Assembly: GCA_964394405.1 (NCBI GenBank)
Contig: CAYMVY010000001.1
Coordinates: forward strand, 166,546 to 230,545
Direction of reading: 5' to 3'
DNA length: 64,000 nucleotides
Origin: an uncultured Gammaproteobacteria bacterium
Lineage (GTDB): Bacteria > Patescibacteriota > Patescibacteriia > Magasanikbacterales > UBA922
Shown here: one piece after another, positions 1-64,000 of the stretch
Layout of the letters: every line of letters starts with the position of its first letter
Position numbering within the stretch: position 1 is the stretch's first letter
The notes under the pieces: generated by a model
What the model saw: only the letters and a program-made list of their open reading frames with translations
What the model was told of the DNA's origin: nothing
The model's database searches: none
Translations under genes and position numbers: made by a program

Positions 1-211
1 CCAGAAATCCGTTGGCAAAGACTGGTTGCGAGAAAAGAAAATCCGGGTGATAGTGAAAAAACATTTGAGCAGTTTTTACATGATGAAGAAGCAGAAGCAG
101 ATCGTATGATCAAAGAACTTGGGGCGACTGCAGAGAAAAAAATAGAAAATGATAAAGGATACGAAGAATTTTATAGAGCACTTGATGAACTAGTAGCAAG
201 CTATGGAAATT
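1..211 (+). CDS. C-terminal 69 codons of an upstream gene, hypothetical; open frame from window edge to TAA at 209-211
   Basis: Uninterrupted frame from position 1 (…EEFYRALDELVASYGN*), overlapping the dut start by 9 nt; no recognisable motif. Confidence 0.35.
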
Positions 212-637
212 AACATCAGACGAATCGATACTTCCCTACCTCTCCCTGAATACAAGACTAAAGGAGCAGTGGCATTCGATCTCTATGCACGAACAAATGA
301 TGCAATCGCACCAAAAGAAATAAAACTAATCCCTACAAACCTTATTATCGAGACGCCCGAGGGATACATGCTTATGATTGCTGCTCGATCGAGTCTTGCA
401 AAGAAAAAAGGACTCATGATGGCAAATAATGTAGGAATTATTGATCAAGATTACTGTGGTGAAAATGATGAATTAGGGTTATTACTCTATAATTTTACTG
501 ACAAAGAAGTAGCGATTGAAAAAGGTGAACGACTCGCTCAAGGGATTTTTGTAAAAATAGAAAAAGGAAATTGGAATGAAGTTAATAAAATGGCTGATGA
601 AAGCCGTGGCGGATTTGGAACTACCGGACAATTTTAA
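203..637 (+). CDS. dut: dUTP diphosphatase (dUTPase)
   Basis: 144 aa; dUTPase fold motifs including C-terminal GGFGTTG motif 5 and the IIDQDYCGE region. Confidence 0.85.
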   Translation: MEINIRRIDTSLPLPEYKTKGAVAFDLYARTNDAIAPKEIKLIPTNLIIETPEGYMLMIAARSSLAKKKGLMMANNVGIIDQDYCGENDELGLLLYNFTDKEVAIEKGERLAQGIFVKIEKGNWNEVNKMADESRGGFGTTGQF

Positions 638-646
638 TTTTCTTAA

Positions 647-697
647 CCCTCCCCTAAGAGGGGAGGGAAGGGTGGGGTTGAGTGCAAAAACAAAAAC
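647..697. repeat. G-rich REP-like hairpin element (ccctcccct-aag-aggggaggg + ggtggggtt + aaaaacaaaaa), copy 1
   Basis: Perfect 9-bp stem hairpin seen directly; near-identical copy at 27366 with the 3-nt loop inverted. Confidence 0.6.
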
Positions 698-721
698 TAT
701 CCTAAACAATCTCAACAAATT

Positions 722-1595
722 TATGAAAACCTATCTCGACCTCGTACAAAAAATCCTTAGTGAAGGGGTTCTCAAATCAAACCGTACTGGTACTGACGCC
801 TACGCTATCGCTGGAGCAATGTTTGAGCACGACATGTCGACTGGATTTCCCCTGCTCACTACCAAAAAAGTTCCCTTTCGTTTGATCGCAAGTGAACTAG
901 AATTTTTTATTAATGGAATCACTGATAAAGAATGGATGAAAGAGAGAAATAATCATATCTGGGATGAATGGGCGAGACCAAGCAAAGCTCCCTATGGACA
1001 TGATGAGGCAAGTAAAAAAAGAATGGCAGAAGAGCGAGATCTTGGACCCATTTACGGTTTCCAATGGAGACATTTCAATGCTCCGTATATTTCCTATGAT
1101 ACCGACTATACAGGACAAGGGGTAGATCAACTAAAAAATGTGGTAGAAAAACTAAAAAGTAATCCGAATGATCGACGTATGATTGTCATGGCATGGAATC
1201 CTAGTATGCTTTCTGACATGGGTCTCCCTCCGTGTCACTATGGATACCAGGTAACCGTAATTGATGGCAGACTAAATTTATTATGGAACCAACGTTCAGT
1301 TGATGTAATGCTCGGTCTCCCTTTTAATATCGCAAGCTACGCGCTACTTCTCCATCTCCTTGCCAAAGAAACTGGTCTAAAAGAAGGAAAGCTAGTAGGT
1401 TTTCTTGCTGATGTGCATATTTATGAAAATCATGTTGAAGGAGCCAGAGAACAACTCACCCGTGACCCAAATAAGTATCCACTTCCGAAAATAGAAACTC
1501 CTCAATTTACGTCAATTTTTGATTGGAAATATACTGACTCAACAATCACAGGTTACGAAAGTTATCCGACCATTAAATTCCCTATCGCAGTATGA
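722..1595 (+). CDS. thyA: thymidylate synthase ThyA (start moved from the track's 576 to MKTYLDLVQKIL at 722)
   Basis: Conserved ThyA motifs: RTGTD, DRRMIVMAWNP, LPPCH active-site Cys, HIYENH; the 576 start would overlap dut and the hairpin. Confidence 0.85.
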
Positions 1596-2059
1596 TCGCT
1601 CTCATTGCTGCAATTTCAGAAAACAATTGTATTGGCAAAAACAATACTTTACCTTGGCATATTCCCGAAGACATGAAGCATTTTCGTAAACTCACCAATG
1701 GAAAAACAGTCGTAATGGGAAGAAAAACCTGGGAATCAATTCCTGAAAAATTTCGTCCGCTCCCCAATCGAAAAAATGTGGTGATTACCAGAAATCTGGA
1801 CTACACAGTCCCTGATTCAGTTATGCTGTACCATTCGGTCAAAGAAGCGCTCGAGCATGAAGGTGGTGATGTCATGGTAATCGGAGGAGCAGAAATCTAC
1901 GTGCAATCGATCGAGCTCGCAGACACACTATACATTACTCACGTACACACCTTTATCGAAGACGGAACTGCATTTTTCCCTACAATTGATAAAAATATTT
2001 GGAAAGAAGCGGAGCGAGAAGATCATGAACATTTCTCGTTTGTTACGTATAAAAAATAA
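1592..2059 (+). CDS. folA: dihydrofolate reductase
   Basis: MIALIAAISENNCIGKNNTLPWHIPEDMKHF… classic DHFR N-terminus; ATGA overlap with thyA (thyA-folA operon). Confidence 0.85.
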   Translation: MIALIAAISENNCIGKNNTLPWHIPEDMKHFRKLTNGKTVVMGRKTWESIPEKFRPLPNRKNVVITRNLDYTVPDSVMLYHSVKEALEHEGGDVMVIGGAEIYVQSIELADTLYITHVHTFIEDGTAFFPTIDKNIWKEAEREDHEHFSFVTYKK

Positions 2060-2067
2060 GCCGATAT

Positions 2068-2655
2068 ATGTTTATCGTTCTCTACGGCATCAACAATCTA
2101 GGCAAAAGCACTCAAGCAAAAAAACTAGTCGAACGCATGAATAGGGAAGGTTATACTACCGAGTACCTCAAATACCCTCTCTACACGGAAGAGCCTGCAG
2201 GTCCGATTATCAATAACTACTTACGTGAAGGAAACACCTACAATTTAACCCCGCGTGAAGCACAACTTCTGTACGTTCTCGACCGCACCCAATATGAACC
2301 AACACTCAAAGAAAAGTTAAGTCAGGGAATTCATGTGGTTGCTGAAGATTATACAGGTACGGGTATTAGTTGGGGTATTGGTGCAGGAGTGGATGAAGCA
2401 TTTCTCAAACGAGTCAACAGCCACCTCTTGAAAGAGGATATCGCATTTCTCTTTGAGGGTGAGCGATTTACCGAGGCAACTGAGCAGGGACACAAACATG
2501 AGACAGATAACACACTCATCGAAACAGTCCGCAGAGCACACGATACACTAGGAACTGAAAATGGCTGGATACGAATCAATGCAAATGAAACAATCGAGGC
2601 AATTCATGAAAAACTCTGGAACACAGTTATTCTACGAATAAACCAAGGAGAATAA
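2068..2655 (+). CDS. tmk: thymidylate (dTMP) kinase-like P-loop kinase
   Basis: P-loop YGINNLGKST, size about 195 aa, position directly after dut-thyA-folA; family assignment from motif and context only. Confidence 0.55.
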   Translation: MFIVLYGINNLGKSTQAKKLVERMNREGYTTEYLKYPLYTEEPAGPIINNYLREGNTYNLTPREAQLLYVLDRTQYEPTLKEKLSQGIHVVAEDYTGTGISWGIGAGVDEAFLKRVNSHLLKEDIAFLFEGERFTEATEQGHKHETDNTLIETVRRAHDTLGTENGWIRINANETIEAIHEKLWNTVILRINQGE

Positions 2656-2735
2656 ACCAAAATCTCTATCTATGTTATACTAAACCCTAGAATTTTCTTT
2701 TGCCTTTTTACCTTTTACTTTTAACTTTGTAAAAT

Positions 2736-3509
2736 ATGCTTCTCCCCGTCTCAGACCTGTTCAAACGAGCATTCACCCCCTATCACAAATTTCCAAAACT
2801 AATCACTGGTTTTATTGTATTAATGTGTCTTCCAATACTATTCTTCGGAATCGCAAAATTTTCTTTTGATCTAATCGGTCTTGTGTACGGTACCATGGTT
2901 CCAGCTGCATATCTACTAGGCATTGGATCGCTTATTGTCTCAATACTCTCTCTATGGTTCACCCTCACCTATATTTTAGCAGTCGTCGATATTGATAGCG
3001 GGGTTGCACCACAAAAATTATCAGGATACCTCAAAAAATCTCGTATATATATCATCCCCGCAATTGGATTAACTCTTCTTGGAGGATTGATTGTGCTTGG
3101 AGGATTAATACTTCTCATCATACCAGGAATCATATTCAGTATTTGGCTCATGTTTACCCTACACGCCAGAGTTATAGATGAAAAAAAAGGATTAAGTGCT
3201 CTATCGTGGAGTAAAACCTTGGTAAGTGGAAATTGGTGGGGAGTATTTGGACGTAGTATATTGAGCGTCCTACTCGTTTCAATCCTTATGTCTGCCCTAG
3301 GAAGTATCCTAGGAGCGCTTTTCCAGGTAGACCTCGAGAATCTGACATTCCAAAAATTGACTATCGTAAACTTCATTTTGACAGTACTCATTGCACTAAT
3401 GCAGGCTGTATTTACCCCATTTGCCTCTGCTATCCCTACCATCCTTTACCTCGACCTCAAACGGTCAAAATCTGGGTCCCCTGACCCTCTTGAGCCACCG
3501 AAGGCATAA
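2736..3509 (+). CDS. multi-pass membrane protein, hypothetical
   Basis: 257 aa, at least 6 hydrophobic helices, no recognisable catalytic motif. Confidence 0.45.
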   Translation: MLLPVSDLFKRAFTPYHKFPKLITGFIVLMCLPILFFGIAKFSFDLIGLVYGTMVPAAYLLGIGSLIVSILSLWFTLTYILAVVDIDSGVAPQKLSGYLKKSRIYIIPAIGLTLLGGLIVLGGLILLIIPGIIFSIWLMFTLHARVIDEKKGLSALSWSKTLVSGNWWGVFGRSILSVLLVSILMSALGSILGALFQVDLENLTFQKLTIVNFILTVLIALMQAVFTPFASAIPTILYLDLKRSKSGSPDPLEPPKA

Positions 3510-3619
3510 ACTTTCTCTTAAATCAATCACATACCACCGGCTAAACACCGGTGGTTTTGTTCTACCGCATAACATGATAAAGACAAAGCCAAGATAAAGC
3601 GAGAGTATAGGGAATCAAA

Positions 3620-3679
3620 GGGGGTTCGAGGGTGACAACTGTCTGTCCCGACTCAGTCGGGATTGGTTACAAAAAGTAC
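3620..3679. repeat. 60-nt structured element (gggggttcgagggtgacaactgtc…cccgactcagtcgggattggttacaaaaagtac), copy 1
   Basis: Contains hairpin cccgac-tca-gtcggg; second copy at 18018-18137 shares both halves and carries a 55-nt internal insertion. Confidence 0.55.
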
Positions 3680-3757
3680 GGAAAAGAGTACAGATTTTCC
3701 CCTCTTTTCTTTTAGGATAAACAATGGTACGCTATTTTCATTATCAAAGAAAAAACT

Positions 3758-5278
3758 ATGCCAAAACTTATCCCAATTATTGGAATGGAGGTACATATAG
3801 AATTGAACACCGAATCAAAGATGTTTTGTTCCTGCCCGAATAACCCAGATGAAACAACGCCAAACAAAAACATTTGTGAAATCTGCACGGCACATCCAGG
3901 TACACTGCCAGTGCCCAATAAAGCAGCCATAACCTCTACGGTCAAAATTTCAAAAGCACTTGGTGCAACTGTTCGTGAACTCTCAAAATTCGACCGAAAA
4001 CATTATTTCTATCCTGATCTTCCCAAGGGATATCAGATTTCCCAATATGATGAACCTATCGGGGAACATGGGACGATCACTCTTGAATTCGAACCAGAAA
4101 GCAATATTCGAGATACTGCAAAAATCGGAGTGAGACGAATACATCTGGAGGAAGATACTGCAAAATTATTTCATGGAGAGAGTGGGACACTGGTTGATTT
4201 CAATCGCGCAGGAACACCGCTCGTGGAAATCGTGACTGACCCAGACTTTATGTCAGCACTTGAGGCAAAAACATACTGCCAAGAACTCCGAACTCTTATT
4301 CGTGCCCTAGGAGTCAGCGAAGCTGATATGGAAAAAGGTCACATGCGCTGCGAAGCCAATATTTCAGTGCAAACTGTAGGTACATTTGAAATAGTTGATG
4401 GCGAAGTCAAACCGCTCAGACACGCGACACTAAATCCAAAAGTTGAACTCAAAAATCTCAATTCTTTCAAGGCAGTAGAAAAGGGTATTGAATTTGAAAT
4501 CAAACGACAAACTACCATGATCGAAAAAGGAGAAAATTGGGTACAACAGACACGAGGCTGGAATGAAGACGAAGAAATCACAGTGCTCCAGCGAACCAAA
4601 GAAAATGCCGCAGACTATCGTTACTTCCCTGATCCAGATATTCCCCCATTTCATCCAATAAAAATCGCAGGTAATCTTTCCCTGCCCGAGCTACCTCAGG
4701 CAAAGCGAAAACGATTTAGAGAAGAATATGGGCTGTCATTTGCAGACGCTTCTTTGCTATCACAAGACAAGGCTTGGGCTCATTTTACCGAAGCAGTCAT
4801 GAGTGAAGTATCTGAGTGGATCACTGATGACGAAGAAGTACGACCAAAAGTTGCTCGTCTTGTAGGTGGCTGGATTACAAGTAAACTTATGGGCGGATTA
4901 ATCGAAAGAAAAAAAGAAATCAGTGATATACAATTCACTCCTGAAAACTTTGCTGAATTAATCTCACTTATTTATACTGAAAAAGTAAACTCGACCAATG
5001 CACAAAAAATTCTGAATATCATGCTAGACCATGATCGAGATATTGACCCAAGTCATATCATGGAAGAACAAGGTTTGGGGCAAGTGAGGGACACCGAAGC
5101 ATTGGGTGCCGTAGTTGACGAAGTTATCAAAAGCTATCCAAAACAAGTTGCTGATTTCAAAGCAGGCAAAGAACCAATTCTCAAATTCCTGATCGGTATG
5201 GCCATGAAAGCAACCGAAGGAAGTGCTGACCCAAAGATGCTTGAGGCATTATTCAAAGAAAAAATTAGTGTTCTCTAA
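3758..5278 (+). CDS. gatB: Asp/Glu-tRNA(Asn/Gln) amidotransferase subunit B
   Basis: 506 aa; N-terminus IGMEVHIELNTESKMFCSCPN and C-terminal GatB/YqeY domain are typical. Confidence 0.9.
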   Translation: MPKLIPIIGMEVHIELNTESKMFCSCPNNPDETTPNKNICEICTAHPGTLPVPNKAAITSTVKISKALGATVRELSKFDRKHYFYPDLPKGYQISQYDEPIGEHGTITLEFEPESNIRDTAKIGVRRIHLEEDTAKLFHGESGTLVDFNRAGTPLVEIVTDPDFMSALEAKTYCQELRTLIRALGVSEADMEKGHMRCEANISVQTVGTFEIVDGEVKPLRHATLNPKVELKNLNSFKAVEKGIEFEIKRQTTMIEKGENWVQQTRGWNEDEEITVLQRTKENAADYRYFPDPDIPPFHPIKIAGNLSLPELPQAKRKRFREEYGLSFADASLLSQDKAWAHFTEAVMSEVSEWITDDEEVRPKVARLVGGWITSKLMGGLIERKKEISDIQFTPENFAELISLIYTEKVNSTNAQKILNIMLDHDRDIDPSHIMEEQGLGQVRDTEALGAVVDEVIKSYPKQVADFKAGKEPILKFLIGMAMKATEGSADPKMLEALFKEKISVL

Positions 5279-5281
5279 ATT

Positions 5282-5713
5282 ATGAATAGTGTACAACTCT
5301 TCGTCGCAACCAAAGCCTTCATTGTTCATGAAGGAAAAGTATTAATCATCCGTGAATCAGGTACATACACCGATGGAACCAATTCAGGAAAATACGACGT
5401 AGTCGGTGGCAGAGTAAAACCAGGTGAAAAATTCGACGAAAGCCTCAAAAGAGAAGTAATGGAAGAAACTGGACTAATAGTAACGGTTGAAAAGCCAGTG
5501 CATGTAGGTGAATGGAGGCCTGTGGTGCGAGAGGAACAGTGGCAAATTATAGGAATTTTCTTTGTATGTAGAGCAAAATCCTCTGAAGTCACATTGAGCC
5601 AGGATCACGCAGAATACCAATGGATTGACCCAAAAGAATATATGAATTATCCGCTCATCGATAATTTAAAACCCGCCTTTGAAGCCTACCTCGAATATGA
5701 AAGAAAACAGTAA
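5282..5713 (+). CDS. NUDIX hydrolase
   Basis: Nudix box GGRVKPGEKFDESLKREVMEETGL (GX5EX7REUXEEXGU). Confidence 0.8.
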   Translation: MNSVQLFVATKAFIVHEGKVLIIRESGTYTDGTNSGKYDVVGGRVKPGEKFDESLKREVMEETGLIVTVEKPVHVGEWRPVVREEQWQIIGIFFVCRAKSSEVTLSQDHAEYQWIDPKEYMNYPLIDNLKPAFEAYLEYERKQ

Positions 5714-5843
5714 CACAGAAGCATGTTCCTACTGCTCAAACCCAAAACAAATAGTCTGGGTCCACGGACACGGACAATGCGCGCACTGTGGAATCAATAC
5801 TGACGAATGTTGCAGAGGAGAATCATGCGAAAATAAAACATAA
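5697..5843 (+). CDS. possible 48-aa Cys-rich zinc-ribbon peptide (MKENSNTEACSYCSNPKQIVWVHGHGQCAHCGINTDECCRGESCENKT), not in ORF track (<60 aa)
   Basis: CxxC…CxxC…CC…C pattern, ATG start, ends 1 nt before a strong rho-independent terminator; overlaps the Nudix 3' end by 17 nt. Confidence 0.3.
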   Translation: MKENSNTEACSYCSNPKQIVWVHGHGQCAHCGINTDECCRGESCENKT

Positions 5844-5873
5844 AAAAATCCCCGATGTGGGGATTTTTAATTA
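5844..5873. terminator. bidirectional rho-independent terminator (atccccgatgtggggat + T-run)
   Basis: 8-bp GC stem followed by TTTTTAATT; serves convergent genes 5282..5843 (+) and 5871..6488 (-). Confidence 0.7.
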
Positions 5874-6488
5874 ATATCCTGCTCCTGGTAAATCATTGAT
5901 CAAACTCTCCATATCTTTACTATCCGATCTCGACTTTACGATCCCCGCTCTCCTATCTTTCCATAATTGGCGCTTAATACGAAGCTTAGTGTTGTTACTA
6001 AATCCTCCGCCAGTTTTCAGACTTTTTGCATGCCCGGCTATCAAATTTTCAAAATATTTCAAATCCTCTGCACTCAAATTTTTATATTTATCCAGACGTC
6101 CATATTTCATATGGATGAGGCCTTTGCGCAATTTCTTTCTACTAAATGCTCCTCCAGTGCCTACTGCTCCAGGGTCAATATCACCCTTGGCAGCCTCGAG
6201 AGCGCGTTTCTCCTGCATCTTCCGTTGAATATATCGATACCTCATGCGATCCCTTGCTTCATCTGAATCAGCATCACTAGATGCCACAGGAGCAGCGCCT
6301 GGATGAAAAATCGAAGTCGATGCCGGAGTTCGGAGAGCACCTACGCGCGAGATAGAAGTACTTGGACCAGCACCAGATCCCTGGGATATATGTGAAATTG
6401 ACGAAGATACGTGTGACTGAGTAGAAAAAATACTACTACTCGTAGGACGTGTCTGATTGATTGAAGAAATAGGATTAACGACAGGCAT
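5871..6488 (-). CDS. hypothetical protein with Ser-rich low-complexity N-terminus
   Basis: 205 aa ORF ending at the shared terminator; no recognisable domain. Confidence 0.4.
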   Translation of the reverse strand: MPVVNPISSINQTRPTSSSIFSTQSHVSSSISHISQGSGAGPSTSISRVGALRTPASTSIFHPGAAPVASSDADSDEARDRMRYRYIQRKMQEKRALEAAKGDIDPGAVGTGGAFSRKKLRKGLIHMKYGRLDKYKNLSAEDLKYFENLIAGHAKSLKTGGGFSNNTKLRIKRQLWKDRRAGIVKSRSDSKDMESLINDLPGAGY

Positions 6489-6493
6489 AGTAT

Positions 6494-7435
6494 CTATGAT
6501 GCAAGAAAATTTTTAATTTCTTTGCGCGCTTCATCAATAGTATGGCACCAATGGATTTCTTGATCGCGTTTGAACCAGGTCATCTGACGCTTTGCATATC
6601 TCCGAGTATCTCGCTTGAGCTGTTCAATCACCGCACCAAGTGTTGCAGTACCTTCAAGCAATGGTCTGAAATGACGATACCCAATACCACTCATACTCGG
6701 CAAACTCCATCCATACTTTTGCTTTACCAAATATTTTACCTCATCTTCGAGTCCATCTGCAATCATCATGTCCACGCGCTTTTCAATGCGCGTATATAGT
6801 TCATCTCGCGGAACAGAAATTCCAATTTTTAATATATTAAAAATTTTATCACCTTTTTTCTTTTGTTTTGAAAATTGTTTTCCAGACAAAATACAGACCT
6901 CGAGTGCTCGAATAAGTCGGCGCTTATTATGTATATCAATCGTAAGCGCCATATCAGGATCAAGATTCTGAAGCCAGGAAAAAAGTTCCGGAGCACTTTT
7001 TTCCTCAAAACTAGCCCGTAACTTTTTATTCGGTGGAATGCGGGGAATATGAAAATTATCAGTCAATGCCTCAATATAGAGACCTGTACCCCCGACAATT
7101 ATAGGAAGTTTTCCTGCCCGTACAATTGTTTTAATATGCTTCATGGCACGATCTCGAAATTCGGCTGCAGTAAATACTTTCCCTGGATTTAAAAAATCAA
7201 TTAAATGATGTGGTATACCATCAATCATATACACTCTCCGAAGACCTGTATACTTCCATTCTCCTTGTGGTTTTGCCGTACCAACAGTCATGTGTTTAAA
7301 TATCTGACGCGAATCAGCGCATATTACCTCGCCATCAAATTTCTTCGCCAGCTTAATACCCCACTCGGTTTTCCCAGATGCAGTAGGGCCAACGAGAGCA
7401 ATAATTTTGGGGAGTGTGGAGGTTTCAATTCGCAT
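6494..7435 (-). CDS. miaA: tRNA dimethylallyltransferase
   Basis: P-loop GPTASGKT, ADSRQIFKHMTVGTAKP, typical MiaA length. Confidence 0.85.
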   Translation of the reverse strand: MRIETSTLPKIIALVGPTASGKTEWGIKLAKKFDGEVICADSRQIFKHMTVGTAKPQGEWKYTGLRRVYMIDGIPHHLIDFLNPGKVFTAAEFRDRAMKHIKTIVRAGKLPIIVGGTGLYIEALTDNFHIPRIPPNKKLRASFEEKSAPELFSWLQNLDPDMALTIDIHNKRRLIRALEVCILSGKQFSKQKKKGDKIFNILKIGISVPRDELYTRIEKRVDMMIADGLEDEVKYLVKQKYGWSLPSMSGIGYRHFRPLLEGTATLGAVIEQLKRDTRRYAKRQMTWFKRDQEIHWCHTIDEARKEIKNFLAS

Positions 7436-7577
7436 ATAGAGGGTAGAGTGTCAGAGGAAGACTCTAAATATAAAAATAAGATACCCCCCTTGTTGATCTT
7501 ATGTTCAAAAGCTATACTTAGGTTTGTCTGAACTGTACGTGAAATAATAAATAAAATCAAGAAACAAAAAGCAACCT

Positions 7578-8069
7578 ATGTACATCATCCTAAACAAACC
7601 GGTAGGCTATAACACATCTCAAATCACCCCATCATTATTTGAATTACTAGATGAGACACACTGCATTTCAAAACCAATTCCAGACATTCCAGACACTCTT
7701 TTCTCAATTGATGAACTGGAACAGAGTTCAGAGGGATTGATAGTGATTACAGATATACAGCACAATACAGAAGGATATGAAAGTGAGTATGAAATCACTA
7801 TTGATAAATACTTATCACCCCAAGCAATGACCATACTCAAAAAAGGTATGAATATAGAGGGAAAATTATACGCTGGTATTTCAATTATTGAAGAAAAACA
7901 CAAGGGAAAACGTTCAGTAGTACGAATCAATTCAAGAAAAACAAATGATAACGGAATACGTACCATGTTTGAGGCTATCGGATATCATGTAGTCGGATTA
8001 CGACGAATTAGAATAGAAAATTTCAAACTGGGAGTACTGTCTATTGGAAAATGGAAATATGCAGCGTAA
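7578..8069 (+). CDS. RsuA/RluB-family pseudouridine synthase lacking the S4 domain
   Basis: LNKPVGY start; catalytic-Asp region (SID…SEGLIVITD) aligns to RLD…SEGLLLLTND; C-terminal IRTMFEAIGYHVVGLRRIRI matches RsuA family. Confidence 0.55.
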   Translation: MYIILNKPVGYNTSQITPSLFELLDETHCISKPIPDIPDTLFSIDELEQSSEGLIVITDIQHNTEGYESEYEITIDKYLSPQAMTILKKGMNIEGKLYAGISIIEEKHKGKRSVVRINSRKTNDNGIRTMFEAIGYHVVGLRRIRIENFKLGVLSIGKWKYAA

Positions 8070-8143
8070 CCCAAAAAATACGCATGTGTTTGCAACCACA
8101 GCCCACTCCTGATACTATATATTCAAATATTATCCTCTCTATT

Positions 8144-9217
8144 ATGCCAAAAAATTCGACTAGATCGAATGTGAGCTTTGATCGAATACGAGCTATTTTC
8201 TTTTTTGGAATGCTCGGAATCTTAAGTCTCGGAATGCTCTATCTCTTCCGTCCATTTGCATTCCCAATATTTTGGGCAGCAGTTACGGCCGCAGTGTTTT
8301 ACCCCATGTATAAAAAAATTTTAAAAAGCACAAAAGAGCGTGAGGGCGCCAGTGCTTTAATTTCGGTATTCATCATCATTGTTATTATTTTTATCCCCCT
8401 TGTCACACTTTCAGCATTAGTAGTCAATGAGTCAGTAAGTTTATACCAAAAAATTTCACAATCAGGGGTATTTGATAGTCCACAAAACGTCTCTTCATGG
8501 CTCGAAGGAACGCCATTGGCACCTTATCTCGACACTATTCGCACCAATTGGACTGCATATGCCAGCAAAATCACACAAACAGTGAGCTCCCTCCTCTTCA
8601 ATGGACTCAAAAATGTGACACAAAATTCTGTTACATTTGTTATCATGGCAATTATCATGCTCTACACACTGTACTACTTCTTCAAAGATGGTAAGCGCAT
8701 GTTGAAGAGACTGGGTCATATCTCGCCTATTAGCGGAGAATATGAAGACATGTTGTATGATCGATTTACCTCAACAGTCCGATCAACACTAAAAAGTACA
8801 GTCATTATTGGTGGTATCCAAGGACTACTTGGTGGAGCACTATTCTGGATCACAGGAATTGAAGGAGTACTAGTCTGGAGTGTCATCATGGTGATTATTG
8901 CCATTCTCCCAGCTATGGGAACTCCACTCATCTTGGTTCCTGCGGCAATTATCATGTTTGCACTGGGTAATTTCTGGCAAGCAGTAGTACTTCTCATTGG
9001 TACAGGGGTGATCAGTGTCGTGGATAATTTCCTCCGTCCAATGCTTGTCGGACGAGATACACAGATGCACCCATTGATTATTTTCTTTAGCACACTTGGA
9101 GGAATATTTATCTTCGGAGTTTCTGGATTCGTCATTGGCCCGGTTATTGCAGCACTCTATATCTCAGTACTTTCAATCTACGACCACTACTACAATAAGC
9201 AGTTGAATGAAGAATAA
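8144..9217 (+). CDS. AI-2E family transporter (UPF0118/PerM-like permease)
   Basis: 8 TM helices; conserved GGIQGLLGGALFWITGIEGVLVWSVIMVIIAILPAMGTPL segment; start moved to internal Met at 8144. Confidence 0.7.
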   Translation: MPKNSTRSNVSFDRIRAIFFFGMLGILSLGMLYLFRPFAFPIFWAAVTAAVFYPMYKKILKSTKEREGASALISVFIIIVIIFIPLVTLSALVVNESVSLYQKISQSGVFDSPQNVSSWLEGTPLAPYLDTIRTNWTAYASKITQTVSSLLFNGLKNVTQNSVTFVIMAIIMLYTLYYFFKDGKRMLKRLGHISPISGEYEDMLYDRFTSTVRSTLKSTVIIGGIQGLLGGALFWITGIEGVLVWSVIMVIIAILPAMGTPLILVPAAIIMFALGNFWQAVVLLIGTGVISVVDNFLRPMLVGRDTQMHPLIIFFSTLGGIFIFGVSGFVIGPVIAALYISVLSIYDHYYNKQLNEE

Positions 9218-9220
9218 TAA

Positions 9221-9252
9221 AAAAAGACTCCCGATCGGGAGTCTTTTTTTAT
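9221..9252 (+). terminator. rho-independent terminator (gactcccgatcgggagtc + T7)
   Basis: 9-bp perfect stem followed by TTTTTTT. Confidence 0.75.
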
Positions 9253-9254
9253 TG

Positions 9255-9337
9255 TACCGCGGGTGGGAGTCGAACCCACACGACCTTGCGATCAAGGGAT
9301 TTTAAGTCCCTCATGTCTACCATTCCATCACCGCGGC
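9255..9337 (-). tRNA. tRNA-Leu(UAA), type II with long variable arm
   Basis: Reverse complement folds as a cloverleaf: acceptor gccgcgg, anticodon stem aggga/tccct with loop cuUAAaa, T-arm gtggg-ttcgact-cccac. Confidence 0.75.
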
Positions 9338-9579
9338 GTATTATTTTTTCTACTTCGTATCAAACCTATAATAGCAACAAGTCCCCAAAAAACTTGTAAT
9401 GCAGCAGCTGGCCAGGCTTTCTGATGCACCACGCTAACTCCAATACCTATTGCTCCTAATAAATTTGTTATCTGATACCATCGACTATCCCCTTTTACAG
9501 TCCCAGTGGAAACTAGAATATACGACACTCCAATGAGAAAAGTGCCGACCCAACCTATTATTTGAATAGTAAGTTCCAT
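9328..9579 (-). CDS. small membrane protein, hypothetical (2-3 TM)
   Basis: 83 aa hydrophobic ORF; 3' end overlaps the tRNA-Leu 5' end by 10 nt, which lowers confidence. Confidence 0.3.
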   Translation of the reverse strand: MELTIQIIGWVGTFLIGVSYILVSTGTVKGDSRWYQITNLLGAIGIGVSVVHQKAWPAAALQVFWGLVAIIGLIRSRKNNTPR

Positions 9580-9619
9580 ACAAAAGTCTGCTAAAATGTA
9601 CCACGCGCAAAGCCAAAAA

Positions 9620-10204
9620 TCAAGCCTTCTTGCGTTTTTTGATGGTAGTACGAGGTTTTTCCCATTGGATCTCCTTAATACCCTCCTTGAGGTTAAACCA
9701 GCGTGCTAGAGTGAATAAAAAGTCGCTCAGTCGGTTGAGATATTGGACCGCAATGGGACTAAGTAGTGCATTCTCTTTTTTGAGCTCCACTACCCTACGC
9801 TCCGCACGCCGACATATTGCCCGTGCAAAGAAAGCTGCCGTTGCACACTCTCCCCCGCCAGGCAAAATAAACTGAGTAAGTGGCGGGAGCTCATCAGTCA
9901 TCACATCAATCCATTTTTCTAATTTTGTAATATCTGCTTTGATGAGCATGGGAATTTTTACCACAGTTGTCTGAGCTGCAGCGATCATTGAACCAAGAGT
10001 AAATAGATTATGCTGAATTGAGAGTAGTCTATTACGTACTCGCGCATATGATTCATCTTGTGCTTCCTCTACCAATATTCCGATAAAACTATTCAGTTCA
10101 TCCACCTCACCAATCGCATCAATTTCCATACAATCTTTGTCTACTCGAGTCCCGCCAAGAAGCGACGTTTTCCCTGTATCTCCAGTTTTAGTATAAATTT
10201 TCAT
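9620..10204 (-). CDS. ATP:cob(I)alamin adenosyltransferase, PduO type
   Basis: MKIYTKTGDTGKTSL N-terminus and …LSDFLFTLARW C-terminus typical of PduO/MMAB family. Confidence 0.8.
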   Translation of the reverse strand: MKIYTKTGDTGKTSLLGGTRVDKDCMEIDAIGEVDELNSFIGILVEEAQDESYARVRNRLLSIQHNLFTLGSMIAAAQTTVVKIPMLIKADITKLEKWIDVMTDELPPLTQFILPGGGECATAAFFARAICRRAERRVVELKKENALLSPIAVQYLNRLSDFLFTLARWFNLKEGIKEIQWEKPRTTIKKRKKA

Positions 10205-10281
10205 ATGAGTGTATAATCTTGATTTTAGCAGTAGAGCACTATATAGTAATAAAACAGTCTACACAGTATATCACCCTAACT

Positions 10282-10959
10282 ATGGAACACAATATCAGGC
10301 ATTTGGCATTAATTGTAGATGGAAATCGCACCTGGGCAACCCAAAAAGGTTTGCCCAAATTTTTGGGACACACAGAGGGTGTAAAAATGCTCAAACGGAT
10401 AATCAAAGCTGCGTCTAAAAAAAATATTCCCTACCTCACCGCATGGTTGCTTTCAACTGAAAACTTACAAAGAGCAGAAGACGAACTCAAACATTTATTT
10501 TCATTATTCATCACATTTAACGACAAAGAATTAACGGAAAACAATGTACAACTGAGAGCAATAGGCGACCTTTCTCGCGTACCCGAAAACGTTCAAAATA
10601 AAGTGAAAGAATTACAAGAAAAAACAAAAAATAATACAGGCATGGTTCTAAATCTCGCAATTGCGTATGGGGGTCGAGATGAAATCGTTCGTGCTACAAA
10701 AAAAATTATCGAAGCGGGGCTACAACCTGGAGAAATAACCGAAAATACATTTGAAAAATTTCTCGATACCGCAGGAATACCCGAAGTCGATCTAGTCATT
10801 CGTACTGGCGGCCATCAACGCCTCTCAGGATATTTCCCTTGGCAATGCACGTATGCTGAGCTTTATTTCACAGACACTCGATTTCCTGATTTTTCACCAG
10901 AAGAACTAGATAAAGCAATTGAATGGTTTAGTCAGCAAGAAAGAAAGAGAGGGAAATAA
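10282..10959 (+). CDS. uppS: undecaprenyl-diphosphate synthase (cis-isoprenyl transferase)
   Basis: HLALIVDGNRTWA, AYGGRDEI, IRTGG…RLSGYFPWQCTYAELYF motifs; start moved to Met at 10282. Confidence 0.85.
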   Translation: MEHNIRHLALIVDGNRTWATQKGLPKFLGHTEGVKMLKRIIKAASKKNIPYLTAWLLSTENLQRAEDELKHLFSLFITFNDKELTENNVQLRAIGDLSRVPENVQNKVKELQEKTKNNTGMVLNLAIAYGGRDEIVRATKKIIEAGLQPGEITENTFEKFLDTAGIPEVDLVIRTGGHQRLSGYFPWQCTYAELYFTDTRFPDFSPEELDKAIEWFSQQERKRGK

Positions 10960-10978
10960 TTAACACAAACCTTTTACA

Positions 10979-11039
10979 CGTCATTCCCGCGAAAGCGGGA
11001 ATCTAGAGTTTTTAAGATCCCCGTTTTCACGGGGATGAC
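10979..11039. repeat. two-hairpin element (cgtcat-ttcccgcGAAAgcgggaa-…-atccccgttttcacggggat-gac), copy 1
   Basis: Second copy at 42864-42930; first stem differs by a compensatory pair (cgc/gcg vs cac/gtg) with GAAA loop preserved. Confidence 0.6.
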
Positions 11040-11042
11040 AAC

Positions 11043-11068
11043 CAAAAAACCGGCAGGTTGCCGGTTTA
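11043..11068 (+). terminator. terminator-like hairpin aaccggcaggttgccggtt downstream of uppS
   Basis: 8-bp stem, A/T flanks. Confidence 0.5.
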
Positions 11069-11173
11069 ATCATTGGTTACTGACTTTTAGCAATATCAAT
11101 GTTTGTCATTGTACAGTGCTTCTCCACATATCAATTTCTCTACAGTTATCAGCATCTTTAGATTTTAAACACT

Positions 11174-11407
11174 TTAACCTTCGGGAGGAAACGGATCTTT
11201 CTTACCGTACGTATTCTTCTCTCGTATTTTTCCATCTTTGCCATGTAAGATAAGTTCACCGCCACTTTTTTGCAAACGTTTCCTAAATTCCTCAAAAGCT
11301 AAGCCTTGGATATTATAAACCGCAGAAACTCTTTTTGAATGAGGACGTCTTGCAGCCCATCTATCCTTATAAGGAACTATATGAATGCTTTCCATAGTAT
11401 TTATCAA
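11174..11407 (-). CDS. DUF2188-family small protein
   Basis: …ELILHGKDGKIREKNTYGKKDPFPP matches the conserved DUF2188 C-terminal signature. Confidence 0.5.
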   Translation of the reverse strand: MINTMESIHIVPYKDRWAARRPHSKRVSAVYNIQGLAFEEFRKRLQKSGGELILHGKDGKIREKNTYGKKDPFPPEG

Positions 11408-11517
11408 CTTCTAAAACCTTTCGGTTATTTAAAAATAAATGAATCTTAGGACTTACGACGATACTCCATAATTCAATAGAGCTACCAAATATTGGCAGCT
11501 CTATGATCTATTGAGTT

Positions 11518-14500
11518 TTAACTACACCCGAGACTATCTCCACAATTCAGACACTTATAGCACGCACCATTGCGTACCGTGATGTGGCCACAGGTTGGGC
11601 ATGCTGGAGCATCGCCCATCATAGTTCCCAGCGCTGCATCAGACTGATTCACCGGACCACTTATTGCTTCATCCTGAAGCAATTGAGGCTGAGCTTCTAC
11701 CACAGCAGATGCTTTTGCAGGAACTGTTTCAAGAGGCATTGTCTCCTGAAGAGGTTGCGTAATGCGAGCGAGATTCTCAAATTTATTTTTCTGAATTCCC
11801 TTTGGTGGAACCTGGACAAAATCAGTTCGTCCGAGATATTCCATACCCAATACGCGGAATACGAAGTCGATTATTGAAGTACAGTTCTTGATATTTGGAT
11901 GATCAGTAAATCCACTAGGTTCAAATCGGGTGAAGACAAAGTTTTCTACATACTTTTCCAGTGGTACTCCATACTGTAATCCCATAGATACTGAAACCGC
12001 AAACATATTGAGAAGACTTCTGACAGCCGCACCCTCTTTGTACATGTCAATAAATATTTCAGCGAGCTTTCCATCTGGATATTCACCAGTTCGAAGCCAC
12101 ACCTGTTGATTTCCCACTTTTGCAGCGACCGTAATTCCACTTCTCTTTGCTGGCAATCTTCGTTTCTCACCATGGAGATACACACGTCTCTCAGCTACTT
12201 CTCCATCTCTCGTATAGGATTCGAGTGGAGTATGTATGCCCGCGTGCTTACTCAATATCTGACTTGCCTGTTCTAGAGCCGTCGTCATAGGAACTGACTC
12301 TGTTTGTGTGACTGGAGATGGTACTACAGGAGCTTCTGCAACAACTTCTTTTTGTGGTACATCTTCCTTTTTCTCTTCCTTCTTTGAACTAGTTGATGAT
12401 AATGGTTGAGATAATTTGCACCCATCACGATAAATTGCAACTGCTTTTAGTCCCACTCTCCACGATTCTTCGTAGGCATGTTTCACTTCGGCAATAGTCA
12501 CCTCATTTGGCATGTTGATCGTCTTTGAAATTGCACCAGAAAGAAAAGGCTGTACTGCTGCCATCATCTTCACATGACCCATGTAGTGAATAAATCGCTT
12601 TCCTTTCTTTCCATTTTTATTTGCAGTATCAAATACAGGATAATGCTCTTTTTGTAGATGTGGTGCACCTTCAATAGTCATGGTTCCACAGGTATAATCA
12701 TTTGCTTCTTCAATTTCTTTATCAGTGAATCCAAGTGCCTTGAGCATGTTGAATTTAGGATCATTGTATTGTGCTTCACTAAATCCTGCACGCTTCATCG
12801 CTTCTTCGCCAAGTGTCCAGACATTACATGCAAACTTGATATCAAAGGCTCCTTCAAGTGCTTTATTAATTGCGAGAATATCACTATCCACAAATCCTTT
12901 TTTCTTGAGTGTCGCCGCATTGATATGTGGAGCATTCGTAATATCTGCAGTTCCACGCATGTAGTTGAGAATATCTTGCATCTGACTTGGAGTATACCCG
13001 AGCTGTTGCAATGCCATCGGTACTGCATCGTTTACAATGCGGAAATATCCTCCCCCAGCAAGTTTTTTGAATTTTACCAAAGCAAAATCTGGTTCAACTC
13101 CAGTCGTAGCACAGTCCATCAAAAGTCCGATAGTGCCTGTAGGAGCAAGAAGTGTGGTCTGAGCGTTCCGATATCCGTATTTTTCTCCCATTTCTACAGC
13201 TTCATTCCAACTCTCACGCGCTGCAGCAAGAAGATACGCAGGCGCATGTTGCGGATTGATTCCAATCGGTTTTACGACTAATTTTTCATATTCATTGTCT
13301 GGAGCATCAAACGCTGCTCGACGATGATTACGCATCACACGAAGCATGTGTTCACGATTGAGTTCAAATTTGGGGAATGTGCCCAAAAACTTTGCCATCT
13401 CAGCTGATGTCTTGTAACTCTCTGCAGTCATAATTGCAGTCACTGATCCTGCAAATGCATACGCTTCTTCTGATTCGTAGGGAATACTTGAAGTCATGAG
13501 TACTGAACCAATATTTGCATATCCCAGTCCGAGTGTTCGGAAATCAAAACTTCCTTGCGCAATCTCTTTACTTGGGAACTGTGCCATGAGTACGCTAATT
13601 TCAAGTACCACCGTCCACACACGGACACCATGTTTGAATCCATCTACATCAAAAGTGCTCGTATGGGGATCAAAAAAGTGCTTGAGATTAAGTGAGGCAA
13701 GATTACATGCAGTATTGTCGAGGAACATGTATTCAGAACAAGGATTTGATCCATTGATTCTGCCTGATTCTGGACAAGTGTGCCATTCATTAATGGTACC
13801 GTCATACTGAACACCAGGATCAGCACATGCCCATGCAGCAAATGCAATTTTATCCCAGAGATCCCGAGCTTTCAGTGTCTTACATACACTACCATCAGTT
13901 CTCCAGGTCAGATTCCATGATGAGCCATTCTTCACTGCATCCATAAACTTGTGTGGAACACGAACAGAGTTATTTGAATTCTGTCCTGCAATAGTCTGAT
14001 AGGCCTCACCTTCATAGTCAGATGGATACCCTGCAGCAATAAGCGCTGCGACTTTTTGTTCTTCTTTTACTTTCCAGTCAATAAATGTCTCAACATCTGG
14101 ATGATCCAGGTCAACAATTACCATTTTTGCAGCGCGTCTCGTCGTTCCACCAGATTTGATTGCACCAGCCGCGCGGTCGCCAATTTTCAACCAACTCATG
14201 AGTCCACTTGATCTTCCACCACCAGAAAGCGGTTCTCCTGAACCACGAAGATTAGAAAAATTAGTACCAGTTCCTGATCCGTATTTGAAAAGTCGTGCCT
14301 CACGCGTCCAGAGATCCATGATTCCACCCTCTCCGACCAAATCATCTTTTACCGATTGAATAAAGCATGCGTGTGGCTGTGGATGAGAATACGCATCTTT
14401 GGCACGTGTCATGACTCCTGTGTCTGGATCTACATAATAATGTCCTTGTGCCCCACTATTGATGTTATACGCCCAATGCAAGCCCGTATTGAACCACTGT

Positions 14501-14997
14501 GGAGAATTTGGCGCTGCCATCTGACGAAGAAGCATGACCACAAGTTCATCATAAAAAATCTCCGCATCCTTGGGGGTGGCAAAATATCCGTAGCGCTCAC
14601 CCCAATATCTCCAGGTTCCTGCCAATCGATGGATCGTCTGTTTCGCTGAGGTTTCGGGTCCAAGCATGGGAGACCCGTCAGCATTCTTTTTTGGCGAACC
14701 ATCCGCGTTTATCTGAGGAACACCAGTTTTTCGAAAATATTTTTGAGCAATAATATCAGTTGCAACCTGTGACCAGCTCTTTGGAATTTCGATATCTTTC
14801 ATTTCAAATACAACCGTTCCATCTGGTTCTCGGATAATGGAAGTTCGTTTTTCGTATTCAATCAAATCAAATGGACTCTTGCCTTCCTCACTAAATACGC
14901 GTTTAAATCGCAGACCATTTTCATTATAAAAAAATTGAGTATCAGTGCTTTGGCCGAGTTTTAAACCCTGGACAAATTTAGAGTCAGTGGGACCCAT
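11518..14997 (-). CDS. nrdJ: adenosylcobalamin-dependent ribonucleotide reductase, class II
   Basis: 1159 aa; class II active-site block SNPCSEYMFLDNTACNLASLNL and C-terminal CPTCG…CYKCLNCG zinc ribbon; no intein blocks seen. Confidence 0.9.
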   Translation of the reverse strand: MGPTDSKFVQGLKLGQSTDTQFFYNENGLRFKRVFSEEGKSPFDLIEYEKRTSIIREPDGTVVFEMKDIEIPKSWSQVATDIIAQKYFRKTGVPQINADGSPKKNADGSPMLGPETSAKQTIHRLAGTWRYWGERYGYFATPKDAEIFYDELVVMLLRQMAAPNSPQWFNTGLHWAYNINSGAQGHYYVDPDTGVMTRAKDAYSHPQPHACFIQSVKDDLVGEGGIMDLWTREARLFKYGSGTGTNFSNLRGSGEPLSGGGRSSGLMSWLKIGDRAAGAIKSGGTTRRAAKMVIVDLDHPDVETFIDWKVKEEQKVAALIAAGYPSDYEGEAYQTIAGQNSNNSVRVPHKFMDAVKNGSSWNLTWRTDGSVCKTLKARDLWDKIAFAAWACADPGVQYDGTINEWHTCPESGRINGSNPCSEYMFLDNTACNLASLNLKHFFDPHTSTFDVDGFKHGVRVWTVVLEISVLMAQFPSKEIAQGSFDFRTLGLGYANIGSVLMTSSIPYESEEAYAFAGSVTAIMTAESYKTSAEMAKFLGTFPKFELNREHMLRVMRNHRRAAFDAPDNEYEKLVVKPIGINPQHAPAYLLAAARESWNEAVEMGEKYGYRNAQTTLLAPTGTIGLLMDCATTGVEPDFALVKFKKLAGGGYFRIVNDAVPMALQQLGYTPSQMQDILNYMRGTADITNAPHINAATLKKKGFVDSDILAINKALEGAFDIKFACNVWTLGEEAMKRAGFSEAQYNDPKFNMLKALGFTDKEIEEANDYTCGTMTIEGAPHLQKEHYPVFDTANKNGKKGKRFIHYMGHVKMMAAVQPFLSGAISKTINMPNEVTIAEVKHAYEESWRVGLKAVAIYRDGCKLSQPLSSTSSKKEEKKEDVPQKEVVAEAPVVPSPVTQTESVPMTTALEQASQILSKHAGIHTPLESYTRDGEVAERRVYLHGEKRRLPAKRSGITVAAKVGNQQVWLRTGEYPDGKLAEIFIDMYKEGAAVRSLLNMFAVSVSMGLQYGVPLEKYVENFVFTRFEPSGFTDHPNIKNCTSIIDFVFRVLGMEYLGRTDFVQVPPKGIQKNKFENLARITQPLQETMPLETVPAKASAVVEAQPQLLQDEAISGPVNQSDAALGTMMGDAPACPTCGHITVRNGACYKCLNCGDSLGCS

Positions 14998-15321
14998 ACG
15001 ACAGGAAAATTAATAAGGTTGTTAAAATGGTGTCTCGCACAAAAATGTTTCTTTCCCGAGCTCTCGATTCCTGAAAATACTAGAACGAATAGCTTAGGAA
15101 GATGCCCCCTTCATTTTCTACATCTTGTGTCTTAAAATATTTTTGACCACAAGCTGTTGTGTTTTTGTAGCGACAATACACAGTATAGCACAGTTAAAAA
15201 ACATGACCAAGCATGACTATCCCGATAGTACTGACAGGTTATCCACACATGTATAAAAAAATAAAAACACAAAAAAATTTTCGTGTACTAAATCTAAAAA
15301 AATATCCATAAAAATCAGAAT

Positions 15322-15350
15322 CCCCGCACCAGCCTAAAGCCAATGCGGGG
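15322..15350 (-). terminator. terminator for the GC-island gene (ccccgca…tgcgggg then T-rich on minus strand)
   Basis: 7-bp GC stem; minus-strand downstream sequence ttctgattttt. Confidence 0.5.
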
Positions 15351-15427
15351 TAAGTGCCCATAGCCGGGACCAGCATTTTCCAATGATTCATGCGTTACAT
15401 TGGATCGCCATAAGTTTTTGCCACGCA

Positions 15428-15733
15428 TCAGCTTTGTCTCGAAAGCCGATGTTTTCTGCGACACCTCCAGTCTCGAAGATCGAGAATACAAAAGAGGATG
15501 AAGAGGACGGTCCCCTTGGTGCCGAGCACCGCGATGAGAAGCCCGAACCCGATGTTGTCGTCCAGGTACCTTCCGTCCATGGTATGCATGGCCAGACCAA
15601 AGACGGTCAGACCAAACAAAAGTCCGCACACCCACCCGAACCACGAGCCCACAAGCATACGCACTCCTTCTAAACAAAGAACACACCGTAATTGGTAACG
15701 GATGAGAATAACACAAGGGAGGGGTTGTGTCAA
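15428..15733 (-). CDS. small hydrophobic protein encoded in a GC-rich island, hypothetical
   Basis: 101 aa; local GC far above flanks; own terminator; competing ORFs on both strands make frame choice uncertain. Confidence 0.3.
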   Translation of the reverse strand: MTQPLPCVILIRYQLRCVLCLEGVRMLVGSWFGWVCGLLFGLTVFGLAMHTMDGRYLDDNIGFGLLIAVLGTKGTVLFILFCILDLRDWRCRRKHRLSRQS

Positions 15734-15798
15734 TACAAACTCCCCACTTTTGACTTTTTACTTTCGACTTTTAACTTTTTTGTGTACACTATCCTCAT

Positions 15799-16866
15799 AT
15801 GTCTACGCTCCAACCCGAAGAACAAGACTGGTTCACTCAACAAGACGAAACCGAACGAATCGTGCAGCCAGAAACTCTCGAGAATACTCCAGAGGTTGAA
15901 TTTGATGTAACCCTCCGACCACAGTCACTAGGCGACTTTGTGGGCCAAGAACATATCAAGAACCCCCTCTCAATCTCTATCGAAGCTGCAAAAAAACGAG
16001 AAGAGCCACTAGAGCATGTCCTACTCTATGGCAACCCGGGATTAGGAAAAACAACACTTGCAACGATTATTGCCCGCGAGATGAACGTGGATATCAAAGT
16101 GACTGCGGGACCAGCGCTTGAACGCGTAGGCGACCTCGCAGCAATATTATCTAACCTGAAACGAGGTGATGTATTATTTATTGACGAAATTCATCGTATC
16201 AATAAATCTGTCGAAGAAGTCTTATATAGTGCAATGGAAGACTATGCGCTTGATATTATTATTGGAAAAGGTCCCGCAGCGCGTACCCTCCGCATGCCAC
16301 TCGAGCGATTTACATTAATTGGCGCGACAACAAAATTGAATTTACTCTCTCCCCCACTTCGCGACCGATTTGGACATGTGTTCCATCTCAATTTTTATGA
16401 AAATAGTGACATTGCAAAAATAGTTTCGAGAAATGCAAAACTTCTTGAGGTAGAAATAGATGCAGACGCGACCACACTTATTGCAGAGCGATCACGCCGA
16501 ACTCCTCGTGTTGCAAATCGACTACTCAAACGCGTTCGTGATTATGCTGAAGTAAAACACAGTGGTATAATAAACAAAGAGATAGCGGCTTCAGCTCTCG
16601 AAATGCTGAATGTTGATCATTATGGATTAGATGAAGTAGATCGAAAAATTCTGGTATCCATTATTACTCTATTTGAAGGTGGTCCAGTAGGCTTGAACAC
16701 ACTTGCAGCAGCAGTTGCCGAAGAAATGGAAACAATTGAACAAGTGTACGAACCCTACTTGATCCAAATCGGCATGCTCGAGAGAACTCCTCGCGGAAGA
16801 AAAGTCACGATCAAAAGCTACGAACACTTGAAATTAAATATCGTAAACCCAAATAAACTTTTGTAA
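15799..16866 (+). CDS. ruvB: Holliday junction branch-migration ATPase
   Basis: Walker [12 protein letters not shown], sensor motifs, RuvB C-terminal winged helix. Confidence 0.9.
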
Positions 16867-16903
16867 TTTAATTTGAGCTTTGACATTTGAATTTTGAACT
16901 TTT

Positions 16904-17146
16904 ATGATCGCCTTCCCTCTCTACATTTTCCTCTTCATTTACCTCGCGTTCTTGTGCATTTTTGTTATATTCTCATGTATCAATGCCTATCACATATTTT
17001 CAGCCGGTGTTTTTACCATCGCTAGTTTTACCATGACAGCAATCGTGACCATACTCACACTCGCTACACTCTATTTTACCTGGCAACATGTCTCAGTAAT
17101 TGATTGGAGACAGCCGTTTATTCTATTTGAAGGTGCAAATTTCTAG
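16904..17146 (+). CDS. small membrane protein, hypothetical (possible YdbS-like partner of the next gene)
   Basis: 80 aa, 2 TM; 4-nt gap to next gene. Confidence 0.35.
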   Translation: MIAFPLYIFLFIYLAFLCIFVIFSCINAYHIFSAGVFTIASFTMTAIVTILTLATLYFTWQHVSVIDWRQPFILFEGANF

Positions 17147-17150
17147 TAGT

Positions 17151-17705
17151 ATGCATATTTCTCATTTTATCAAACAAAAAAATTACGAAAAAATCATTCA
17201 CATACTAAGGCGTCACCCGATAACGTTTGTGCCAACCATACTACTATTTATTACTCTGTTTGCGATTCCGATTGTCTTATACATGATTATCAAAAACGCA
17301 TTTCCTGATTTTGTGTCAGGTACACAGATGTATCCTCTATTTGTCCTAGGAGGAAGTATTTACTACCTCTCGACCTATCTGTTTCTCTACGCGCATTTTA
17401 TTGATTATTATCTTGATATTTGGATAGTTACCAATGACCGTATTATTGATAATGAGCAACACGGACTATTCCACCGCACCACGACTGAGCTTGAATTACA
17501 CAGTATCGAAGATGTCACTTCACAGGTAAGCGGAATCTTGGGTACCGTATTCAAATACGGTGATCTCACGATCAAAACTTCATCAGTCACCACCACAATT
17601 GTATTCCGACAAATCCCACATCCGGAAAAAATCCGTGGTGAACTCATCCGTCTGGCAGATGAAGATCGAAAATACCACGATATCTCAACTACTCCAAAAC
17701 CATGA
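17151..17705 (+). CDS. bacterial PH-domain (bPH_2) membrane protein, YdbT-like
   Basis: N-terminal TM hairpin followed by a PH-like beta region (…VFKYGDLTIKTSSVTTTIVFRQIPHPEKI…); track start 17100 is a TTG, first ATG at 17151. Confidence 0.45.
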   Translation: MHISHFIKQKNYEKIIHILRRHPITFVPTILLFITLFAIPIVLYMIIKNAFPDFVSGTQMYPLFVLGGSIYYLSTYLFLYAHFIDYYLDIWIVTNDRIIDNEQHGLFHRTTTELELHSIEDVTSQVSGILGTVFKYGDLTIKTSSVTTTIVFRQIPHPEKIRGELIRLADEDRKYHDISTTPKP

Positions 17706-18007
17706 TCAATTTTTCAATTTTCAATCCTATCAACCTTCTCTTCACATATCTCATAGTGATTAACCTGATCACTATTTTATTTTTTTCATTTGATAAATCA
17801 CGTTCAAAGACTAATGGGAGAAGAATTTCTGAAAAAACATTATTACTACTTGCCCTGGTTGGCGGCTCACCAGCAGCGATCTATGCAATGAACACATTTC
17901 GCCATAAAACAAAAAAATATTCATTCCAATTACCACTATATCTGATTATATTGTTCCAAATAATTTTAGTATTTTGGATTTTGCATAATTTGAATTTAAA
18001 ATTTTAG
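17702..18007 (+). CDS. DUF1294 membrane protein
   Basis: ISEKTLLLLALVGGSPAAIYAMNTFRHKTKK is the DUF1294 signature. Confidence 0.55.
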   Translation: MINFSIFNPINLLFTYLIVINLITILFFSFDKSRSKTNGRRISEKTLLLLALVGGSPAAIYAMNTFRHKTKKYSFQLPLYLIILFQIILVFWILHNLNLKF

Positions 18008-18017
18008 AGGCACACTT

Positions 18018-18137
18018 GGGGGGGGGGTTCGGGGATGGAAACTGTCCGAGCTACGAATGTAGAATCACTAACAATACTTAAGAAGGCGAGTTTTTTGACC
18101 CCCGTCCCGACTCAGTCGGGATTGGTTACAAAAAGTA
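18018..18137. repeat. structured element copy 2 (same family as 3620-3679) with 55-nt insertion at 18047-18101
   Basis: Shares ggggttcgRgg…aactgtc and cgtcccgactcagtcgggattggttacaaaaagtac with copy 1. Confidence 0.55.
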
Positions 18138-18159
18138 CAAAATATCTCCACTAAAACAA

Positions 18160-18198
18160 AAAGCACCCCGCCCTTCGCGAAGGGCGGGGTGCTTTTTT
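18160..18198. terminator. bidirectional terminator (gcaccccgcccttcgcgaagggcggggtgc + T6)
   Basis: 13-bp stem between convergent genes. Confidence 0.75.
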
Positions 18199-18213
18199 AA
18201 AATCTCTGTAGAC

Positions 18214-18780
18214 TTATTCCTGCGCTCGTCCACCGTACTCACCAGTCTCAGTATTTACGACAATTTCCTCACCGTCAGTGATAAATATAGGCGCCTGAAT
18301 TTTGAGTCCATTATCAAGCTCAATCTCTTTGGTCACGTTTCCACTACTACTATCACCCTTTACAGCAGGAGGTGCAGATTTTACGGTGTAGGTTACTTTC
18401 TTAGGAAGTTGAATCGCAACCACCGCACCTTCATGCAATGAAGCAACTACCTCAAGACCTTCCTTGAGATATGCCGCATCGTCCCCAAGAATATCTTTCG
18501 AAACATCGACAGTTTCATAACTATCTTTATTCATAAAAGAATAAAATTCTCCATTCTGATAGAGAAACTGCAAATTATCGTGGAATACTTCAACCACATC
18601 AACACTTTCTCCGCTTTTGAATGTAAGTTCAGTTCCTTTGGTCCCATCAATAGATTTGAGCTTTGTTTTTACAAATGCTTGCCCCTTTCCAGGGTTTACA
18701 AACTGACATGCTGTCACAACAAAAAGATTGTTATTATGTCGGATGACCGCGCCCTTTTTAATATCTGTTGTATCTGCCAT
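18214..18780 (-). CDS. efp: elongation factor P
   Basis: 188 aa; conserved loop VNPGKGQAFVKTK with the modifiable Lys. Confidence 0.9.
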   Translation of the reverse strand: MADTTDIKKGAVIRHNNNLFVVTACQFVNPGKGQAFVKTKLKSIDGTKGTELTFKSGESVDVVEVFHDNLQFLYQNGEFYSFMNKDSYETVDVSKDILGDDAAYLKEGLEVVASLHEGAVVAIQLPKKVTYTVKSAPPAVKGDSSSGNVTKEIELDNGLKIQAPIFITDGEEIVVNTETGEYGGRAQE

Positions 18781-18789
18781 AGATAATAA

Positions 18790-19821
18790 TTAAAAAATTT
18801 TCTTCATGGGCAATACTAACACGTCTTCGACATTTTTGCAACCCGTGAAGGCCATGACCAATCGATCGACCCCGAGAGCAATTCCCGAGGATTCTGGCAT
18901 ATGTCGGAGAGCCTCAATAAATTCCTCGTCAATATCATAGACTGGTTTTCCATATTGTTTTCGCTCTTCTTGCTCTCCTACAAATCGCGCTCGCTGCTCG
19001 TCTGCGTCCGTAAGTTCCTCAAATCCATTGGCCAGCTCAATTCCATCTATATACACTTCTACTCTTCGTGCGTATTGCCCGTCTGGTGTGAGACGTGAGA
19101 GGGATGCCATGGGCGCTGGATAGTTATAAATCATAACCAATCCCATATCAACTAATTTTGGCTCAATTTCTTGCAAAAATATTCGATAAAATATTTCTTC
19201 ATATTGCTCAGCATCTTTCACGTCATACCCACGAGCCTTAGCAACGGCAACAAATTCTTCTCGCGTGACTATTGTATCAAGATCAATTGAAACAGTTTGA
19301 AGCCACAGATCTCGCATCGTAATTCGTTTCCATTTTTCTGTAGTAAACCGTTTTGCAAATTTTTCAAACTGAGGATATTGAGTAATCAATCGCTCAGCCG
19401 CAGTTTTGCTCAAATTTTCAATATCGTTCATTAAATCATCGAGTGTTGCACCGACTCGATACCACTCAGCCATCGTAAATTCAGGATGATGCAAATCAGC
19501 CATGCTTTCCTGATTACGAAATACTTTCCCAAGGTAAAATATCTTTTCAAATCCAGCAGCAAGCATTTTTTTCATAGTATATTCGGGTGACGTATGCAAA
19601 TATCCTTGAAACTGCTGTTTCTGGCTATCCTGTATAGAGATAGACATTACATCGATATTCGGCTCTTGTCCGGGATGTCGGACAATAATTGGAGATTCAA
19701 TTTCCAAAAAATGTTCCGACCAAAAAAACTCACGAATACTCCGGAGAATTTCATAGCGCGCAGAAAGAACAATTTTGTGCGCAGAAACATGATAAAGTTG
19801 TTCACCTTTCCCGATAGTCAT
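18790..19821 (-). CDS. epmA: EF-P beta-lysyl ligase (class II LysRS paralog, PoxA/GenX)
   Basis: Class II aaRS core motifs (FRNQE…, GIALGVDRLVM) without anticodon-binding domain; adjacent to efp. Confidence 0.8.
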   Translation of the reverse strand: MTIGKGEQLYHVSAHKIVLSARYEILRSIREFFWSEHFLEIESPIIVRHPGQEPNIDVMSISIQDSQKQQFQGYLHTSPEYTMKKMLAAGFEKIFYLGKVFRNQESMADLHHPEFTMAEWYRVGATLDDLMNDIENLSKTAAERLITQYPQFEKFAKRFTTEKWKRITMRDLWLQTVSIDLDTIVTREEFVAVAKARGYDVKDAEQYEEIFYRIFLQEIEPKLVDMGLVMIYNYPAPMASLSRLTPDGQYARRVEVYIDGIELANGFEELTDADEQRARFVGEQEERKQYGKPVYDIDEEFIEALRHMPESSGIALGVDRLVMAFTGCKNVEDVLVLPMKKIF

Positions 19822-19942
19822 AATAGTCGGGAGAATATAAGAAAAAAGGCTCTATGTCAATCTAGCATGTGTCCCACTTGAGCTTCTTGACTTTTATTAG
19901 CATCATTGTTATACTTGTCTTCGTTATTTTGTCCCAACTATG

Positions 19943-19995
19943 GGCCAGTAACCTGGCTGGTTAGAGCGATCCGATGTACATCGGATAGGTAGGGT
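19943..19995 (+). pseudogene. truncated tRNA-Ala-like copy (acceptor 5' half, D region, anticodon arm, variable region; T-arm replaced by GIY-YIG start)
   Basis: gggccagta-acctggctggttagagcg-atccgatgtacatcggat-aggtagggt parallels the tRNA-Ala at 20256 (gggccagta-gctcacctggtagagcg-…-aggtaggggg). Confidence 0.45.
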
Positions 19996-19998
19996 TTT

Positions 19999-20265
19999 AT
20001 GAAAGGATATCTCTACATTCTCCAGAGTAACAAAAACGGTCGATATTATATTGGAAGCACGAATAATCCAGATCGACGTTTAGAAGAACACAACGGAAAA
20101 CTCGTCACAACCACACAATATCTTGTGCCACTTAAAATGGTATTTTGCAAAGAATACCAAGAACTAAGCGAGGCACGAAATATTGAACGAAAATTAAAAA
20201 GACAAAAAAGTAGGATCTTGATAGAAAAGATAATAAAAGATCAAAATATATTCATGGGCCAGTAG
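19999..20265 (+). CDS. GIY-YIG domain protein (UPF0213-like), copy 1
   Basis: GYLYILQS…GRYYIGSTNNPDRRLEEHN = GIY-YIG motif; stop codon overlaps first 10 nt of tRNA-Ala. Confidence 0.7.
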   Translation: MKGYLYILQSNKNGRYYIGSTNNPDRRLEEHNGKLVTTTQYLVPLKMVFCKEYQELSEARNIERKLKRQKSRILIEKIIKDQNIFMGQ

Positions 20266-20331
20266 CTCACCTGGTAGAGCGCCTCGTTTGCACCGAGGAG
20301 GTAGGGGGTTCGAGTCCTCTCTGGTCCACCA
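20256..20331 (+). tRNA. tRNA-Ala(UGC) with encoded CCA
   Basis: Cloverleaf with G3:U70 identity pair, anticodon loop uuUGCac, T-loop GGTTCGAGT, 3' CCA. Confidence 0.85.
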
Positions 20332-20394
20332 GGCTTCATCCTGATTACATCAGGATTTCGCCCGGCAAGCCGTTTACATAACTTTGGAGGGAGT

Positions 20395-20679
20395 ATGTAC
20401 TACGTTTACATTTTATTGTGTAGTGATCGTACTTACTACACCGGGTATACAACTAACCTTAAGCGGAGGTTACAGGAACATGAACTGGGTCAAAATGAAA
20501 GTACGAAATACAAAAGACCGGTTCGACTCGTCTTTTTTTGTTCTTTTTCAAACATGGACAAAGCAATCCAGTTTGAAAAATATTTAAAAACAAATTCAGG
20601 ACGGGCATTTAGAAACAAACATCTGATAAATAATTCGTTATCCGAGCCTGCTCGGCGTAGCGAAGCGAAGCCGAGGTAG
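20395..20679 (+). CDS. GIY-YIG domain protein (UPF0213-like), copy 2
   Basis: MYYVYILLCSDRTYYTGYTTNLKRRLQEHE; C-terminal 10 nt overlap the tRNA-Phe 5' end. Confidence 0.65.
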   Translation: MYYVYILLCSDRTYYTGYTTNLKRRLQEHELGQNESTKYKRPVRLVFFCSFSNMDKAIQFEKYLKTNSGRAFRNKHLINNSLSEPARRSEAKPR

Positions 20680-20741
20680 CTCAGTGGTAGAGCAGAGGCC
20701 TGAAGAGCCTTGTGTCGCCAGTTCGATCCTGGCTCTCGGCA
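20670..20741 (+). tRNA. tRNA-Phe(GAA)
   Basis: gccgagg acceptor, anticodon stem gaggc/gcctt with loop cuGAAga, T-arm gccag-ttcgatc-ctggc; close to bacterial tRNA-Phe consensus. Confidence 0.8.
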
Positions 20742-20759
20742 CGGGTAAAATCGAACAAT

Positions 20760-20836
20760 CGGAGTGTAGCTCAGTTGGCTAGAGCATCTGGTTTGGGACC
20801 AGAGGGTCGAAGGTTCAAGTCCTTTCACTCCGACCA
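20760..20836 (+). tRNA. tRNA-Pro(UGG) with encoded CCA
   Basis: C1:G72 start typical of tRNA-Pro, anticodon loop uuUGGga, 3' CCA. Confidence 0.8.
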
Positions 20837-20845
20837 AAAACACAA

Positions 20846-20876
20846 AACCCTGTACCATTTCGGTGCAGGGTTTTTG
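20846..20876 (+). terminator. terminator (accctgtaccatttcggtgcagggt + T5) ending the plus-strand tRNA set
   Basis: 8-bp stem plus TTTTT. Confidence 0.65.
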
Positions 20877-20965
20877 CGTTGGCCATACAGTAGGGGACTT
20901 TTGTAATCCCATGTGTATGAGTAATATGTTGCCATATCACTCGTGAACTGTCAAACAGTTCACTG

Positions 20966-21039
20966 AGCGGTAAACCAGATTCGAACTGGCGACCTTCTCC
21001 TTGGCAAGGAGACGCTCTAACCAACTGAGCTACTACCGC
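20966..21039 (-). tRNA. tRNA-Gly(GCC)
   Basis: Reverse complement gcggtagtagctcagttggttagagcg-tctcc-ttGCCaa-ggaga…gccag-ttcgaat-ctggt-ttaccgc. Confidence 0.8.
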
Positions 21040-21122
21040 ACGTCTTCGCTACACTACACCATGCACACACCTTTGAGGTGAGCATGCTCGGCATAGTCCT
21101 CCGAAGGAGGGCGAAGTCTGAG

Positions 21123-21196
21123 TTGCGGGGGAGGGATTTGAACCCCCGACCTTCGGGTTATGGGCCCGACGAGCTGCCTGGCTGCTCTACCCCGCG
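21123..21196 (-). tRNA. initiator tRNA-fMet(CAU)
   Basis: Near-identical to E. coli tRNA-fMet: C1·A72 mismatch, three G:C pairs in anticodon stem, loop cCATaa. Confidence 0.85.
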
Positions 21197-21231
21197 ATAT
21201 ACTGAAACTATGTTAGTGGAAACTATTCCCG

Positions 21232-21303
21232 AGCGGGTAGCGGGAGTCGAACCCGCGTCATCAGTTTGGAAAACTGAGATAATAGCCGTTATACGATACC
21301 CGC
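21232..21303 (-). tRNA. tRNA-Gly(UCC)
   Basis: Reverse complement gcgggtatcgtataacggctattatctcagttTTCCaaactgatgacgcgggttcgactcccgctacccgct closely matches E. coli glyT. Confidence 0.85.
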
Positions 21304-21384
21304 GTACCATAAGTAGGACCATAATACGTGATTTTCAACGTATTGTCAATTATTAAGCACAATAGAACACGACGCAACAAGAGA

Positions 21385-21414
21385 TTGACAGTACGACGAG
21401 AGTAGTGCTAGTAT
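21385..21414 (+). promoter_or_regulatory. sigma-70-like promoter TTGACA-18-TAGTAT for the downstream plus-strand gene
   Basis: Consensus -35 hexamer and near-consensus -10 read directly. Confidence 0.4.
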
Positions 21415-21566
21415 CTATATACTATGAATTATAGAAATCAGCACTCACACACCATGATGATGCGCATGACTCTTTCTTGCGAAGGCTGATATTGTATTTA
21501 GAATCAACATCTGGCCCTCGCTACCCGAGGGTCATTTTATTTTTAAGACTGTATCGAATCACCCAT

Positions 21567-22340
21567 ATGTTTGTCACTATAATCAACGACTGCCGAGATG
21601 CAAACGCATTTGGAAGACAAGTAACACGAGTAGTAGCGCTCCTGTCATGCCCTGTATCAACCGTGGGCGTACAGAGTGATATTGAAGCTTCGGGGATGCT
21701 TGTGGATATACTTGACGCGTCACTAGGAAAAAAAGGAGTGATACTAGTAAATGTCGCGCCTCGTGAAAAAACAAAAAATAAATGGGAAAACGGCACCCCT
21801 TTTGGATATTTTTCTGTAGGAAATACAATTGTATGTTCTTCAATTGCCGGAGAAACACTACGTTTGGTTTATGAACTAGGTATCACCAATTCAATAGAGG
21901 TATTCGATATCCCAAAAGTGATGAAAAGCGCACAAAAACAAGGACTCGCCACAAAAAAAGAAGTGGAACATATTATTCATACACAATTTAGAAGTTATGA
22001 ATTCTTGCCACGCATTGCTTCATGGGTCACACAAGGATATTCATTCCCCACTCGCACTCTTAATCTAAAAAAACAATTCTCTTCTAAGCAACCAAAAGTA
22101 TGGTGGGTTGATTGTTTTGGAAATTGCAAAACTACGATTATCTCTTCAAAAACAAATGGTAAAATAAAAACAAAATTCGGAACATTTCCTCTCTTCAATC
22201 GATTAACCGATGTGCCAGACCACACCATTGCCTATGTGAAAGGAAGTTCAGGATACGGAGAAAAAAGATTTATAGAAATTGTGGTACAGGGCGATAGTGC
22301 TGCAAGAAAGCTAAAAATTGAATCTGGCAATCTACTCTAG
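21567..22340 (+). CDS. SAM hydroxide adenosyltransferase / SAM hydrolase family (DUF62) protein
   Basis: C-terminal VWWVDCFGNCKTTI…GSSGYGEKRFIEIVVQGDSAARKLKIESG matches the DUF62 C-terminal beta domain; start moved to Met at 21567. Confidence 0.45.
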   Translation: MFVTIINDCRDANAFGRQVTRVVALLSCPVSTVGVQSDIEASGMLVDILDASLGKKGVILVNVAPREKTKNKWENGTPFGYFSVGNTIVCSSIAGETLRLVYELGITNSIEVFDIPKVMKSAQKQGLATKKEVEHIIHTQFRSYEFLPRIASWVTQGYSFPTRTLNLKKQFSSKQPKVWWVDCFGNCKTTIISSKTNGKIKTKFGTFPLFNRLTDVPDHTIAYVKGSSGYGEKRFIEIVVQGDSAARKLKIESGNLL

Positions 22341-24031
22341 ATTCCGTGTGTGGAGTAGCGCATCTTGAGCTCATTATCCTGATCTTTGCGTAAATGAGAA
22401 AACGTTCGAGCTGTCCAAGGCTTTTTGAGTAATACTTCAGAAATCCATTGCCCTCCAAGCAGATGAGGCATCATCACAAATGTAGCACCCGAACGATACA
22501 TTTCTTTTGCCCGATCCATATCATACAAATTTCCAATAATGCACGTTTGCGATGAACTTCTCCGAACATGAGAAATCAACGCAAGCTGATCTTCAAAACT
22601 AGGAATAGTGGAAATAATAATTTTGGATTTTTCCAAATGTAAACTTTCCAAAAACTCCACATCTGCAGCATCACCAAAATATGCAGTAATTCCTTGGCGT
22701 CGGAGCTTAGTAATCGTCTCAGGATTATAATCAACTACAGCAAACGAAATCTTTTGTGAGATAAGCACCTGGGCTATTTTCCACCCAATTCGATGATACC
22801 CAAATATCCATGCATCGACTTTCTGTGGATGAGTCTCTCTCTGTTGATACTTATCACGACCAAATAATGTAAAGACAGGGAGCAACAGGCGGTATAATTG
22901 CTCACTATACGTAATCATATATGAGGATACAAAGATGGTGGTGAGGGCTACTATTGTAAACACAGGTAATTCTCTCCCATCAATATGACCCAATTTAATA
23001 CCCGTGAGAAGTAGAATAAAACCAAACTCACTCACCTGTGCCGCCGTCACTCCCGCAAGAAAACTATTTCGTCTCGTAAATTTAAGTTTTCTGAATGTGT
23101 AATACAAAATAAAAGGATTGCCGAAGAGTATAAACAGTGAAAAAATAATTCCTGGTAATGCGACGGCTCGCACATCGGTTATAATCATTTGAGCTCCGAG
23201 AATGATAAAAAATAATACAATAAAAAAATCGCGCAATGGCTTGATACGACTAATAATTTCAGGCTGGTATTTGGAAGAACCAAGAGTAAGTCCTGCAATA
23301 ATTGCACCAATCTCCAGTGAAAAACCTGCCCAATACAACAAACTAGCGAGCCAAAAACACCACGAGAGGGTAAAAATAAACAAAAATTCAGCCGACCGAG
23401 CGACCTGATCCAATATCCACGAAAGTGCATATTTACTCAATACATACACCAAAGCAATAAGCGCAAACCCTTTAAGAATTAAAGCACCAAAATGTTCAGT
23501 GACAGAACCCGATGTTTCTCCAAATGTCGCAAGAGCAACCATGATAATAATTGCAACAATGTCTTGTACGATCATGAGCCCAAACACATGTCGCCCATAC
23601 ACTGTCTCGGTATCTTTTTTATCAGTAAGCAATTTGACGATAATAATCGTACTAGAGAATGTGAGTGCAACTGCCAAATATGTAGATGAAACCCACGAAA
23701 AGCCCAGTAATCGCGCAATCACTACGCCAATACTTGCAGTAAACACTACTTGCGCAAGCCCAGTAATCGCTGATGATTTTCCAATAGCCTTAATGTGCGA
23801 CATATTAAGACTAAGTCCGACCATAAAGAGCAAAAGTATTACCCCAAACTCTGCAAATGTTTTAAACGTAGTACTCCCCTCTCCAATCAATCCAAAAACC
23901 AGCGGGCCAGCAATAATTCCTGCCATGATATAGGCAATAAGCATGGGTTGTCGTAAAAACCTGACAACGCATGCAATGGTCACGGTAATTCCCAAAAGTA
24001 TAGATATTTCAAAAAAAATATTGTGTGGCAT
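22337..24031 (-). CDS. CPA2-family monovalent cation:proton antiporter with C-terminal TrkA-N (RCK) domain
   Basis: 12-13 TM Na/H-exchanger domain followed by a Rossmann RCK domain (FAVVDYNPETITKLRRQGITAYFGDAAD). Confidence 0.8.
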   Translation of the reverse strand: MPHNIFFEISILLGITVTIACVVRFLRQPMLIAYIMAGIIAGPLVFGLIGEGSTTFKTFAEFGVILLLFMVGLSLNMSHIKAIGKSSAITGLAQVVFTASIGVVIARLLGFSWVSSTYLAVALTFSSTIIIVKLLTDKKDTETVYGRHVFGLMIVQDIVAIIIMVALATFGETSGSVTEHFGALILKGFALIALVYVLSKYALSWILDQVARSAEFLFIFTLSWCFWLASLLYWAGFSLEIGAIIAGLTLGSSKYQPEIISRIKPLRDFFIVLFFIILGAQMIITDVRAVALPGIIFSLFILFGNPFILYYTFRKLKFTRRNSFLAGVTAAQVSEFGFILLLTGIKLGHIDGRELPVFTIVALTTIFVSSYMITYSEQLYRLLLPVFTLFGRDKYQQRETHPQKVDAWIFGYHRIGWKIAQVLISQKISFAVVDYNPETITKLRRQGITAYFGDAADVEFLESLHLEKSKIIISTIPSFEDQLALISHVRRSSSQTCIIGNLYDMDRAKEMYRSGATFVMMPHLLGGQWISEVLLKKPWTARTFSHLRKDQDNELKMRYSTHGI

Positions 24032-24089
24032 AAAAAATACTATAGTGCATCAAAGTATACCACATAACACATTTTACGTACTACGTATC

Positions 24090-24218
24090 AAAAAAATCTC
24101 AAAACTTAAAATTCAAAACTAAAAACTATAACTCAAATTTTAAAACTTTATCTTGAGCTTACCGAAAGATTTTAATTTTTAGTTCCAGTTTTGCGTTTTG
24201 AGATTTGAGTTTTAACAT
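24090..24218. repeat. long imperfect inverted low-complexity element built from caaaact units (…ctcaaaacttaaaattcaaaactaaaaact… / …agttccagttttgcgttttgagatttgagtttt)
   Basis: A-rich arm switches to complementary T-rich arm around a central region; same architecture recurs at 47076, 53214 and 53985 with different unit sequences. Confidence 0.5.
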
Positions 24219-27200
24219 TTATGTAAACTTATTCTTCAATATCTCCTTAATTCTTCCCCCATACAATTTAACTCCCAAAATAACCGCAAGTCCTGCAAGC
24301 AAAAGCACGACAGCGCGTATGATTTCAATTCGAGAATAACCTTCCCCTTCTTCTACCATTTCTACCATCGCAACTTTCTCCCCTTTTATCACCCCCTCGA
24401 TCCGCACATCTTTCATATCACGCGGAGAAACCATATACCCACTCTTGGTTTCCTGCACGATTCCAGTTACCGAAACACGTGCCCCTTCAGTAAAAAGTGA
24501 TTTATCAATTCCAGATCCTCCACGAATATAGAGTCGCACTTCATCAGTACCATCATCAAGATATACATATGAACCTTTGATGCCCGTCACCTCCCCTGTG
24601 ATCTCGGTTAGCCAGCCCTCATACGGCTCATCAATATCAGCAATAGCAAGCTCAAGCGGAGTGTAGGTCTCGCTCTTTCCCACAATTGATATATCAGTAG
24701 CCGCATCAATTTTCAATCGCGCTTCCCCAGAAGTTTCAGCTAGTTCGCCCGTGATTTTTACCTTATCTCCACGAGCAAGTGTAGGAAAATCTTTTTTATA
24801 TGAATAAATCTGCAATCCCGGAGATCCTGCAATATAAAAATACTGCGAACTCATGACACCAGGCTCTACAACCACCGTTCCAGTTAAAGATACAACCGTT
24901 CCCACATCAAAATTCCGCACGTCAGTAAGTGTCGTCTCTACTTTTGGTTTTGTAGCAATTGTCTTCACCTTCGACTTTACAACCTCGACTGTTGGAACCA
25001 GTGGATTCTTCTCCCCTGGAGTAAGTTCCGCAGTCCAGAACCACATATCACCTCCATACGTATATGACTTCCCTTCTTTTGAAGAAGCATATTCTATTTC
25101 GTACAAAACCAATCCATCAGAATCGATAATCCATACACTCTCTCCAGAATTAGTAAGCGAAAGTTTTGTGTCTTTTGAATAAAACGCTCGATATTCCCCT
25201 TTTTTCAGAATTGTTTCTTCTGGAAATAGATATGGCTTTGAACCACCCTCACCATCATCCAGTGATAATCCTGCCAAATAAATATCTCGATCATGCGGAT
25301 TAAAAAGTTCAATGTATTCATTCTTCGTATCGCTTCCTAGAGGATTAGGTAATATTTCCACAATTACCGGAATAAACTCCGGAGAATAACTATGTTCAAT
25401 AATCCCAAAACCAACTTCTTCTACTGACGACGAAGAAGTTGAAATCGTAGTGGTAGTAGACACGCGGGAAATTATTTTTTCTGTTTTAAAAAAAATATTT
25501 TCACCACCCTTGGTGATCGTCTCAGTAATGATAAAATCTTCTTCATAATTCCCCGAATCTTTGCCTGATATACGCATGAGAGAAGTTCCCTTCGGAGGAG
25601 CTTTAGCAGCCACATCTTCACCATTCCATTCTCCATATACCACTCGATCAATTTCTGTACCGCTCGGATCAGTAAGGGTAAGCAAATCACCAGAATTATT
25701 CAGACTACCTTTGGGTTTTTCTATGACAAAAAATTGTCTCGAAGCAATCGTGCCAGTTAATGTAGTTTTTGCAAGACTTCCGTCCTGAAAAATCCAACCA
25801 TCAAGAGAAATAGACGAACTTGTTATATTTAACAATTCCACAAACTCAGTCTGGTTATCAGAAGGAATTGAGACAAATTCATTAATCAGAATACTCCCTT
25901 CGGCAAATGCTGGCTTAGGTGTTTCAAGAGTTACCACAGATGAATTATTCCCGCCTGTCTGAATTGGTGAAGAAACTACTACTTTTGGAGTAATATTATT
26001 TGGACTTCCGGGTGTCGGAGTAATTGTATAGGCAAAATCTGTGTGATCAATAGTAGTATCTTCCCCATCACTCACCCGAGCGACCGAATGTCCTTTACTG
26101 GGTATTGGAGCCGCACTATTGTCTTCCCCATAAACTACTGCATCAATAATTTCTTGTCCTGCATTTTTTAGTACAATCGAATCGCCCGACTGATTCAGCT
26201 TACTTGAAGATAAATAAACTAACCGGAATCCTGATGTTTCAATCGTTCCAGTAACTGTGGCAATTTTACCCACACCATCATAGAGTGTACATCCATCAAG
26301 CAACACATCTTCTTCTCCTGCATTATACAATTCAATCCACTCTTTCTCTCCGGAATTCGGATCACTCAAAAATTCATTAATAACAATTTTTAGTGTACTA
26401 CTCGGCGCTTCGTCACCACCCCCCTCCTCTTCATCTTCTGGTTCAGGAATTACAGATGGCAGAATTTCAATGGTATGGAAAACCGTACTCGAAGCCTGCT
26501 CTGTATCATACACAGTGAGTATTACCTGTTTAGTCCCCGTAGTTGCAAATGCATATACGACACTCACACCCTCATACATCTCATTTTCAATTATCCATAC
26601 ATACCGCTCAATACCACTCTCGAGATCAGATGAACCAGAAGCATCAAAAAATATTGATTCATCTACCAGTACACTCTGTGGTCCATCAATACGGGCACTC
26701 GGGGCATGATTTACAATCTCTTCCTCAGAATCAGTCCACCAATAATTTTGCGTGCCTGGAGTCGAGGAGACTGGATGTTCTTTCCATTGGAAAATATCAT
26801 CAGACTCGCCTATGTCACTAATCCGCTCAAGTGAATTATTGTTTACACCAGCGTATACAAATTTTTCTACAAAATCATCACTACCACTTCCCTTCTTAAT
26901 CCCAATTTCTTCTCCAGTTTTAGTAAGCGTAGTCCACACACTATCGAATACAGTTGAAGTAGTGTCTGGATGATCTGCAAAAAATACCCTATCGTTTTGT
27001 GCAATAACTGCATAAGTACCTGGAAGAAGAATGGTCGAAGTAATCGTACTGCTCGGACTTATCGTGAGTCCATGATTCGCCCCTCCCTCCCAAAATTTCC
27101 ATCCAGTTAAATCTACAGCCTCAGCGCTTTTATTATAAATCTCAATCCACTGATGATCACTCGAGGCACATCCGCTCGGACATATTTCAGTGATGATAAT

Positions 27201-27296
27201 ATTCTCCGAAACTGTCTTTACATTTTTTGTGAATAAAAAAATACTTAATGCAATCACAAATACAATAAGTACTATTTCCCTCCATTGTTCTTTCAT
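24219..27296 (-). CDS. large cell-surface protein with multiple lamin-tail-domain (LTD) repeats, N- and C-terminal membrane anchors
   Basis: 1025 aa; N-terminal signal/TM; repeated LTD signatures INEFLSDPNSGEKEWIELYN, EFVELLN, EYIELFN; C-terminal TM IIRAVVLLLAGLAVILGV. Confidence 0.65.
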   Translation of the reverse strand: MKEQWREIVLIVFVIALSIFLFTKNVKTVSENIIITEICPSGCASSDHQWIEIYNKSAEAVDLTGWKFWEGGANHGLTISPSSTITSTILLPGTYAVIAQNDRVFFADHPDTTSTVFDSVWTTLTKTGEEIGIKKGSGSDDFVEKFVYAGVNNNSLERISDIGESDDIFQWKEHPVSSTPGTQNYWWTDSEEEIVNHAPSARIDGPQSVLVDESIFFDASGSSDLESGIERYVWIIENEMYEGVSVVYAFATTGTKQVILTVYDTEQASSTVFHTIEILPSVIPEPEDEEEGGGDEAPSSTLKIVINEFLSDPNSGEKEWIELYNAGEEDVLLDGCTLYDGVGKIATVTGTIETSGFRLVYLSSSKLNQSGDSIVLKNAGQEIIDAVVYGEDNSAAPIPSKGHSVARVSDGEDTTIDHTDFAYTITPTPGSPNNITPKVVVSSPIQTGGNNSSVVTLETPKPAFAEGSILINEFVSIPSDNQTEFVELLNITSSSISLDGWIFQDGSLAKTTLTGTIASRQFFVIEKPKGSLNNSGDLLTLTDPSGTEIDRVVYGEWNGEDVAAKAPPKGTSLMRISGKDSGNYEEDFIITETITKGGENIFFKTEKIISRVSTTTTISTSSSSVEEVGFGIIEHSYSPEFIPVIVEILPNPLGSDTKNEYIELFNPHDRDIYLAGLSLDDGEGGSKPYLFPEETILKKGEYRAFYSKDTKLSLTNSGESVWIIDSDGLVLYEIEYASSKEGKSYTYGGDMWFWTAELTPGEKNPLVPTVEVVKSKVKTIATKPKVETTLTDVRNFDVGTVVSLTGTVVVEPGVMSSQYFYIAGSPGLQIYSYKKDFPTLARGDKVKITGELAETSGEARLKIDAATDISIVGKSETYTPLELAIADIDEPYEGWLTEITGEVTGIKGSYVYLDDGTDEVRLYIRGGSGIDKSLFTEGARVSVTGIVQETKSGYMVSPRDMKDVRIEGVIKGEKVAMVEMVEEGEGYSRIEIIRAVVLLLAGLAVILGVKLYGGRIKEILKNKFT

Positions 27297-27365
27297 ACCC
27301 CTCCGTATGTTAGAAATAAATTGTTGATAAATTCAATATACCACACTCAGAAAGCAACGTAAACT

Positions 27366-27420
27366 CCCTCCCCTCTTAGGGGAGGGCCAGAGTGGGGTTA
27401 AACCTATAAAACAAAAAAAC
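27366..27420. repeat. G-rich REP-like hairpin element copy 2 (ccctcccct-ctt-aggggaggg + agtggggtt + aaaacaaaaaaa)
   Basis: Same stem as copy 1 at 647; loop is the reverse complement (ctt vs aag) while flanks keep orientation. Confidence 0.6.
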
Positions 27421-27528
27421 ACCTTTCGGTGATCTATTTTTCAGAATTGAGTCAGACGGGCCACGCGAAATGCGCAGCCCGCCCGTTCATCTACGACCCC
27501 CGAATTAGGGTCGCAGGTTCGACATGGT

Positions 27529-28491
27529 TCATTTATCGGCAGTCGTCGGCAGCTTGATTTTACTAAACCACGGACAACGCACAAGGAAAGATTCCTCATG
27601 CTCAGCCCAGGTACAGTCATCGAACGCCGGGTCCCCTTCGTCAATACGACCATCACAGTCGTTGTCGCCCCCATCCTGGAAGTCGTACCCTTCTCGATGC
27701 GGCCCAACGAGTATGGACTCACCAGTCTGCATGAGAGAGATCCCGTAGGGACAAACAAGGCGGTCCAAGAAGAGAAGCCTCTCCTCATGAAACTCACAGA
27801 GCACAGCCGCGTGCCCCAGCCTAGGGTCATCAGCGCAGTCGCAAGTTGTCTGACCAAGTGCAGGCAGACCATCGCATGCAGGATAGCCATCGCGGTCGCA
27901 GTCGTTGCCAGGCAGAGAATAGCACTCAACAAAGAAGAGGGTAGCCGGGGAATTCAGTGTGGAGTCGTTAGCTTCCTCTTCTTGACCGACGGTACCCAAA
28001 CCGAGAGCTCCATCAACCACCCCATCGCAGTTGTCACCTTTCCAGTCTGTAGCGCCAGGATGGTTGAGATTACTCCCATCCATCTTGAACGCACCGCTAT
28101 CAGACCCAACAGTGGGGCGTTCACCATCGCTCGGATTGTCATCGCAGTCGCCGCCACGAAGTTCGTTGACCTGGAAGACGGGATTCAGTGATCCGACGCA
28201 GGGCGCCGTCTCGCAGAACCCATCTCCATCGTCGTCGTAGTTGTCGGCGGTCATGTCTGCCATGAGCCCGCCGTCAGAGCCAGAAGCGCCGATCGGAACT
28301 CTGCCATGACGATCGACGAAGAGGTGGCACATGCCCGTGCTAGGGATGCAGTAGTGCCCGTTGTCACAGTCCGAGTTCACGGAACAGCTCTTCGCCTCTC
28401 CACCAGACTGACGCTCGATGAGCAGGTAGACGGCGGTCGCGAGGAGGACAGCGGCGAGCGAGAGGAGAGCGATCAGAGAAAACTTCTTCAT
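27529..28491 (-). CDS. secreted Cys/Asp-rich repeat protein (MopE-like putative metal-binding motifs), GC-rich island gene
   Basis: Signal peptide MKKFSLIALLSLAAVLLA; repeated DGDGFCE, DCDRDGYPACDG, DNDCDGRIDEGD motifs; SD aagga 7 nt upstream; local GC about 58%. Confidence 0.55.
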   Translation of the reverse strand: MKKFSLIALLSLAAVLLATAVYLLIERQSGGEAKSCSVNSDCDNGHYCIPSTGMCHLFVDRHGRVPIGASGSDGGLMADMTADNYDDDGDGFCETAPCVGSLNPVFQVNELRGGDCDDNPSDGERPTVGSDSGAFKMDGSNLNHPGATDWKGDNCDGVVDGALGLGTVGQEEEANDSTLNSPATLFFVECYSLPGNDCDRDGYPACDGLPALGQTTCDCADDPRLGHAAVLCEFHEERLLFLDRLVCPYGISLMQTGESILVGPHREGYDFQDGGDNDCDGRIDEGDPAFDDCTWAEHEESFLVRCPWFSKIKLPTTADK

Positions 28492-28734
28492 CTCATTTTC
28501 CTTTTCTGTGTGTGTTTACCCCACTTCAAGCCGGGGTGCATAGCATTTCACATACCAAATTTGATATGCACAATGCTACGCACCCGCATATAAACCATGT
28601 CGAATTGTAATGAACTATTTTATTTTCTTTTTCGGATTTCGTCCTAATTTTCAGGACTCATCAGTGCCGATTTAATCGACAGATCCTTTGGAGCCAGCTC
28701 GACCTAGTGTCGAGTCTGGCTCCGGTTGAGAACG

Positions 28735-29577
28735 TTACTGCTGCGGAGGCAGGGCAAACCACCAGGTGATCTGATAGGTGTTGCCCGACTCAACGTCTGT
28801 CACGTTGATGCTGACGGACATTTGGATCTCGGCAGCCTGAGCTTCAGTAATATCGGGGAGATACACCCCAGCCAAAATTTCCATTTCGGCGCTCGGCGGA
28901 ACGGTATACCCGCCCATCTCGCAGGTTGCGAAGACTGTGTGCTCGAACGTCGTCTCATCGCACGAGCGTGGAAAGAAAGCGGCACGTCCCACATCTCCGA
29001 GATACAGCGAGACCTGATCATCGTCTGCATCACCCTGAGTGGGAATATTGTGACCCTGCACGATGACGTGATTGATCACGACTCCGTATCCGCAATTGTC
29101 TTCGATCGCGACCCTCATCTCAACCCACATATTCGCAATACCCGGAGCGGTGTTGATCATCAGATCACTGGTCCATGTCGTTTCAATGAGCGAGCTGATG
29201 TACGCGCCACGCTGAGGGTAGTCGGTGTACGGCTCGCACAAGTCTTCCTCAGCCTGCCGATCGCCGAGCGGCAAGCTGGTGCCGTCCGGACACACGAGGT
29301 TCGCTGTACCGTCACCATTGTCGACGAGAGTACAACTCTCTCCATCCTCACCATCCTGCCCCGGGATTCCCTGCGGACCCTGGGGCCCCATGGCACCGTC
29401 GGTACCATCTTCCCCATCGATCCCGCTCTTGCCCGGGTCTCCTCGGTCCCCCTTGTCACCCTTCTCACCCGCCGGACCCTGGGGGCCCGGTTCTCCCTCG
29501 ACGACGTACGTATCGCACGCGAAGAGGAAGAGGTTGAAGAACGAGACGAGAACGACGAGAAAACGAATCGTGGCCAT
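28735..29577 (-). CDS. secreted collagen-like (Gly-X-Y) repeat protein, GC-rich island gene
   Basis: Signal peptide then GEPGPQGPAGEKGDKGDRGDPGKSGIDGEDGTDGAMGPQGPQGIPGQDGEDG; SD ggaggtg upstream. Confidence 0.55.
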   Translation of the reverse strand: MATIRFLVVLVSFFNLFLFACDTYVVEGEPGPQGPAGEKGDKGDRGDPGKSGIDGEDGTDGAMGPQGPQGIPGQDGEDGESCTLVDNGDGTANLVCPDGTSLPLGDRQAEEDLCEPYTDYPQRGAYISSLIETTWTSDLMINTAPGIANMWVEMRVAIEDNCGYGVVINHVIVQGHNIPTQGDADDDQVSLYLGDVGRAAFFPRSCDETTFEHTVFATCEMGGYTVPPSAEMEILAGVYLPDITEAQAAEIQMSVSINVTDVESGNTYQITWWFALPPQQ

Positions 29578-29928
29578 GATACACCTCCATAGGCGTAGTT
29601 GATCCCTTCAGCCGGCCAGGCCAAAAGGATAGTTGTGTATGGTACTAGTCAACGTGACTACCCATTGGTGTGCCAAGCATTTAGCAGACCAATATGTAGT
29701 CACGTTAGTAAAAATCAATTGGAAAGGACTATTATTTTAACGAGCTAGTATAACATATATGCGCAAATTTGTCAAGGTAATTGGGTAATATTTTGGCTAA
29801 TTTTAGCAAAATTTGCTTAACTCAGTATACTATTTTTCTTCTGCTCAATGTTATATACCCCAGTCTTCATGTTTTCCCCAACCTATCCCCCACCAAAAGC
29901 CCTAATTTGTATACAATATTCTACACAT

Positions 29929-29969
29929 TGTGGATAATTATGTGGAAAAGTACGCACATATGTGGATAA
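29929..29969. promoter_or_regulatory. DnaA-box cluster distant from dnaA: tgtggataa (x2, perfect reverse complement of TTATCCACA) plus tgtggaaaa
   Basis: Boxes at 29929-29937, 29941-29949, 29961-29969, all same orientation; flanked by palindromic ttttggctaaNtttagcaaaat copies at about 29786 and 30022. Confidence 0.45.
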
Positions 29970-30066
29970 ACTATGCTTGTATACACTATTATATACAAAC
30001 AAAAAAAGAAAAAACAAGATAATTTTGGCTAAAATTAGCAAAATAAAAACAGTTTTGGTCAAATCC

Positions 30067-30095
30067 TTGACGATATGTTCAAAAAATGCTATACT
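30067..30095 (+). promoter_or_regulatory. strong sigma-70 promoter TTGACG-17-TGcTATACT
   Basis: Near-consensus -35, 17-nt spacer, extended -10 TG, read directly. Confidence 0.5.
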
Positions 30096-30101
30096 GTATT
30101 T

Positions 30102-30428
30102 GTTGATCTTTGACATATTGAGATTCTCCCCCTAGTGGGAATTGGAATCTCCTACACCGATTGCACTACTCACCGTCCGGCCAAGGCCGGATAAACACCA
30201 ACATCAAAAACAAACACGGTCTGAATGTGGCACCTCGCCCTTTCAACACCCTTTGAGTGGTCAATCAGGTACTATTTTCCAGGGAATATCTGGCGTTTCC
30301 CAAGCGATCTCAGTCGTTATCAACGAAGACGATTGAGACAGCTTGGGGAAAACCGAACCCTAGAAAACTACCGGCTTTCCAGCCATAAAATATTATTTCA
30401 TGGGTCTCGGACAGCCGGTTTTTATATT
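30102..30428 (+). ncRNA. candidate structured non-coding RNA (about 330 nt) downstream of the promoter, unknown family
   Basis: No convincing ORF (only 64 and 84 aa overlapping frames). Stable hairpins: gagattc…gaatctc, tccggcc-aa-ggccgga, 10-bp stem tctcagtcgt…acgattgaga. GC higher than flanks. Ends at a weak hairpin + T5 near 30419. Confidence 0.3.
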
Positions 30429-30534
30429 TACAATAAAAAATTTGCTTTCTTTATTCTTTTTGGTATAATTTGTGCATAATTGATTTTTCTTGAAATACTC
30501 CTCGCAAGCCCCCTCTCTCATAAGCACCCATCCT

Positions 30535-30933
30535 ATGATCAAAGTACATCCTGATTCTGGACTTACCGAACAATTCATACTAGAAATGAAAGATCTTTTG
30601 ATACAAGAGAGGGAAAAACTCGAAGAAGATTTGAGCACCTTTACCGTCAAAGATGAACACGTACCGAATAATACCAACACGGTTTTCCCTGACTACGGTA
30701 CTGAGCCAGAAGATAATGCGCACGAAGTTGAGGATTTTATCACCAACAAATCTCTTGAAGAAGTTTTAGAAAAACAACTCCGCGATATCGAATCAGCGCT
30801 CAAACGGATTGAAAATGGTACTTACGGTATCTGCAAATTTACTGGGAAAGCGATCGGGGAAAAACGTCTCCGCGCACGGCCTACATCTAGCACAACCGTG
30901 GAAGCAAAAAAATTCCTCACCGATGAAGCATAA
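30535..30933 (+). CDS. DksA/TraR-family protein lacking the C4 zinc-finger cysteines
   Basis: Coiled-coil then ENGTYGICKFTGKAIGEKRLRARP (DksA C-terminus with only one Cys). Confidence 0.45.
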   Translation: MIKVHPDSGLTEQFILEMKDLLIQEREKLEEDLSTFTVKDEHVPNNTNTVFPDYGTEPEDNAHEVEDFITNKSLEEVLEKQLRDIESALKRIENGTYGICKFTGKAIGEKRLRARPTSSTTVEAKKFLTDEA

Positions 30934-31387
30934 TCTCTATACAGTATTTCAAAATATCTCTAGACGCCATTGGCTCAGTATATTCAGTGGCGTTTTTTGT
31001 ATTACGATCGATCAGATAGCAAAATTTGGCGCACGAGCTTTTCCCGAATACACGCTCTATATAATTCCAAACCTAGTGGGGTGGGAATATTTTGAAAACC
31101 CTGGTATCGCATTTGGAATCCCCCTACCACAATTCATTGTAATTCCACTAAGTATAGTAATCATACTTGCCGGAATCATATTTCTCAAAAAAGAAAACAT
31201 ACATAAAACACAAATACTTGGGTGCTCTCTGCTTATCGCAGGAGCTATCTCGAACCTATATGATCGCATGATGTACGGGATAACAATTGACTATATCCGA
31301 ATATTTACCTCAATTTTCAATCTAGCTGATAGTGCGATTGTACTCGGAGGAATTTTACTTCTCAAAAAAAATAAAATTAAAGATTAA
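30923..31387 (+). CDS. lspA: lipoprotein signal peptidase (signal peptidase II)
   Basis: 4 TM; conserved LYDRMMYGITIDYI and FNLADSAIVLG blocks with catalytic Asp residues; start overlaps previous gene by 11 nt. Confidence 0.75.
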   Translation: MKHNLYTVFQNISRRHWLSIFSGVFCITIDQIAKFGARAFPEYTLYIIPNLVGWEYFENPGIAFGIPLPQFIVIPLSIVIILAGIIFLKKENIHKTQILGCSLLIAGAISNLYDRMMYGITIDYIRIFTSIFNLADSAIVLGGILLLKKNKIKD

Positions 31388-31482
31388 AAATTGGAAAATT
31401 TGTAATGTAATCTCCAGTCTTCAATCTTCATTTTTTTCTCTTCTGTGTTATACTGACTATATTATCCTTAAGGAGGGACAAT

Positions 31483-33003
31483 ATGTTTACTTCGGTTCCA
31501 TCAGCCGCTGTACTCGGTCTTGACTGTACATCAATTAGTGTTGAAGTAGATATCTCTGGCACCTGGCCAGGATTTACCATCGTAGGACTCCCCGATGCTG
31601 CGATACAAGAAGCACGCGAGCGTATTCGAACTGCATGGAAAAATAGCAACATCTCTTTCCCAAACAATAGTCGAATCATCGTCAATCTCGCTCCAGCAGA
31701 CGTACGAAAAGAGGGTTCATCATATGATCTCCCAATTGCTCTTGGCATGTACCTGTCTGTAGAAAAAATTGAACTTGATATCTCAAAAATGCTTTTTGTC
31801 GGAGAATTGGCGCTCGATGGTACACTCCGGCATACAACAGGAATTCTACCCCTTGCAATATTTGCAAAAGAAAAAGGAATACGTGCATTATTTATTCCCG
31901 AGGTAGATGCTCCTGAGGCTTCGATAATTGAAGGAATTACCATCTACCCAGTACGATCATTTCAAGCATTACTTGATCATCTGCGTGGAATAAAACCAAT
32001 ACCCCCACAACCAACCTTAGATATTTCCACCTGGACTGAGCAGTACATGAGCGATATGGATATGTCTCTAGTCAAAGGTCAAGAATTTGTAAAACGTGGG
32101 TTAGAAATAGCGGCAAGTGGTGCACACAATATTCTCTTAAGTGGTCCTCCCGGTTCAGGAAAAACACTCCTCGCACGCACGCTCCCCTCAATTCTTCCAA
32201 AAATGACAGTGGATGAAATGATTGAAGTCACCAAAATCTACTCGGTTGCCGGATTACTCCCAAGTAATCGACCTATTGTTACGACACGTCCTTTTAGATC
32301 ACCACATCATAGTGCGTCTGGTGTTGCCCTCGTAGGTGGAGGAAAATTTCCAAAACCAGGTGAAATCTCTCTCGCGCACCGAGGAGTTCTATTCTTAGAT
32401 GAATTCCCTGAATTTCCTCGATTAGTACTAGAAAATTTGCGCCAACCTCTGGAGGATGGTGTCATTAGTATCTCTCGAGCACAGGGTACCGTTGCATTCC
32501 CAGCGCGCTTTTCACTGGTCGCGAGCCAGAATCCCTGTCCATGTGGGTATGCAACTGACCCAGGAAGATCATGTTCTTGCTCGCCTATCCAAGTGGAACG
32601 ATACAAGAAAAAAATTAGTGGTCCACTGATTGATCGTATTGACTTGCATGTTGAAGTGCCAAAAGTACAATTCGAAAAACTTTCAAATAATGAAATTGGA
32701 GAAACTTCCGACTCTATCAGAGCACGCGTTGAAGAAGCCCGTGCACGACAAACTCGCCGTTTTAAAAATGTACCAATAGAAACAAATGCTGAGATGAAAA
32801 ATAGAGAATTAAAAGAATTTTGTATATTAAATGAAACCTCAATTGAGTTGATGCGTCAGGCAGTGACTCATATGAATTTGTCAGCAAGAAGTTATTATCG
32901 AATTATCAAAGTCGCACGCACGATTGCAGATCTCGGTGCACATGATGACATTCAAACTGAACATGTTGCGGAAGCACTACAATACCGAACCAAAGCCGAA
33001 TAA
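31483..33003 (+). CDS. YifB/ComM-family Mg-chelatase-like AAA+ ATPase
   Basis: Lon-like N-domain, Walker A GPPGSGKT, sensor motifs, C-terminal Mg-chelatase subunit ChlI domain. Confidence 0.85.
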   Translation: MFTSVPSAAVLGLDCTSISVEVDISGTWPGFTIVGLPDAAIQEARERIRTAWKNSNISFPNNSRIIVNLAPADVRKEGSSYDLPIALGMYLSVEKIELDISKMLFVGELALDGTLRHTTGILPLAIFAKEKGIRALFIPEVDAPEASIIEGITIYPVRSFQALLDHLRGIKPIPPQPTLDISTWTEQYMSDMDMSLVKGQEFVKRGLEIAASGAHNILLSGPPGSGKTLLARTLPSILPKMTVDEMIEVTKIYSVAGLLPSNRPIVTTRPFRSPHHSASGVALVGGGKFPKPGEISLAHRGVLFLDEFPEFPRLVLENLRQPLEDGVISISRAQGTVAFPARFSLVASQNPCPCGYATDPGRSCSCSPIQVERYKKKISGPLIDRIDLHVEVPKVQFEKLSNNEIGETSDSIRARVEEARARQTRRFKNVPIETNAEMKNRELKEFCILNETSIELMRQAVTHMNLSARSYYRIIKVARTIADLGAHDDIQTEHVAEALQYRTKAE

Positions 33004-33104
33004 CATGCAATATACGTAGAAAAAAATACAAGATTCTGTCTTGTATTTTTGTATATTTTCCCCTGCCTACCAGGCAGATTTACATGTATATTGTATGTTA
33101 CAAA

Positions 33105-34487
33105 TTATTTTCGCACGTATGACAATGGATTCTGGTATTTATTGTTAACTCGGATCTCAAAATGTACGTGAGGTCCTGTAGTTCGCCCCGTCAACCCAAT
33201 AAGTGCTATGGTTTGACCCTGAGTTACGGTATCTCCTACCTCTACGTACATCTGCCCAGCATGCGCATACCACGATACCACACCACCTCCGTGATCTACT
33301 TTGATATAACATCCATACCCACCATTATACCCACACTGCGAGGTGATGACGGTACCTGCTTTTATTGCGTAAATTGGTGTGCCGAGCGGACCGGCGATAT
33401 CAAGACCTGTGTGGCGAAGACCGAAATACTGGGTAATGGTTTTTGCTCCAGTTGGCCAAATGTACCCACCTCCAGCAGGAACATCGACTGAAGGTGGAGG
33501 TGCGGTCACCCCATCAATCACATCAGGTTTACCAATAATAGCAGGGGTCTGAGTGATCACTGGCTTTGGACGTGGTTTTACTCCACCTGGTACAATAAGC
33601 TTCTCACCCACAGTTAATACTGCACCAGTCTCTCCCAGATCATTAAATTCAGAAATATTTTCAGTATTTGCAGCATAAGTACGGGCAATTTTTGAAAGCG
33701 TATCCCCTTTTACAACTGTATGCACCACACCGTCAACAGGAAGAATGATTAATTTCTGACCAGGTCGAATATATGAGCGTGCAGTCATGTTGTTTGCAGA
33801 CAAAATTGTTTCCATAGTAAGTCCAAATTGCGCAGCAATTGAGCCAAGCACATCACCGGACTGGACTTCGTAAGTTATAATGTCAGTACGGGCGTCACTA
33901 GGTCCTGACTGTTGAGGATCCACCAGACCAAAATCTACTCCAGGCATAATAATTGGTTTGGTAAGAGCAGTTCCGCCTGCCACAATACTCGTGAATTCAA
34001 TTGGATTAGTGCGCAAAGACTGTGTATCACCACTATAGAGGGCTACCTGTCTCCATGAATCAGCAGGAGTGATGGTCGACACATCCATTGTATTCAGAAT
34101 CTCGTCAGACTCATACGCCTGATCACCTGGTCCAACTAGTGCATACAGCATGGTATGACGGCCCGCAATCTCATCATAGGCTCGTGTATATAGCCTACTG
34201 TGAGGAAGCATAATACATAACGCTACAATAAAAAGTACTATTTGTAATACACCCCTTCTCCCAAAGACATCAAGCGGTCCTTGCTGTTTGGTGAGTGAAA
34301 ATTTTTGAAATCTTTTTTTTATTCGATCAATCCCACGATAGATATAAAAGCCGAGTGTCCGTGAGTAGAGATAATTGATAGAGAGGATAACATTCCATAA
34401 AAAATGTAATATCCAAAAAACAAACCTTTTGATATATATGGCCACCCGAAGCAATGCTAACCCAATTGTATACCAGTTGATTTTCAT
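33105..34487 (-). CDS. M23 family metallopeptidase with two LysM domains
   Basis: LysM (YTVKSGDTLSKIA; YEVQSGDVLGSIA) and M23 active site HxxxD…GTTGPHVHFEI. Confidence 0.75.
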   Translation of the reverse strand: MKINWYTIGLALLRVAIYIKRFVFWILHFLWNVILSINYLYSRTLGFYIYRGIDRIKKRFQKFSLTKQQGPLDVFGRRGVLQIVLFIVALCIMLPHSRLYTRAYDEIAGRHTMLYALVGPGDQAYESDEILNTMDVSTITPADSWRQVALYSGDTQSLRTNPIEFTSIVAGGTALTKPIIMPGVDFGLVDPQQSGPSDARTDIITYEVQSGDVLGSIAAQFGLTMETILSANNMTARSYIRPGQKLIILPVDGVVHTVVKGDTLSKIARTYAANTENISEFNDLGETGAVLTVGEKLIVPGGVKPRPKPVITQTPAIIGKPDVIDGVTAPPPSVDVPAGGGYIWPTGAKTITQYFGLRHTGLDIAGPLGTPIYAIKAGTVITSQCGYNGGYGCYIKVDHGGGVVSWYAHAGQMYVEVGDTVTQGQTIALIGLTGRTTGPHVHFEIRVNNKYQNPLSYVRK

Positions 34488-34600
34488 ACAGATGTACTGT
34501 CTATCATACCTTAAAATCCGACTTTTTTCAACGGGTACAGTCGTGCTTGAAAAATAGACTTTGCTATGATATTATATGGCTGAGTTATCATGTTCTACAC

Positions 34601-34671
<71 letters not shown>

Positions 34672-34695
34672 CTAATACATTATCTTAAAAATGTA

Positions 34696-34752
34696 AGACA
34701 GAGGTCTGCAACCCCGCACCGTTCGGATGCAGGGCGATTCCCATCGGTACCT
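34696..34752 (+). pseudogene. partial duplicate of tRNA-Cys 3' portion (agaggtctgcaa…attcccatcggtacctc) with replaced middle
   Basis: 12 nt of anticodon region and last 17 nt identical to the tRNA 25 nt upstream; no acceptor 5' half or D-arm. Confidence 0.45.
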
Positions 34753-34761
34753 CAAAATAAA

Positions 34762-34792
34762 AAAGAGCCGCATTACAATGCAGCTCTTTTGT
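34762..34792. terminator. bidirectional terminator (agagccgcattacaatgcagctct + T4)
   Basis: Hairpin between tRNA-Cys locus and convergent minus-strand gene. Confidence 0.55.
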
Positions 34793-34799
34793 ATTTATG

Positions 34800-35336
34800 T
34801 TATTTCGAGTAAATTTCCATAGTCACCTTCTTCACACCAAATTGTTTTGCCTCTGCTTTGGTAGGCATCCAAATATCTCCTCTACCCACACCATACCGAG
34901 CATTCATACGATCACGTACCGTGAACACCTTATCACCGTAGAGATCAGGAAAACGTACTTTGGTCCCTAGAGGTAAAAAATTTGCCGCAATAGTATCTCG
35001 TTCCCCATATTTCTCATACTGTTCACAGAGATTGTATTTCCAATCTGCAGGAATACAAGGGGTTGCGTCAGTCTGAGCAACTTCACTTGAGTATGCAGTC
35101 ATAACTGCAGCAATAACACGAGTTGGCTTACGATCTTCTACTTCAGGAAATGAATTTTCTTGAGTTTCGACGATGGCTTCATTTGAAGAAAAAAAGTTCG
35201 CTATACCCTTGAGAGCCGAAGAAACCGCACCGGCCTGAGCATGTACAGGAGTGGCTACAAAAACTGAGGCTACAAAAAGACTAATCATGACAACTAAAGC
35301 CCCACGAGACACCCTACTATAGATAGTATTAATCAT
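34800..35336 (-). CDS. 3D-domain (MltA-like/YuiC-like) cell-wall-associated protein
   Basis: Signal peptide; VMTAYSSEVAQTDATP … DRMNARYGVGRGDIWMP matches the 3D domain signature. Confidence 0.55.
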   Translation of the reverse strand: MINTIYSRVSRGALVVMISLFVASVFVATPVHAQAGAVSSALKGIANFFSSNEAIVETQENSFPEVEDRKPTRVIAAVMTAYSSEVAQTDATPCIPADWKYNLCEQYEKYGERDTIAANFLPLGTKVRFPDLYGDKVFTVRDRMNARYGVGRGDIWMPTKAEAKQFGVKKVTMEIYSK

Positions 35337-35455
35337 AGAGTCTGCAGTTTGATTACTGTGAGGGTACACCCCTCTCCAGGGCCACTGAATCAAAAAGATA
35401 CCGTGTATGGTATCTTGCGTTCAGTAACGGCATATAGTACCATATAAAAGAAGTT

Positions 35456-38407
35456 TTGTCAAGGGTAACGGGCCAAAAAACCCGTATTTTAGCCAAATTT
35501 TGTCTGTCTATGCCTATTCCAAGTCTCAAGACCCGCTCATACGGATATCTGACGGGTAGAGGTGGTGCCGCCCCAAACACACGGGACACTGGGAGACCCC
35601 CCCGACCGAGAAATCCCAAACATAAGAGATTCTTTAGTAAAAAAAACATTTTTCTTGCTCTTTTTACATTTGCGGTGATGGGATTCTTGGGAGGTACTAT
35701 TCTAATTGCATGGGCAAGCAAAGATTTACCTGATCCAAACCGACTTACCGACCGAGAAGTAGCAGAAAGCACCAAAATATACGATCGTACAGGCACCCAC
35801 CTACTCTATGAAATTTTTGCTGATGAAAAACGCACACTGGTTAGATTAGAAGATATCCCAAAGGATCTGGTTAATGGACTCATAGCAACTGAAGATAAAA
35901 CCTTCTACGAACACAAAGGAATCAGACCACTCAGTATTCTGAAAGCCCAAATTCAGGGTATTTTCAGTACAGAAAGAACCCGTGGTGCCTCGACAATCAC
36001 CCAACAGCTAGTTAAAAACGCGATCCTCACCGATGAACGTTCGTATGTACGAAAAATTAAAGAAGCTATCCTCTCAATAAGACTTGAACAAAAATATACC
36101 AAAGACCAGATTCTCCAAATTTACTTTAATGAAATCCCGTATGGTTCAACAAATTATGGGGTACAGTCTGCTGCACAAAGCTATTTTGGCAAAGATGTAA
36201 AAGACCTGACACTCGCTGAGTCTGCTGCGCTTGCAGGTATGCCCCAATCCCCATCAAGATTTCTAAACAACATCGAAGCTTTTACAGAACGTCGAAATTT
36301 GGTTTTACATGAAATGTATAAAGAGGGTCATATCACTGAAGAACAAAAAAATGAGGCGCAAGCAGAGGAGCTTGTCATAAAACCAATAGCCTATAATATC
36401 AAAGCGCCCCACTTTGTACTGTATGTAAAACAACTCCTCGTTGATAAATACGGCGAGGCGCTCACCGAACGTGGGGGATTAAGCGTCATCACAACACTTG
36501 ATTGGGATAAGCAACAAATCGCAGAAGAAGTGATCGGTGGAGCTGCTGGCCAAAAAACACTCGCAGATGCAGATGCAGATAATGCAGCGCTCGTGGCTTT
36601 AGATCCAAAAACTGGACAAGTGCTCGCAATGGTTGGATCACGCGACTTTTACAATGAAGAAATCAGTGGTCAATTCAATGTTGCAACCCAGGGCAAACGT
36701 CAGCCAGGATCTTCATTTAAACCTATTATTTATGCTGCTGCATTTGAGCGCGGATATACACCTGATACCATTCTATACGATGTACTCACCAATTTCAGCA
36801 CCACCGAAGGAAAGCCGTACATCCCAACAAATTATACACTCAAAGAATACGGACCACTCACCATGCGCCAAGCACTCGCTGGCTCACTGAATATTCCCGC
36901 AGTCAAAACAATGTATTTACTCGACCCAAAGCGAGGAATTGATTTTGCCAAGCGACTTGGCTACACCACCCTGGATAATCGAGAAAATTGCGGTCTCGCT
37001 CTTGTTCTTGGGTGCGGAGAAGTAACCGTACTAGAACACACAAATGCATATGCGACATTTGCAAATAAGGGTATCCGCTATGAACCCGTGAGTATACTTA
37101 AAGTGGAGGACAGTACTGGAAAAATACTTGAAGAGTGGAAACGAGAAAAAGGAATCGAGGCAATAAAGCCAGAACTCGCCGCAACCATTACCAATGTCCT
37201 CAGTGATGATGGAGCTCGATCTTTTATATTCGGAAGTGGTGGAGTACTCACGCTCCCAGGACGACCTGTTGCTGCAAAAACTGGAACGACCAATAATTAT
37301 ATTGATGCCTGGACAGTCGGCTATACACCTAGCTTAGCAACGGGAGTCTGGACAGGGAACACTTCAAACACTCCGATGAAGTCTGGTTCAAGTGGAAGCA
37401 TGCTTGCAGCAAAACTTTGGAATCTATTTATGCGTGATGCGGTAAAAGGCATGCCCGTGGAGCAATTCCCACCTGCACCACCAAACACCGCTGAGAAGGC
37501 TGTTTTACGCGGCTCAAGCGGTGGTGGAGTAACACTCAAAGTTAACAAAATAACCGGTAAACTGGTATCAAGTTCAACACCTCCAGATCTTATTGAAGAG
37601 CGAACGTACATGCAACCACACGAAATTCTTCAGTACGTGGACAAAAATAATCCGCGAGGACCAATTCCTGAACATCCTGAGAATGATCCTCAATATTACG
37701 CATGGGAAAAAGGAATCCAAGAGTGGATTATACGGAAACAAGAATCAGACCCTACGTGGGTTCCAAATTTTGGAGAGCCTCCTACAGAGTATGATGATGC
37801 GTATTCAATTGAATTAATTCCAACACTAGATGTTTCCTATCCACAGCAAAACTCAACACTTACCTCTCGTTTTATCACCACAAACATCTCTGTGTCTGCT
37901 CCAAGAGGAGTAAGTGAGGTACTATACAAAATTGATGGAACATTAATCGAAACCAAGCGTTCACAACCATTCAACCTCTCGTATAATGCTGAAACATTAG
38001 ATTCAGGAGAGCACACACTTACCATCATAGTAATGGATGATATTGGAAACCGCATAGAAAAAAACATTCCTTTCTCACTCGATGTTCCCCCTCTCCCTCC
38101 AGGAGTACGTTTCAAAGAACGATCGTACACAACACCAAAAAATAATTTCCCTCTGGGAATCCTACTCTCATACCGGAGATTAGAGGAACTAGCAAAAGTA
38201 TCGATTTTCTTTCAACCATCAATGGGTGGTGAAAAAAAACTCATAGCTTCAATCACTGATTTCGACAATGCAACATACTTTAATAACCTACTCTCGATTA
38301 TCTGGTATGATGCGCCAAGTACAGGAAATTATCTCCTGAGCGCCGAAGTAGAATTACGGTCTGGATCTATTAATACACTCGACCAAATCACAATTGAAGT
38401 GAAATAG
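35456..38407 (+). CDS. class A penicillin-binding protein (PBP1A: GT51 transglycosylase + transpeptidase) with about 230-aa C-terminal extension
   Basis: GT51 motifs EDKTFYEHKGI, RGASTITQQL; TPase SSFKP, SLN, KTGT. Confidence 0.85.
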   Translation: MSRVTGQKTRILAKFCLSMPIPSLKTRSYGYLTGRGGAAPNTRDTGRPPRPRNPKHKRFFSKKNIFLALFTFAVMGFLGGTILIAWASKDLPDPNRLTDREVAESTKIYDRTGTHLLYEIFADEKRTLVRLEDIPKDLVNGLIATEDKTFYEHKGIRPLSILKAQIQGIFSTERTRGASTITQQLVKNAILTDERSYVRKIKEAILSIRLEQKYTKDQILQIYFNEIPYGSTNYGVQSAAQSYFGKDVKDLTLAESAALAGMPQSPSRFLNNIEAFTERRNLVLHEMYKEGHITEEQKNEAQAEELVIKPIAYNIKAPHFVLYVKQLLVDKYGEALTERGGLSVITTLDWDKQQIAEEVIGGAAGQKTLADADADNAALVALDPKTGQVLAMVGSRDFYNEEISGQFNVATQGKRQPGSSFKPIIYAAAFERGYTPDTILYDVLTNFSTTEGKPYIPTNYTLKEYGPLTMRQALAGSLNIPAVKTMYLLDPKRGIDFAKRLGYTTLDNRENCGLALVLGCGEVTVLEHTNAYATFANKGIRYEPVSILKVEDSTGKILEEWKREKGIEAIKPELAATITNVLSDDGARSFIFGSGGVLTLPGRPVAAKTGTTNNYIDAWTVGYTPSLATGVWTGNTSNTPMKSGSSGSMLAAKLWNLFMRDAVKGMPVEQFPPAPPNTAEKAVLRGSSGGGVTLKVNKITGKLVSSSTPPDLIEERTYMQPHEILQYVDKNNPRGPIPEHPENDPQYYAWEKGIQEWIIRKQESDPTWVPNFGEPPTEYDDAYSIELIPTLDVSYPQQNSTLTSRFITTNISVSAPRGVSEVLYKIDGTLIETKRSQPFNLSYNAETLDSGEHTLTIIVMDDIGNRIEKNIPFSLDVPPLPPGVRFKERSYTTPKNNFPLGILLSYRRLEELAKVSIFFQPSMGGEKKLIASITDFDNATYFNNLLSIIWYDAPSTGNYLLSAEVELRSGSINTLDQITIEVK

Positions 38408-38409
38408 AA

Positions 38410-38440
38410 AAAAATCCCTCCGAGCTGGAGGGATTTTTTT
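38410..38440. terminator. bidirectional terminator (atccctccgagctggagggat + T7)
   Basis: 8-bp stem; between PBP1A and dnaN ends. Confidence 0.75.
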
Positions 38441-39566
38441 ACTGTCTGATCGGCATCACAATATACTTGAAAGTTTCATCTCCATCTACCGTAAACAAAC
38501 ACGGAGAGTCAGGAGAATTGATATGCATCTGTGCTTCCTCTTTTTCGATCTGCTGTAGACCATCCAATACATACCGGTGATTGAGTAGTACGGTCATTTT
38601 TTCCCCGACCACCTCGCCCTCCACGTATGACGAATGTTCACCCGTTTGTGCACTTACCGAGGTTACACCGATTTGTTTTTTCTCAGGATCTAATTCAAAA
38701 GAAATCGAATTAACTCCAGCAATAGTAAATAAACTCGCTGCTTTTATTTTATTACTAATCTCTGAAACAGAAAAAGTCGCTGTGTTTTTGAAAGTAGTGG
38801 GTATAATCTGTGTATAATCTGGATAGCGTCCTTCAATAAGTCGACTAACCATTTCAAATTTATCATACCGAATTGCAATTTGATTTTGACTCACGGTCAC
38901 TCGTACGTTTTCCTCCCCCTCATGTTGTCGTCCGAGTTGTATGAGACGTGCCATTTCATAAGCCACTCTCCCAGGCACAATACAGGTTACCTCAGCATCT
39001 TCGCCTTGTGCGATAGGAACCCGCGCTTCAGAAAGTCGGTACGAGTCAGTTGCTGCCATTAGCAAACCTTCGTAACGCTCGCTTTTGAATCTACAAAAAA
39101 TACCAGAAAACTCAGGACGTATTTCATTTTTTGCACAGGAAATTACCACTTTCCCAATCTGATCTTTGAATGTTTGAGCGTGTATCAAGTAGGTGTGTCC
39201 TTCCTCAATCGCAGGAATTACTGGGTACTCTTCTGCAGGGAATCCTTTTATTTTTGTCTGAGATCCGGAAGAGTGGATAACGAGCTCGTTTGACTCAAGT
39301 GTGAGCTCCACCTGATCATTCGTGAGAAGTCGCACGTATTCAGTCAGCGTACGAGCAGGGACAGTAAAAGTTCCTGGTTCATCCACCTTTGCTCGTATGT
39401 GTGTTTTGACTGAGACTTCAAGATTGGTAGCACTTATCTCTACTCCAGACTCATGTGCACGTATAAGCACATTCTGTAGTATAGGGAGATTTACATGTTT
39501 ACTTGCAAATGCATTTACAATCTCTAGACTATATAATAAATTTTCACGTGTGGATGTTAGTTTCAT
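38439..39566 (-). CDS. dnaN: DNA polymerase III beta sliding clamp
   Basis: 375 aa, three-domain clamp; N-terminus MKLTSTRENLLYSLEIV typical. Confidence 0.9.
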   Translation of the reverse strand: MKLTSTRENLLYSLEIVNAFASKHVNLPILQNVLIRAHESGVEISATNLEVSVKTHIRAKVDEPGTFTVPARTLTEYVRLLTNDQVELTLESNELVIHSSGSQTKIKGFPAEEYPVIPAIEEGHTYLIHAQTFKDQIGKVVISCAKNEIRPEFSGIFCRFKSERYEGLLMAATDSYRLSEARVPIAQGEDAEVTCIVPGRVAYEMARLIQLGRQHEGEENVRVTVSQNQIAIRYDKFEMVSRLIEGRYPDYTQIIPTTFKNTATFSVSEISNKIKAASLFTIAGVNSISFELDPEKKQIGVTSVSAQTGEHSSYVEGEVVGEKMTVLLNHRYVLDGLQQIEKEEAQMHINSPDSPCLFTVDGDETFKYIVMPIRQ

Positions 39567-39813
39567 ATGTATTTCTCTTTTTATATTATAATCTAGTAGA
39601 TAATAATAGAGGCTGTGAATGGAGGGGATAAATCGTTTTTATTGCTAACTGTAGATATTTTTTTGATTTTATTGTGTGCACAAGTCAGGGATACTTTTTG
39701 AACAGAGGGTGAATAGGTTTTGGTATGTGTGTGGGGTGTGTGCAAAACTTTTAGTTAGTACCAGTTTATTAACCCACTTAAATACAGGTATTGGGCTAAG
39801 TTATGCACAGAAA

Positions 39814-41202
39814 TTAAATTTTATTTGAGTATAAACGTTGTTTGATAAGTTCAATATCCTGCTTTAATTTAAGATCATTATCAACTTCTTTTACAATCTT
39901 TGAGTGTGCGTGCATAGCAGTAGTGTGATCACGTCCACCAAGCTCTTCTCCAATACTTGGGTAGGAAAGCTTGAGCTCTTCTCTCATAAGATACATAATA
40001 ATCTGTCGAGGGAACGCAAAGCGCTTCTCTCTGCTTTTGCCCACAATATCTTCCATTTTAATATCATAAAATTTTATAATCTCCTCAATCAGGTCTTTAG
40101 GAGTAAGCGAGCGACGCATATTCTGTTCTTGAAAGCTTGAGAGAATGTGTCGGATCGATTCTTCTGTCGGGGTCGCATTTTTGAGCTCATGAAAAGCAAT
40201 AATCTTGTTCAAAGCGCCCTCGAGCTCACGAATATTGCTCTGGATACTCACTGCAATGAGGTTCTGAATATCAGGGGAAATAGGAAATTGGCGTTCTGCA
40301 GCCTTTTTTTGGATGATGGCCATGCGAGTTTCCAAATCAGGAGCCGAAATATCAGCAATCATCCCCCACTCAAACCTGCTGCGAAGACGATCTTCGAGAG
40401 CAGGAATAGCTTTTGGAGGTCGGTCACTCGTCATTACCACCTGCTTTCCCTGCTGATGGAGCTCATTGAAGGTGTGGAAGAATTCTTCCTGGGTCTGTTC
40501 TTTACCCCCGATGAATTGAATATCATCAATAAGTAGTAAATCAACATTGCGATAACGATCCTTAAATTCTTTTGCACGACCTTCTTTGACTGAGGAGACA
40601 AACTCATTGGTAAACTTTTCAGAACTTACGTACAAGATTTTTACATTTGGGTCAGCCGCAAGCATGGTGTGGCCAATCGCCTGGATAAGGTGTGTTTTGC
40701 CAAGACCGACGCCTCCATAGATAAAGAGAGGGTTATACGCATCTCCAGGTCGAGAAGCTACAGCCTGAGCCGCAGCATGTGCCAATTCATTACCTTTTCC
40801 GACCACAAAAGTCTCAAAAACGTATTTGGAATTAAGACCGAATTGTTGAACTAGAAGCGCTTTCTTTGGTAAGGGGGCAATAGACGGGTGGATAATAGGA
40901 GCTCTCTGAGCATCAGAAGTATTGGGAGTACACTCCTGTTCTTTGATATTCCGGACATTATCAACCACATAATCAGTTTTTTTGACTGGTTTTCCGGTTA
41001 CACGCTCCAATATTTTTACGATGGTTCCGTGGTATTTTTTTTCAAGCCAGCTTTTGGTAAATGCATTGGGTACACAGACCACCACCTGACCATTCTCATA
41101 GCTAGCAATTCCAGTATTTTTGAACCAGGTTGTGAAGTTGGCTTTTGAAAGAGTGAGTTCAAATTCAGCCAAAACTGCCTGCCAGATTTCGTAATTAGTC
41201 AT
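39814..41202 (-). CDS. dnaA: chromosomal replication initiator
   Basis: AAA+ Walker A GGVGLGKTHL, DnaA signature, C-terminal DNA-binding HTH. Confidence 0.9.
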   Translation of the reverse strand: MTNYEIWQAVLAEFELTLSKANFTTWFKNTGIASYENGQVVVCVPNAFTKSWLEKKYHGTIVKILERVTGKPVKKTDYVVDNVRNIKEQECTPNTSDAQRAPIIHPSIAPLPKKALLVQQFGLNSKYVFETFVVGKGNELAHAAAQAVASRPGDAYNPLFIYGGVGLGKTHLIQAIGHTMLAADPNVKILYVSSEKFTNEFVSSVKEGRAKEFKDRYRNVDLLLIDDIQFIGGKEQTQEEFFHTFNELHQQGKQVVMTSDRPPKAIPALEDRLRSRFEWGMIADISAPDLETRMAIIQKKAAERQFPISPDIQNLIAVSIQSNIRELEGALNKIIAFHELKNATPTEESIRHILSSFQEQNMRRSLTPKDLIEEIIKFYDIKMEDIVGKSREKRFAFPRQIIMYLMREELKLSYPSIGEELGGRDHTTAMHAHSKIVKEVDNDLKLKQDIELIKQRLYSNKI

Positions 41203-41282
41203 AGTTTGTGTTTATGAGGGGAATTGTAACACAGTTTATAAATCCAAAAAATGCTCTAAATTAAGCGAAAAGTGTATATTAT

Positions 41283-41310
41283 GTGGATTACCTGTGGATG
41301 GTGTGGATAA
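41283..41310. promoter_or_regulatory. three tandem DnaA boxes upstream of dnaA (tgtggatta, tgtggatgg, tgtggataa)
   Basis: Perfect and 1-2-mismatch reverse-complement TTATCCACA boxes read directly; candidate oriC / dnaA autoregulation site. Confidence 0.55.
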
Positions 41311-41455
41311 TACATAGAAAACAAGCATACGCGAAAACAAAATAGTTGACAATACATACTTTTTCATGTTTACTATCACCCGTCTCTTGCGAACACTGCA
41401 CGCGCAGTTATGTAGGCGACGCAACCACCGTCAACAGCTTCAGGAGGAATTCCGC

Positions 41456-41746
41456 ATGATGGATCTGAGTATCGCGCTCAAGGGTCGTGCTCACAAGAGC
41501 AAGAAGCCGAAGAAGCAGGTCGTCAAGGGCATGCTCGAGGTCATCGAGACCAATGCCAGGGGGCGTGGCGGTAGGCCGCGCTGCCAGGTGGTCACGGCCC
41601 GGAACACCTCGGCCAACCTCATGGACGTCACCCTCACGGGAGACGGCAGCCTGCTGATGACGGCCGTGCTCAAGCGGGGCGAGCAGCGCTCGTTCAGCGT
41701 GCCCCCGGGCACCGTCGCGAAGAAGATCGACATCATCGCGTTCTAA
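41456..41746 (+). CDS. small basic protein encoded by a GC-rich island in the dnaA-rpmH interval, hypothetical
   Basis: 96 aa from ATGATG with strong SD caggagg 9 nt upstream; about 62% GC; followed by an 11-bp-stem terminator. Confidence 0.45.
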   Translation: MMDLSIALKGRAHKSKKPKKQVVKGMLEVIETNARGRGGRPRCQVVTARNTSANLMDVTLTGDGSLLMTAVLKRGEQRSFSVPPGTVAKKIDIIAF

Positions 41747-41761
41747 CGCGCGTACGCTAGA

Positions 41762-41806
41762 GTACCGTCTCGCACCATCCCACACGGGCTCTGGTGCGAG
41801 ACTTTC
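41762..41806 (+). terminator. terminator hairpin gtctcgcacca…tggtgcgagac + tttcaaatt
   Basis: 11-bp perfect stem. Confidence 0.6.
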
Positions 41807-41833
41807 AAATTCACTAAAATTAGAGATTTTTTC

Positions 41834-41862
41834 TTGACAAAACACAAAAAATAGTGTATAGT
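41834..41862 (+). promoter_or_regulatory. sigma-70 promoter TTGACA-17-TGTATAGT for rpmH
   Basis: Consensus -35, 17-nt spacer, extended -10, 36 nt upstream of rpmH ATG. Confidence 0.5.
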
Positions 41863-41897
41863 ATCTATATTATATAACTTCTTAAGGAGCAATCTGT

Positions 41898-42074
41898 ATG
41901 CCAAAACGCAAGTATCAACCAAAAAAACGAAAACGAGCAAAAACCCATGGGTTTTTGAAAAAAATGAGAACAAAAAATGGTCGCGATGTATTGAAACGTC
42001 GTCGTGATAAGGGACGAAAGAAACTTACCGTAAGTAGTGAACGAAAAGGTAAACGAACACGAAAGACAAGATAA
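41898..42074 (+). CDS. rpmH: 50S ribosomal protein L34 (with short basic C-terminal extension); not in ORF track (<60 aa)
   Basis: [45 protein letters not shown] matches L34 consensus; SD aaggag upstream. Confidence 0.85.
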
Positions 42075-42084
42075 TTTTTTCATC

Positions 42085-42133
42085 AACAAAATAACCCCGC
42101 CCACTTCGACTTTGCTCAGGGCGGGGTTATTGT
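42085..42133 (+). terminator. terminator/attenuator hairpin aaccccgccc…gggcggggtt + ATTGTTT between rpmH and rnpA
   Basis: 10-bp GC stem. Confidence 0.6.
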
Positions 42134-42165
42134 TTATACTGTGTGTACATAGCTTATCACGTTCT

Positions 42166-42543
42166 ATGCTTCCCCAGGAAAATCGTCTCAAACGTATGAA
42201 AGATTTTGAAATCCTTTTTTCCGAGGGTAGATTTGTGTCAGGCAATCTGCTCAATGCAAAAGTGTGGAAAATAGAACCGGCCAAGTATCCAAAACGTGGA
42301 TACAGTGTCGATGATTTAAAGATTGGATTTGTCGCAAGTGTGAAGCATGAGAAGAAGGCTGTTGGGCGCAACCGTGCCAAGCGGCAGATGAGAGAAGTGG
42401 TACGATTACTTTTGAAAGATGCAAAAATCAAACACGGATATATGATAGCGTTTCTTTCCACTCCAAAAGTTTTTGGTGCTGAGTATGGTGAGATTGCAAA
42501 GGATATTGAATCAATTCTCAGGAAAGCGCGGTTACTTACCTAG
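42166..42543 (+). CDS. rnpA: RNase P protein component
   Basis: Start moved to [18 protein letters not shown] (RnpA N-terminus); basic RNR-like motif KRQMREVVR. Confidence 0.8.
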
Positions 42544-42568
42544 TGTCATTCTCAAACTAAATAACGAT

Positions 42569-42829
42569 ATGCGTTTTTTTCGCTTCCTAATTAATATTCC
42601 CAAAAACATCCTTCTTTTGTTAATTCGTTTGTATCAAAAAACTCTTTCTCCAGACCATGGTCCCATGAAAACAAAATTTCCTTATGGATATTGCAAATTC
42701 TACCCCACGTGCAGTGAATATGGATATCAGGCAATCAAAAAATATGGCGTAATTCGAGGCGTTCCCAAAACAATCTGGCGGATTATACGATGTAATCCGT
42801 GGTCGAAGGGTGGGATAGACAAACCATAA
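42569..42829 (+). CDS. yidD: membrane protein insertion efficiency factor YidD
   Basis: [15 protein letters not shown]…[19 protein letters not shown]…RIIRCNPW is the YidD signature; start moved to Met at 42569. Confidence 0.8.
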
Positions 42830-42831
42830 AA

Positions 42832-42862
42832 ATAAAACCGCCATACGGCGGATTTTTTTATA
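42832..42862 (+). terminator. terminator (aaccgccatacggcggatt + T7)
   Basis: 7-bp stem plus T-run. Confidence 0.7.
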
Positions 42863-42863
42863 T

Positions 42864-42930
42864 CGTCATTCCCACGAAAGTGGGAATCTATAATTACAAA
42901 TAAAAAGATCCTCATTTTCACGGGGATGAC
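42864..42930. repeat. two-hairpin element copy 2 (cgtcat-ttcccacGAAAgtgggaa-…-atcctcattttcacggggat-gacg)
   Basis: Same family as 10979-11039, with compensatory stem changes. Confidence 0.6.
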
Positions 42931-42933
42931 GCA

Positions 42934-44007
42934 TTAAGCTATGTGGAAATAGCAAACATCTCCATCTTTCACTTCATAATCTTTTCCTACCAATTGCATC
43001 TTTCCTTTTTCTTTCACCCCTGGCCAGCCACCCAGCGCTACAAAATCTGCAACACTCGCAACATCAGCTTTCACATATCCTTTGACAAAATCAGTATGGA
43101 TTACACCGGCAGCTTCAGGTCCTAGTGTCCCACGAGTTACGGTCCATGCGCGAGTTTCTTGTTCTCCGGAAGTAAAATAGGTAATGAGATTGAGTAATTT
43201 GTATCCAGCTACAATCAATCGGTCAAGCCCAGTCTCTTTCATTCCCAAATCTTCCATAAACATTTTCGCATCCTCAGAAGAAAGTTCTGCAATTTCTGAT
43301 TCTATCTTTGCACTGATTTCAATATATGGAGTGGTACCAAAAATTGGGGAGAAATCTGCCTTTCCGATCATGTCTTCTTTTACATTTACTACATACATCA
43401 TTGGTTTCATGGTAAGTAAATGCAAATCGCGCACGATAAGTTTTTCTTCTTCATTGAATTCCAACTCTCGAGTTGCTTTTCCAGCTTCGAGTTGCGCATT
43501 GAGTTTCTCTAGTACTGCAATTTCGATTTCTTTTCCTTTTGCAGCCGCACCTTTTGCATCACGTTTTGTTTTGTCTAATCGTTTTGAGACAGTTGCGAGG
43601 TCTGCGAGTGCAAGTTCAAGATTGATTACATCGCTATCATCTTTCGGGTCCACTTTTCCTGCCACATGAATAATATTTCCATCTTCAAATGCACGAACCA
43701 CTTGTACAATCGCATCAGCTTCACGAATGTGTGTGAGAAATTTATTTCCCAATCCTTCTCCTTCTGAAGCACCTTTTACAATTCCCGCAATGTCAACGAA
43801 TTGGATCGCAGTCGGAATGATTTTTCCAGATTTTGAAGTAGTGGCCAGTGGTGCGAGTCGTGCGTCTGGAACCTCAACAACACCAACATTGGGTTCAATG
43901 GTACAAAAAGGGTAGTTTGCAGCCTCAGCCAGCTTACTTTTGGTGAGTGCATTGAAGAGTGTTGATTTTCCTACATTAGGGAGTCCGACAATTCCGATAG
44001 ATAACAT
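42934..44007 (-). CDS. ychF: ribosome-binding ATPase YchF (Obg-family GTPase)
   Basis: [19 protein letters not shown]1 motif, TGS C-terminal domain. Confidence 0.9.
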
Positions 44008-44148
44008 AGCAACAAGTTAGTTTTGTACTGCGGAGTGTAACAGAAGAATGATAAAAAATCAACCGTTAAAATAAAAAAGAAAGAGGGGTGGTCTTTCAAA
44101 AGTTGACGTGGAAGGGGGTCTCTGCGTGCGCAGGGACCCCCTTCTTCC

Positions 44149-44826
44149 TCATGCAGCCCCATCGTCATTTCCGCCTCGGTAGAGACGAAGATGTGGTGGA
44201 GGGGGCGATCGGGGGTTGTGTCGGGAATGATAACCTGTCCCATATTTGCCGCCATGAATGCAGCGTAGAGGTGCCCTATGTGGAGGTGGAATTTGAGCAG
44301 GTTGTGCTAGCGGCTGAGCAATCGGGGCATCTGCATTCGACACCTCACTCATTACAGACCCGAACAATTCTTCACGCAAGATAGAGAGCACTTCAAGTCT
44401 GAAGAAGAAGTGTCCGTTTTCATGTGAAGTCGATCGGATTGCCCACTCCAGTTCGTTGCGGACTCTCGGTGAAGAGAGGATCGCGTCAACGGGGTATTTT
44501 CCGATAGTTGTTCGGATGGGGGCAATGAGGTCAAGGGTTGATCGGAAGTTTACCCTTTGAAACTCAGTCCAGTCGACCGCGATTCGCACGTGGACACGAG
44601 CACCATCTCGAGACGATACGCAGTAGGTCTGCTTATCCGAGTTGTAGAAGTGGAAGTCGTGCCTCTCGAAGTGCTGCCAGGGCCATCGGAGGTGGATTCC
44701 AGGGGCAAGTCCGCGGAAATGATTGTGAGTCTTTCGGACCGCAATCGTACCTGCAGGAACCATGATGATCAGACGTGCGGCCAGAAAGAGGACGCACAGA
44801 CACAGTACAATGATACCGTACAACAT
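44149..44826 (-). CDS. SPFH/band-7-like domain protein with Pro-rich tail, GC-rich island gene
   Basis: N-terminal TM then VPAGTIAVRKTHNHFRGLAPGIHLRWPW… resembling SPFH; SD aagga upstream of Met at 44826; perfect 11-bp terminator hairpin at 44106-44144. Confidence 0.4.
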   Translation of the reverse strand: MLYGIIVLCLCVLFLAARLIIMVPAGTIAVRKTHNHFRGLAPGIHLRWPWQHFERHDFHFYNSDKQTYCVSSRDGARVHVRIAVDWTEFQRVNFRSTLDLIAPIRTTIGKYPVDAILSSPRVRNELEWAIRSTSHENGHFFFRLEVLSILREELFGSVMSEVSNADAPIAQPLAQPAQIPPPHRAPLRCIHGGKYGTGYHSRHNPRSPPPPHLRLYRGGNDDGAA

Positions 44827-45230
44827 GTGCAATCCTTGGTAAGGGTGGGGAGAATGAACTGTGTACAACATAGCATAAAGAATAAAAAAAATAAAGGCAC
44901 AACATAAAATATTGTACGACGTTAAAAATTATTAATATTAAGCTATTTTATTACTGTTTTATAAAAAATGTTAGAAAATGGGTAAGATCTTCTCTCTATT
45001 ATTTTAATAAATACTATCCCCGCTCATTTGATTCTGATTTCTAATACAGAAAACAAACACGGACTGTAAATCCGTGTTTAGTAAAGAGTCTGTGTTTGTT
45101 TTTCCCGACAGGAACCAATCTACATCCTTCGATGGACAGATAGAACCTTATGTATTGTGCCCCCCCCACCGCGAATCGAACGCGGATCTAGACGTGATTG
45201 AGTGTCTTGTTCCCCGCCTGCCATCGCCTG

Positions 45231-45302
45231 TACCCTCGACAGGAATCGAACCTGTATCTAGACGTTAGGAGTGTCTTGTTCTATCCATTGAACTACGAGA
45301 GC
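45231..45302 (-). tRNA. tRNA-Arg(CCU), argW-like
   Basis: Reverse complement gctctcg-ta-gttcaatggatagaac-a-agaca-cuCCUaa-cgtct-agata-caggttcgattcctg-tcgagggt-a parallels E. coli argW; two G·U pairs in acceptor and A·C at 31-39 lower confidence. Confidence 0.55.
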
Positions 45303-45351
45303 ATAGGCCATGGCGGGCAGGTAACCATTGAACTATGGGAGCTTGTTAATT

Positions 45352-46119
45352 TTAAGTCGTTTCATGTGAAACATCTCTCTCTGTATTAATTAAAGTATAC
45401 ATTAGTGTGTACATTCCGCTCACTGTAGCTTGATGAGTAATGATATCAGCGTATAATTCTCCATATTTATTACTAATAGTGTAGATCGTATCCTCTGTTA
45501 CGATCGTTTCAATATTTTTGTATACATCTGTATGTACTTCTGGAGCCTGTATCCACTGGAACTCAGGAGCTTTAGAAAGTTGTAGCAAAGATTGTCTATT
45601 TGCAGGAGTATCAAATACACAACAAGTACTGCTAGAGGCTGTAGTGATTTTAATGTCACAAAAATCTTTTAAAGTTTCCTGATCAATAGCACTTGGATTA
45701 AAGAGAGATAAAAGAGAAACTTTATTTGTATACAGTGTTCTATACAAATCCAAAATAGCTTCTTTTCCTACTCGATTTGAAAGAAATGGGTGCCCGAGCA
45801 TTGTATATGACGACTCAAGTTTTGGCAAGAGATTTTCCGCGTCATTTATGCGACTATTCCACAAGTTTTTTTGTCGTTCTGCATACTCAATTATTTTTCG
45901 CGGGTGTTTCACGTGGAACTCTGCGGGTTGTGAATTCTTTTTTTGTTCAATCAAATCTAATTCAATTAATCGATCAAGTGAGTGGTAGCCAAGGGTGCGG
46001 GTAATACCAGCTCGGTGGGTGATTGATGTCACAGTTCCTGATCCAAGTTCAAGAAGAGCAAGATAGGTCTTTGCTTCAGTTTCCGCTAATCCAATTTTTA
46101 TAAGCTCCTCAATCTGCAT
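45352..46119 (-). CDS. TrmB-family transcriptional regulator (N-terminal winged HTH)
   Basis: LAETEAKTYLALLELGSGTVTSITHRAGITRTLGYHSLDRLIELDLI matches TrmB HTH. Confidence 0.6.
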   Translation of the reverse strand: MQIEELIKIGLAETEAKTYLALLELGSGTVTSITHRAGITRTLGYHSLDRLIELDLIEQKKNSQPAEFHVKHPRKIIEYAERQKNLWNSRINDAENLLPKLESSYTMLGHPFLSNRVGKEAILDLYRTLYTNKVSLLSLFNPSAIDQETLKDFCDIKITTASSSTCCVFDTPANRQSLLQLSKAPEFQWIQAPEVHTDVYKNIETIVTEDTIYTISNKYGELYADIITHQATVSGMYTLMYTLINTERDVSHETT

Positions 46120-46297
46120 AATTGTAAATATAAATTTACAATAGATAATAATTAAGCATAAATATAGTATATATTAGTAAATATAAATTTACAAGATAGT
46201 TCTAAAACAAAATAAACACACATTATTTAACCTTGACAAAACAGGTGTTTTGTGATACAATTTTTGGTCCTCACAACCAAGGACACTGGAGAGTCTC

Positions 46298-46765
46298 ATG
46301 TTTACGATCATTCTGTCGTTCCTTCTCCTCGTTACTCTCGTGACCGCCATCTTCCTCGCGAAGGAACTCGTGAAGAAGTTCACCTTCCTCAAGGGGTACA
46401 CAGACGGTAACAAAAACTGTATCCGTTGGCACTACCGAGGGAGCGATGTGGAGGGGCATAAACCGGGCATGTACACGATCGTGCTCCACAACACCAGGGG
46501 CGGTGAATTCACGGCCGTGGCCGCGTTTGAACTCCTGCTCCCGTTCGGGATCAAGGGGGTGGACCAGTTCGGACTCATCAAGAGTAGAGGGGCTGGTGTG
46601 GTCGCGTTCTCGACGTATCTGGGCAAGGGGGAGTGTGAATTCATTTTCCTCCTCAACGGGGCAAAGCCCGAACAGGTCGAGCGCTCGATCGACGTGACCG
46701 GCGAGATCACCCCAACCCAGACATATCCGCCGCACTGGTGGCAGCGACTCGGATTCTGGGGCTGA
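46298..46765 (+). CDS. N-terminally anchored hypothetical protein, GC-rich island gene
   Basis: 155 aa; TM helix MFTIILSFLLLVTLVTAIFLA; about 60% GC; followed by 10-bp-stem hairpin at 46811-46838; antisense ORF also open. Confidence 0.35.
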   Translation: MFTIILSFLLLVTLVTAIFLAKELVKKFTFLKGYTDGNKNCIRWHYRGSDVEGHKPGMYTIVLHNTRGGEFTAVAAFELLLPFGIKGVDQFGLIKSRGAGVVAFSTYLGKGECEFIFLLNGAKPEQVERSIDVTGEITPTQTYPPHWWQRLGFWG

Positions 46766-47075
46766 ACGCCTGAGCGCATCGCGCGCTCCTTCCAATGGCA
46801 CGGAAGTAAAGCCTGTACAAACTGCGGAGTTCTGCCAAAGAACTCCGCCCAAACCAAAAGTACATCACACACGTGGTGTCTTTTTGTTTTACCCCCCTCC
46901 TGTCCTCCCCCTTGTGAAGAGGGGGGAACCTACTTACGCAAGGATGACACAAAGTAATGCTTGTGTTACTATGAATAATACTATGGATGGATTTTTATCA
47001 ATTCTTATTCTTATCGTTGGTACAGTAGGAGCTGTGCTTATTGCTTTTTTCTTTGGTAAGATTGGGAAGAAATAA

Positions 47076-47152
47076 CTGAAGAATAAAGATTAAAGATTGA
47101 AGATTATCAAAACATTCTGATCTTTAATCTTTAGTCTTCAATCTTTTATTGT
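47076..47152. repeat. inverted low-complexity element built from aagatt units (gaagaataaagattaaagattgaagatt…aatctttaatctttagtcttcaatctt)
   Basis: Arms are nearly perfect reverse complements around the center caaaacattctg; directly upstream of rmuC. Confidence 0.55.
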
Positions 47153-48244
47153 ATGCAGACAGGACTCCTGATTCTATTCGCTATATTACTCCTCGCCATG
47201 TTTGGAGTAATTATATTAATGTATAAAAAATTAAGTGAGGCGGGGAAGAAAAATCCAGATGAAGAAAAAGGGGTGTTTCTCATGTTGCAACAGCAATTGC
47301 AAGATATGCAGAAAACCATGGACATGAAAATTTCAGAAACATATAAAATTGTCGGAGATGGTCAGCAGAATTTGCATCACACACTCCAAACACAATTTGC
47401 ACAAAGTTCAAAAATTATTACCGACATTACTGAAAAATTAACCACCCTTGATAAAACCAATCAACAAGTAATTGGTTTTTCTGCGCAATTGAGTGATCTT
47501 GAAAAAGTATTAAAACACCAAAAACAGAGAGGAAATCTGGGCGAAGTAGGGCTTAATTTACTTTTAGAAAATATTCTATCTCCCAATGATTTTAAAACTC
47601 AACATCGTTTTAATAATGGAGATGTGGTAGATGTCGCGATATTTACCAAAGAGGGGATTATTCCGGTGGATGCAAAATTTTCACTGGATAATTATGAACG
47701 CTTGATCCATGAACCAGACGGTCTTCAGCGTGACAACCTAGAAAAAGATTTCAAAAATGATTTGAAAAAACGAATTGATGAAACAGCAAAATATATCAAG
47801 CCTGATGAAGGGACACTTGAGTTTGCATTCATGTATATCCCATCTGAAGCAATCTACTACGACCTTCTTGTAAACGAAGTGGGAGCAGTGAAGGTGAATA
47901 CTCGGAATCTGATTGATTACGCGTTCAATGAAAAGAAGGTGGTAATAGTATCACCGACAACTTTCTCAGCATATCTCCAGACCGTACTCTTTGGTCTTCG
48001 AGCCCTGAAGATTGAAGAAGGTGCTAAAATGATTCGAAAAAACGTGGAAATGCTCGGGAAGCATATCAATGCCTATGATGAGTATATGAAGAAGCTGGGA
48101 CTGAGTATGTCGACCACGGTAAATCACTTTAATACTGCATATAAGGAGCTCGGTAAAATTGATAAAGATGTAGTACGGATCACCGGGGCGAGCGAGAAGG
48201 CAATTGTACCTGATCTCCTTGATAAGCCTCAGCTTGACAATTAG
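47153..48244 (+). CDS. rmuC: DNA recombination protein RmuC
   Basis: N-terminal TM plus coiled coil, C-terminal RmuC nuclease-like domain (…VIVSPTTFSAYLQTV…). Confidence 0.85.
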   Translation: MQTGLLILFAILLLAMFGVIILMYKKLSEAGKKNPDEEKGVFLMLQQQLQDMQKTMDMKISETYKIVGDGQQNLHHTLQTQFAQSSKIITDITEKLTTLDKTNQQVIGFSAQLSDLEKVLKHQKQRGNLGEVGLNLLLENILSPNDFKTQHRFNNGDVVDVAIFTKEGIIPVDAKFSLDNYERLIHEPDGLQRDNLEKDFKNDLKKRIDETAKYIKPDEGTLEFAFMYIPSEAIYYDLLVNEVGAVKVNTRNLIDYAFNEKKVVIVSPTTFSAYLQTVLFGLRALKIEEGAKMIRKNVEMLGKHINAYDEYMKKLGLSMSTTVNHFNTAYKELGKIDKDVVRITGASEKAIVPDLLDKPQLDN

Positions 48245-48313
48245 GCTACGCTTAGCTATACTTCGCTACACTCTCACATATTTATTTAAAAACCGAAGAA
48301 TTACATAATATTT

Positions 48314-48583
48314 ATGCCAATTTTACGAAATGCGAAGAAAGCTCTTCGCCAGTCAAAGAAGCGTGAAGCTGAAAACCTGGTTTTCAAGCGCGCGTACAAG
48401 GAAGCCCTGAAAAAGGCTCGAAACGCAGTAGAAAAAGGTGAAAAAGACGTGGTAGAAAAAATCAAGCTTGCTCAGAAGAAGCTGGATAAGGCAGTAAAGA
48501 AAGGTGTACTGAAGCAGAATGCTGCATCACGATACCTCTCTCGCATGACCTCAAAAGCTGCAAAACTTGTAAAGAAAGTGTAA
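48314..48583 (+). CDS. rpsT: 30S ribosomal protein S20
   Basis: 89 aa basic helical protein, MPILRNAKKALRQSKKR start. Confidence 0.85.
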   Translation: MPILRNAKKALRQSKKREAENLVFKRAYKEALKKARNAVEKGEKDVVEKIKLAQKKLDKAVKKGVLKQNAASRYLSRMTSKAAKLVKKV

Positions 48584-48646
48584 ACGAAATATAATCCCTA
48601 CATGAAATACGTGTGGGGATTATTTTTTTACTTTAAACTATTTTTT

Positions 48647-49747
48647 ATGACGAGAGAAAGAGGTAATAACCCTGGGTTGGAGGAGGCGGCGGAAAAAAAA
48701 CCACGGGGAGTGCGTAAAAAAGTTACGACTGAAGTATTGGTGCCAGGTAAAAGTTCTGAAGAAGAACAGGTTTTTGTAGCTTCATCTGAGGTACCGAGAA
48801 CAGTTGAAGAAATAGTAGAATCAGCAAAGAAAATCTTACCTGCAGAAGTGGTAGTAAATATCACAGATCAGTATGAGCGGGCGATTACCCGTGGAATGAA
48901 AAGTATTGAAGAGATGCGAACAGCTGATTTAGAGTATGATGCCTCTAAGGCTCGAGGAGCACTCTATTCAGCAAAATTAGAAATGTTGGATCATTTGATA
49001 AAAAGCGCCATACAAAATGTCATGAGTAAAGAAACAGAAGATCGGTTGATACCAGAACTTTTTAATCGGAGCCGTGCACGTACGGAGTATATAAAACTAG
49101 TTGGAGAACTAGAAGAGGGCGAAGAAATTATCTTTGTATCAATGGATTTGGATGGCTTTAAAAGGGTAAACGATATTTTGGGGCATGAGGCAGGTGATCG
49201 AGTACTCCGATCCTTTGGCACATCCCTGATTCGCGCAACACGTCCCGGAGATGTAGTGGTACATTTTAGCGGAGATGAATTTGGTCTTATCCTGAAAGTT
49301 CCGAAACAAGAAAATATTAATATTCAAAAAATTCTTGAGCGTGTTATTGGAAATACTCAGGCAGAAGTAGTAAAAATAGGACAGAAAAATGGAGGTACTC
49401 AGGAAGTAAGTACCGGATATACACGTATTGAATTTGGTGATAAAGATCAAATAGATTTTGAAAATGCGCGGGATCGATCTGACCAGGCTTCAAGCTTATC
49501 GAAATTGGTTGATATTTTGTCTTATATGAGGCAAGATACGGTAGGATCTACTGGACGTATTGTGGCACATGAAAAAATATCAGAAATCTTGTCGCAATAC
49601 TCAGATGAAGAAATTGAAACAGCAAAAATTATTAGAGGTATCCATCGGGAGATGCAAGGAAAACTTACGATGCAAGAGATGGTAAAGCTCGCGAAACTCT
49701 TGCAGAATGGGGAAATGAAAAAAATTCTTGCTACGATAGCAGGCTAA
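48647..49747 (+). CDS. GGDEF-domain protein with SGDEF active-site variant
   Basis: IIFVSMDLDGFKRVNDILGHEAGDRVLR … HFSGDEFGLIL. Confidence 0.6.
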   Translation: MTRERGNNPGLEEAAEKKPRGVRKKVTTEVLVPGKSSEEEQVFVASSEVPRTVEEIVESAKKILPAEVVVNITDQYERAITRGMKSIEEMRTADLEYDASKARGALYSAKLEMLDHLIKSAIQNVMSKETEDRLIPELFNRSRARTEYIKLVGELEEGEEIIFVSMDLDGFKRVNDILGHEAGDRVLRSFGTSLIRATRPGDVVVHFSGDEFGLILKVPKQENINIQKILERVIGNTQAEVVKIGQKNGGTQEVSTGYTRIEFGDKDQIDFENARDRSDQASSLSKLVDILSYMRQDTVGSTGRIVAHEKISEILSQYSDEEIETAKIIRGIHREMQGKLTMQEMVKLAKLLQNGEMKKILATIAG

Positions 49748-50718
49748 GCAACAGAAATCTTTCCAACCAACAGATCAATTTCGACCGGCATACTACCTTT
49801 GCCGGTTTTTGTTGCAATGTCGATTGATAAGAGTTTTTGGTAAATAGACTTGAGATCATCGAGACTATATTGGCGGAGCAATGGAATGGTTTTTTTGACC
49901 ACAAACGGGTGAATTCCTAGTGCTTTTGCGAGGATATCCGGGGGAGTGGTTGGAGCAGTGTTCAGTGCATCTTTCAGCTCAAGCATAATTCGAAATTGTC
50001 TCACCAGCATTGCAAAAATATAATGTGCATCCTGACCTTGTTCATATTGTTCACGGATCATCGCATATACTTTTTCGGGTTTCTTGGCAACGATTGCATC
50101 AATGAGGTTAAAAATATTATCGTCAGTTGTCTCATTGAGAAACAGACGGACGGTCTCAGTCGAGCAAGTCACTTCTTTGCAGTAACTAGCCAACTGCTGG
50201 ATCAACGAATGAATAAACCACGTGTCACCCTTGGAATGGTTGGTGATAAAATCAAGTGCTGGCAAATCAAGGGTGAGTCCGTGGTCTTTTGCATGCTCAG
50301 AAATCCATTTTTTGAGATTCATTCCCTCGAGAATATCAAAATATTGAGCATATTTTGTTTCTTTGAGTTTTTTTAGTAAGTCTTTTTGTATTTTTGTCTT
50401 GTATGTGTCAGTTCGCTCAAACAATATACAAATGGTAGTCGAAGGCAGGAGGTTTTCATTGGAGACTATCGCATCAATTTTTTCATGAAGTTCAGTGTGT
50501 TTTGACTCAAGCGCATACTCAATAATAACCATGCGTTTTTCAGCGAGAAAAGGTGCGTTTTGTAGTTCGGTTAAAATAGTGCCAGGCTTTTCATTGAGTG
50601 CATCAAGACGAATTACGTTGTAGCCTGAAGGATCGCGGTCTATTTTGAACTTTTCAATCATTTTGCGCAGGCGTTCACGACTTCGGAACGTGTCTTTGCC
50701 ATACAAAAATATAAGCAT
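49744..50718 (-). CDS. holA: DNA polymerase III delta subunit
   Basis: MLIFLYGKDTFRSRERLRKMIEKF start and overall helical delta architecture; start moved to internal Met. Confidence 0.6.
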   Translation of the reverse strand: MLIFLYGKDTFRSRERLRKMIEKFKIDRDPSGYNVIRLDALNEKPGTILTELQNAPFLAEKRMVIIEYALESKHTELHEKIDAIVSNENLLPSTTICILFERTDTYKTKIQKDLLKKLKETKYAQYFDILEGMNLKKWISEHAKDHGLTLDLPALDFITNHSKGDTWFIHSLIQQLASYCKEVTCSTETVRLFLNETTDDNIFNLIDAIVAKKPEKVYAMIREQYEQGQDAHYIFAMLVRQFRIMLELKDALNTAPTTPPDILAKALGIHPFVVKKTIPLLRQYSLDDLKSIYQKLLSIDIATKTGKGSMPVEIDLLVGKISVA

Positions 50719-50840
50719 ACTACTAGGTGTCTTGGGGTAAGTATAATATCTTACGATAGATGGCATTGTACCTGTTTTCTAGGCGATACTCAATCCTTAA
50801 AAAAAATGCTATACTAAGCATGTATTTTAATTGTGCAACT

Positions 50841-51257
50841 ATGAATCCATTACACAAACCAAACTCTGCAAGCTTTCATTACGAAGTGCTAAAGAAAAGA
50901 AAAGCAACTATAGGGGAACGAGCAGCAGACCGAATGACTGCCTTTATTGGGAGTTGGAAATTTATTATTAGCTTCATATTATTCATAGTAATTTGGATTT
51001 TGATAAATATTTTTGCATGGTGGACACGATGGGATCCGTTTCCTTTTATTTTGCTTAATCTCACTCTTTCCTCTCTCACTGCGTTGCATGCTCCGATAAT
51101 TATGATGAGTCAAAATCGCCAGACTGCGCGTGACCGACTACAGGCGGGGTATGATTATGCGATTGATAAAAAAGCTGAAAGAGAGATTGAGGAAATTCAG
51201 GCAGAATTACAAGAAATAAAGGCGCGATTAGATGTGCTTATTTCATCAAAGAAATAA
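50841..51257 (+). CDS. DUF1003 membrane protein
   Basis: …GSWKFIISFILFIVIWILINIF…ILLNLTLSSLTALHAPIIMMSQNRQ is the DUF1003 signature. Confidence 0.65.
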   Translation: MNPLHKPNSASFHYEVLKKRKATIGERAADRMTAFIGSWKFIISFILFIVIWILINIFAWWTRWDPFPFILLNLTLSSLTALHAPIIMMSQNRQTARDRLQAGYDYAIDKKAEREIEEIQAELQEIKARLDVLISSKK

Positions 51258-51343
51258 ATTGTTCACATACTTGAAGAAAAAAGAATCTTCAGGTACACTA
51301 GCAACCGCACTATAATAATTTATGTAAACTAAAAGAATAGTCT

Positions 51344-51838
51344 ATGTGGAAACATACTCCAGGAAAATGTGTAAATTGGGGACTTTTGGCCCTCCGCGTT
51401 GCGGTTGGTGTTGTATTTATCTACCATGGCTGGACAAAATTGATTGGAATGGAAGGGGTGGTAGGGATGATGGTAAGTATCGGTTTGCCTGTACCACTAT
51501 TCTGGGCATGGTTAGTCGCTCTAGTTGAATTCGTTGGAGGTATTGCACTCATTCTTGGCCTCTGCACTCGAACAGTAGCCGTACTTCTCGCGATTGATAT
51601 GGTCGTAGCATTGCTTGCTGTGCATACCAAAATGCCATACAAGGCAGCAGAACTCCCCATCATGCTCCTCGGGGCAACTATAGCACTCTACACTACCGGA
51701 GCTGGAAAATTTGCTCTTATGGGAAGAAAAAGTGGTGATTGTATGTGTGACGGGGCATGTGGCGCGAATGCAAAGGACGGATGTTGTGGTGGCGACGGTG
51801 GTCATGAACACGAGAGGGAAGAAAAAGATGAAGTATAA
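51344..51838 (+). CDS. DoxX-family membrane protein with Cys/His/Asp-rich C-terminal tail
   Basis: DoxX helices (LLALRVAVGVVFIYHGWTKL…); tail CMCDGACGANAKDGCCGGDGGHEHE. Confidence 0.7.
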   Translation: MWKHTPGKCVNWGLLALRVAVGVVFIYHGWTKLIGMEGVVGMMVSIGLPVPLFWAWLVALVEFVGGIALILGLCTRTVAVLLAIDMVVALLAVHTKMPYKAAELPIMLLGATIALYTTGAGKFALMGRKSGDCMCDGACGANAKDGCCGGDGGHEHEREEKDEV

Positions 51839-51845
51839 TTATTCT

Positions 51846-51885
51846 AAAAAAGAAAAACTCGCCTTGATTCATTAGGCGAGTTTTG
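51846..51885 (+). terminator. terminator (aaactcgcctaatgaatcaaggcgagttt family hairpin + T)
   Basis: actcgcc…ggcgagt stem followed by tttggttt. Confidence 0.6.
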
Positions 51886-51977
51886 GTTTAATACCCCACT
51901 AATCAAGACACTGTGTTATCTAGGCAATACACCAGAGACCCTGCTATACTATTGGAGTCTTTTAGACATTCAAAATT

Positions 51978-53213
51978 ATGAAAAAAATATTCAAAACAGA
52001 TATCGTAATTCTAGGTGCAGGAATAGGTGGGTATGAAGCATTTCGTACACTAAACCGAATATTAAAACGAAGGGGAATTGGGGCACACATCACCATTATT
52101 GACCAAAATAATTATTTCACTTTCGTGCCACTCCTCCATGAAGTCGCAACTGGGTCAGTAGAACCTACACATGCATCAATTCCTTTGCGTGAATTAGTCT
52201 ATGGGACACCGCATAATTTTATTAAAGCAAAGATTGAGAAATTGGATCGATCAAAAAGAGAAGTACACACGTCTGCAGGTATTGTGTCATACACGTATTG
52301 TGTTATTGCGCTTGGGAGCACTACGAATTTTTATGGAGTACCTGGGGCGGAAAAATACGCATATCATGTACGAAATTTAGAAGATGCATTAGTGCTTAAA
52401 CACTCTTTGGTAAGTAAATTAGAAACATGTGTTTCAGACGAGTTTGTGATCACTATTGTTGGAGGCGGTTTTGTGGGAGTTGAGATTGCAGGACAATATG
52501 GAACTCTAAAGAAAGGCGATATTCAAAAATTATATCCAGAAAAAAAACTTCGAATTCAAATAATTGAACCTAATGCATCAATTCTCTCGACTCTGGGGGA
52601 AAAAGTACAATCGCATGTGAAAAAAAGATTGGAGAGTATGGGTATTGAATTCATATTCAATTCCTCAGCCTCAGAAGTAACAGCAGATACAGTAGTTCTG
52701 AGTACAGGAGAGAAAATACAAAGTGATATCACTATATGGGCAGCAGGTTTTGCAAACATGGGCACAGAATTTGTAGAGACCGAGGCGTGCGAAAGAGGGC
52801 GGATAAAGGTGGAAAAAAATTTACGCATGGTAGACGATACACATTGCTATGCAATTGGGGATATTGCGCATGTTCAAATTGCTGGGAGCAGCAGACCGTT
52901 ACCGCAATTGGCAGAAGTTGCACATAGGCAAGGAAGATATGTGGGGAGACACATTGCAGATATGTTGTCAGAGAAAAAAACAAAACCTTTTGTGTTTAAA
53001 TCAAAGGGGCAATTAATGCCGGTAGGTGATTGGTACGGAGTTGCGATAATGGGCACTATTACTTTTTATGGTTGGTTTGCATGGTGGATTCGTCGCACGG
53101 TGTATGTGATGTATATGCCAGGAATTCTCCGGAAACTTCGGATTGTATTTGATTGGACGGTACATAGTCTTGGATTTGGGCATTTTATATATATTGAAAA
53201 AAGTAAAAAGTAA
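51978..53213 (+). CDS. ndh: type II NADH dehydrogenase (NDH-2)
   Basis: Two Rossmann dinucleotide-binding motifs (VILGAGIGG; VGGGFVGVE) and NDH-2 length. Confidence 0.8.
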   Translation: MKKIFKTDIVILGAGIGGYEAFRTLNRILKRRGIGAHITIIDQNNYFTFVPLLHEVATGSVEPTHASIPLRELVYGTPHNFIKAKIEKLDRSKREVHTSAGIVSYTYCVIALGSTTNFYGVPGAEKYAYHVRNLEDALVLKHSLVSKLETCVSDEFVITIVGGGFVGVEIAGQYGTLKKGDIQKLYPEKKLRIQIIEPNASILSTLGEKVQSHVKKRLESMGIEFIFNSSASEVTADTVVLSTGEKIQSDITIWAAGFANMGTEFVETEACERGRIKVEKNLRMVDDTHCYAIGDIAHVQIAGSSRPLPQLAEVAHRQGRYVGRHIADMLSEKKTKPFVFKSKGQLMPVGDWYGVAIMGTITFYGWFAWWIRRTVYVMYMPGILRKLRIVFDWTVHSLGFGHFIYIEKSKK

Positions 53214-53330
53214 AAAGTAAAAGCGCAAAAGGCAAAAGAAAATACACGACAGTGAGTCCGTGTATTTTTTGTATTATGTATTTGCATTATCTTTTTACTT
53301 TTAACCTTTTACTTTTTATATGCTATAGTC
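53214..53330. repeat. inverted low-complexity element built from aaaagt units (gtaaaaagtaaaaagtaaaagcgcaaaaggcaaaag … ctttttacttttaaccttttacttttt)
   Basis: A-rich arm and complementary T-rich arm flank acacgacagtgagtccgtgt. Confidence 0.55.
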
Positions 53331-53453
53331 GAAATACAGCCCGCCGATAAAGGAGCGGCGGGCGTAGGCTTACGTTTGTCTCAGGATACGGAACAAAAGT
53401 TCGGTGGACTATTGTTCCAACGAGCATGTGCTTTTCTGACGCATACGTGAGAA

Positions 53454-53909
53454 ATGAGGGTCAAGGTGTTTGAGATGATTGTGACATTCGGGACTGTGCC
53501 GGAAGTGCCGGCAGGTCATAGAAAGTACAAGCGTCACGACGAGACGCTCGTGGTGCATTCGTACGAGAGAAAGTCGGATGAATGGGATGACCCGGAACTC
53601 ATCTACCGATACCTCACTCGTCACGAGCTCACTCGGGCCGATACGGTGTATGTCTACGTCGGAGACGTGGAGCAGGCATGCGCAACGCGAGAGCAATCAT
53701 GGCTTCTGGTTCGCCGGATCCTCAAGGACCTCAATGGTCGCAGGAAAGAGGTTGCGGTGGTGACCAGCTTCGAAGGACTCGATCCCGAAGTTCGGGAAAA
53801 GGAGAATCGCGAAGCAGAACAACTCGGAGTTCGGGTGGTCGAACTGAAGGGCGTGTCGGCGGAGAAGTTCTTCGCAGACATTGTTCGGAAGTATCGACCG
53901 GCAGCCTGA
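53454..53909 (+). CDS. hypothetical acidic protein, GC-rich island gene
   Basis: 151 aa spanning the island (about 57% GC); frame choice uncertain because antisense ORFs of about 100 aa also exist. Confidence 0.3.
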   Translation: MRVKVFEMIVTFGTVPEVPAGHRKYKRHDETLVVHSYERKSDEWDDPELIYRYLTRHELTRADTVYVYVGDVEQACATREQSWLLVRRILKDLNGRRKEVAVVTSFEGLDPEVREKENREAEQLGVRVVELKGVSAEKFFADIVRKYRPAA

Positions 53910-53984
53910 ATTCATCTTCGCCAGGGACACTGACGGCGCAATAGCGCTTTCATGTACCCTGGCCGTTTCATTTAAAGGAAACAT

Positions 53985-54100
53985 AAACTGAAAACTCAAA
54001 TGTCAAAACGAAAAACTACAACTCAAAATGCAAAACTAAACCTCGTATTAGGGTTTTTAGTTTTAAGTTTCGGTTTTTAGTTTTGAGCTTTACGTTTTGA
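53985..54100. repeat. inverted low-complexity element built from caaaact/aaaacg units between convergent genes
   Basis: aaactgaaaactcaaatgtcaaaacgaaaaactacaactcaaaatgcaaaactaaacc … ggtttttagttttaagtttcggtttttagttttgagctttacgttttgac. Confidence 0.55.
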
Positions 54101-54104
54101 CTCT

Positions 54105-56789
54105 CTACTTCATTTCTCCCCACCGATCTCCAATTTCTACTCCCACCTCAATTGGCACTCTAAGTTTTGCAACATTTTGCATTTCATTTTTTACAATCTC
54201 CGCAACTGCTTCTGCATATTTTTCTTCAACCTCAAGGACTAATTCATCATGTATCTGTAAGGTCATTCGAGTATGGGTATCAAGCATTTTTTCTTTTTTG
54301 AGTGCGTGGTAGACTGCAATCATGGCCATTTTCATAAGATCCGCCGCAGTTCCCTGAATTGGCATATTGATTGCCATACGTTCGCCTGCAGCAGCAATTT
54401 GTCTATTGGGTGATTGTAATTCAGGTACATATCGTTTGCGTCCAAATAGTGTTTCTACATATCCAGTTTTTTTTGCTTCTTCGAGTGTGCTATCCAAATA
54501 TGCTTTTACACCAGAAAATGTTTCAAAATATTTTTTTATAAAATCTTTTGCTTCAAATTGACTTATACCAGTTCGAGAAGCTAGGCCAAAGGCACCCATA
54601 CCGTATAAGACTCCGAAGTTAACTTCTTTTGCTGATCTTCGAATGTCTTTGGTAACTTTATCCAGTGGAATATTGTGAATTGCAGCTGCGGTAGCTGTAT
54701 GAATATCCTCACCTTTTTTGAAGATTTCAATCATTTTTTCATCTTCAGCGAGGGATGCTACAATACGCAATTCAATTTGAGAATAATCAGCTGAAATCAG
54801 TTTATTTCCCTTATCTGCAATAAAGGCTTTACGTACATCTTTCCCAAGCTCAGTTCGTATTGGAATATTTTGTAAATTCGGGTCAATACTTGAAAGTCGT
54901 CCAGTTGCAGCAATTGCTTGATTGAAGGTCGTATGGATTCTCCCCGTTTTCGAATTAATCAAAGTAGGTAATACATCAATATAGGTATTTCGAAGCTTTT
55001 CTACTTCACGGTATTCTTCAATAAAAGGGATAATAGTATGCAGTTCTCTCAGTTTTTCAAGTTCGCTCGCTGCGGTCGAGTATCCAGTTTTACCTTTTTT
55101 GATCATGTCAGTCGGGAGCCCTAGATCTACAAAAAGAATGTCTCTCAATTGAGTTGAGGAAGATACATTGAACTCTTTTCCTGCTTCTTTCCAGATTTTC
55201 TGCTCGAGTTCTTTGATTGTTTTGGCAATTTTTTCTGATAATCTGCCCAAGAGTGGAATATCAATCGCAACCCCTGCAAGTTCCATATGCGCGAGTACGG
55301 GGATTAATGCCATTTCCACATCTTCGAATAATCCTTTTTCTGATTCACGTACTAATTGTTTTTCGTATTTCTCTTGTACCCGGAGCATGGCAGCAAGTTC
55401 GGTCGCAATAATTTGTGGGTCTATGCCAAATAATGATGACTGGTCAGTATTGGGTAATTCAATTCCCAATTCCCGAATCGCAATCGACTCCATATCATGC
55501 GCGCGAGTGCTCGAATTAAGCAGATACGACGCGATCATGACATCAAATAATTTTGCTTTAAATTCAGTTCCAGCATGCATGTACAGTTTCACCAATTGTT
55601 TCACATCATGCCCGACAATAGTTACATCTTTAGAATTAAAGGGAATTTTTTCGAGCATTGAAAATGGGATCATCCACGATGTATCCCCAATTACACACAC
55701 AATTCCAGTACAGGTTGAGGTGAGCACATTCCCATTTTCTTGCTGGAAACAAGGCCTGCACGCTACAACTTTGTATTTTTTGATGAGCGAACTTAATTCA
55801 GAAATATTTTTGGCATCAACATGTATCACTTCACCAACTTTCATTTTCTTTTCTTTCTTTTTAGAATTAGTGGTTTTTTCTTCAGTCGCTTCCGTGCCTC
55901 CTGATACACGTTTTACAAGAGAGTAAAAACCAAATTTCTTGAATAACTCAATAACATCTTCTCGTTTGTACGAAGTAGTCTCCATTTCTGGAAGCGAGTA
56001 ATCAATATTAGGAACATCAGTATCAATCGTTGCAAGTTTTTTACTCATGAGTGCTGACTCATGTCCTTCACTTAATTTCTTTTTTACACTTGCAGTAATT
56101 TTGTCACTATCTTTTCTGAGAGCATCGTAAATTTTTTCTAATGTTCCAAAATTCGTGAGTAATTCAGTTGCAGTTTTTTCTCCAATTCCTTTGACACCTG
56201 GAATATTATCAGAAGTGTCTCCGCGAAGAGATTTGTAGTCAATCATTTGTGCTGGAGAAAATCCAAATTTCTCCTGCATATGTGCTTCATTGAATAATTC
56301 AAAATCAGACATTCCTTTTTTCAATAAATACACTTCGATTTTATTATCATCAACGAGTTGAAGTAAATCTTTGTCACCAGTTACTACAATACAGGTAATA
56401 TCTTTGTGACTATCAGTAATTTTTTTTGCCAGTGTGCCGATCAGATCATCAGCCTCAAATCCTGTCTTCGTATAAATAGGTACATTAAAACCTTTCACTA
56501 GTTCATGTACGAGTGGAATCTGATCATAGAGTGCCTGATCAGTTTTTACTCGAGTAGCTTTGTATTCAGTATAGATTTCATCACGGAATGTTCCGCCGGC
56601 TACGTCAAATGTAGTCACCAGGTAGTCAGGCTTCAGATCTGCCATGACTTTGAGGAGCATGGACGCAAATCCGTAGACAGCATTAACCAGAGTTCCATCT
56701 GGAGCTGTGAGCGGGGGGAGTGCGTGGTACGCACGATGGATGATAGCGTTTCCGTCTATTATGACGACTGTTTTATTGGTTTTTGGCAT
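54105..56789 (-). CDS. polA: DNA polymerase I
   Basis: 5'-3' exonuclease domain, family A polymerase motifs (DYSQIELR, KRRSAKAINFGLIYG-like, QIHDELVLEV); start moved to MPKTNKTVVIIDGNAI. Confidence 0.9.
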   Translation of the reverse strand: MPKTNKTVVIIDGNAIIHRAYHALPPLTAPDGTLVNAVYGFASMLLKVMADLKPDYLVTTFDVAGGTFRDEIYTEYKATRVKTDQALYDQIPLVHELVKGFNVPIYTKTGFEADDLIGTLAKKITDSHKDITCIVVTGDKDLLQLVDDNKIEVYLLKKGMSDFELFNEAHMQEKFGFSPAQMIDYKSLRGDTSDNIPGVKGIGEKTATELLTNFGTLEKIYDALRKDSDKITASVKKKLSEGHESALMSKKLATIDTDVPNIDYSLPEMETTSYKREDVIELFKKFGFYSLVKRVSGGTEATEEKTTNSKKKEKKMKVGEVIHVDAKNISELSSLIKKYKVVACRPCFQQENGNVLTSTCTGIVCVIGDTSWMIPFSMLEKIPFNSKDVTIVGHDVKQLVKLYMHAGTEFKAKLFDVMIASYLLNSSTRAHDMESIAIRELGIELPNTDQSSLFGIDPQIIATELAAMLRVQEKYEKQLVRESEKGLFEDVEMALIPVLAHMELAGVAIDIPLLGRLSEKIAKTIKELEQKIWKEAGKEFNVSSSTQLRDILFVDLGLPTDMIKKGKTGYSTAASELEKLRELHTIIPFIEEYREVEKLRNTYIDVLPTLINSKTGRIHTTFNQAIAATGRLSSIDPNLQNIPIRTELGKDVRKAFIADKGNKLISADYSQIELRIVASLAEDEKMIEIFKKGEDIHTATAAAIHNIPLDKVTKDIRRSAKEVNFGVLYGMGAFGLASRTGISQFEAKDFIKKYFETFSGVKAYLDSTLEEAKKTGYVETLFGRKRYVPELQSPNRQIAAAGERMAINMPIQGTAADLMKMAMIAVYHALKKEKMLDTHTRMTLQIHDELVLEVEEKYAEAVAEIVKNEMQNVAKLRVPIEVGVEIGDRWGEMK

Positions 56790-56968
56790 AAGAATATTAG
56801 GTAGGGATAGTATAGCAGGTTTTTTGGAACACGTAACACATATCACATATCAAAAAACAAGTCTAGATTAAGTAAATTTTGCTAAATTAAGACAAAATGT
56901 TTATGAAAATAGTTGACAAATCAATCTATGTATGGTATCTGAGTTACAAACTGCCAAAGGAGGCATAC

Positions 56969-57340
56969 GTGTACAAAGTGCTGATCGTCGTAGTTCTGTG
57001 GTTGGTGGAAACAATGGCCTGTACCCCCACACAGCCACCGCAGCCATGCCCACCCCCGACACTGGAGAAGGGTCCAGAGCCAGTGGTGTCCGCGCACTTC
57101 AGGCTGGAGTTCAAGACTGTCGCAGGCGTAGAAGGTGTCAGGTTTTACGACCTACAGATGGCCACTGTGTGTCCTGGTGGAAGGACGTACGTGGCTGAAC
57201 TCGACACTCTCTACGAATCAACACAGTTTACATGGGCCGAATACAGGCGGTGGATGGAAAAAGTGGTGGCACAAGCGTGTCGTCTACCATCAGGGGCCCC
57301 CATACCACCCCTCGATAGCGGTACTGACCGGCTGCACTGA
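56969..57340 (+). CDS. small putative lipoprotein, GC-rich island gene (GTG start)
   Basis: Strong SD aaggagg 6 nt before GTG; N-terminus (M)YKVLIVVVLWLVETMAC with Cys after hydrophobic segment then Pro-rich linker; about 58% GC. Confidence 0.4.
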   Translation: MYKVLIVVVLWLVETMACTPTQPPQPCPPPTLEKGPEPVVSAHFRLEFKTVAGVEGVRFYDLQMATVCPGGRTYVAELDTLYESTQFTWAEYRRWMEKVVAQACRLPSGAPIPPLDSGTDRLH

Positions 57341-57397
57341 CGTGCTTCGCCCAATTAGACCGTTGGTCTTTATGCTCGGCAATTCGGCCGACGCAGA

Positions 57398-57440
57398 ACA
57401 AGCCCCCGCACCACAAGTGCGGGGTTCATGATTTTTATAG
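57398..57440 (+). terminator. terminator (ccccgcaccacaagtgcgggg + ttcatgattttta)
   Basis: 8-bp GC stem plus T-rich tail. Confidence 0.65.
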
Positions 57441-57453
57441 AGTAAAAGCACCT

Positions 57454-57482
57454 TTGACATTTTCCTCCTTTTCCACTATAAT
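57454..57482 (+). promoter_or_regulatory. consensus sigma-70 promoter TTGACA-17-TATAAT for tig
   Basis: Both hexamers perfect with 17-nt spacer; about 60-nt leader containing a UUCG tetraloop hairpin and a ggcaagcc motif. Confidence 0.55.
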
Positions 57483-57544
57483 CTCCAAACCCGTCTACGT
57501 CCTTCGGACTTCGCCGGGCAAGCCATTACACATAAATTACGACT

Positions 57545-58849
57545 ATGGAACACACAAGTAAAAAACTCAAAAACTCAGAAATCGAGTTGACGATTACCGT
57601 GACCCCTGCTGAATATGAAAAACATTTGCGAAAAGCAGCAGAGCGGATTTCAAATAGAACCACCATCAAAGGATTCCGCAAAGGACATGCTCCGTTTGAC
57701 ATGGTAAAGCGAGAAATCGGAGAAATGCATGTAATGAATGAAGCACTCGAGAGTATTCTCCAGGAAACATTCTATAATGCAGTCATGGAAGAAAAGCTTG
57801 ATACGATTGGAATGCCAAAAGTGAGTGTAGAAAAAATCGCTCCAGGCAATGATCTAGTCTATAAAGCTGTTGTTGCGCTCTTGCCAAAAGTTGAACTTCC
57901 AAAACTTGAAAAAATTAAGGTAGAGCACAAAGCAAAACCAGTGACTGAGTCTGATATTGACGCAGTTATCGAAAACCTTACTAAAATGCAGGCAACAGAA
58001 GTGATAAAAGAAGGTAAGGCTACTAAGGAAGATAAGGTGGTTGTCGACATGAACCTTTTTCTTGACGGAGTACCGATCGAAGGTGGCCAGGCAAAAGATT
58101 ACCAGGTGTATCTCTCAGAAAATCAACACATTCCTGGATTCAATGATGCACTTGTAGGTGTTTCAAAAGATGAAGAAAAAGAATTTGATATTCCATTTCC
58201 AAAAGACTATTACAACAAAATGCTTGCAGGAAACACGGGCCATTTTAAGATCAAAGTAAAAGAAGTATATACCCGTGTGTTCCCAGAAGTGAATGATGAG
58301 TTTGCAAAAAAAGTAGGACAAGAAAGTGTGATCAAACTCCGTGAGTTGTTGCAGCACAATATGGAGCATGAAGCGCTTCATAAAGCTGATGAAGTAGCTG
58401 AGATTGAAATGTTTGATACATTAATCGACAAATCAAAGTTCGATAGTATTCCAGAAGTATTGATTGATGCCGAGCGAAAGAAAATGTTCTATGAATTAAA
58501 ACGTGATCTTGAGAAAAATGGAATCACGATTGATCAATATCTTGCAGATTTGAAAAAGAGTGAAGAAGATATTCAGAAAGATTTTACTGAACAAGCAGAG
58601 AAACGAGCAAAAGCAGCGCTCGTGTCTCGGCAGATTGCAAAAGATGAAAGTATCACCGTAGATGATCAGGAACTCAAAGCAGAAATTGAAAAAATGAAAA
58701 AAGAGTATAAAGATCATCCAGAATATCTCGAGAATCTAAATAAAGCAGAAGTACAAGACTCAGTTCGAACGTACTTGGTAAATCGAAAAGTGATCAATTT
58801 CCTGCATGAGAAAATTCTCACTGGTAGACCAGAACACAAGCACGAATAA
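57545..58849 (+). CDS. tig: trigger factor
   Basis: 434 aa; N-terminal ribosome-binding motif region GFRKGHAP, PPIase and C-terminal arm domains. Confidence 0.9.
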   Translation: MEHTSKKLKNSEIELTITVTPAEYEKHLRKAAERISNRTTIKGFRKGHAPFDMVKREIGEMHVMNEALESILQETFYNAVMEEKLDTIGMPKVSVEKIAPGNDLVYKAVVALLPKVELPKLEKIKVEHKAKPVTESDIDAVIENLTKMQATEVIKEGKATKEDKVVVDMNLFLDGVPIEGGQAKDYQVYLSENQHIPGFNDALVGVSKDEEKEFDIPFPKDYYNKMLAGNTGHFKIKVKEVYTRVFPEVNDEFAKKVGQESVIKLRELLQHNMEHEALHKADEVAEIEMFDTLIDKSKFDSIPEVLIDAERKKMFYELKRDLEKNGITIDQYLADLKKSEEDIQKDFTEQAEKRAKAALVSRQIAKDESITVDDQELKAEIEKMKKEYKDHPEYLENLNKAEVQDSVRTYLVNRKVINFLHEKILTGRPEHKHE

Positions 58850-58852
58850 AAT

Positions 58853-58888
58853 AAAAAACAGATGGCGAGAGCTATCTGTTTTTTTATA
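58853..58888 (+). terminator. terminator (aacagatggcgagagctatctgtt + T7)
   Basis: 8-bp stem plus T-run. Confidence 0.7.
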
Positions 58889-58966
58889 GTAAGTTCATGG
58901 AACACAGATTTAAATCCTGGATTATCCTGGCAATCATGGTAATCTGTGTACTATTATTTTAGACAT

Positions 58967-59188
58967 ATGCATCTCACTATTACCGTAAAACCACGGTCAT
59001 CAAAAACAGAGGTAATAAAAATATCAGAAACAGAATATCAAGTTCGTCTCACTGCATCGCCAGTCGATGGGGAGGCAAATGAGCAACTTATTAAAATTTT
59101 AAGTGAGTATTTTAGTGTTGCAAAATCAAATATTTCAATTCGCAAAGGAAAAAAAGGAAAGAAGAAAATTATTGAAGTAAATCAATAA
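58967..59188 (+). CDS. DUF167/YggU-family protein
   Basis: …[10 protein letters not shown]…[36 protein letters not shown] matches DUF167. Confidence 0.6.
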
Positions 59189-59194
59189 ACAAAA

Positions 59195-59262
59195 CGCCGC
59201 CACATCTCCTTTGCTGCTCCGAAGTATTTCGGCCCAGCAAAGGCATGTGGCGGTGAATGGTA
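59195..59262. terminator. long near-perfect hairpin (ccgccacatctcctttgctgctccgaag-tatt-tcggcccagcaaaggcatgtggcgg), bidirectional terminator at a GC-island edge
   Basis: About 28-bp interrupted stem read directly. Confidence 0.55.
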
Positions 59263-59312
59263 GTGTTCGCTCGTAGGTTGTGTGTCGACCGCGACATGCC
59301 AGAAACGAATCT

Positions 59313-59678
59313 TCATGGTCTCGAGACATGGCTTGCCAGAGGGTCAGAGTCGAGGAAGCGCCAGTCGTGGCAGTGGTTCTGGTGGTCGCCATAGACAGCA
59401 ACGGGCCGATCGCGTACGAACTCCTTCATCCGAGGGCAGTCGGTGAACCAATACACCTCGTGGATGTCGAAGTTCGTGATGAAGATGGTGCGCACGCCGG
59501 GGAAGAATGGGTATCCGATGGCAGGTCGCCGACTCAGTTCATCCAGAGCAACATGTTGCTGCTCTGCACTCACGATGAGTAGACTCCCGAACACCGTGAT
59601 CAGGGAGATCATCCAGATGATGGCCTTATTTCGAAGCCTCCTGAGTTTTGTTTGGGCGATGTCGATGTGTACAGTCAT
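59313..59678 (-). CDS. signal-anchored hypothetical protein, GC-rich island gene
   Basis: MTVHIDIAQTKLRRLRNKAIIWMISLITVFGSLLIV… with SD gagg upstream; antisense ORF 59280..59582 also open. Confidence 0.3.
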   Translation of the reverse strand: MTVHIDIAQTKLRRLRNKAIIWMISLITVFGSLLIVSAEQQHVALDELSRRPAIGYPFFPGVRTIFITNFDIHEVYWFTDCPRMKEFVRDRPVAVYGDHQNHCHDWRFLDSDPLASHVSRP

Positions 59679-59768
59679 GGTGGACCTCTGTGGTACAAAA
59701 GAGCGAACACTAGTATCTAGTATTCTCAAAAAGGTTGAATGTTGTCAAGAAAATTTAAATAGACAAGT

Positions 59769-60896
59769 TTATTGTGCATGCCTAAATTTCCAAATTTCTC
59801 GTCCGACGTATTGGTTATCCCGAGAATAGAGAAGCGAAGTATGTTTTTCTGAAAAAGGGATGATGGTGAATCCAAGTTTTTCTATTTCTATATGCGCATT
59901 AGTCTTCACCCATTCTTTCCCTGTCTTGAAAATAGGAATGATAAAAATAATAACTCCATCAGGCGCAAGGATTGTTTTGAATACTTCAAAACTTTTCACA
60001 TATAATTCTCGGAGTTCTCGCGCCTGGGTTTCGAGGGTAATTTTGCTCTCGTGCCCCCGCAAGGGTTGGCCCATATAAGGCTCGGAAATAATCGCATCAA
60101 TACTTCCTGCAGGAAATACACGACCAAGGTTGGTAGCTGATACGAGGTGGACAGAGGTTTCAACTGTATTTCCAGGAAATTCTTTGAGAAACCAATTGAT
60201 ATTTTCAACAGAATCTTCGACAGCTTTTTCTGAGTTATCTGATCCCGTCACTTGGGTATATCCGAGTGACAATGCCTCGACAAGTACAGTCCCCGAACCG
60301 CAGAATGGATCGAGTATGTGAGAATCGAGTGACATCTCAGAGAGGTTTACCATAATTCTTGCAAGTTTGGGTGGGAGCATACCACTCTTGCTATCAATTC
60401 GTGGACGTTGGTAATCACGAGTGGAAAATGACTCAATGTCCTGAACTGCTAGGGTGACAAACCAGTCAGAACCAATTTTGGAAATATCACTTTTTCGTTC
60501 TACTAGATTATTATGTATGATGGTTGCAGCATTTTTTGACTCGATATATCTCACTGATCGTCCACGGGATTTAAGTTGTTTTTTGACCTCTAATGCAAGA
60601 GACTTTGTACTCGCCCCTGAGAGGGAAAAATGAATTTTACCTTCTGTTGTTTTTTCGAGATGATCAACGATAGTTGCGACATCTCCTCCCTTTTTTTCAA
60701 GAGCCTCTGCAATTTTGATAGTGCCCCCGAGAATTTTCATTAAGTCAGATGCAGGTAAATCATGTGAATATTCGATAATAAAATGTGAATCAGTTGATTT
60801 TATTTCTTGGTAGGAAAACACAAGACGCCGAAGCACAGATACTATCTCAGCTCGCGAGACATGCGGCTGATGTCCAAGCTCGAATGCATATATCAT
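59769..60896 (-). CDS. THUMP-domain RNA (guanine-N2) methyltransferase, UPF0020 family
   Basis: SAM-binding LDPFCGSGTVLVEA and motif IV-like DAIISEPYMG; N-terminal THUMP-like region. Confidence 0.65.
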   Translation of the reverse strand: MIYAFELGHQPHVSRAEIVSVLRRLVFSYQEIKSTDSHFIIEYSHDLPASDLMKILGGTIKIAEALEKKGGDVATIVDHLEKTTEGKIHFSLSGASTKSLALEVKKQLKSRGRSVRYIESKNAATIIHNNLVERKSDISKIGSDWFVTLAVQDIESFSTRDYQRPRIDSKSGMLPPKLARIMVNLSEMSLDSHILDPFCGSGTVLVEALSLGYTQVTGSDNSEKAVEDSVENINWFLKEFPGNTVETSVHLVSATNLGRVFPAGSIDAIISEPYMGQPLRGHESKITLETQARELRELYVKSFEVFKTILAPDGVIIFIIPIFKTGKEWVKTNAHIEIEKLGFTIIPFSEKHTSLLYSRDNQYVGREIWKFRHAQ

Positions 60897-61285
60897 AATT
60901 GTGTGGATGAAGGAGAAAGAGAATCGGAAGATTGGGTGGAAGAGGTACTGATAGCCATGTTCTCAGTTGAGGTGATAGATCGGTTATAAAAAGCATCTCT
61001 AGTGAGAGGGGGTAGAGTGAATGTCCGTTTTTTCTCATCGATACTCATAACTTGCTCAAATAGGGAAAAATCAAGAGGTGCGACTTTGCGCATGACAGTC
61101 TCAACTCCAAGCGGGTTTTCATAAAGTGCGATGCGATTGGACATGGTGTATACGACCCAGGTCGCATAGGCACTAAGTAACAGACAGATTATTCCCACAA
61201 TAACTGTGATCATTTTTAGGATGAAGACATTTGCGTATTCTGGGGGTATTGGATTGTGAATTTTTTTTGGTACAAGGTTCGCCAT
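60893..61285 (-). CDS. membrane protein in the pilus cluster, hypothetical (PilP-position)
   Basis: One TM helix then Ser/Thr-rich tail; start uncertain. Confidence 0.3.
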   Translation of the reverse strand: MANLVPKKIHNPIPPEYANVFILKMITVIVGIICLLLSAYATWVVYTMSNRIALYENPLGVETVMRKVAPLDFSLFEQVMSIDEKKRTFTLPPLTRDAFYNRSITSTENMAISTSSTQSSDSLSPSSTQL

Positions 61286-61289
61286 ATTT

Positions 61290-61844
61290 TTATAATTCAG
61301 AAGAGCTGTTAAGAGCCGCACTGAAACTAATGGTAACCATATTCTCACCTAGTTTTGGTGATTTTTCAATGGTAACGCGTCTGATATCTAGATAAAAAGG
61401 GAGTTTTTCGAGCTCTGCAAAGTATGCCCGAACCTGTTCGAGTAATCCTGCAGCGGTAAAACTAAATAAATAATAACCCGGGAATTCACTCGTGTCAGTA
61501 TGCGCTCGATATGATACCGACAAAACTTGATCAACTCCATGTTTATAAGCGATTGCTTCAACTTCCTCAATCAATTCTTCTTCCTCGTGCTTAGTTGCAG
61601 CTATGCTAGTCACCGTATCAAGACTTTTTTTGATAGTGCCAATTTCGGTGAGTGATCGACGGAGCAGTCGAATTCGCTCAAATTCATCATTTTCAGACTG
61701 AACATGTTTGGACATAGCGTTGCTCACTTCGGTAATCGATCTGAGAGAAGGTACTATGACTAAAAAGATGATACCAATACTACATACAATAAAGATAAGT
61801 ATAGTGATCGTTAATTTGTGGGTGATCGTTAATCGCATAGGCAT
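61290..61844 (-). CDS. pilO: type IV pilus assembly protein PilO-like
   Basis: N-terminal TM, coiled coil, C-terminal ferredoxin-like region; position after pilN. Confidence 0.5.
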   Translation of the reverse strand: MPMRLTITHKLTITILIFIVCSIGIIFLVIVPSLRSITEVSNAMSKHVQSENDEFERIRLLRRSLTEIGTIKKSLDTVTSIAATKHEEEELIEEVEAIAYKHGVDQVLSVSYRAHTDTSEFPGYYLFSFTAAGLLEQVRAYFAELEKLPFYLDIRRVTIEKSPKLGENMVTISFSAALNSSSEL

Positions 61845-62374
61845 TATTTTAATATCGCATCAACAGTAAAAGGAATATCTTCTTTTCGGGTAAGTTCACC
61901 GAGGGGAATTCTCACAGACTCAAGCGAGGGGAGTGCTTTTAATCTTTGTTCACACAATGCAAGAGCTTCACGTGTTTTTGCAATACCAGCAATCGCCAAT
62001 GCTTTTGCCTCTCGATCAAAAATAAGTGAATGAATTTCTGTGTCTGCGGGTAGTACTGAAAGTATCTCATCAATGAGGGGAGACCATAAGGTGAATTCTT
62101 GTTGAACCTGGTCAATTTTTTTGAGTTTTTTATTCGCCTCCTCAATGTATGTGATATCCACGTGATATGATACATGTCCTGAGGGGGTACTGTAGGTAAA
62201 TGCAGACTGATAATCAATGAAATAATTTTTTGAAACAGCAAGAAGTGCGGCAAGAATTGAAACTAGGGAAAATATAATTGCGCAAGCGCCTTTAAGATAG
62301 GTAAAAAGAGTGAGCCGTTTAAGGTGCGTTTTTTTTGACTTGGATAATACATTGATTCTAATTGGGAACATCAT
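61844..62374 (-). CDS. pilN: type IV pilus assembly protein PilN-like
   Basis: Short cytoplasmic N-terminus, single TM, periplasmic domain; immediately downstream of pilM. Confidence 0.5.
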   Translation of the reverse strand: MMFPIRINVLSKSKKTHLKRLTLFTYLKGACAIIFSLVSILAALLAVSKNYFIDYQSAFTYSTPSGHVSYHVDITYIEEANKKLKKIDQVQQEFTLWSPLIDEILSVLPADTEIHSLIFDREAKALAIAGIAKTREALALCEQRLKALPSLESVRIPLGELTRKEDIPFTVDAILK

Positions 62375-62378
62375 AGTA

Positions 62379-63485
62379 TTAGATAGTATCGCGCGTATTA
62401 AACGGATTATCAGCTGCTCTAAGGGCAAGTCCGATAGCTGTTGCATATGACAGTGCGACAGCATTGTCGATTGTTACTTCCTTTGGATCAATGCCAAGAT
62501 TTTTCCACACATTACCCTTAACACACTCAACCCCGAGCATTTCACCAAGAACAGTATCAAGATGTTTGAGATTACAGGTACCGCCACATAGAACAATTCG
62601 AGTTATTCGATTTGCCGCATTATTATGTCCATAATACGAGGAGAATGTACGCTCAAGTTGATGTGCAAATTCTTTTACATGTTTGAGGAGTGCGGTTGAA
62701 ACTTTTTTATCTTTTCCGATTTCAAGTCCAGTTTCTTTTTTTGCTTTTTCAGCATCTGGAATTGATAAATGAGCTTCTTTTGAAAGCGCTATCGTGAGTA
62801 ATTCTCCTGAAAATGGGAGTACGGTACTAAACTGTATCACGTCACGATCATAGATGATAACTTGTGTCCGAGTTGAACCAATGTCGATGATTGCACGTGC
62901 TTCTGCCTTATACTCTTTGTGTGCAGTCACCATAGAGCGAGCAATGGCGACTTCTTCAATTTCAAGTGCCATAACTCCGAGTCCAAGACTTTCAAGTAGG
63001 TAGGTGTAGCTGTCACCAATTCTTTTTGAAGTTGCACCCACGAGTACCTGTATATTAGTATCAGTGCTATTTGGCTGCACAATATGCCAATCAATTGAGT
63101 AGAGGTTCAAATCATCGACAGGTAAAAATTTTGATATATAAGGTGTGGGATCAAAATTTTCCACATCCCCCATTTGAGATTCAGGGATTGAGATAAGTTT
63201 AAGGAAGCTGTGATTCTCGGGGACTGAAGCCACTACCCATGGGCTTTTGATTGGGTGTTCACCTTTTTTTGCACCTTTGAGTAATTTTTCAATTTCCTTG
63301 CGGACCAGTTCAGGCTGTTCGATAACCCCATTTACTACCAATCCTGGCGCAAGAAAACAGGCGCGCATAGCGATAGGTTCAAATGTGGTACTGCGGATTT
63401 TTTCACGATTTTTAAGCTGCACCAGTTTGACAGACCGGTCTCCAATATCGATACCAAACGCATGTGGAAAAGGATGGGTAAGCAT
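62379..63485 (-). CDS. pilM: type IV pilus assembly ATPase-fold protein PilM
   Basis: Actin-like fold motifs (FGIDIGDRSVKLV; IDIGSTRTQVII; VLCGGTCNLKHL). Confidence 0.8.
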   Translation of the reverse strand: MLTHPFPHAFGIDIGDRSVKLVQLKNREKIRSTTFEPIAMRACFLAPGLVVNGVIEQPELVRKEIEKLLKGAKKGEHPIKSPWVVASVPENHSFLKLISIPESQMGDVENFDPTPYISKFLPVDDLNLYSIDWHIVQPNSTDTNIQVLVGATSKRIGDSYTYLLESLGLGVMALEIEEVAIARSMVTAHKEYKAEARAIIDIGSTRTQVIIYDRDVIQFSTVLPFSGELLTIALSKEAHLSIPDAEKAKKETGLEIGKDKKVSTALLKHVKEFAHQLERTFSSYYGHNNAANRITRIVLCGGTCNLKHLDTVLGEMLGVECVKGNVWKNLGIDPKEVTIDNAVALSYATAIGLALRAADNPFNTRDTI

Positions 63486-63494
63486 GTATGATCT

Positions 63495-64000
63495 TTAAAA
63501 TGCTTGAGTAAGTGAATACATGGGCATGATAATTGAGACGGCAATTCCTGCAACACCGACACCAAGGAGGATGATAATAACCGGCTCAATGATAGTTGAA
63601 AAATTTTTCATGGTTTTATCCACCTCATCAGAATAAAAAGATGCAAGTTCTTGGAGTAATCGGTCAATTTCACCGGTTTTTTCTCCCACCATAATCATTT
63701 CAGTAACCATGGGTGGAAATAACTTTGGATTTTTCGATAAAATGTCGGATAATTGTTCACCTTTTGAGAGAGTGTCAGTTGCACTGAGTAATGCATTTTT
63801 ATAATGAACATTTTTGCACGTTTCACCAGCAATACGTACGGCCTCCACAATAGGAATAGTACTTTTGAGAAGGGAAGAAAGGGTCATGGAAAACCGAGCA
63901 AGGTTTATTTTTTTTATGATAGATCCAAAAATAGGAAGTCGGAGAAGAATACCGTGGATGAGATGTCTAAACCCTACGTTTTTTTTGAGTCCAAAAATGA
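63495..64000 (-). CDS. pilC: type IV pilus platform protein PilC/GspF, C-terminal part (gene continues beyond window end)
   Basis: T2SS-F domain; the frame stays open upstream of the annotated Met through position 64000 (…LARFSMTLSSLLKSTIPIVEA…). Confidence 0.7.
   Translation of the reverse strand, partial: IFGLKKNVGFRHLIHGILLRLPIFGSIIKKINLARFSMTLSSLLKSTIPIVEAVRIAGETCKNVHYKNALLSATDTLSKGEQLSDILSKNPKLFPPMVTEMIMVGEKTGEIDRLLQELASFYSDEVDKTMKNFSTIIEPVIIILLGVGVAGIAVSIIMPMYSLTQAF

Follow-up and report, generated by a model that had tools for sequence, protein, structure and literature searches.

The largest GC-rich island of the 64-kb stretch of DNA analysed here (64,000 nucleotides, hereafter the window) spans positions 27451-29650. 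It holds two minus-strand genes, B and C, and adjoins a third gene on the same strand, which encodes an LTD surface protein (Table 1). Counting runs of 200-nt windows with a GC content of at least 0.52, we found the two longest runs at 27451-28550 and 28651-29650 (GC 0.57, against a background of 0.42 in the window); the runner-up measures 750 bp, and the preliminary description of this DNA was thus right to call the island the largest. Further small GC-rich ORFan islands are dispersed through the window.

The LTD protein has a hydrophobic anchor at its N-terminus, which also shows weak similarity to ExeM/NucH, and a TM segment at its C-terminus; it contains four LTD domains, one PKD domain and an OB fold. 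The Pfam LTD family (PF00932) matches above its gathering score (190 bits over four stretches, E = 1.4e-56), and PKD_4 (38.5 bits) and tRNA_anti-codon (OB; 40.5 bits) are also matched. These matches, together with a GC3 of 0.30-0.35 in the neighbouring genes, bear out the earlier reading of a 1025-residue LTD protein of native composition. Where measured, its identity with syntenic relatives is 55-84%.

The surrounding genes are housekeeping genes (an M23 peptidase, comM, lspA, a dksA-like gene and a Na+/H+ exchanger), and their order is kept in all relatives. At the island borders, neither an integrase nor a flanking direct repeat nor a tRNA was found. The independent Logan assembly SRR12404947 (13.6 kb) has the identical gene set and order.

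Table 1. Features of the island and its flanks, with positions in the window
Feature	Position	Strand	Details
LTD surface-protein gene	24219-27296	minus	1025 aa, native GC, conserved; downstream anchor of the slot
Putative own promoter of the LTD gene	27335-27363	minus	TTTACG-17-TGnTATATT; consensus match only
Terminator-like hairpin	27413-27432	minus	CACC-GAAA-GGUG, then U run; would end the cassette transcript
3' UTR of gene B	27445-27528	minus	GC-rich (0.55), two hairpins
Gene B	27529-28491	minus	320 aa, Cys/Asp-rich, predicted membrane-anchored
B, conserved module	28012-28386	minus	aa 36-160
B, signal/anchor helix	28408-28488	minus	aa 2-28
Hairpin 2, long	28532-28585	minus	B leader, between hammerhead and ribosome-binding site
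Predicted type III hammerhead	28628-28696	minus	native-GC spacer between C and B
Hammerhead stem III	28683-28686 with 28634-28637	minus	paired segments
Hammerhead GAA	28638-28640	minus	
Hammerhead stem II	28641-28657	minus	
Hammerhead core CUGAUGA	28658-28664	minus	
Hammerhead stem I	28665-28681	minus	
Hairpin 1, very stable	28690-28723	minus	right after C stop codon, just 5' of predicted cleavage site
Gene C	28735-29577	minus	280 aa; signal peptide, G-X-Y stalk, Cys knot, predicted beta-sandwich head
C, predicted beta-sandwich head	28738-29238	minus	aa 114-280
C, G-X-Y triplets	29335-29496	minus	18 uninterrupted, aa 28-81
C, lipoprotein signal peptide	29518-29577	minus	lipobox LFAC; Cys21 codon 29515-29517
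5' leader of C	29578-29740	minus	native GC 0.42; long hairpin 29651-29706
Cassette promoter, strong sigma-70 type	29747-29775	minus	TTGACA-17-TGnTATACT; 11/12 matches, extended -10
DnaA-box cluster	29929-29969	minus	two perfect boxes and one with 1 mismatch

Codon usage and proteins of the island

The shift in base composition is synonymous, i.e. a shift in codon usage. GC3 is 0.62 in gene B and 0.68 in gene C, third-position A drops to 0.08 in the island ORFs as against 0.33 in native genes, and the codons TTA, CTA and TCA are nearly missing. It affects both ORFs as well as the 3' UTR of B; native composition (GC 0.42-0.43) is retained in the leader of C and in the C-B spacer. tRNA matching or translational selection was considered as the cause and rejected, since A-ending codons are shunned even for Pro, Ala, Gly and Leu; UNN-anticodon tRNAs for these four amino acids are encoded within the window.

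The signal peptide of C (MATIRFLVVLVSFFNLFLFA, directly followed by Cys21) ends in a lipobox whose Cys is invariant in eight C homologues, with A or G at position -1, and lspA (Peptidase_A8) lies 1.3 kb away. On these grounds, C is predicted to be a lipoprotein. Its triplets, of which about 17 had been counted earlier, match Pfam Collagen (PF01391) with 41.4 bits against a cut-off of 27.2, confirming the collagen-like repeat. A short Cys knot lies between this stalk and the head. AF2 places beta strands at aa 140-275 with pLDDT values of 65-78 (53 overall, below 50 in the repeat). A Foldseek comparison with the PDB returned generic Ig-like or beta-sandwich matches only (TM 0.5-0.6, small targets), and fold matches of C in BFVD were weak and generic, with nothing specific among them. 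As modelled, the head is best described as a generic beta-sandwich and nothing narrower.

The preliminary description had left room for the opposite-strand ORF 28726-29592 being the conserved one. In the window and in two relatives (L007 and L032, codon-aligned), no stop interrupts this antisense frame, but it has no family match and contains two stops in L008 and five in L033, both among the closest relatives. The sense frame, on the other hand, encodes a signal peptide with a lipobox and a periodic G-X-Y repeat, matches a Pfam family and shows a dN/dS of 0.28 (against L008), and it is the minus strand that is coding. The openness of the antisense frame is a consequence of the scarcity of TTA, CTA and TCA codons; GC-rich codon usage creates long shadow ORFs that are able to mislead gene callers. 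We therefore attach a negligible probability to the idea that the true gene is on the opposite strand, and the same holds for a chimeric assembly as the origin of the island, against which speaks the independent recovery of the arrangement in the Logan assembly and in many MAGs.

Gene B encodes 18 Cys, 39 Asp and 38 Gly residues. A signal or anchor helix is followed by a conserved Cys/Asp-rich module, delimited by module alignments, and by a variable tail (aa 161-320) that bears a second DxDCDG motif. AF2, run on a five-sequence alignment, models the helix (aa 2-28) with pLDDT values of 83-94 and the remainder below 50 (41 overall); an N-terminal TM helix is thus predicted with confidence. The dN/dS of B is 0.25 against the L033 homologue. 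All three adjacent minus-strand proteins look exported or anchored, as had been proposed.

B had been described as MopE-like, with repeated DxDxDG and CxDG motifs. DxDxDG occurs at three sites (aa 86, DDDGDG; aa 197, DCDRDG; aa 276, DNDCDGRIDEG); CxDG is literally absent from B, whereas CDG is present. With PF11617 (MopE, a putative metal-binding motif) and the Ca2+-binding thrombospondin type 3 (TSP3) repeats, B has in common Asp/Cys-rich strings (DxDxDG, DCDDNP ... NHPGA ... DNDCDG), but its PF11617 match reaches 13.9 bits against a gathering cut-off of 27 and covers aa 273-285 only, and no Pfam match to TSP_3 (PF02412) was found in B at E <= 1. Relatives of the module score 19.9-22.4 bits on PF11617 over the matching stretch. 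Since the match in B is under threshold, the term MopE-like denotes a resemblance of motifs and not a family assignment; the richness in Cys and Asp stands. Judging from their MopE/TSP3-like sequence, the DxDxDG-type loops most likely bind Ca2+ and would be held by disulfides.

The family is very rare, with four relatives of B among 5.8 billion proteins. Its 125-residue module stands apart as a rare unit of its own, for which 1.84 billion entries gave 31 representatives at E < 1e-10, and it also terminates large Cys-rich multidomain proteins bearing TSP_3, Dicty_CTDC or DUF7151. A profile built from 13 module sequences retrieved eight short unnamed proteins without taxonomy, and a sequence profile search of the PDB for a solved structure of the module gave only chance matches to thaumatin (E >= 0.07).

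Transcription signals and a predicted hammerhead ribozyme

The TTGACA ... TATACT pattern of the cassette promoter is kept in the eight relatives whose sequence covers the promoter region (L002, L007, L009-L012 and L033; the -10 in L008). The DnaA-box cluster lies 155-195 bp further upstream; there are just four perfect boxes in the 64 kb, and the pair, with its 32-bp spacing, also occurs in L007, L008, L009, L012 and L032. Sequence comparison shows that the leader of C accompanies C-type cassettes and that the other cassette family has a different leader; homology to two loci of that other type (L009, L012) stops at 29738-29747. At the opposite end, the 3' UTR of B is common to the second-slot genes of L008 and L009, with homology restarting at 27492. 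The terminator-like hairpin beyond it was read from the sequence and is absent from the terminator-scan list; the element also follows the last cassette or hammerhead in L007, L008, L009, L012 and L032. Between C and B, the terminator scan gave no terminator. Gene B may have a promoter of its own.

The centroid fold of the C-B spacer has a z-score of -6.7. Hairpin 1 has no U run and is present in both the MFE and the centroid fold, and its stem is kept with a changed inner sequence in L007b, L009, L012 and L032. Hairpin 2 appears in the centroid fold, is conserved in L008, L009 and L033 and is marked by a spurious Rfam match to mir-471.

The most unusual feature of the locus, missing from the preliminary description, is a predicted type III hammerhead between these hairpins. 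The core CUGAUGA ... GAAA, the A15.1-U16.1 pair and an AUC cleavage triplet are all present, and cleavage is predicted to occur 3' of C28682. All nine slot copies have the core motif, and the triplet before stem I is AUC, CUC or AUA. The core varies only in L032, at two positions where this is permitted (N7 = C, H17 = A); apart from this, no change is seen in any of the 11 core nucleotides, in the A15.1-U16.1 pair or at the NUH site. In an alignment of seven copies, 105 of 105 cells are paired (100%) and 9 of 15 pairs are compensatory, whereas slid controls show 26-47% pairing. Twelve distinct metagenome copies, independent and left out of model building, are 98% paired, with compensatory changes in 10 of 15 pairs. 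All three helices covary, and our own covariance model scores the element in the window with 91 bits. Core, A15.1-U16.1 pair, NUH site and covarying helices together identify it, at the level of sequence, as a type III hammerhead.

We also considered that the element might be a non-catalytic spacer or terminator structure, with the GC-rich ORFs as fast-evolving residents. It scores 22.8 bits with Rfam Hammerhead_3 (RF00008; E = 0.12 in 3.1 kb), which misses the gathering score of 48.5, and it is not listed in a gathering-threshold Rfam scan; stem III is short (4-5 pairs) and is missed by thermodynamic folding. Furthermore, in L002, L010 and L011, which are more distantly related, the slot comes without a hammerhead and can thus dispense with the ribozyme. 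Nevertheless, a plain hairpin would not preserve unpaired core bases, which here are invariant save for the permitted changes in L032 while all three helices covary, and we regard the non-catalytic alternative as rather improbable.

Apart from the element in the spacer, our covariance model gave no hammerhead in the window, and it gave none in L002, L010, L011, L014 or L006. In L007, two copies bracket one gene. An association of GC-rich DNA with a hammerhead is clear at the slot and in L021/L024 and mild in L031, but it is not general, being absent in L018, L022, L025 and L030. L021/L024 represents a second low-GC metagenomic genome, with a GC-rich secreted-protein island that has a hammerhead at its 3' border, and the pairing may thus extend beyond the present locus. 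A full-text literature search found no paper naming hammerheads together with the candidate phyla radiation.

Bacterial hammerheads often lie near integrases or in prophages, where they flank variable genes (PMC3088659), and PHROG tail-fibre families match C with E values down to 7e-15. The locus could then be a prophage or phage-moron remnant, with C as a tail-fibre-type recognition protein and the hammerhead as a phage leftover. However, the PHROG matches cover the G-X-Y repeat only (aa 28-80), and that repeat is all there is to the phage-fibre link made earlier. Viral collections including IMG/VR contain no match to the hammerhead pattern, IMG/VR has no relative of B or of the C head, the BFVD matches are unspecific, and the neighbours are housekeeping genes in conserved order. 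C also begins with a lipoprotein signal peptide, and we know of no virion fibres that have one. A phage origin is therefore very improbable.

The slot in related genomes

A GC-rich island is found in the matching slot of 11 related loci of the Magasanikbacteria lineage within the CPR (L002, L007-L013, L032, L033 and the short L003-L005 contigs). Its position is directly upstream of the LTD gene, except in L033, where it follows the same promoter; the upstream flank, wherever the sequence extends that far, is the dksA-like gene. Each island contains one or two small ORFs for secreted proteins or lipoproteins with GC3 values of 0.52-0.74, as against 0.25-0.33 in the flanking genes.

The contents of the slot are mosaic. 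By blastn, the spacer (28504-28729) shares 96% identity with L008 and 88% with L009, compared with 83-85% for the flanks; the ORFs between conserved flanks and spacer gave no DNA homology. The first 102 residues of C are 90% common to the window and L008, after which L008 continues with LRR (LRR_4, 38.5 bits), and L033 combines the stalk found in C with a third type of head. The second slot is occupied by the B module in the window and in L033, whose homologue of B has a TSP3-like string, and by TSP_3 proteins in L008 and L009 (PF02412, 25.8-27.5 bits; cut-off 25). With conserved flanks and non-homologous content at one site, the slot can be classed, from sequence comparison, as a replacement flexible genomic island. 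A DGR was rejected as the mechanism: no island segment has a second copy in the 64-kb window, and whole segments are replaced between relatives. As for an integron, there is no integrase among the called genes of the locus.

The preliminary description regarded the locus as a cell-envelope or adhesion module partly built from acquired DNA. A recent horizontal import of B and C from a GC-richer donor, to form an adhesion module beside the native LTD gene, would be in line with GC3 values of 0.62-0.68 against 0.30, with codon preferences unlike those of the host and with the rarity of both families; the multidomain proteins ending in the B module are possibly of GC-rich origin, and the other small GC-rich ORFan islands of the window would fit as well. 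On the other hand, all full-length C homologues with enough context (L007, L008, L032, L033) are in the slot or behind its promoter, and the borders have none of the usual marks looked for (integrase, direct repeat, tRNA). In the conserved N-terminal regions of the two genes, divergence has kept pace with that of the flanks (dS 0.46-0.56, compared with 0.64 for the LTD gene), and these regions are still GC3-rich. A slot filled in 11 loci, flank-like dS and native leader and spacer point to a long-standing property of the slot, and we consider a recent import unlikely. A role in the envelope or in adhesion remains the most reasonable one; the claim of acquired DNA is, in view of the shared slot, at most partly right.

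GC-rich codon usage thus appears, from these comparisons, to be an old and maintained trait of slot ORFs across the clade. The ORFs may still have been imported long ago and then maintained, or replacement ORFs may have come in repeatedly from a GC-richer pool. The persistence of GC-rich, A3-poor ORFs in genomes of ~40% GC means that atypical composition does not always indicate recent horizontal transfer. Our literature search found no paper combining Magasanikbacteria with GC content and HGT.

Proposed model and comparison with known systems

On balance, we favour a surface-protein cassette operon that is insulated by a ribozyme and swapped by recombination. The island would form the variable portion of a small operon upstream of the conserved LTD gene, in which the strong promoter at 29775-29747 drives co-transcription of C and B. 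Cassette 1 (gene C) would be lipid-anchored, its collagen-like stalk, probably trimeric, holding a variable beta-sandwich head off the membrane, and cassette 2 (gene B) would supply a membrane-anchored Cys/Asp-rich protein; both may serve adhesion. In vivo, the transcript would cut itself at the hammerhead in the spacer. The C mRNA would then carry a stable hairpin and a 2',3'-cyclic phosphate at its 3' end, and the B mRNA would begin with a 5'-OH, the ribozyme core and the second hairpin before the ribosome-binding site. We propose that each cassette is thereby insulated from adjoining content. ORFs, or head and tail domains alone, would be replaced via homologous recombination, for which the promoter, the spacer, the signal/stalk region and the LTD-proximal sequence would supply conserved tracts, with selection on host attachment or on phage or predator recognition as the likely driver. 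The slot pinpoints the CPR proteins that most likely mediate contact with hosts or phages and are under selection for it, namely collagen-stalked lipoproteins with exchangeable heads and anchored Asp/Cys-rich proteins.

More tentatively, this CPR lineage could run a dedicated 'plug-and-play' system of surface variation, in which ribozyme-insulated cassettes are swapped from genome to genome at one DnaA-box-flanked slot with a strong promoter and their recoding is actively maintained. Such a cassette would consist of a leader hairpin, a GC-recoded, A3-depleted ORF, a 3' hairpin and a hammerhead. The recoding would then give unusually stable mRNAs or mark the exchange process and would not be a foreign relic. 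We put this forward as a speculative extension that is doubtful at present.

The layout of C, a G-X-Y stalk with a variable globular head at the surface, is shared with Scl1/Scl2, Lcl and BclA. NCBIfam models of Scl/Lcl match the repeat of C, but with a score of 38.6 against a cut-off of 325. C differs from these proteins in its anchor, which is an N-terminal lipobox and not LPXTG, and in its head, which is C-terminal and exchanged between relatives (beta-sandwich, LRR, other).

Replacement-type flexible genomic islands for cell-envelope proteins, such as the cell-wall island of Haloquadratum walsbyi (PMC4535781), likewise have conserved flanks, surface-protein genes that differ between relatives at one site, and an atypical composition. 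By comparison, the present island is very small, with one or two genes behind one conserved promoter, exchange would extend to the level of domains, and a predicted ribozyme is situated at the cassette junction.

Bacterial hammerheads have been described that flank single or few non-constant genes and cut polycistronic RNAs of ~2 kb in vitro (Perreault et al. 2011, PMC3088659). The present copies share with them the consensus core, an intergenic position on the sense strand of an operon and non-constant neighbours. Whereas those hammerheads are mostly from prophages, the slot is embedded in conserved chromosomal housekeeping synteny of a CPR lineage, without phage genes or an integrase. Additionally, a stable hairpin is always found upstream here, and another downstream where a second cassette follows, and the genes separated are those of GC-recoded surface proteins. 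To our knowledge, the biological role of bacterial hammerheads has been open ever since they were found in 2010-2011; a ribozyme at a fixed junction amid swapped genes is a natural experiment that points to an insulator or mRNA-end-defining role.

Synthetic insulators of the RiboJ type consist of a type III hammerhead and a hairpin upstream of the ribosome-binding site. The order of parts at the C-B junction (hammerhead, hairpin, ribosome-binding site, gene) is the same, and by analogy the downstream mRNA would always receive the same 5' end, no matter what precedes the element. It differs from RiboJ in being natural and, if it functions as we infer, in also fixing where the upstream mRNA ends, namely after a hairpin.

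The GC-rich island and its proteins

We defined GC-rich blocks as runs of 200-nt windows with a GC content of at least 0.52. The two longest such runs in the 64 kb are neighbours (27451–28550 and 28651–29650), with a GC content of 0.57 versus a background of 0.42. The ORFs are confirmed, so the earlier picture of a GC island with three minus-strand genes (B, C and a gene for a lamin tail domain (LTD) surface protein) is accurate. An independent Logan assembly has an identical gene order across the island.

Coordinates of genes, DnaA boxes and small GC islands in the window
Feature	Position	Strand	Remark
LTD protein ORF	24219–27296	-	1025 aa
B ORF	27529–28491	-	320 aa
C ORF	28735–29577	-	280 aa
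dnaN	38439–39566	-	origin region
dnaA	39814–41202	-	origin region
DnaA boxes	41282–41310		beyond dnaA
Small GC island	15401–15700		at 15.4 kb; reading frame not clear
Small GC island	41366–41746	+	one ORFan
Small GC island	44149–44871	-	one ORFan
Small GC island	46298–46765	+	one ORFan
Small GC island	53454–53909	+	one ORFan
Small GC island	56897–57340	+	one ORFan
Small GC island	59313–59729	-	one ORFan

Protein C is composed of a lipoprotein signal peptide, a stalk, a small cysteine knot and a C-terminal domain. The stalk contains the collagen-like G-X-Y triplets noted previously, 18 of them in an unbroken run (Pfam collagen repeat, 41.4 bits; cut-off 27.2). The C-terminal domain is predicted to be a β-sandwich (pLDDT 65–78; whole-model mean 53), and the structures most similar to it are Ig-like folds of a generic kind (ApaG, TTHA1873, MSCRAMM adhesin domains and integrin domains). 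The LTD protein does carry LTD domains, in four stretches (Pfam, E 1.4e-56), and Pfam further identifies PKD and OB-fold domains in it. Its N-terminus resembles ExeM/NucH extracellular nucleases, without a nuclease domain, and a role in binding DNA at the cell surface is possible.

Protein B contains 18 cysteines, 39 aspartates and three DxDxDG strings. The strings, including DNDCDGRIDEG, are as noted earlier; membership of PF11617, suggested by the label MopE-like, does not hold, and since the Pfam matches are below threshold (Cu-binding_MopE, 13.9 bits; Lustrin_cystein, 17.4 bits; cut-off 27 for both), the label denotes motif resemblance only. On the basis of these motifs, we presume that the DxDxDG-type loops bind Ca2+ and that disulfides stabilise the protein. 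The hydrophobic N-terminal helix (aa 2–28, pLDDT 83–94) is possibly cleaved after ATA; the remainder is unmodelled.

Residues 36–160 of B form a conserved, rare module with the pattern C-x-G-x-Y-C ... VD-x-RG ... DDDGDG[FY]CE-x-x-PC ... GGDCDDNP ... NHPGA ... DN-x-C[DN]G. A HMMER search, run in full over 1.84 billion representatives, finds it in 66 proteins (31 with E < 1e-10), and in most matches it is the C-terminal domain of Cys-rich lipoproteins of 500–800 aa with TSP_3, Dicty_CTDC or DUF7151 repeats. Several relatives reach 20–22 bits on PF11617 over the NHPGA...CDG part, and no solved structure matches the module. A further homologue search gave no relatives with a name or taxonomic placement. 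P0129, a 159-aa B protein of the type found in the island, and P0133 (763 aa; collagen-like, DUF7151 and Dicty_CTDC) share a near-identical C-terminus of ∼47 aa with one substitution, which suggests that small cassette genes and large surface-protein genes have recently swapped parts of the module. Comparable GC-rich islands of secreted proteins exist on other low-GC contigs. In one of these (L006, 8001–13122), three adjoining genes (485, 207 and 752 aa) each end in the module; their GC3 is 0.70–0.82 within an envelope cluster of 0.42–0.45 GC (Wzy_C, glycosyltransferases and GNVR), and this module cluster has no hammerhead.

The plus-strand ORF 28726–29592, raised in the preliminary description as potentially the conserved one, is the codon-aligned antisense frame of C, and a search for a Pfam family match found none. 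The frame stays open through the extreme rarity of TTA, CTA and TCA codons in the sense genes. No stop interrupts it in the window, L007 or L032, but two do so in L008 and five in L033, the closest relatives. The lipobox cysteine of C is invariant in eight homologues, and the signal peptide and G-X-Y periodicity likewise lie in the sense frame. The view that the island encodes exported envelope proteins is upheld. Values of dN/dS (0.25 for B against L033, 0.28 for C against L008 and 0.13–0.15 for the LTD gene) indicate that the sense frames are under purifying selection.

The spacer RNA and its hammerhead

On the transcript strand, the sequence of the conserved spacer between C and B is a hairpin, GGAGCCAG...CUGGCUCC, then AAAGGAUC|UGUCGAUUAAAUCGGCA, followed by CUGAUGA GUCCU GAAAAUU AGGAC GAAA UCC. 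The hammerhead core is complete, with C3–A9, G12–A14, the A15.1–U16.1 pair and an AUC cleavage triplet, and since only stem III is open, stems I and II being closed, we assign it to type III. Rfam reports Hammerhead_3 in E-value mode only (22.8 bits, E 0.12; gathering score 48.5), and the hammerhead is not listed in a scan at the gathering threshold.

Nine copies were found in the slot, the island site between a dksA-like gene and the LTD gene, across relatives. In the seven found first, standard pairs fill every one of the 105 pair cells, and 9 of the 15 pairs are changed on both sides; when the 3′ partners are slid as a control, pairing falls to 26–47%. The L032 copy differs at N7 and H17 only, both variation-tolerant positions, and the L033 copy (1539–1647) has an insertion of ∼40 nt within loop 2 that leaves stem II and the core intact. 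A pattern scan of metagenome contigs gave 14 more stretches representing 12 distinct sequences, which were outside model building and show 98% pairing with 10 of 15 pairs compensatory. The same kind of scan found no copy in IMG/VR.

The whole spacer is strongly structured (z = −6.7): its fold comprises hairpin 1, stems I and II and, before the ribosome-binding site of B, a long hairpin 2; energy minimisation does not recover stem III (4–5 pairs). Hairpin 1 lacks a U run, and a terminator scan between C and B found none. In the single-cassette relatives L012 and L032, the ribozyme lies between hairpin 1 and a terminator, and in L007 one gene is bracketed by two ribozymes. Across the contigs compared, the hammerhead is not generally associated with GC-rich DNA. 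Loci L021, L024 and L028 have a 3.4-kb GC-rich island (GC 0.54–0.62) in a genome of ∼0.37 GC, encoding a secreted protein of 299 aa and a He_PIG protein of 586 aa. The 3′ border of the island is marked by a type III hammerhead, and the native-GC gene that follows directly downstream has an N-terminus that, by eye, resembles a glycosyltransferase.

The slot and its codon usage in related genomes

The contig that contains the window is 596,879 bp long. Syntenic loci were collected by an LTD-anchored scan of GTDB species genomes and by exact look-ups; those with informative titles are Candidatus Magasanikbacteria or Magasanikiibacteriota. Five records (L009, L010, L012, L013 and L016) are labelled 'uncultured Gammaproteobacteria bacterium'. 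The first four are syntenic with Magasanikbacteria-type loci (LTD protein identity 56–79%), and the labels of these MAG records are probably wrong. Where both flanks are present, the order is LysM-M23 peptidase, comM (in the window, 4 kb from the LTD gene), lspA, dksA-like gene, island, LTD gene and usually a Na+/H+ exchanger.

A GC-rich island of 0.6–2 kb lies directly upstream of the LTD gene in all relatives with 55–84% LTD identity, and segments of it have co-diverged with the flanks (dS 0.46–0.56), which argues against recent foreign acquisition. In L014, whose LTD protein is 39% identical, there is no GC-rich island upstream of the gene. Since all full-length C homologues with enough context lie in the slot or behind its promoter, the C family probably evolves in place rather than having arrived once from outside. 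The suggested link to phage fibres was not upheld either, and the earlier interpretation is thus supported in part.

The content of the slot is mosaic. Against L008, blastn homology extends from 30264 to 29278 (promoter, leader, and signal peptide and stalk of C), is absent over the C head, and returns at 96% over the spacer (28729–28504); B is without homology, and from 27492 through the LTD gene identity is 83%. The spacer is thus more alike between relatives than the flanks (96% versus 83–85%). In the window, L007, L008, L032 and L033, the first position is occupied by a collagen-stalk lipoprotein, with heads that are a β-sandwich (window), an LRR domain (L008; LRR_4, 38.5 bits) or of a third kind (L033). 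In L009 and L012 it holds an unrelated signal-anchored family, which occupies the second position in L007; L010, L011 and L013 have other lipoproteins in the slot. Members of the B family occupy the second position in the window and in L033, the tail of the L033 member being swapped for TSP3-like repeats, and small TSP_3 proteins do so in L008 and L009 (25.8–27.5 bits, cut-off 25). A 195-aa B-type gene is alone in the slot of L002. Each cassette type is accompanied by its own leader, and blastn homology to L009 and L012 ends at 29738–29747, exactly at the −10 element. A conserved GC-rich 3′ UTR with two hairpins follows second-slot genes (window 27445–27528, minus strand; L008 2195–2290; L009 9572–9660); the first hairpin keeps its stem while the inner sequence varies, and no Rfam family matches at E ≤ 1.

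The cassette promoter, TTGACA-17-TGnTATACT at 29775–29747, matches at 11 of 12 positions and is kept in the eight relatives in which the promoter region is present. A DnaA-box cluster (29929–29969, minus strand) lies 155–195 bp upstream of it, with two perfect boxes (TTATCCACA) and one with a single mismatch within 41 bp. Perfect boxes number only four in the 64 kb, and the pair recurs with the same 32-bp spacing in L007, L008, L009, L012 and L032. The cumulative GC-skew minimum is at ∼39–41 kb and 38439–41365 is the chromosomal origin region; the cluster, about 11 kb from oriC, could serve for DnaA-dependent control or as a DnaA-titrating site.

The composition shift is synonymous and mostly confined to the ORFs. 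GC3 is 0.62 in B and 0.68 in C (neighbouring genes, 0.30–0.35), third-position A is reduced from 0.33 to 0.08, and the shift is even from the signal peptide through stalk and head, as well as over module and tail. GC is native in the leader 5′ of C (0.42) and in the C–B spacer (0.43); it is high in the 3′ UTR of B (0.55). Island ORFs in relatives have a GC3 of 0.52–0.74 versus 0.25–0.33 in flanking genes, and the GC-rich, A3-poor usage is kept in all lineages, including the co-diverged segments. Deep relatives still have 0.52–0.60, where synonymous sites are presumably saturated since LTD protein identity is 55–63%.

A-ending codons are shunned even for Pro, Ala, Gly and Leu, although tRNAs with UNN anticodons for these residues are encoded within the window, and tRNA matching therefore fails to explain the bias. 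The GC-rich recoding may stem from recurrent import out of a GC-richer pool, from biased gene conversion at a hot spot of recombination or from selection on the mRNA, e.g., for stability. Elsewhere in the window there are at least six further small GC islands (300–750 bp). With the exception of the island at 15.4 kb, each is a single ORFan with a GC3 of 0.53–0.83, several with N-terminal hydrophobic segments; the ORFans have no significant Pfam match, and no hammerhead lies near these islands. Small genes may be subject to GC-rich recoding throughout the genome.

Proposed mechanism and known systems

We propose that the slot works as an operon with a strong promoter and exchangeable surface-protein cassettes. 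If the hammerhead cleaves itself, hairpin 1 with a cyclic phosphate would form the 3′ end of the upstream mRNA, and the downstream mRNA would begin with a 5′-OH and hairpin 2; each cassette would then be stabilised and translated irrespective of the one beside it. Synthetic hammerhead insulators follow the same logic. Exchange of cassettes by homologous recombination within conserved sequence (the promoter, stalk, spacer and LTD-proximal region) would account for the mosaic pattern; diversifying selection on host attachment or phage recognition is the likely driver.

A ribozyme-split, hypervariable surface-protein slot is the description that fits the locus best. The literature searched contains no report of flexible envelope islands or operonic hammerheads in this lineage. 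The locus combines these two known kinds of element, and its arrangement fits the one described for hammerheads of bacteria (PMC3088659), where they flank genes that are not constant and cleave the polycistronic RNAs in vitro.

Follow-up and report, generated by a model that had tools for sequence, protein, structure and literature searches.

In Bacillus subtilis, DnaA-box clusters (DBCs) close to oriC repress the initiation of replication, and some of them also regulate neighbouring genes (Okumura et al., 2012, PMC3245932). In Escherichia coli the comparable loci are datA, DARS1 and DARS2 (PMC5742627). DnaA can also act as a transcription factor, as is reported for the Pseudomonas aeruginosa gidAB-parAB promoter in oriCII (PMC13438810). 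The remaining points of comparison for the locus described here are a group of RNAs and a gene pair. The large structured non-coding RNAs raiA, OLE and ROOL are found in bacteria and have no assigned biochemical function. In the Bacillus ylyA-lspA pair, the gene for a DksA-like RNA-polymerase-binding protein lies upstream of that for signal peptidase II, and the upstream neighbour of the pair is ileS with its T-box leader.

The locus is a gap of about 0.9 kb in a candidate-phyla-radiation (CPR) bacterium, close to the origin of replication and not at the origin itself. All positions refer to the window, which is the whole 64-kb stretch of DNA that was analysed. From left to right, the conserved order is a leftward sigma-70 promoter, a 23-mer palindrome, a 22-bp palindrome (TTTGTATACA..TATACAAA), three DnaA boxes, a second 22-bp palindrome, a second 23-mer, a rightward promoter and a 323-nt RNA with an intrinsic terminator, followed by a separate dksA promoter and then the dksA-like gene, lspA and comM. 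These elements, their order, spacing and conservation are directly observed, and each element that the first-pass annotation had listed is present at the position given there or a few bases off. The module is conserved as one block in more than 50 Patescibacteria (CPR) contigs and is not a chance pattern. The gene dnaA occupies 39814-41202 on the minus strand; from the boxes the distance is 9.8 kb to the 3′ end of this gene and 11.2 kb to its start, in keeping with the eleven kb first estimated, and 9.6 kb separate the array from the dnaA-dnaN spacer. Wherever a contig carries both, the module is within 1.5-10 kb of dnaA (loci L121, L164 and L201-L204).

Like the B. subtilis DBCs, the array is a cluster of consensus boxes that lies outside oriC yet close to it, in an intergenic region between promoters. 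Unlike them, it has only three boxes and one degenerate box, held at rigid spacing, bracketed by two 22-bp palindromes and coupled to a structured RNA gene. With datA and DARS1/2 it shares a small number of same-direction boxes in a conserved geometry, accompanying sites for a second protein, a position near the origin and neighbouring transcription that could modulate it (PMC5742627). However, there is no sequence relationship to those loci, 22-bp palindromes stand in place of IHF/Fis sites, and the accessory sites flank the boxes rather than lying between them. As at gidAB-parAB (PMC13438810), boxes lie upstream of an origin-region promoter, although here it is a non-coding RNA that would be regulated, from boxes about 100-170 bp upstream of the promoter.

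The triple array spans 29929-29969 on the minus strand, with start offsets of 0, 12 and 32 and all boxes facing one way. On the plus strand these read TGTGGATAA (29929-29937), TGTGGAAAA (29941-29949) and TGTGGATAA (29961-29969), corresponding to TTATCCACA on the minus strand; the outer two are perfect and the middle one has a single mismatch, which confirms the two perfect boxes and one near-perfect box in the same orientation noted before. Even with the box variants of relatives allowed, the window holds only two box clusters, this array and one at 41282-41310 upstream of dnaA, and at least three boxes within 60 bp occurred in none of 200 shuffles. As at DBCs and datA, high-affinity boxes are clustered away from the unwinding site yet near the origin. 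The boxes are invariant in an eight-sequence alignment (A3), and the same geometry (palindrome and box, 3 nt, box, 11 nt, box) recurs in 48 of 50 distinct RNA-bearing loci. Since the palindrome served as the bait for collecting the metagenome loci, the association looks stronger in that subset than it is; the array was also found in 11/11 loci retrieved via ComM or DksA instead, and is therefore no selection artefact. The module is not universal, since the locus with the top ComM identity in the genome-contig scan (L001, 72%) is without dksA/lspA, boxes and RNA upstream of comM.

A degenerate fourth box, inverted relative to the array, lies at 29883-29891 on the plus strand, reading CTATCCCCC in the window and (T/A/C)TATCCAC(C/T) in L204-L208. 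Its TATCC core is conserved in A3, and its role in the window is doubtful because the copy there has three mismatches to the consensus. Some relatives carry an extra perfect box adjoining the -35 element of the RNA promoter (L015, L174, L089), and in L164 a perfect box falls within the dksA promoter spacer. The DnaA-box-like TGTGCATAA at the dksA promoter of the window (30471-30479) was dropped, as it is not conserved in close relatives.

Palindrome 1 (TTTGTATACAATATTCTACACA, 29906-29927) adjoins box 1 and, together with palindrome 2 (TGTATACACTATTATATACAAA, 29978-29999), brackets the boxes. It has six matches in the window against 0.04 expected, is invariant in A3, and precedes box 1 in the 48 of 50 loci that keep the array geometry. 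Outside this pair lie the 23-mers A (ATTTTGGCTAATTTTAGCAAAAT, 29790-29812), 15 bp upstream of the leftward -35 element, and B (ATTTTGGCTAAAATTAGCAAAAT, 30022-30044), 22 bp upstream of the -35 element of the RNA promoter, which are 91% identical. Palindrome A is conserved in 7/8 close relatives, and its half-sites TTGGCTAA and TTAGCCAA reappear in distant loci. The 23-mers are the bracketing pair that had been placed at about 29786 and 30022. The two 22-bp palindromes, the minus-strand promoter, the degenerate fourth box and the promoter of dksA itself had not been recorded in the earlier annotation. In at least 11 contigs the 22-bp palindrome stands immediately ahead of the start codon of a small HTH_17 protein, which by this positional link is the best candidate for the palindrome binder; its gene is not encoded within the 64-kb window.

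Further to the left is an imperfect inverted repeat (29651-29706, minus strand; initially given as 29640-29705), whose 26-nt arms are 85% complementary and whose minus-strand RNA folds at -34 kcal/mol (z = -5.2). Of the seven close relatives examined, L203 and L207 keep it, L205 keeps it in part and no other does. It is predicted to be a 5′-UTR hairpin or an operator of the leftward transcript of a collagen-like gene (28735-29577), lies outside the core module and is confined to part of the clade.

The leftward promoter (TTGACA-17-TGtTATACT, 29747-29775, minus strand) is of the sigma-70 type, matches at 11/12 positions, has an extended -10 element and has both hexamers conserved in A3. The RNA gene has a similarly consensus-like promoter with an extended -10 (TTGACG-17-TGcTATACT, 30067-30095, plus strand), as had been proposed for this position; A3 shows almost no variation in it or in the first 15 bases transcribed from it, and distant loci have it too. 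The gaps from the array are 98 bp to the -35 element of the RNA promoter and 154 bp to the leftward one; this is far for simple activation or repression, and looping or a higher-order complex would be needed. A third promoter, TTTGCT-17-(TGg)TATAAT at 30441-30469 on the plus strand, serves the dksA-like gene, lspA and comM, and A3 shows conservation of its -10 element together with the TG. Of 34 distinct loci, 27 have a promoter matching at 10/12 positions or more in the spacer between terminator and dksA, the shuffled mean being 7.7, and this conservation shows the dksA-like gene to have a predicted promoter of its own.

The rightward promoter points into a structured non-coding RNA of about 323 nt (30101-30423, plus strand), the 5′ end of which is placed from the -10 element. 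Its G+C content is 46.7%, versus 33.5% and 31.5% in the flanks, and the plus-strand fold gives z = -7.4, so the GC-elevated stretch of roughly 330 nt with stable hairpins and no convincing ORF is upheld. All on the plus strand, the predicted structure comprises helices H1 (30101-30115) and H2 (30120-30151), a long-range helix P3 (30157-30172 paired with 30254-30269), helix H4 (30175-30192), a conserved CA-rich linker (30193-30216), helix H5 (30218-30250) and a long hairpin H7 (30292-30354). At the end, an intrinsic terminator is read from the sequence at 30370-30423, with a long hairpin, an A/U-rich loop and a T-run at 30419-30423.

Comparison across relatives, a check that the first-pass annotation had proposed, revealed compensatory changes in this structure. 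In ten homologues of the window type, 75.7% of the cells are paired, versus 36-50% with the partners slid, and changes on both sides were found at 36 pairs, against 25.1 ± 3.0 in shuffled alignments (0/500 shuffles reach 36). Pairing reaches 91.6% in H7, with 11 compensatory pairs, and 85% in the terminator helix (helix 12), with seven; hairpin-plus-T-run ends have equivalents in all homologues. An Rfam/Infernal scan, likewise proposed, matched no family. Searches with Rfam 15 at gathering and permissive thresholds, covering the window and 20 homologous loci, returned tRNAs and noise only; the best match in the window reached 18.7 bits where the gathering score is 98, and 15 homologues had no match inside the RNA. 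The models included those for RNase P, tmRNA, SRP, 6S, T-box, riboswitches, OLE, ROOL and raiA, none of which matched, and ARAGORN detected neither a tmRNA nor a tRNA in this region. A promoter, a terminator, a conserved structure with compensatory changes and the lack of a coding signal are the marks of a structured non-coding RNA gene, and all are found here. By this comparative evidence the RNA is shown to be structured and non-coding; its start, abundance and termination efficiency are all predicted.

Homologues of the RNA were found in 57 sources, in the same slot every time. Its invariable downstream neighbour is the dksA-like gene (30535-30933, plus strand), which encodes a DksA/TraR-type zinc-finger protein (Pfam PF01258) and is followed by lspA (PF01252) and comM (PF01078); this synteny is kept in every locus long enough to tell. 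The RNA resembles raiA, OLE and ROOL in its length of several hundred nt, many helices and conserved gene neighbourhood, and in the alternation of conserved single-stranded segments with variable insertions. Unlike them, it matches none of their Rfam 15 models and is fused to a DnaA-box array. As in the Bacillus ylyA-lspA pair, the dksA-like gene adjoins lspA, but the upstream neighbour here is a new RNA without T-box features.

When all 39 RNAs were aligned across the family with MAFFT, the quality was too low for RNAalifold, and the analysis was therefore run by subtype. Model R1 describes the central domain of the main type, in which P3 (ACUGC/GCGGU) lies around P5/P6 and P7. Used as a covariance model, it detects RNA of the L015 type (E = 1e-7) and the bridging loci L124 (3e-4) and L081 (0.02), and finds nothing in the 15 comM loci searched that nhmmer shows to be without the RNA. 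It does not find the central domain of the window at E ≤ 10, and the window type is missed by a sequence profile of the L015 type at E ≤ 1. Because both miss the window, its membership of the wider family rests on position, promoter, the P3 motif and the link to L081 and L124, to which nhmmer ties it (E = 1.9e-8 and 2.5e-4, respectively), as does alignment A4. The window RNA is treated here as a reduced variant, orthologous by position and without a match to the main-type model. The RNA represents a new multi-helix family of roughly 300-450 nt that is absent from Rfam, is always linked to the array and the DksA-like factor, and has a range so far of a subset of Patescibacteria.

Four roles had been offered for the region. 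Two of these are supported, namely a DnaA regulatory or titration site, given the exact spacing of the triple array in nearly all distinct related loci, and an unknown sRNA locus, given the conserved promoter and terminator, the compensatory changes and the lack of an Rfam family. The other two, the true oriC or DUE and the control region of an integrated replicon, are not. As the origin, or as one of the two parts of a bipartite one, the region would use the tract at 29990-30066 (22% G+C), which contains part of palindrome 2, 23-mer B and DNA upstream of the promoter, as its unwinding element, opened through negative supercoiling from the divergent promoters. High-affinity boxes do adjoin this very A+T-rich tract, gene orientation diverges at the module, and dnaA is nearby; in L164 a distance of 1.5 kb separates the module from dnaA, with the module immediately beyond rpmH-rnpA-yidD. 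Against this, the GC-skew analysis that had been suggested locates the switch at about 40 kb and not at 29.9 kb. Gene-by-gene regression of GC3 skew gives a residual sum of squares of 1001 for a change point at 40 kb versus 1645 at 30 kb, all six genes between 30.8 and 39.5 kb have the negative GC3 skew of the left replichore, the cumulative skew minimum lies at 38-47 kb, and the GC3-skew switch falls in the dnaA-dnaN spacer (about 39.6-40 kb). No skew flip at the module was seen in the window or in 12 related loci (13 in total). An origin can be recognised by a DnaA box (≤2 mismatches) with at least three DnaA-trios (3′-[G/A]AT-5′) within 16 bp on the correct side (PMC8287927). Such a box-plus-trio element is present at 39601-39631 in the dnaA-dnaN spacer, where it is conserved in L201-L204 and is the sole match of the trio scan in a non-coding region. 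A relaxed scan found no trios flanking the boxes at 29.9 kb, and the palindrome sits at that position. These sequence features show that the origin lies elsewhere than the 29.9-kb module, with oriC probably in the dnaA-dnaN spacer, and an origin function for the module is very improbable. A search of the literature on CPR origins and CPR structured RNAs found nothing relevant.

The reading that we favour, with a probability of roughly 0.6, is that the region is an origin-proximal control region, bound by DnaA, for a stand-alone structured non-coding RNA. It would have two outputs, the DNA array and the rightward transcript. The three same-direction boxes, at fixed spacings of 12 and 20 bp, clamped by the two 22-bp palindrome copies and set between two divergent near-consensus extended -10 promoters, would carry a short head-to-tail DnaA oligomer. 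DnaA would probably act jointly with a palindrome-binding protein that joins this oligomer, the candidate being the small HTH_17 protein that has this palindrome ahead of its own gene. We infer the occupancy by DnaA, the identity of the binder and the direction of regulation. The complex would set the activity of the flanking promoters, and the RNA level would therefore track DnaA status and hence the replication cycle. From the rightward promoter would come a stand-alone RNA of about 323 nt (30101-30423) ending at its own intrinsic terminator, with dksA-like, lspA and comM behind it driven by their own promoter. The RNA would then work in trans, probably as a protein-binding RNA; its action in trans and its role, like the regulatory link from DnaA, we infer. 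An extension of this scheme, in which the array, the palindrome binder and the RNA form one CPR-specific device controlling replication initiation, is unlikely. The RNA or its transcription would then feed back on DnaA or RNA polymerase, perhaps with the DksA-like protein, and we know of no precedent for an RNA component in the bacterial DnaA cycle.

The array might instead be mainly an element of the DnaA cycle, like datA or the B. subtilis clusters, that titrates DnaA or promotes DnaA-ATP hydrolysis or exchange. The palindrome binder would then have the accessory role that IHF has at datA, flanking transcription would serve as a switch, and the RNA would be a neighbour or by-product. By analogy this is a possibility to be held tentatively, and it can coexist with the preferred reading: the boxes are unidirectional at fixed spacing, like the essential datA boxes (PMC5742627), are bracketed by nested palindromes and lie at the short distances from dnaA and the dnaA-dnaN spacer given above, and origin-proximal clusters repress initiation in B. 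subtilis (PMC3245932). However, merely three to four boxes would give a small titration capacity, and an RNA gene as conserved as the boxes, and adjacent every time, is unexpected of a by-product. The constant position of the RNA just upstream of dksA, with an intrinsic terminator at its end, would also suit a cis-acting leader, a riboswitch or attenuator governing read-through into dksA-lspA-comM, and in several main-type members an upstream UCUCGCC can pair with GGCGAGA in the 5′ half of the terminator. The strong separate promoter before dksA in most distinct loci and in the close relatives of the window argues against such a leader, as does the failure of any known riboswitch model to match. 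The alternative pairing is lost, uncompensated, in L011, L096, L138 and L179, and the apparent 8/9 pairing of the window has no counterpart in L202, which is of the window type. This antiterminator pairing, seen in some main-type members and the window, was rejected as not conserved, and we consider a leader improbable. Largely refuted is the idea that 30142-30480 is a small-protein gene or that the whole block serves an integrated plasmid or phage as its control region. The window does contain ORFs of 64 and 84 codons, and in L208 gene calling gave an opposite-strand ORF of 83 codons. The window ORFs are broken by frameshifts and one to six stop codons in the seven close relatives, among which there is no conserved ORF and substitutions lack codon periodicity, being even across codon positions (143/144/127 and 147/154/142), and Pfam gave no match to the RNA interval at E ≤ 1; these results argue against a real protein-coding gene in this interval. 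As for an integrated replicon, chromosomal synteny on both sides of the block is shared by eight close relatives and by about 50 that are more distant, its neighbours in the window are housekeeping or surface-protein genes, and gene annotation of the window and of the relatives' loci shows no replication, partition, integrase or mobilisation genes adjoining it.

CPR bacteria (Patescibacteria) are ultra-small, mostly uncultured and make up a big share of bacterial diversity, and to our knowledge there is little experimental knowledge of how they control replication and gene expression. The locus offers three handles on this. The first is the dnaA-dnaN spacer, a probable oriC that has a DnaA-trio element; the second is a putative binding array for DnaA that is rigidly conserved and lies outside the origin, together with its widespread 22-bp operator and an HTH protein as the candidate cognate factor; and the third is a new RNA family that always accompanies this array and the gene for a DksA-like RNA-polymerase factor. 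Should expression of the RNA track DnaA, this would be a direct link from the replication initiator to a structured non-coding RNA. Even otherwise, the RNA family and the palindrome regulon would be useful for the annotation of CPR genomes.

Three DnaA boxes lie in one orientation within the 0.9-kb gap (29578-30534) 5' of a dksA/traR-like gene, perfect at 29929-29937 and 29961-29969 and with one mismatch at 29941-29949, as the first-pass annotation had reported. Three boxes inside 60 bp were seen in 0/200 shuffles. The bracketing palindromic repeats it had noticed are present as 23-mers at 29790-29812 and 30022-30044 (91% identity), and its large left inverted repeat is found at 29651-29706, with 26-nt arms. 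Its promoter, TTGACG-17-TGcTATACT at 30067-30095, was also recovered. To these we add a 22-bp palindrome, TTTGTATACA..TATACAAA, directly flanking the boxes at 29906-29927 and 29978-29999 (6 matches in the window vs 0.04 expected), a divergent promoter on the minus strand at 29775-29747 (11/12 positions matched), and dksA's own promoter between the RNA terminator and dksA.

The array is conserved among relatives. When the gap was searched with nhmmer against the comM loci of 80 genomes, four loci matched (L005, L011, L015 and L017), each with boxes, palindromes, promoter and transcript start about 1.5 kb 5' of comM. A metagenome scan with the palindrome as bait reached at least 120 contigs and, among the matches listed, about 45 keep the same order: palindrome, three boxes, a second palindrome or a TTGGCTAA-type palindrome, a promoter of the form TTGACA-17-TGnTATAnT, the RNA (~300-450 nt) and its terminator, another promoter, and the dksA-like gene, lspA and comM. 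This set is biased by the palindrome bait; 11 loci that include the upstream region were reached via ComM or DksA instead, and the array is present in 11/11. The palindrome-box 1-3 nt-box 2-11 nt-box 3 geometry, in which the boxes start at precisely 0, 12 and 32, is found in 48/50 distinct RNA-bearing loci (at least 22/27 box positions matched), with the consensus TGTGGATAA / TGTG(G/C/T)A(T/A/C)AA / TGTGGATAA, and the distance from box 1 to the start of the RNA is 145-282 nt.

Close relatives (L201-L208), eight contigs reached via DksA homologues at 69-88% identity, share the window's neighbourhood from the LTD protein to dnaN-dnaA wherever the locus reaches that far. When the gap was aligned between the window and seven of these relatives, conserved blocks were found at the promoter pointing left, the pair of 23-mers, the pair of 22-bp palindromes and the three boxes, and, on the transcript side, at the rightward promoter plus the initial 15 nt of the transcript, at the RNA and at the -10 element of dksA. 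L204-L208 also have an inverted fourth box, (T/A/C)TATCCAC(C/T), whose window copy (CTATCCCCC, 29883-29891) is degenerate. The large inverted repeat (29651-29706), which falls within the 5' UTR of the transcript running leftward, is retained by L203 and L207 alone, with partial retention in L205, and is treated as peripheral to the module. An alternative order is seen in locus L164 (2050-4420), where a divergent dnaA is followed by a box cluster, rpmH-rnpA-yidD, the palindrome/box module, the RNA and dksA; here the spacer of the dksA promoter contains a perfect DnaA box, and another adjoins the -35 of the RNA promoter.

By Pfam assignment, the gap is flanked on its left by minus-strand genes for an LTD/PKD surface protein (24219-27296), a Cys-rich protein (27529-28491) and a collagen-repeat protein (28735-29577), and on its right by plus-strand dksA/traR-like (30535-30933), lspA (within an ORF at 30809-31387) and comM (31483-33003). 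An M23/LysM peptidase gene (33105-34487, minus), a class A PBP gene (35456-38407, plus), dnaN (38439-39566, minus), dnaA (39814-41202, minus) and rpmH, rnpA and yidD (41898-42829, plus) follow. Its ComM relatives put the host in Patescibacteria, near Magasanikbacteria. In this genome of 41.6% G+C, short genes rich in G+C (53-61%) occur at scattered positions (27529-29577, 41366-41746, 44149-44871, 46298-46765 and 53454-53909). The Cys-rich and collagen-repeat genes adjoining the module have 57-58% G+C and atypical GC3 skew, and since the genes at this position vary among close relatives they may have been recently acquired.

The first-pass annotation had offered this region as the possible true oriC or DUE and had pointed to GC skew as a check, which places the switch at ~40 kb and not at 29.9 kb. 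Cumulative skew falls to ~39 kb and rises after ~47 kb. Plus-strand GC3 skew, taken gene by gene, is -0.11 to -0.24 in each of the six genes located from 30.8 to 39.5 kb, in either orientation, as in the genes left of the module, and is non-negative from dnaA on; a change point fits best at 40 kb (residual sum of squares 1001 vs 1645 at 30 kb). In a set of loci having 2.5 kb or more to either side, made up of the window and 12 relatives, a negative-to-positive reversal across the module was seen in 0/13, the sign being equal on both sides save in L005, whose downstream GC3 skew is near zero. A scan for the basal unwinding system as defined in PMC8287927 gave one match in non-coding DNA (0.41 expected by chance per window), at 39601-39631 in the dnaA-dnaN spacer, reading TAA TAA TAG - AGGC - TGTGAATGG - A - GGGGATAA, with TAG TAG and an A+T-rich tract before it. 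The core of this spacer (39567-39813), at 39594-39631, comprises TAG TAG (A) TAA TAA TAG trios, a GC spacer, TGTGAATGG and AGGGGATAA; the trio block and three further boxes of the spacer are kept in L201-L204. At 29.9 kb the palindrome occupies the position where trios would be needed. Together, the skew, the conserved trio element and this placement of the palindrome make it very unlikely that the 29.9-kb region is oriC and make the dnaA-dnaN spacer the most likely origin, possibly working together with the boxes 5' of dnaA.

Scanning with the relatives' box variants gave only two box clusters in the window, the 29.9-kb array and that 5' of dnaA at 41282-41310. The latter (TGTGGATTA, CTGTGGATG and TGTGGATAA at 10-bp pitch, in the dnaA-rpmH interval, 80-110 bp 5' of the dnaA start) is probably autoregulatory for dnaA or the left part of the origin. 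The module lies 9.6 kb inside the left replichore and is origin-proximal wherever visible, 6.5 kb from dnaA-dnaN in L121, ~9 kb in L201-L204, and in L164 1.5 kb from dnaA, directly 3' of rpmH-rnpA-yidD. To the right of dnaA, at a distance of 4-5 kb, are two parS-like 16-mers (45358-45373 and 45905-45920, each with 2 mismatches to TGTTTCACGTGAAACA), a finding not significant alone as 12/100 shuffles give at least two. Seven tRNA genes on both strands cluster at 20256-21303 and coincide with a local plateau of cumulative skew.

The 22-bp palindrome is nearly constant in sequence among genomes whose ComM is only 55-70% identical to the window's, and is found at promoters, including just 3' of a -10 element. 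In at least 11 contigs a copy, TTTGTATACAnTAnTCTAnACAAA, sits right before the start codon of the gene for a conserved HTH_17 protein of 100-130 residues, excisionase/MerR-like with the motif IRVSISEAARLFGVNAQTIRRAI (L095, L105, L106, L111, L113, L116, L122, L128, L132, L157 and L184); the gene is absent from the window. From this constancy and placement, the palindrome appears to behave like an operator and not a mobile repeat, and its position directly before the start codon suggests that the HTH_17 protein is probably its autoregulated binder. Copies just 3' of the -10 of opposite-strand promoters (CTTGACAAAAAA..N..TGTGCTAT; L083, L098, L123, L127, L158, L161, L173, L181, L187 and L190) suggest a wider regulon. 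A third window copy (1 mismatch, 45725-45748) lies inside a TrmB-family HTH ORF (45352-46119, minus), and another, CUUUGUAUACAGUAGUUUAUACAAAG, is inserted into a variable hairpin of the RNA itself in L164 (2535-2565), with an identical sequence in L089.

The GC-elevated stretch with stable hairpins described in the first-pass annotation corresponds to 30101-30423 (46.7% G+C vs 32-34% in the flanks), whose plus-strand RNA folds with z = -7.4 against shuffled controls. Profile searches found homologues in at least 57 sources, in three structural subtypes. In the main type (RNAalifold, 23 central domains) 22 pairs are predicted, 13 with compensatory changes, including a long-range helix ACUGC/GCGGU with A-U variants, a helix GAUUC/GAAUC, and a two-part helix, GGUAA..CCUC / GAGG..UUACC, with CUCC/GGAG, CCCC/GGGG or CCCU/AGGG as substitutes for CCUC/GAGG. 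For the window type, the window's minimum-free-energy structure was projected onto an alignment of 10 sequences and pairs were counted: 75.7% of cells are paired vs 36-50% with partners slid 1-3 columns, a measure biased upward because the structure came from one of the aligned sequences. The fairer double-change counts give two-sided changes in 36 pairs vs 25.1 +/- 3.0 shuffled, reached by 0/500 shuffles (covariation score 0.240 vs 0.153), so that covariation across relatives is indeed found. The long hairpin 30292-30354 is 91.6% paired with 11 compensatory pairs; the terminator has 7, helix H2 4, the long-range helix P3 3 and helix H4 3, while helix H1 and the inner terminator loop helix are unsupported as drawn by these counts. 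In every close relative the window's two ORFs are disrupted by stop codons and frameshifts; they lack a third-position substitution excess and, like the whole stretch, have no Pfam match, which makes a small encoded protein very unlikely, in keeping with the earlier view that no ORF here was convincing.

Neither the window nor any of 15 homologues matched an Rfam 15 family, even with the threshold relaxed to E <= 10, and ARAGORN found nothing in the RNA stretch. By eye, the consensus has neither RNase P P4 motifs nor a tRNA-like end. 6S RNA is typically a single long rod with a central bubble, a shape that we take to be absent here. The earlier suggestion of an unknown sRNA locus thus fits a predicted conserved, structured RNA with no Rfam family and no coding signal. 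A covariance model of the main-type central domain recovered all held-out main-type members and also matched L015 (E = 1e-7), L124 (3e-4) and L081 (0.02), with P3 and the GGU..CCUC/GAGG..ACC helix correctly aligned; of the comM loci searched in which nhmmer detects no RNA, it matched 0/15. The model did not find the central domain of the window RNA, in which the P4-P6 branch is reduced to one hairpin and the P7 equivalent has lost its inner helix. Because sequence (L081, E = 1.9e-8; L124, 2.5e-4), the window-type alignment and an identical genomic position nevertheless tie the window to L081 and L124, we class its RNA as a reduced form in the same positional family, not as a member by the model.

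A rival reading is that the RNA is a cis-acting leader with an antiterminator, suggested by the possible pairing, in some main-type members, of a UCUCGCC segment with the terminator's 5' half. However, this pairing is lost without compensation in several main-type members, and the window's own 8/9 antiterminator-like match has no counterpart in L202, which is of window type. The terminator-dksA spacer also holds a promoter with at least 10/12 matches in 27/34 distinct loci (shuffled mean 7.7), and a conserved TGnTATAnT element in the window's relatives. These sequences are most simply read as an RNA gene of its own, with an operon behind it that is transcribed independently and into which there may be some read-through.

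The best explanation of the array, to which we give a probability of about 0.6, is that DnaA and a palindrome-binding factor form a complex between the divergent promoters that sets their output, that of the RNA above all. Three same-direction boxes with 12 and 20 bp spacing would suit a short head-to-tail DnaA oligomer, which could join the palindrome-binding factor. As 98 and 154 bp separate the array from the -35 elements, such a complex would act via looping or higher-order assembly, to which the symmetrical 23-mers, 15 and 22 bp 5' of the two -35 elements, may contribute. The main rival, compatible with this explanation, is that the array could mainly serve DnaA homeostasis, like the oriC-proximal DnaA-box clusters (DBCs) of B. 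subtilis (PMC3245932) or the E. coli locus datA, whose essential boxes likewise share one direction at fixed spacing (PMC5742627).

Neither the occurrence of DnaA-box clusters beyond oriC nor the action of DnaA as a transcription factor is new. Our tools and literature searches found no precedent for a rigid array with palindromic partner sites, for its wide conservation in CPR, or for its fusion to a structured RNA family outside Rfam. That the RNA is a component in control of the replication initiator seems to us unlikely. Its strong promoter, a conserved CA-rich single-stranded linker (30193-30216) and the fixed link to a DksA-like RNA-polymerase factor suggest, by inference only, a protein-binding RNA that would act in trans.

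Follow-up and report, generated by a model that had tools for sequence, protein, structure and literature searches.

What is a small, GC-rich gene doing between dnaA and rpmH in a Candidatus Magasanikbacteria genome, and does it disturb the origin of replication beside which it appears to lie? The original prediction, made for a stretch of 64,000 nucleotides (here called the window), took a 96-codon open reading frame (ORF) in this interval for foreign DNA and suggested that it could affect initiation. We arrive at a different answer, to which we assign a probability of roughly 0.6: the locus is a lineage-specific variable gene site (a slot) holding an accessory transcription unit that resembles a phage moron, rather than an isolated foreign insertion disturbing the origin. 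The predicted layout, with dnaA divergent from rpmH-rnpA-yidD, and the DnaA boxes, ORF, Shine-Dalgarno sequence, hairpin and rpmH promoter are all present (Table 1). Cumulative GC skew, proposed as a check, has a flat minimum at ~38-47 kb that spans the dnaA region and covers the dnaA-rpmH interval, consistent with an origin near dnaA. The ORF and its terminator, given as 41456-41806 with 62% GC, both exist, with two small corrections: GC in the coding part is 64%, and the last position of the hairpin is 41802. ychF does lie reversed after yidD, in the place of yidC, as had been remarked, but the same order is found in clade relatives and is therefore no peculiarity of the window genome. At the ychF-yidD junction, relatives carry accessory genes that are likewise GC-rich.

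Table 1. Features of the dnaA-rpmH region, in window coordinates.
Feature	Position	Strand	Remarks
dnaA	39814-41202	-	Pfam Bac_DnaA, Bac_DnaA_C, DnaA_N; points away from slot
DnaA-box trio	41282-41310	-	left, conserved flank of slot
DnaA box 1	41282-41290	-	TAATCCACA, 1 mismatch
DnaA box 2	41293-41301	-	CCATCCACA, 2 mismatches
DnaA box 3	41302-41310	-	perfect TTATCCACA
Putative promoter P1	41346-41377	+	-35 perfect TTGACA (41346-41351); -10 region GTTTACTAT (41368-41376)
Leader hairpin	41381-41421	+	directly after predicted transcription start
Antisense ORF, 145 codons	41408-41845	-	automatic gene call on Logan contig
Shine-Dalgarno AGGAGG	41442-41447	+	8 nt before ATG
Class A ORF, 96 codons	41456-41746	+	orphan family
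Terminator-like hairpin	41767-41802	+	perfect 11-bp stem (41767-41777 / 41792-41802), 14-nt loop
Conserved spacer TTCAAATTCACTAAAATTAGAG, P2 and rpmH ribosome-binding site	41803-41897	+	right flank
rpmH promoter P2	41834-41862	+	TTGACA-17-TATAGT, 11/12 consensus positions
rpmH ribosome-binding site AAGGAG	41884-41889	+	
rpmH (ribosomal protein L34)	41898-42074	+	Pfam Ribosomal_L34; followed by rnpA, yidD
rnpA, yidD	downstream of rpmH; yidD end 42829		Pfam Ribonuclease_P, YidD
ychF	42934-44007	-	

The ORF has a GC content of 64.2% against a window mean of 41.6% (z ~4 in 288-nt windows), and its GC by codon position is 0.57/0.45/0.91, compared with a GC3 of 0.22-0.39 in dnaA, dnaN, rpmH and ychF. 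Based on the GC3 of 0.91 with GC1 above GC2, the ribosome-binding site and a dN/dS of 0.16 between the ORFs of two relatives (L003 and L004, whose sense-frame differences number 10/5/18 at the three codon positions), the ORF reads as a genuine protein-coding gene, and the L003-L004 comparison points to purifying selection in that one class. The predicted window protein is small and basic (pI 10.8). An AlphaFold2 model built from a four-sequence alignment is all-beta with eight strands (pLDDT 73.8, pTM 0.62), the single-sequence model being poor (pLDDT 49), and Foldseek analysis of the model against PDB and BFVD identified nothing at E <= 1e-3, only generic beta-sandwiches and cupins. Our best guess is a small nucleic-acid-binding or conflict/recognition protein, a weak guess because the model rests on four sequences and matches nothing specific.

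In 65 other Magasanikbacteria loci the dnaA-rpmH interval measures 156-586 bp, is AT-rich or of ordinary GC, and lacks a GC-rich ORF; a sample of these loci has the DnaA-box trio and a single promoter. The clade around the window genome comprised 13 genomes with dnaA nucleotide identity of 76-84%. In 11 species the slot is filled, with the same promoter, leader start and hairpin terminator position, and two sites (L084 and L089/L090, basal in a dnaA UPGMA tree) are empty. dnaA and rpmH are adjacent in the 65 loci and in both empty sites, which bears out the view that the ORF was inserted relative to the ancestral state. That it is a real, compositionally deviant and self-contained unit is likewise borne out. 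The notion of an insertion peculiar to the window genome fails on the 11 species that share its signals. Relatives do carry an ORF at this site, but it is GC-rich there as well and not of uniform GC. The slot of L086 contains a 61-aa ORF of 44-51% GC, which seems to be a decayed version. In the same interval of a distant lineage (L072) we observed an unrelated ORF with a GC3 of 0.89.

The signals around the ORF are those of a putative autonomous unit. P1 was missed by a consensus promoter scan; its -10 element is non-canonical and can be read as TTTACT with a 17-nt spacing or as TACTAT with one of 19 nt. The string TTGACAA...TTTACTAT shows little or no variation across 11/11 filled loci, and GTTTACTAT is likewise conserved in 11 loci. 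At the empty site of L089 there is just one promoter, TTGACA-17-TATACT, accompanied by the identical TTTACTAT string, and P1 is probably the ancestral rpmH promoter or its duplicate. The first ~12 nt of the leader (CACCCGTCTCTT) are conserved across ORF classes. The leader hairpin appears in the minimum-free-energy fold but is no better than shuffles (z = -0.33); by eye, a different hairpin occupies the same position in each relative, which is weak evidence. GGAG or GAGG lies 6-9 nt before the ATG in every filled relative, and a ribosome-binding site, ATG and ORF occur together in 11/11 filled slots. From these sequence signals we infer that P1 is active and the ORF translated. The terminator-like hairpin has a predicted energy of -30.3 kcal/mol (z = -5.2, 0/200 shuffles as stable) and a weak T-tract (TTTCAAATT). 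It forms the right boundary of the variable segment, and a hairpin lies in the same place in relatives; a GTCTCGC stem is common to classes A, B, C and D, and the stems of L083, L088 and L093 differ in sequence. Beyond it, the stretch 41803-41897 is 80-96% identical among clade members. A second promoter-ORF-terminator unit of the same build is present in the window at 46233-46880.

The content of the slot varies far more than its frame. Grouping by phmmer and jackhmmer gave class A (window, L002 and L082), class B (L003 and L004), class C (L083 and L087) and class D (L088, L091 and L093), with the 61-aa ORF of L086 unmatched. Neither jackhmmer nor hhalign merged the classes (hhalign probability <10% between groups), and a six-frame ORF database searched with tblastn gave no frame-shifted kinship between them. 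The classes nevertheless fall within 91-104 aa and pI 9.6-11.2. Within class A, the L002 orthologue of the window protein is 51-54% identical (ORF dN/dS 0.74) and that of L082 is weaker. The flanks are 80-96% identical and the slot interior 6-45%, identity dropping abruptly at the leader and terminator. Of the three pairs closest in dnaA, two (window-L086 and L002-L093) differ in content; the L003-L004 ORFs share 88% nucleotide identity (pS 0.32) compared with 82% (pS 0.74) for dnaA; and the haplotype upstream of P1 in L087 is like that of L083 and L091, unlike that of its dnaA relatives. That the classes ignore the dnaA tree points to recombination via the conserved flanks and/or diversifying selection, although both the incongruence and the single gain of the slot are weakly resolved because the clade dnaA genes (76-84% identity) give an almost star-shaped tree. 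Since synonymous sites are saturated between all species, a gene under weak constraint could have become unalignable between classes simply by diverging fast, with no exchange involved. Homology between the classes was not demonstrated by these comparisons, so that independent fillings of the slot are possible.

In our reading of the locus as a variable gene site, the putative autonomous unit (P1, leader, ribosome-binding site, ORF and hairpin terminator) sits between the DnaA-box trio, with which the likely dnaA promoter overlaps, and P2, which would now serve rpmH. The slot would have arisen once, in the ancestor of this genus-level Candidatus Magasanikbacteria clade, probably together with a duplication of the rpmH promoter. 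Its expression signals would have been retained since then. Divergence or exchange of the coding part, through recombination across the conserved flanks and/or diversifying selection, would have been so rapid that at least four classes are unalignable. The origin-adjacent position would give high gene dosage. This account leaves the persistent high GC3 unexplained; it persists while synonymous sites of the flanking genes are saturated, and so does not reflect an un-ameliorated recent import. A more far-reaching version, which we regard as unlikely, is a dedicated high-dosage slot beside the DnaA boxes for a hypervariable family of small basic beta-sandwich proteins, under diversifying or frequency-dependent selection with inter-species recombination, in which GC3 is actively maintained. 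Such a family could be, for example, a determinant in phage/host conflict or self-recognition, and its GC3 would owe its persistence to mRNA selection or to a recombination hotspot subject to GC-biased gene conversion, not to a donor.

We searched widely for homologues, donors and mobility functions. A word-indexed search of 5.8 billion clusters with the 96-aa protein detected no homologue, and an exhaustive phmmer search of 1.84 billion representatives gave three weak multi-stretch matches, to long repeat proteins only. One candidate, P0001, has a beta-sandwich-like repeat resembling residues 44-87 and was not accepted as homologous. A profile of six slot proteins found only three clade members. 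The window protein had no significant match in Pfam, PHROGs, NCBIfam, PADLOC or PDB sequences, and no homologue by tblastn against phages and plasmids or in IMG/VR scans. The homologue search that the prediction called for thus led to clade members only and to no donor lineage, across ~15 billion proteins, phages, plasmids and viral contigs. The 64-kb window (29 protein-coding ORFs scanned) contains no integrase, transposase or reverse transcriptase, no attC-like or att-like repeats were found at the unit, and neither the ORF, in whole or in part, nor the cassette or its signals recur elsewhere in the window. The unit does not resemble a target of a diversity-generating retroelement (DGR): the window holds no reverse transcriptase domain or second copy, and the variation extends across the whole ORF and not a 3' region. 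Other GC-rich islands of the window encode collagen-repeat and cysteine-rich repeat proteins that look horizontally acquired; comparison of the GC-rich islands by blastn and tblastx revealed no similarity and no common repeat or mobile element.

These results bear on the proposal that the slot is a landing site refilled repeatedly from an unsampled GC-rich pool, for instance viral or plasmid DNA of these bacteria, or host DNA acquired by competence. Repeated import would explain the unrelated classes and the sustained high GC together, and the unalignable contents with abrupt identity breaks at leader and terminator are as it would predict. The window and L002 proteins are 49% diverged and both have a GC3 >0.9, which suggests a GC-rich background during their divergence; the GC-rich accessory genes at the ychF-yidD junction and the ORF of L072 also fit. 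However, a member of the pool was found in no collection and there is neither a recombinase nor an attC-like or att-like repeat. Swapping the coding part alone, with leader and terminator kept, needs homology that unrelated cassettes lack, and the length and basic pI common to all classes are a better fit to one diverged family. We consider this proposal unlikely.

The simpler proposal of a recent insert from a high-GC donor into oriC-proximal DNA of the window genome, perhaps perturbing initiation, is in our estimate very unlikely. The contrast of 64% with 41.6% GC and a GC3 of 0.91, typical of a ~70% GC genome, speak for it, as do the absence of the unit from most Magasanikbacteria and the acquired look of other GC-rich islands in the window. 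Against it, the slot is filled in 11 species that are only 76-84% identical in dnaA and keep the same promoter, leader and terminator; no donor homologue of the kind expected for a recent high-GC transfer was found in any searched database; the window lacks an integrase, transposase or reverse transcriptase; and neither the DnaA-box trio nor its distance from dnaA has been altered.

The DnaA boxes also bear on whether the unit takes part in initiation. The window as a whole has 30 DnaA-box matches with at most one mismatch against 18.7 +/- 4.2 expected, so the evidence for the trio is its tight clustering and its conservation in relatives, not the count. The same trio occurs in 13/13 clade loci, filled or empty, and a trio-like pattern in 43/76 Magasanikbacteria intervals; searched as a DNA pattern, the trio had no matches in two metagenome scans. 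It is probably the dnaA operator and/or part of oriC. Conservation in relatives extends to the dnaA 5' end and the leader upstream of it, and the distance from the dnaA start to the trio (~80-100 bp) is alike in filled and empty genomes. Since the unit lies on the rpmH side of the trio and leaves this spacing unchanged, nothing suggests interference with initiation, and the predicted effect finds no support in an uninterrupted trio. Nor is there a sign that the unit is part of the initiation machinery: of the two, only the trio is conserved, most relatives and two clade members lacking the cassette. Transcription from P1 through the GC-rich block, or the basic protein itself, might modulate DnaA-dependent unwinding or dnaA/rpmH expression, as mioC/gidA transcription does at E. 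coli oriC or in the manner of small DnaA regulators, in line with a unit that adjoins the conserved trio inside the flat GC-skew minimum, is retained in 11 species and specifies basic products that could bind DNA. We judge such a role highly improbable, as the unit is missing from two clade members and from all other Magasanikbacteria, L086 seems to carry a decayed one, and regulators of a conserved machine (DnaA is 85-97% identical) are not expected to diverge beyond recognition. Hardly credible at all is the idea that the true feature is the antisense 145-aa ORF, a structured RNA or an assembly chimera: the Logan annotation does call the antisense ORF and long ORFs in several frames are normal for GC-rich DNA, but we rejected that ORF as spurious (GC by codon position 0.78/0.45/0.54, no third-position GC signal, no family match), Rfam has no family here (only CssrB, 21.9 bits against a gathering threshold of 76), the locus sequence is identical in two independent assemblies, and the filled relatives have the same architecture.

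How does a variable gene site of this kind compare with known systems? A literature search found no account of a dnaA-adjacent variable slot. Phage morons are autonomous promoter-ORF-terminator units between genes that are adjacent in related genomes, as in lambdoid phages. Like a moron, the window unit has a promoter-like element and a factor-independent terminator-like hairpin, lies between genes adjacent in relatives, differs far in base composition from its neighbours and consists of a single small ORF to which no function has been assigned. The promoter evidence is a perfect -35 TTGACA and the GTTTACTAT conserved in 11 loci, with a -10 that is non-canonical and was missed by the scan. Unlike a moron, the unit resides in a bacterial chromosome beside dnaA and not in a phage or prophage, with no phage gene or PHROG match nearby (its neighbours being dnaA, dnaN, rpmH, rnpA, yidD and ychF), and the slot lasts across species while its ORF turns over. 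By analogy, it would work like a moron without strictly being one. The unit is GC-richer than its host, while horizontally acquired genes described in bacteria are mostly AT-richer than theirs.

Flexible genomic islets and hotspots, among them the variable 'oriC environ' of staphylococci, occur between core genes. With these the slot shares a fixed core-gene position near the origin, variation there both in presence/absence and in alleles, and conserved flanks that allow homologous recombination. The slot differs in being one ~0.45 kb gene inside the dnaA-rpmH intergenic region, without a recombinase or att site, and in belonging to a Candidate Phyla Radiation organism with a genome <1 Mb. A small orphan ORF followed by an inverted repeat (imperfect to perfect), with variable content, recalls an integron cassette, but the window unit has its own putative promoter and no attC, integrase or array: no attC core (RYYYAAC or GTTRRRY) was found around the hairpin (41747-41830), where the stem is followed by TTTCAAATTCAC, and no integrase domain of the IntI type in the 29 protein-coding ORFs of the 64-kb window. 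In E. coli the oriC-flanking units mioC and gidA likewise place a transcription unit, putative in our case, directly beside a DnaA-box cluster; unlike those, the window unit is dispensable in close relatives, has a hypervariable product and shows no sequence or protein kinship to them.

If the variable-site reading is true, this clade has in its dnaA-rpmH interval no damaged origin but a stable site expressing a fast-changing orphan gene, and its DnaA-box region tolerates a ~0.5-kb transcribed insertion on the rpmH side. The locus is also an annotation trap, in which gene callers choose the longer antisense ORF or nothing, so that protein databases contain next to nothing of the slot family (4 called members in ~15 billion proteins). 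With 11 alleles and 2 empty sites, it is a natural system in which to ask why accessory genes keep a GC3 of 0.5-0.9 in a genome of 41% GC, whether by selection, by biased gene conversion or by repeated import. Hypervariability and basic charge make the slot protein a candidate conflict or nucleic-acid-binding factor in a largely uncharacterised group of organisms. Should the more far-reaching version with actively maintained GC3 hold, the slot would represent a type of contingency locus near the origin that has not been described before, and would offer a clean natural example of GC content maintained locally in a low-GC bacterium.

The window host is a member of Candidatus Magasanikbacteria, within the Candidate Phyla Radiation, with a DnaA 58 to 92% identical to those of 80 species-representative genomes; many of these genome records bear the name Magasanikbacteria, Patescibacteria or Parcubacteria in their titles, and many others "uncultured Gammaproteobacteria". 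Dozens of records of an "uncultured Gammaproteobacteria bacterium" (L002, L003, L011, and many others) encode a Magasanikbacteria-type DnaA and gene order; these labels are contradicted by gene content and DnaA relationships, and the taxonomy in those records looks wrong. Within this window of ~41.6% GC, the dnaA-rpmH interval holds every element listed in the original prediction, namely DnaA boxes, an ORF with a Shine-Dalgarno sequence, a terminator and the rpmH promoter, and the predicted hairpin at 41767-41802 is far more stable than shuffled sequences (z = -5.2). We refer to the GC-rich promoter-ORF-terminator segment as the slot. As also described originally, ychF follows yidD in reverse orientation, an order common to the clade relatives whose fetched DNA extends that far, and yidC is absent after yidD, with no YidC domain among the scanned window ORFs (including 28 of the 30 of at least 250 aa).

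Features of the window and of related loci (L-numbers; L001 is the Logan contig of the window locus)
Feature	Position	Strand	Remarks
GC-rich island	27457-29634		2.2 kb, 57% GC; two secreted-looking proteins
dnaN	38439-39566	-	
dnaA	39814-41202	-	
dnaA-rpmH interval			695 bp
DnaA-box trio	41282-41310	-	last box perfect TTATCCACA
P1, putative slot promoter	from 41346		perfect TTGACA, then conserved GTTTACTAT
GC-rich segment	from ~41378		
Antisense ORF	41408-41845 (L001 3418-3855)	-	145 codons; automatic call, independent Logan assembly
Ribosome-binding site	41442-41447		AGGAGG
Slot ORF	41456-41746	+	
Inverted repeat	41767-41777 / 41792-41802		perfect, 11 bp
P2, rpmH promoter	41834-41862		TTGACA-17-TATAGT
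rpmH	41898-42074	+	followed by rnpA
yidD	ends 42829		
ychF	42934-44007	-	
GC-rich orphan ORF	44063-44823		240 aa; faint SPFH/Band 7-like N-terminus
GC-rich autonomous unit	46233-46880		promoter, ORF, hairpin; built as the slot
Hairpin of this unit	~46825-46849		
GC-rich orphan ORF	53454-53909		151 aa
GC-rich orphan ORF	59313-59729		138 aa
ychF-yidD junction ORFs	L083 1459-2172; L084 2195-2854; L091 874-1206; L002 2210-3180		
Filled loci	L002, L003, L004, L082, L083, L087, L088, L091/L092, L093		~690-730 bp interval
Shorter filled locus	L086		534 bp
Empty locus	L084		DnaA 87% identical; 193-bp interval, one promoter
Empty locus	L089/L090		DnaA 92% identical; 206-bp interval, one promoter

GC content by codon position in the plus-strand slot ORF is 0.57/0.45/0.91, the pattern of a genuine coding frame in GC-rich DNA. 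The antisense ORF (0.78/0.45/0.54) was rejected as the gene, since it lacks this third-position pattern and it is the sense frame that shows coding-type differences. Between L003 and L004, which carry closely related slot ORFs, sense-frame differences fall 10/5/18 by codon position and dN/dS is 0.16. A search of the slot against Rfam for a structured RNA matched no family. From these sequence patterns, we conclude that the gene is the plus-strand ORF. Automatic annotation places no gene in the slot of L082, L086 and L092, and a wrong-strand ORF in L087 and L093. Only four sense-strand family members occur among ~15 billion catalogued proteins, a near-absence that arises because gene callers pick the antisense ORF or nothing.

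For comparison, we took the 76 further Magasanikbacteria loci with rpmH upstream of dnaA and in divergent orientation. The interval is 156 to 586 bp long, AT-rich or of ordinary GC, and devoid of a GC-rich ORF in 65 of them, and the short-interval loci inspected have the same DnaA-box trio followed by a single rpmH promoter within ~50 to 100 bp. The long interval with a GC-rich core was found only in genomes with a DnaA at least ~88% identical to that of the window. The originally proposed insertion of a GC-rich ORF is therefore supported by its absence from the 65 short-interval loci, although relatives of the same clade are filled as well. The empty L084 and L089/L090 branch most basally when dnaA nucleotide sequences are clustered by UPGMA, and the simplest history is a single gain of the slot in the ancestor of the 11 filled genomes, with the caveat that the tree is nearly star-like (76 to 84% identity throughout). 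The L089 promoter (TTGACA-17-TATACT) includes the P1-type string TTTACTAT and the -10 element of L084 is P2-like, so that either the rpmH promoter may have been duplicated when the slot formed, or a loss may have occurred by recombination between P1 and P2. A distant locus, L072 (DnaA 61% identical), has a 1090-bp rpmH-dnaA interval with an unrelated 152-aa ORF (GC3 0.89) on the dnaA strand, and GC-rich ORFs may have landed repeatedly between rpmH and dnaA.

A four-way alignment, together with sliding pairwise comparisons, showed four zones of 80 to 96% identity: the dnaA 5' end; the DnaA-box trio; P1 with the ~12 nt that open the leader; and the outer stem of the terminator with P2, up to rpmH. 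The interior of the unit is only 6 to 45% identical in window versus L086 and L002 versus L093, both of which rank among the three closest pairs by dnaA. The ORFs encode 91 to 104 aa (61 aa in L086), each with a ribosome-binding site 6 to 9 nt upstream of the ATG, and all eleven proteins have a pI of 9.6 to 11.2, basic charge and length being common to otherwise unalignable classes. Searches with phmmer and jackhmmer against ~5,400 six-frame decoy ORFs yielded class A (window, L002, L082), class B (L003, L004), class C (L083, L087) and class D (L088, L091, L093), with no class match for L086. Profile-profile comparison gave no links between classes (probabilities below 10%; best A-D, E = 0.006), and no cross-frame or nucleotide similarity between them was found.

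The deepest split in the dnaA tree runs through classes A, C and D, each of which has members on either side. The L003 and L004 ORFs are closer (88% nucleotide identity, pS 0.32) than their dnaA genes (82%, pS 0.74), and immediately ahead of P1, L087 carries the L083/L091 haplotype and not that of its dnaA relatives; these two observations suggest that the slot has been transferred between lineages by recombination in the conserved flanks. Given synonymous saturation among all these species, rapid in situ divergence of a weakly constrained gene (dN/dS 0.74 between the window and L002 ORFs) could also yield unalignable classes. A Logan contig with a DnaA 100% identical to that of L004 appears to encode a class B slot protein in which 6 of 94 residues differ (database proteins P0125/P0132); assuming that P0125 and P0132 are co-located on one contig, this hints that the slot protein changes very fast over short timescales.

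Composition alone marks the slot ORF as unlike its host, with no further support for recent import. No homolog of the 96-aa protein outside the clade was found in an exhaustive read of 1.84 billion representative proteins (three weak matches, to repetitive proteins), in 5.8 billion clusters, or in phage and plasmid records and IMG/VR. The scanned window ORFs (the same 28 of 30 long ORFs included) yielded no integrase, transposase, recombinase or reverse transcriptase, and no att-like or attC-like repeats were found. The dnaA, dnaN, rnpA and yidD genes have reached synonymous saturation between the window and L002 (pS 0.71-0.79), and yet GC3 of the slot ORF is 0.91 and 0.94, respectively; the ten full-length alleles span 0.53 to 0.94. 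A two-state model of decay toward the core-gene GC3 of ~0.33, with at least 0.7 synonymous substitutions per site per lineage, would predict ~0.5 or lower. Two possibilities follow: the locus itself may sustain its high GC, through selection acting on the mRNA or gene or through GC-biased gene conversion that accompanies recombination there, or an unsampled pool of GC-rich sequence may keep supplying new alleles. The sustained high GC is the most puzzling feature of the slot.

High GC3 is not unique to the slot beside dnaA. The ychF-yidD junction, which spans just ~100 bp in the window, forms another variable slot in relatives, with unrelated GC-rich ORFs of 110 to 237 aa (GC3 0.64-0.68). The autonomous unit of the window has a TTGACA-17-TACAAT promoter with a TG extension (46233-46261), sharing CTTGACAAAACA with P2, and an orphan ORF (46298-46765; 155 aa, GC3 0.77) with a ribosome-binding site and an N-terminal transmembrane segment. 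The three further orphan ORFs (GC3 0.53-0.66) gave no family matches, and GC-rich ORFs in this genome are mostly orphans. The island encodes a cysteine-rich protein of 320 aa with DCDxDG-type repeats and weak MopE/Lustrin matches, and a protein of 280 aa in which Pfam recognizes a collagen triple-helix repeat (E = 1e-10); both look like horizontally acquired surface proteins.

Cumulative GC skew falls to ~39 kb, is flat to ~47 kb and rises thereafter, which places the origin somewhere in the dnaA neighborhood; the flat minimum takes in dnaA-rpmH, as anticipated. Relative to the trio, the unit is on the side of rpmH. The dnaA start and the trio are ~80 to 100 bp apart in filled and empty genomes alike, and this segment includes a promoter-like site on the minus strand that overlaps the boxes. 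We saw no sign of the suggested effect on initiation, and relatives live with or without the unit. The dnaA-dnaN spacer (39567-39813) contains degenerate boxes and AT-rich runs, and an unwinding element may thus be located there, as in bipartite origins. A second tight cluster of three DnaA boxes (TTATCCACA, TTTTCCACA, TTATCCACA; 29929-29969, minus strand) lies ~11 kb from dnaA in an AT-rich intergenic region of ~890 bp (29600-30490), right beside the GC-rich island that is the largest. It could titrate DnaA, serve as a regulatory site or represent another origin-like element. At ~30065-30400, a near-consensus promoter (TTGACG...TATACT) precedes ~300 nt of GC-richer sequence without an ORF but with hairpins such as CCGGCCAAGGCCGG; this could represent a structured RNA that has escaped annotation. 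Rfam returned nothing even at E <= 1, and ARAGORN found no tmRNA.

AlphaFold2 with a four-sequence alignment modeled the window protein as eight-stranded and all-beta (pLDDT 73.8, pTM 0.62), and Foldseek with this model returned only generic beta-sandwich and cupin folds (E >= 0.003, TM <= 0.6). No signal peptide or hydrophobic segment was apparent by inspection, and the N-terminal 25 residues are rich in lysine and arginine. A small basic beta-sandwich of this kind could bind nucleic acid; our guess is a conflict or recognition protein, of which hypervariability is more typical. The idea of a foreign cassette in the origin holds in part: the unit is real and compositionally deviant, but the databases searched held no donor, the scanned window ORFs included no mobility gene, and there is no sign of disturbed initiation. 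It is best described as a lineage-specific, moron-like accessory transcription unit in a conserved site between the DnaA boxes and rpmH, with hypervariable coding content and a high GC maintained by some cause. The literature searched held no clear precedent for it; in general terms the slot belongs to a well-known kind, that of variable islets flanked by core genes, and the finding is moderately interesting.
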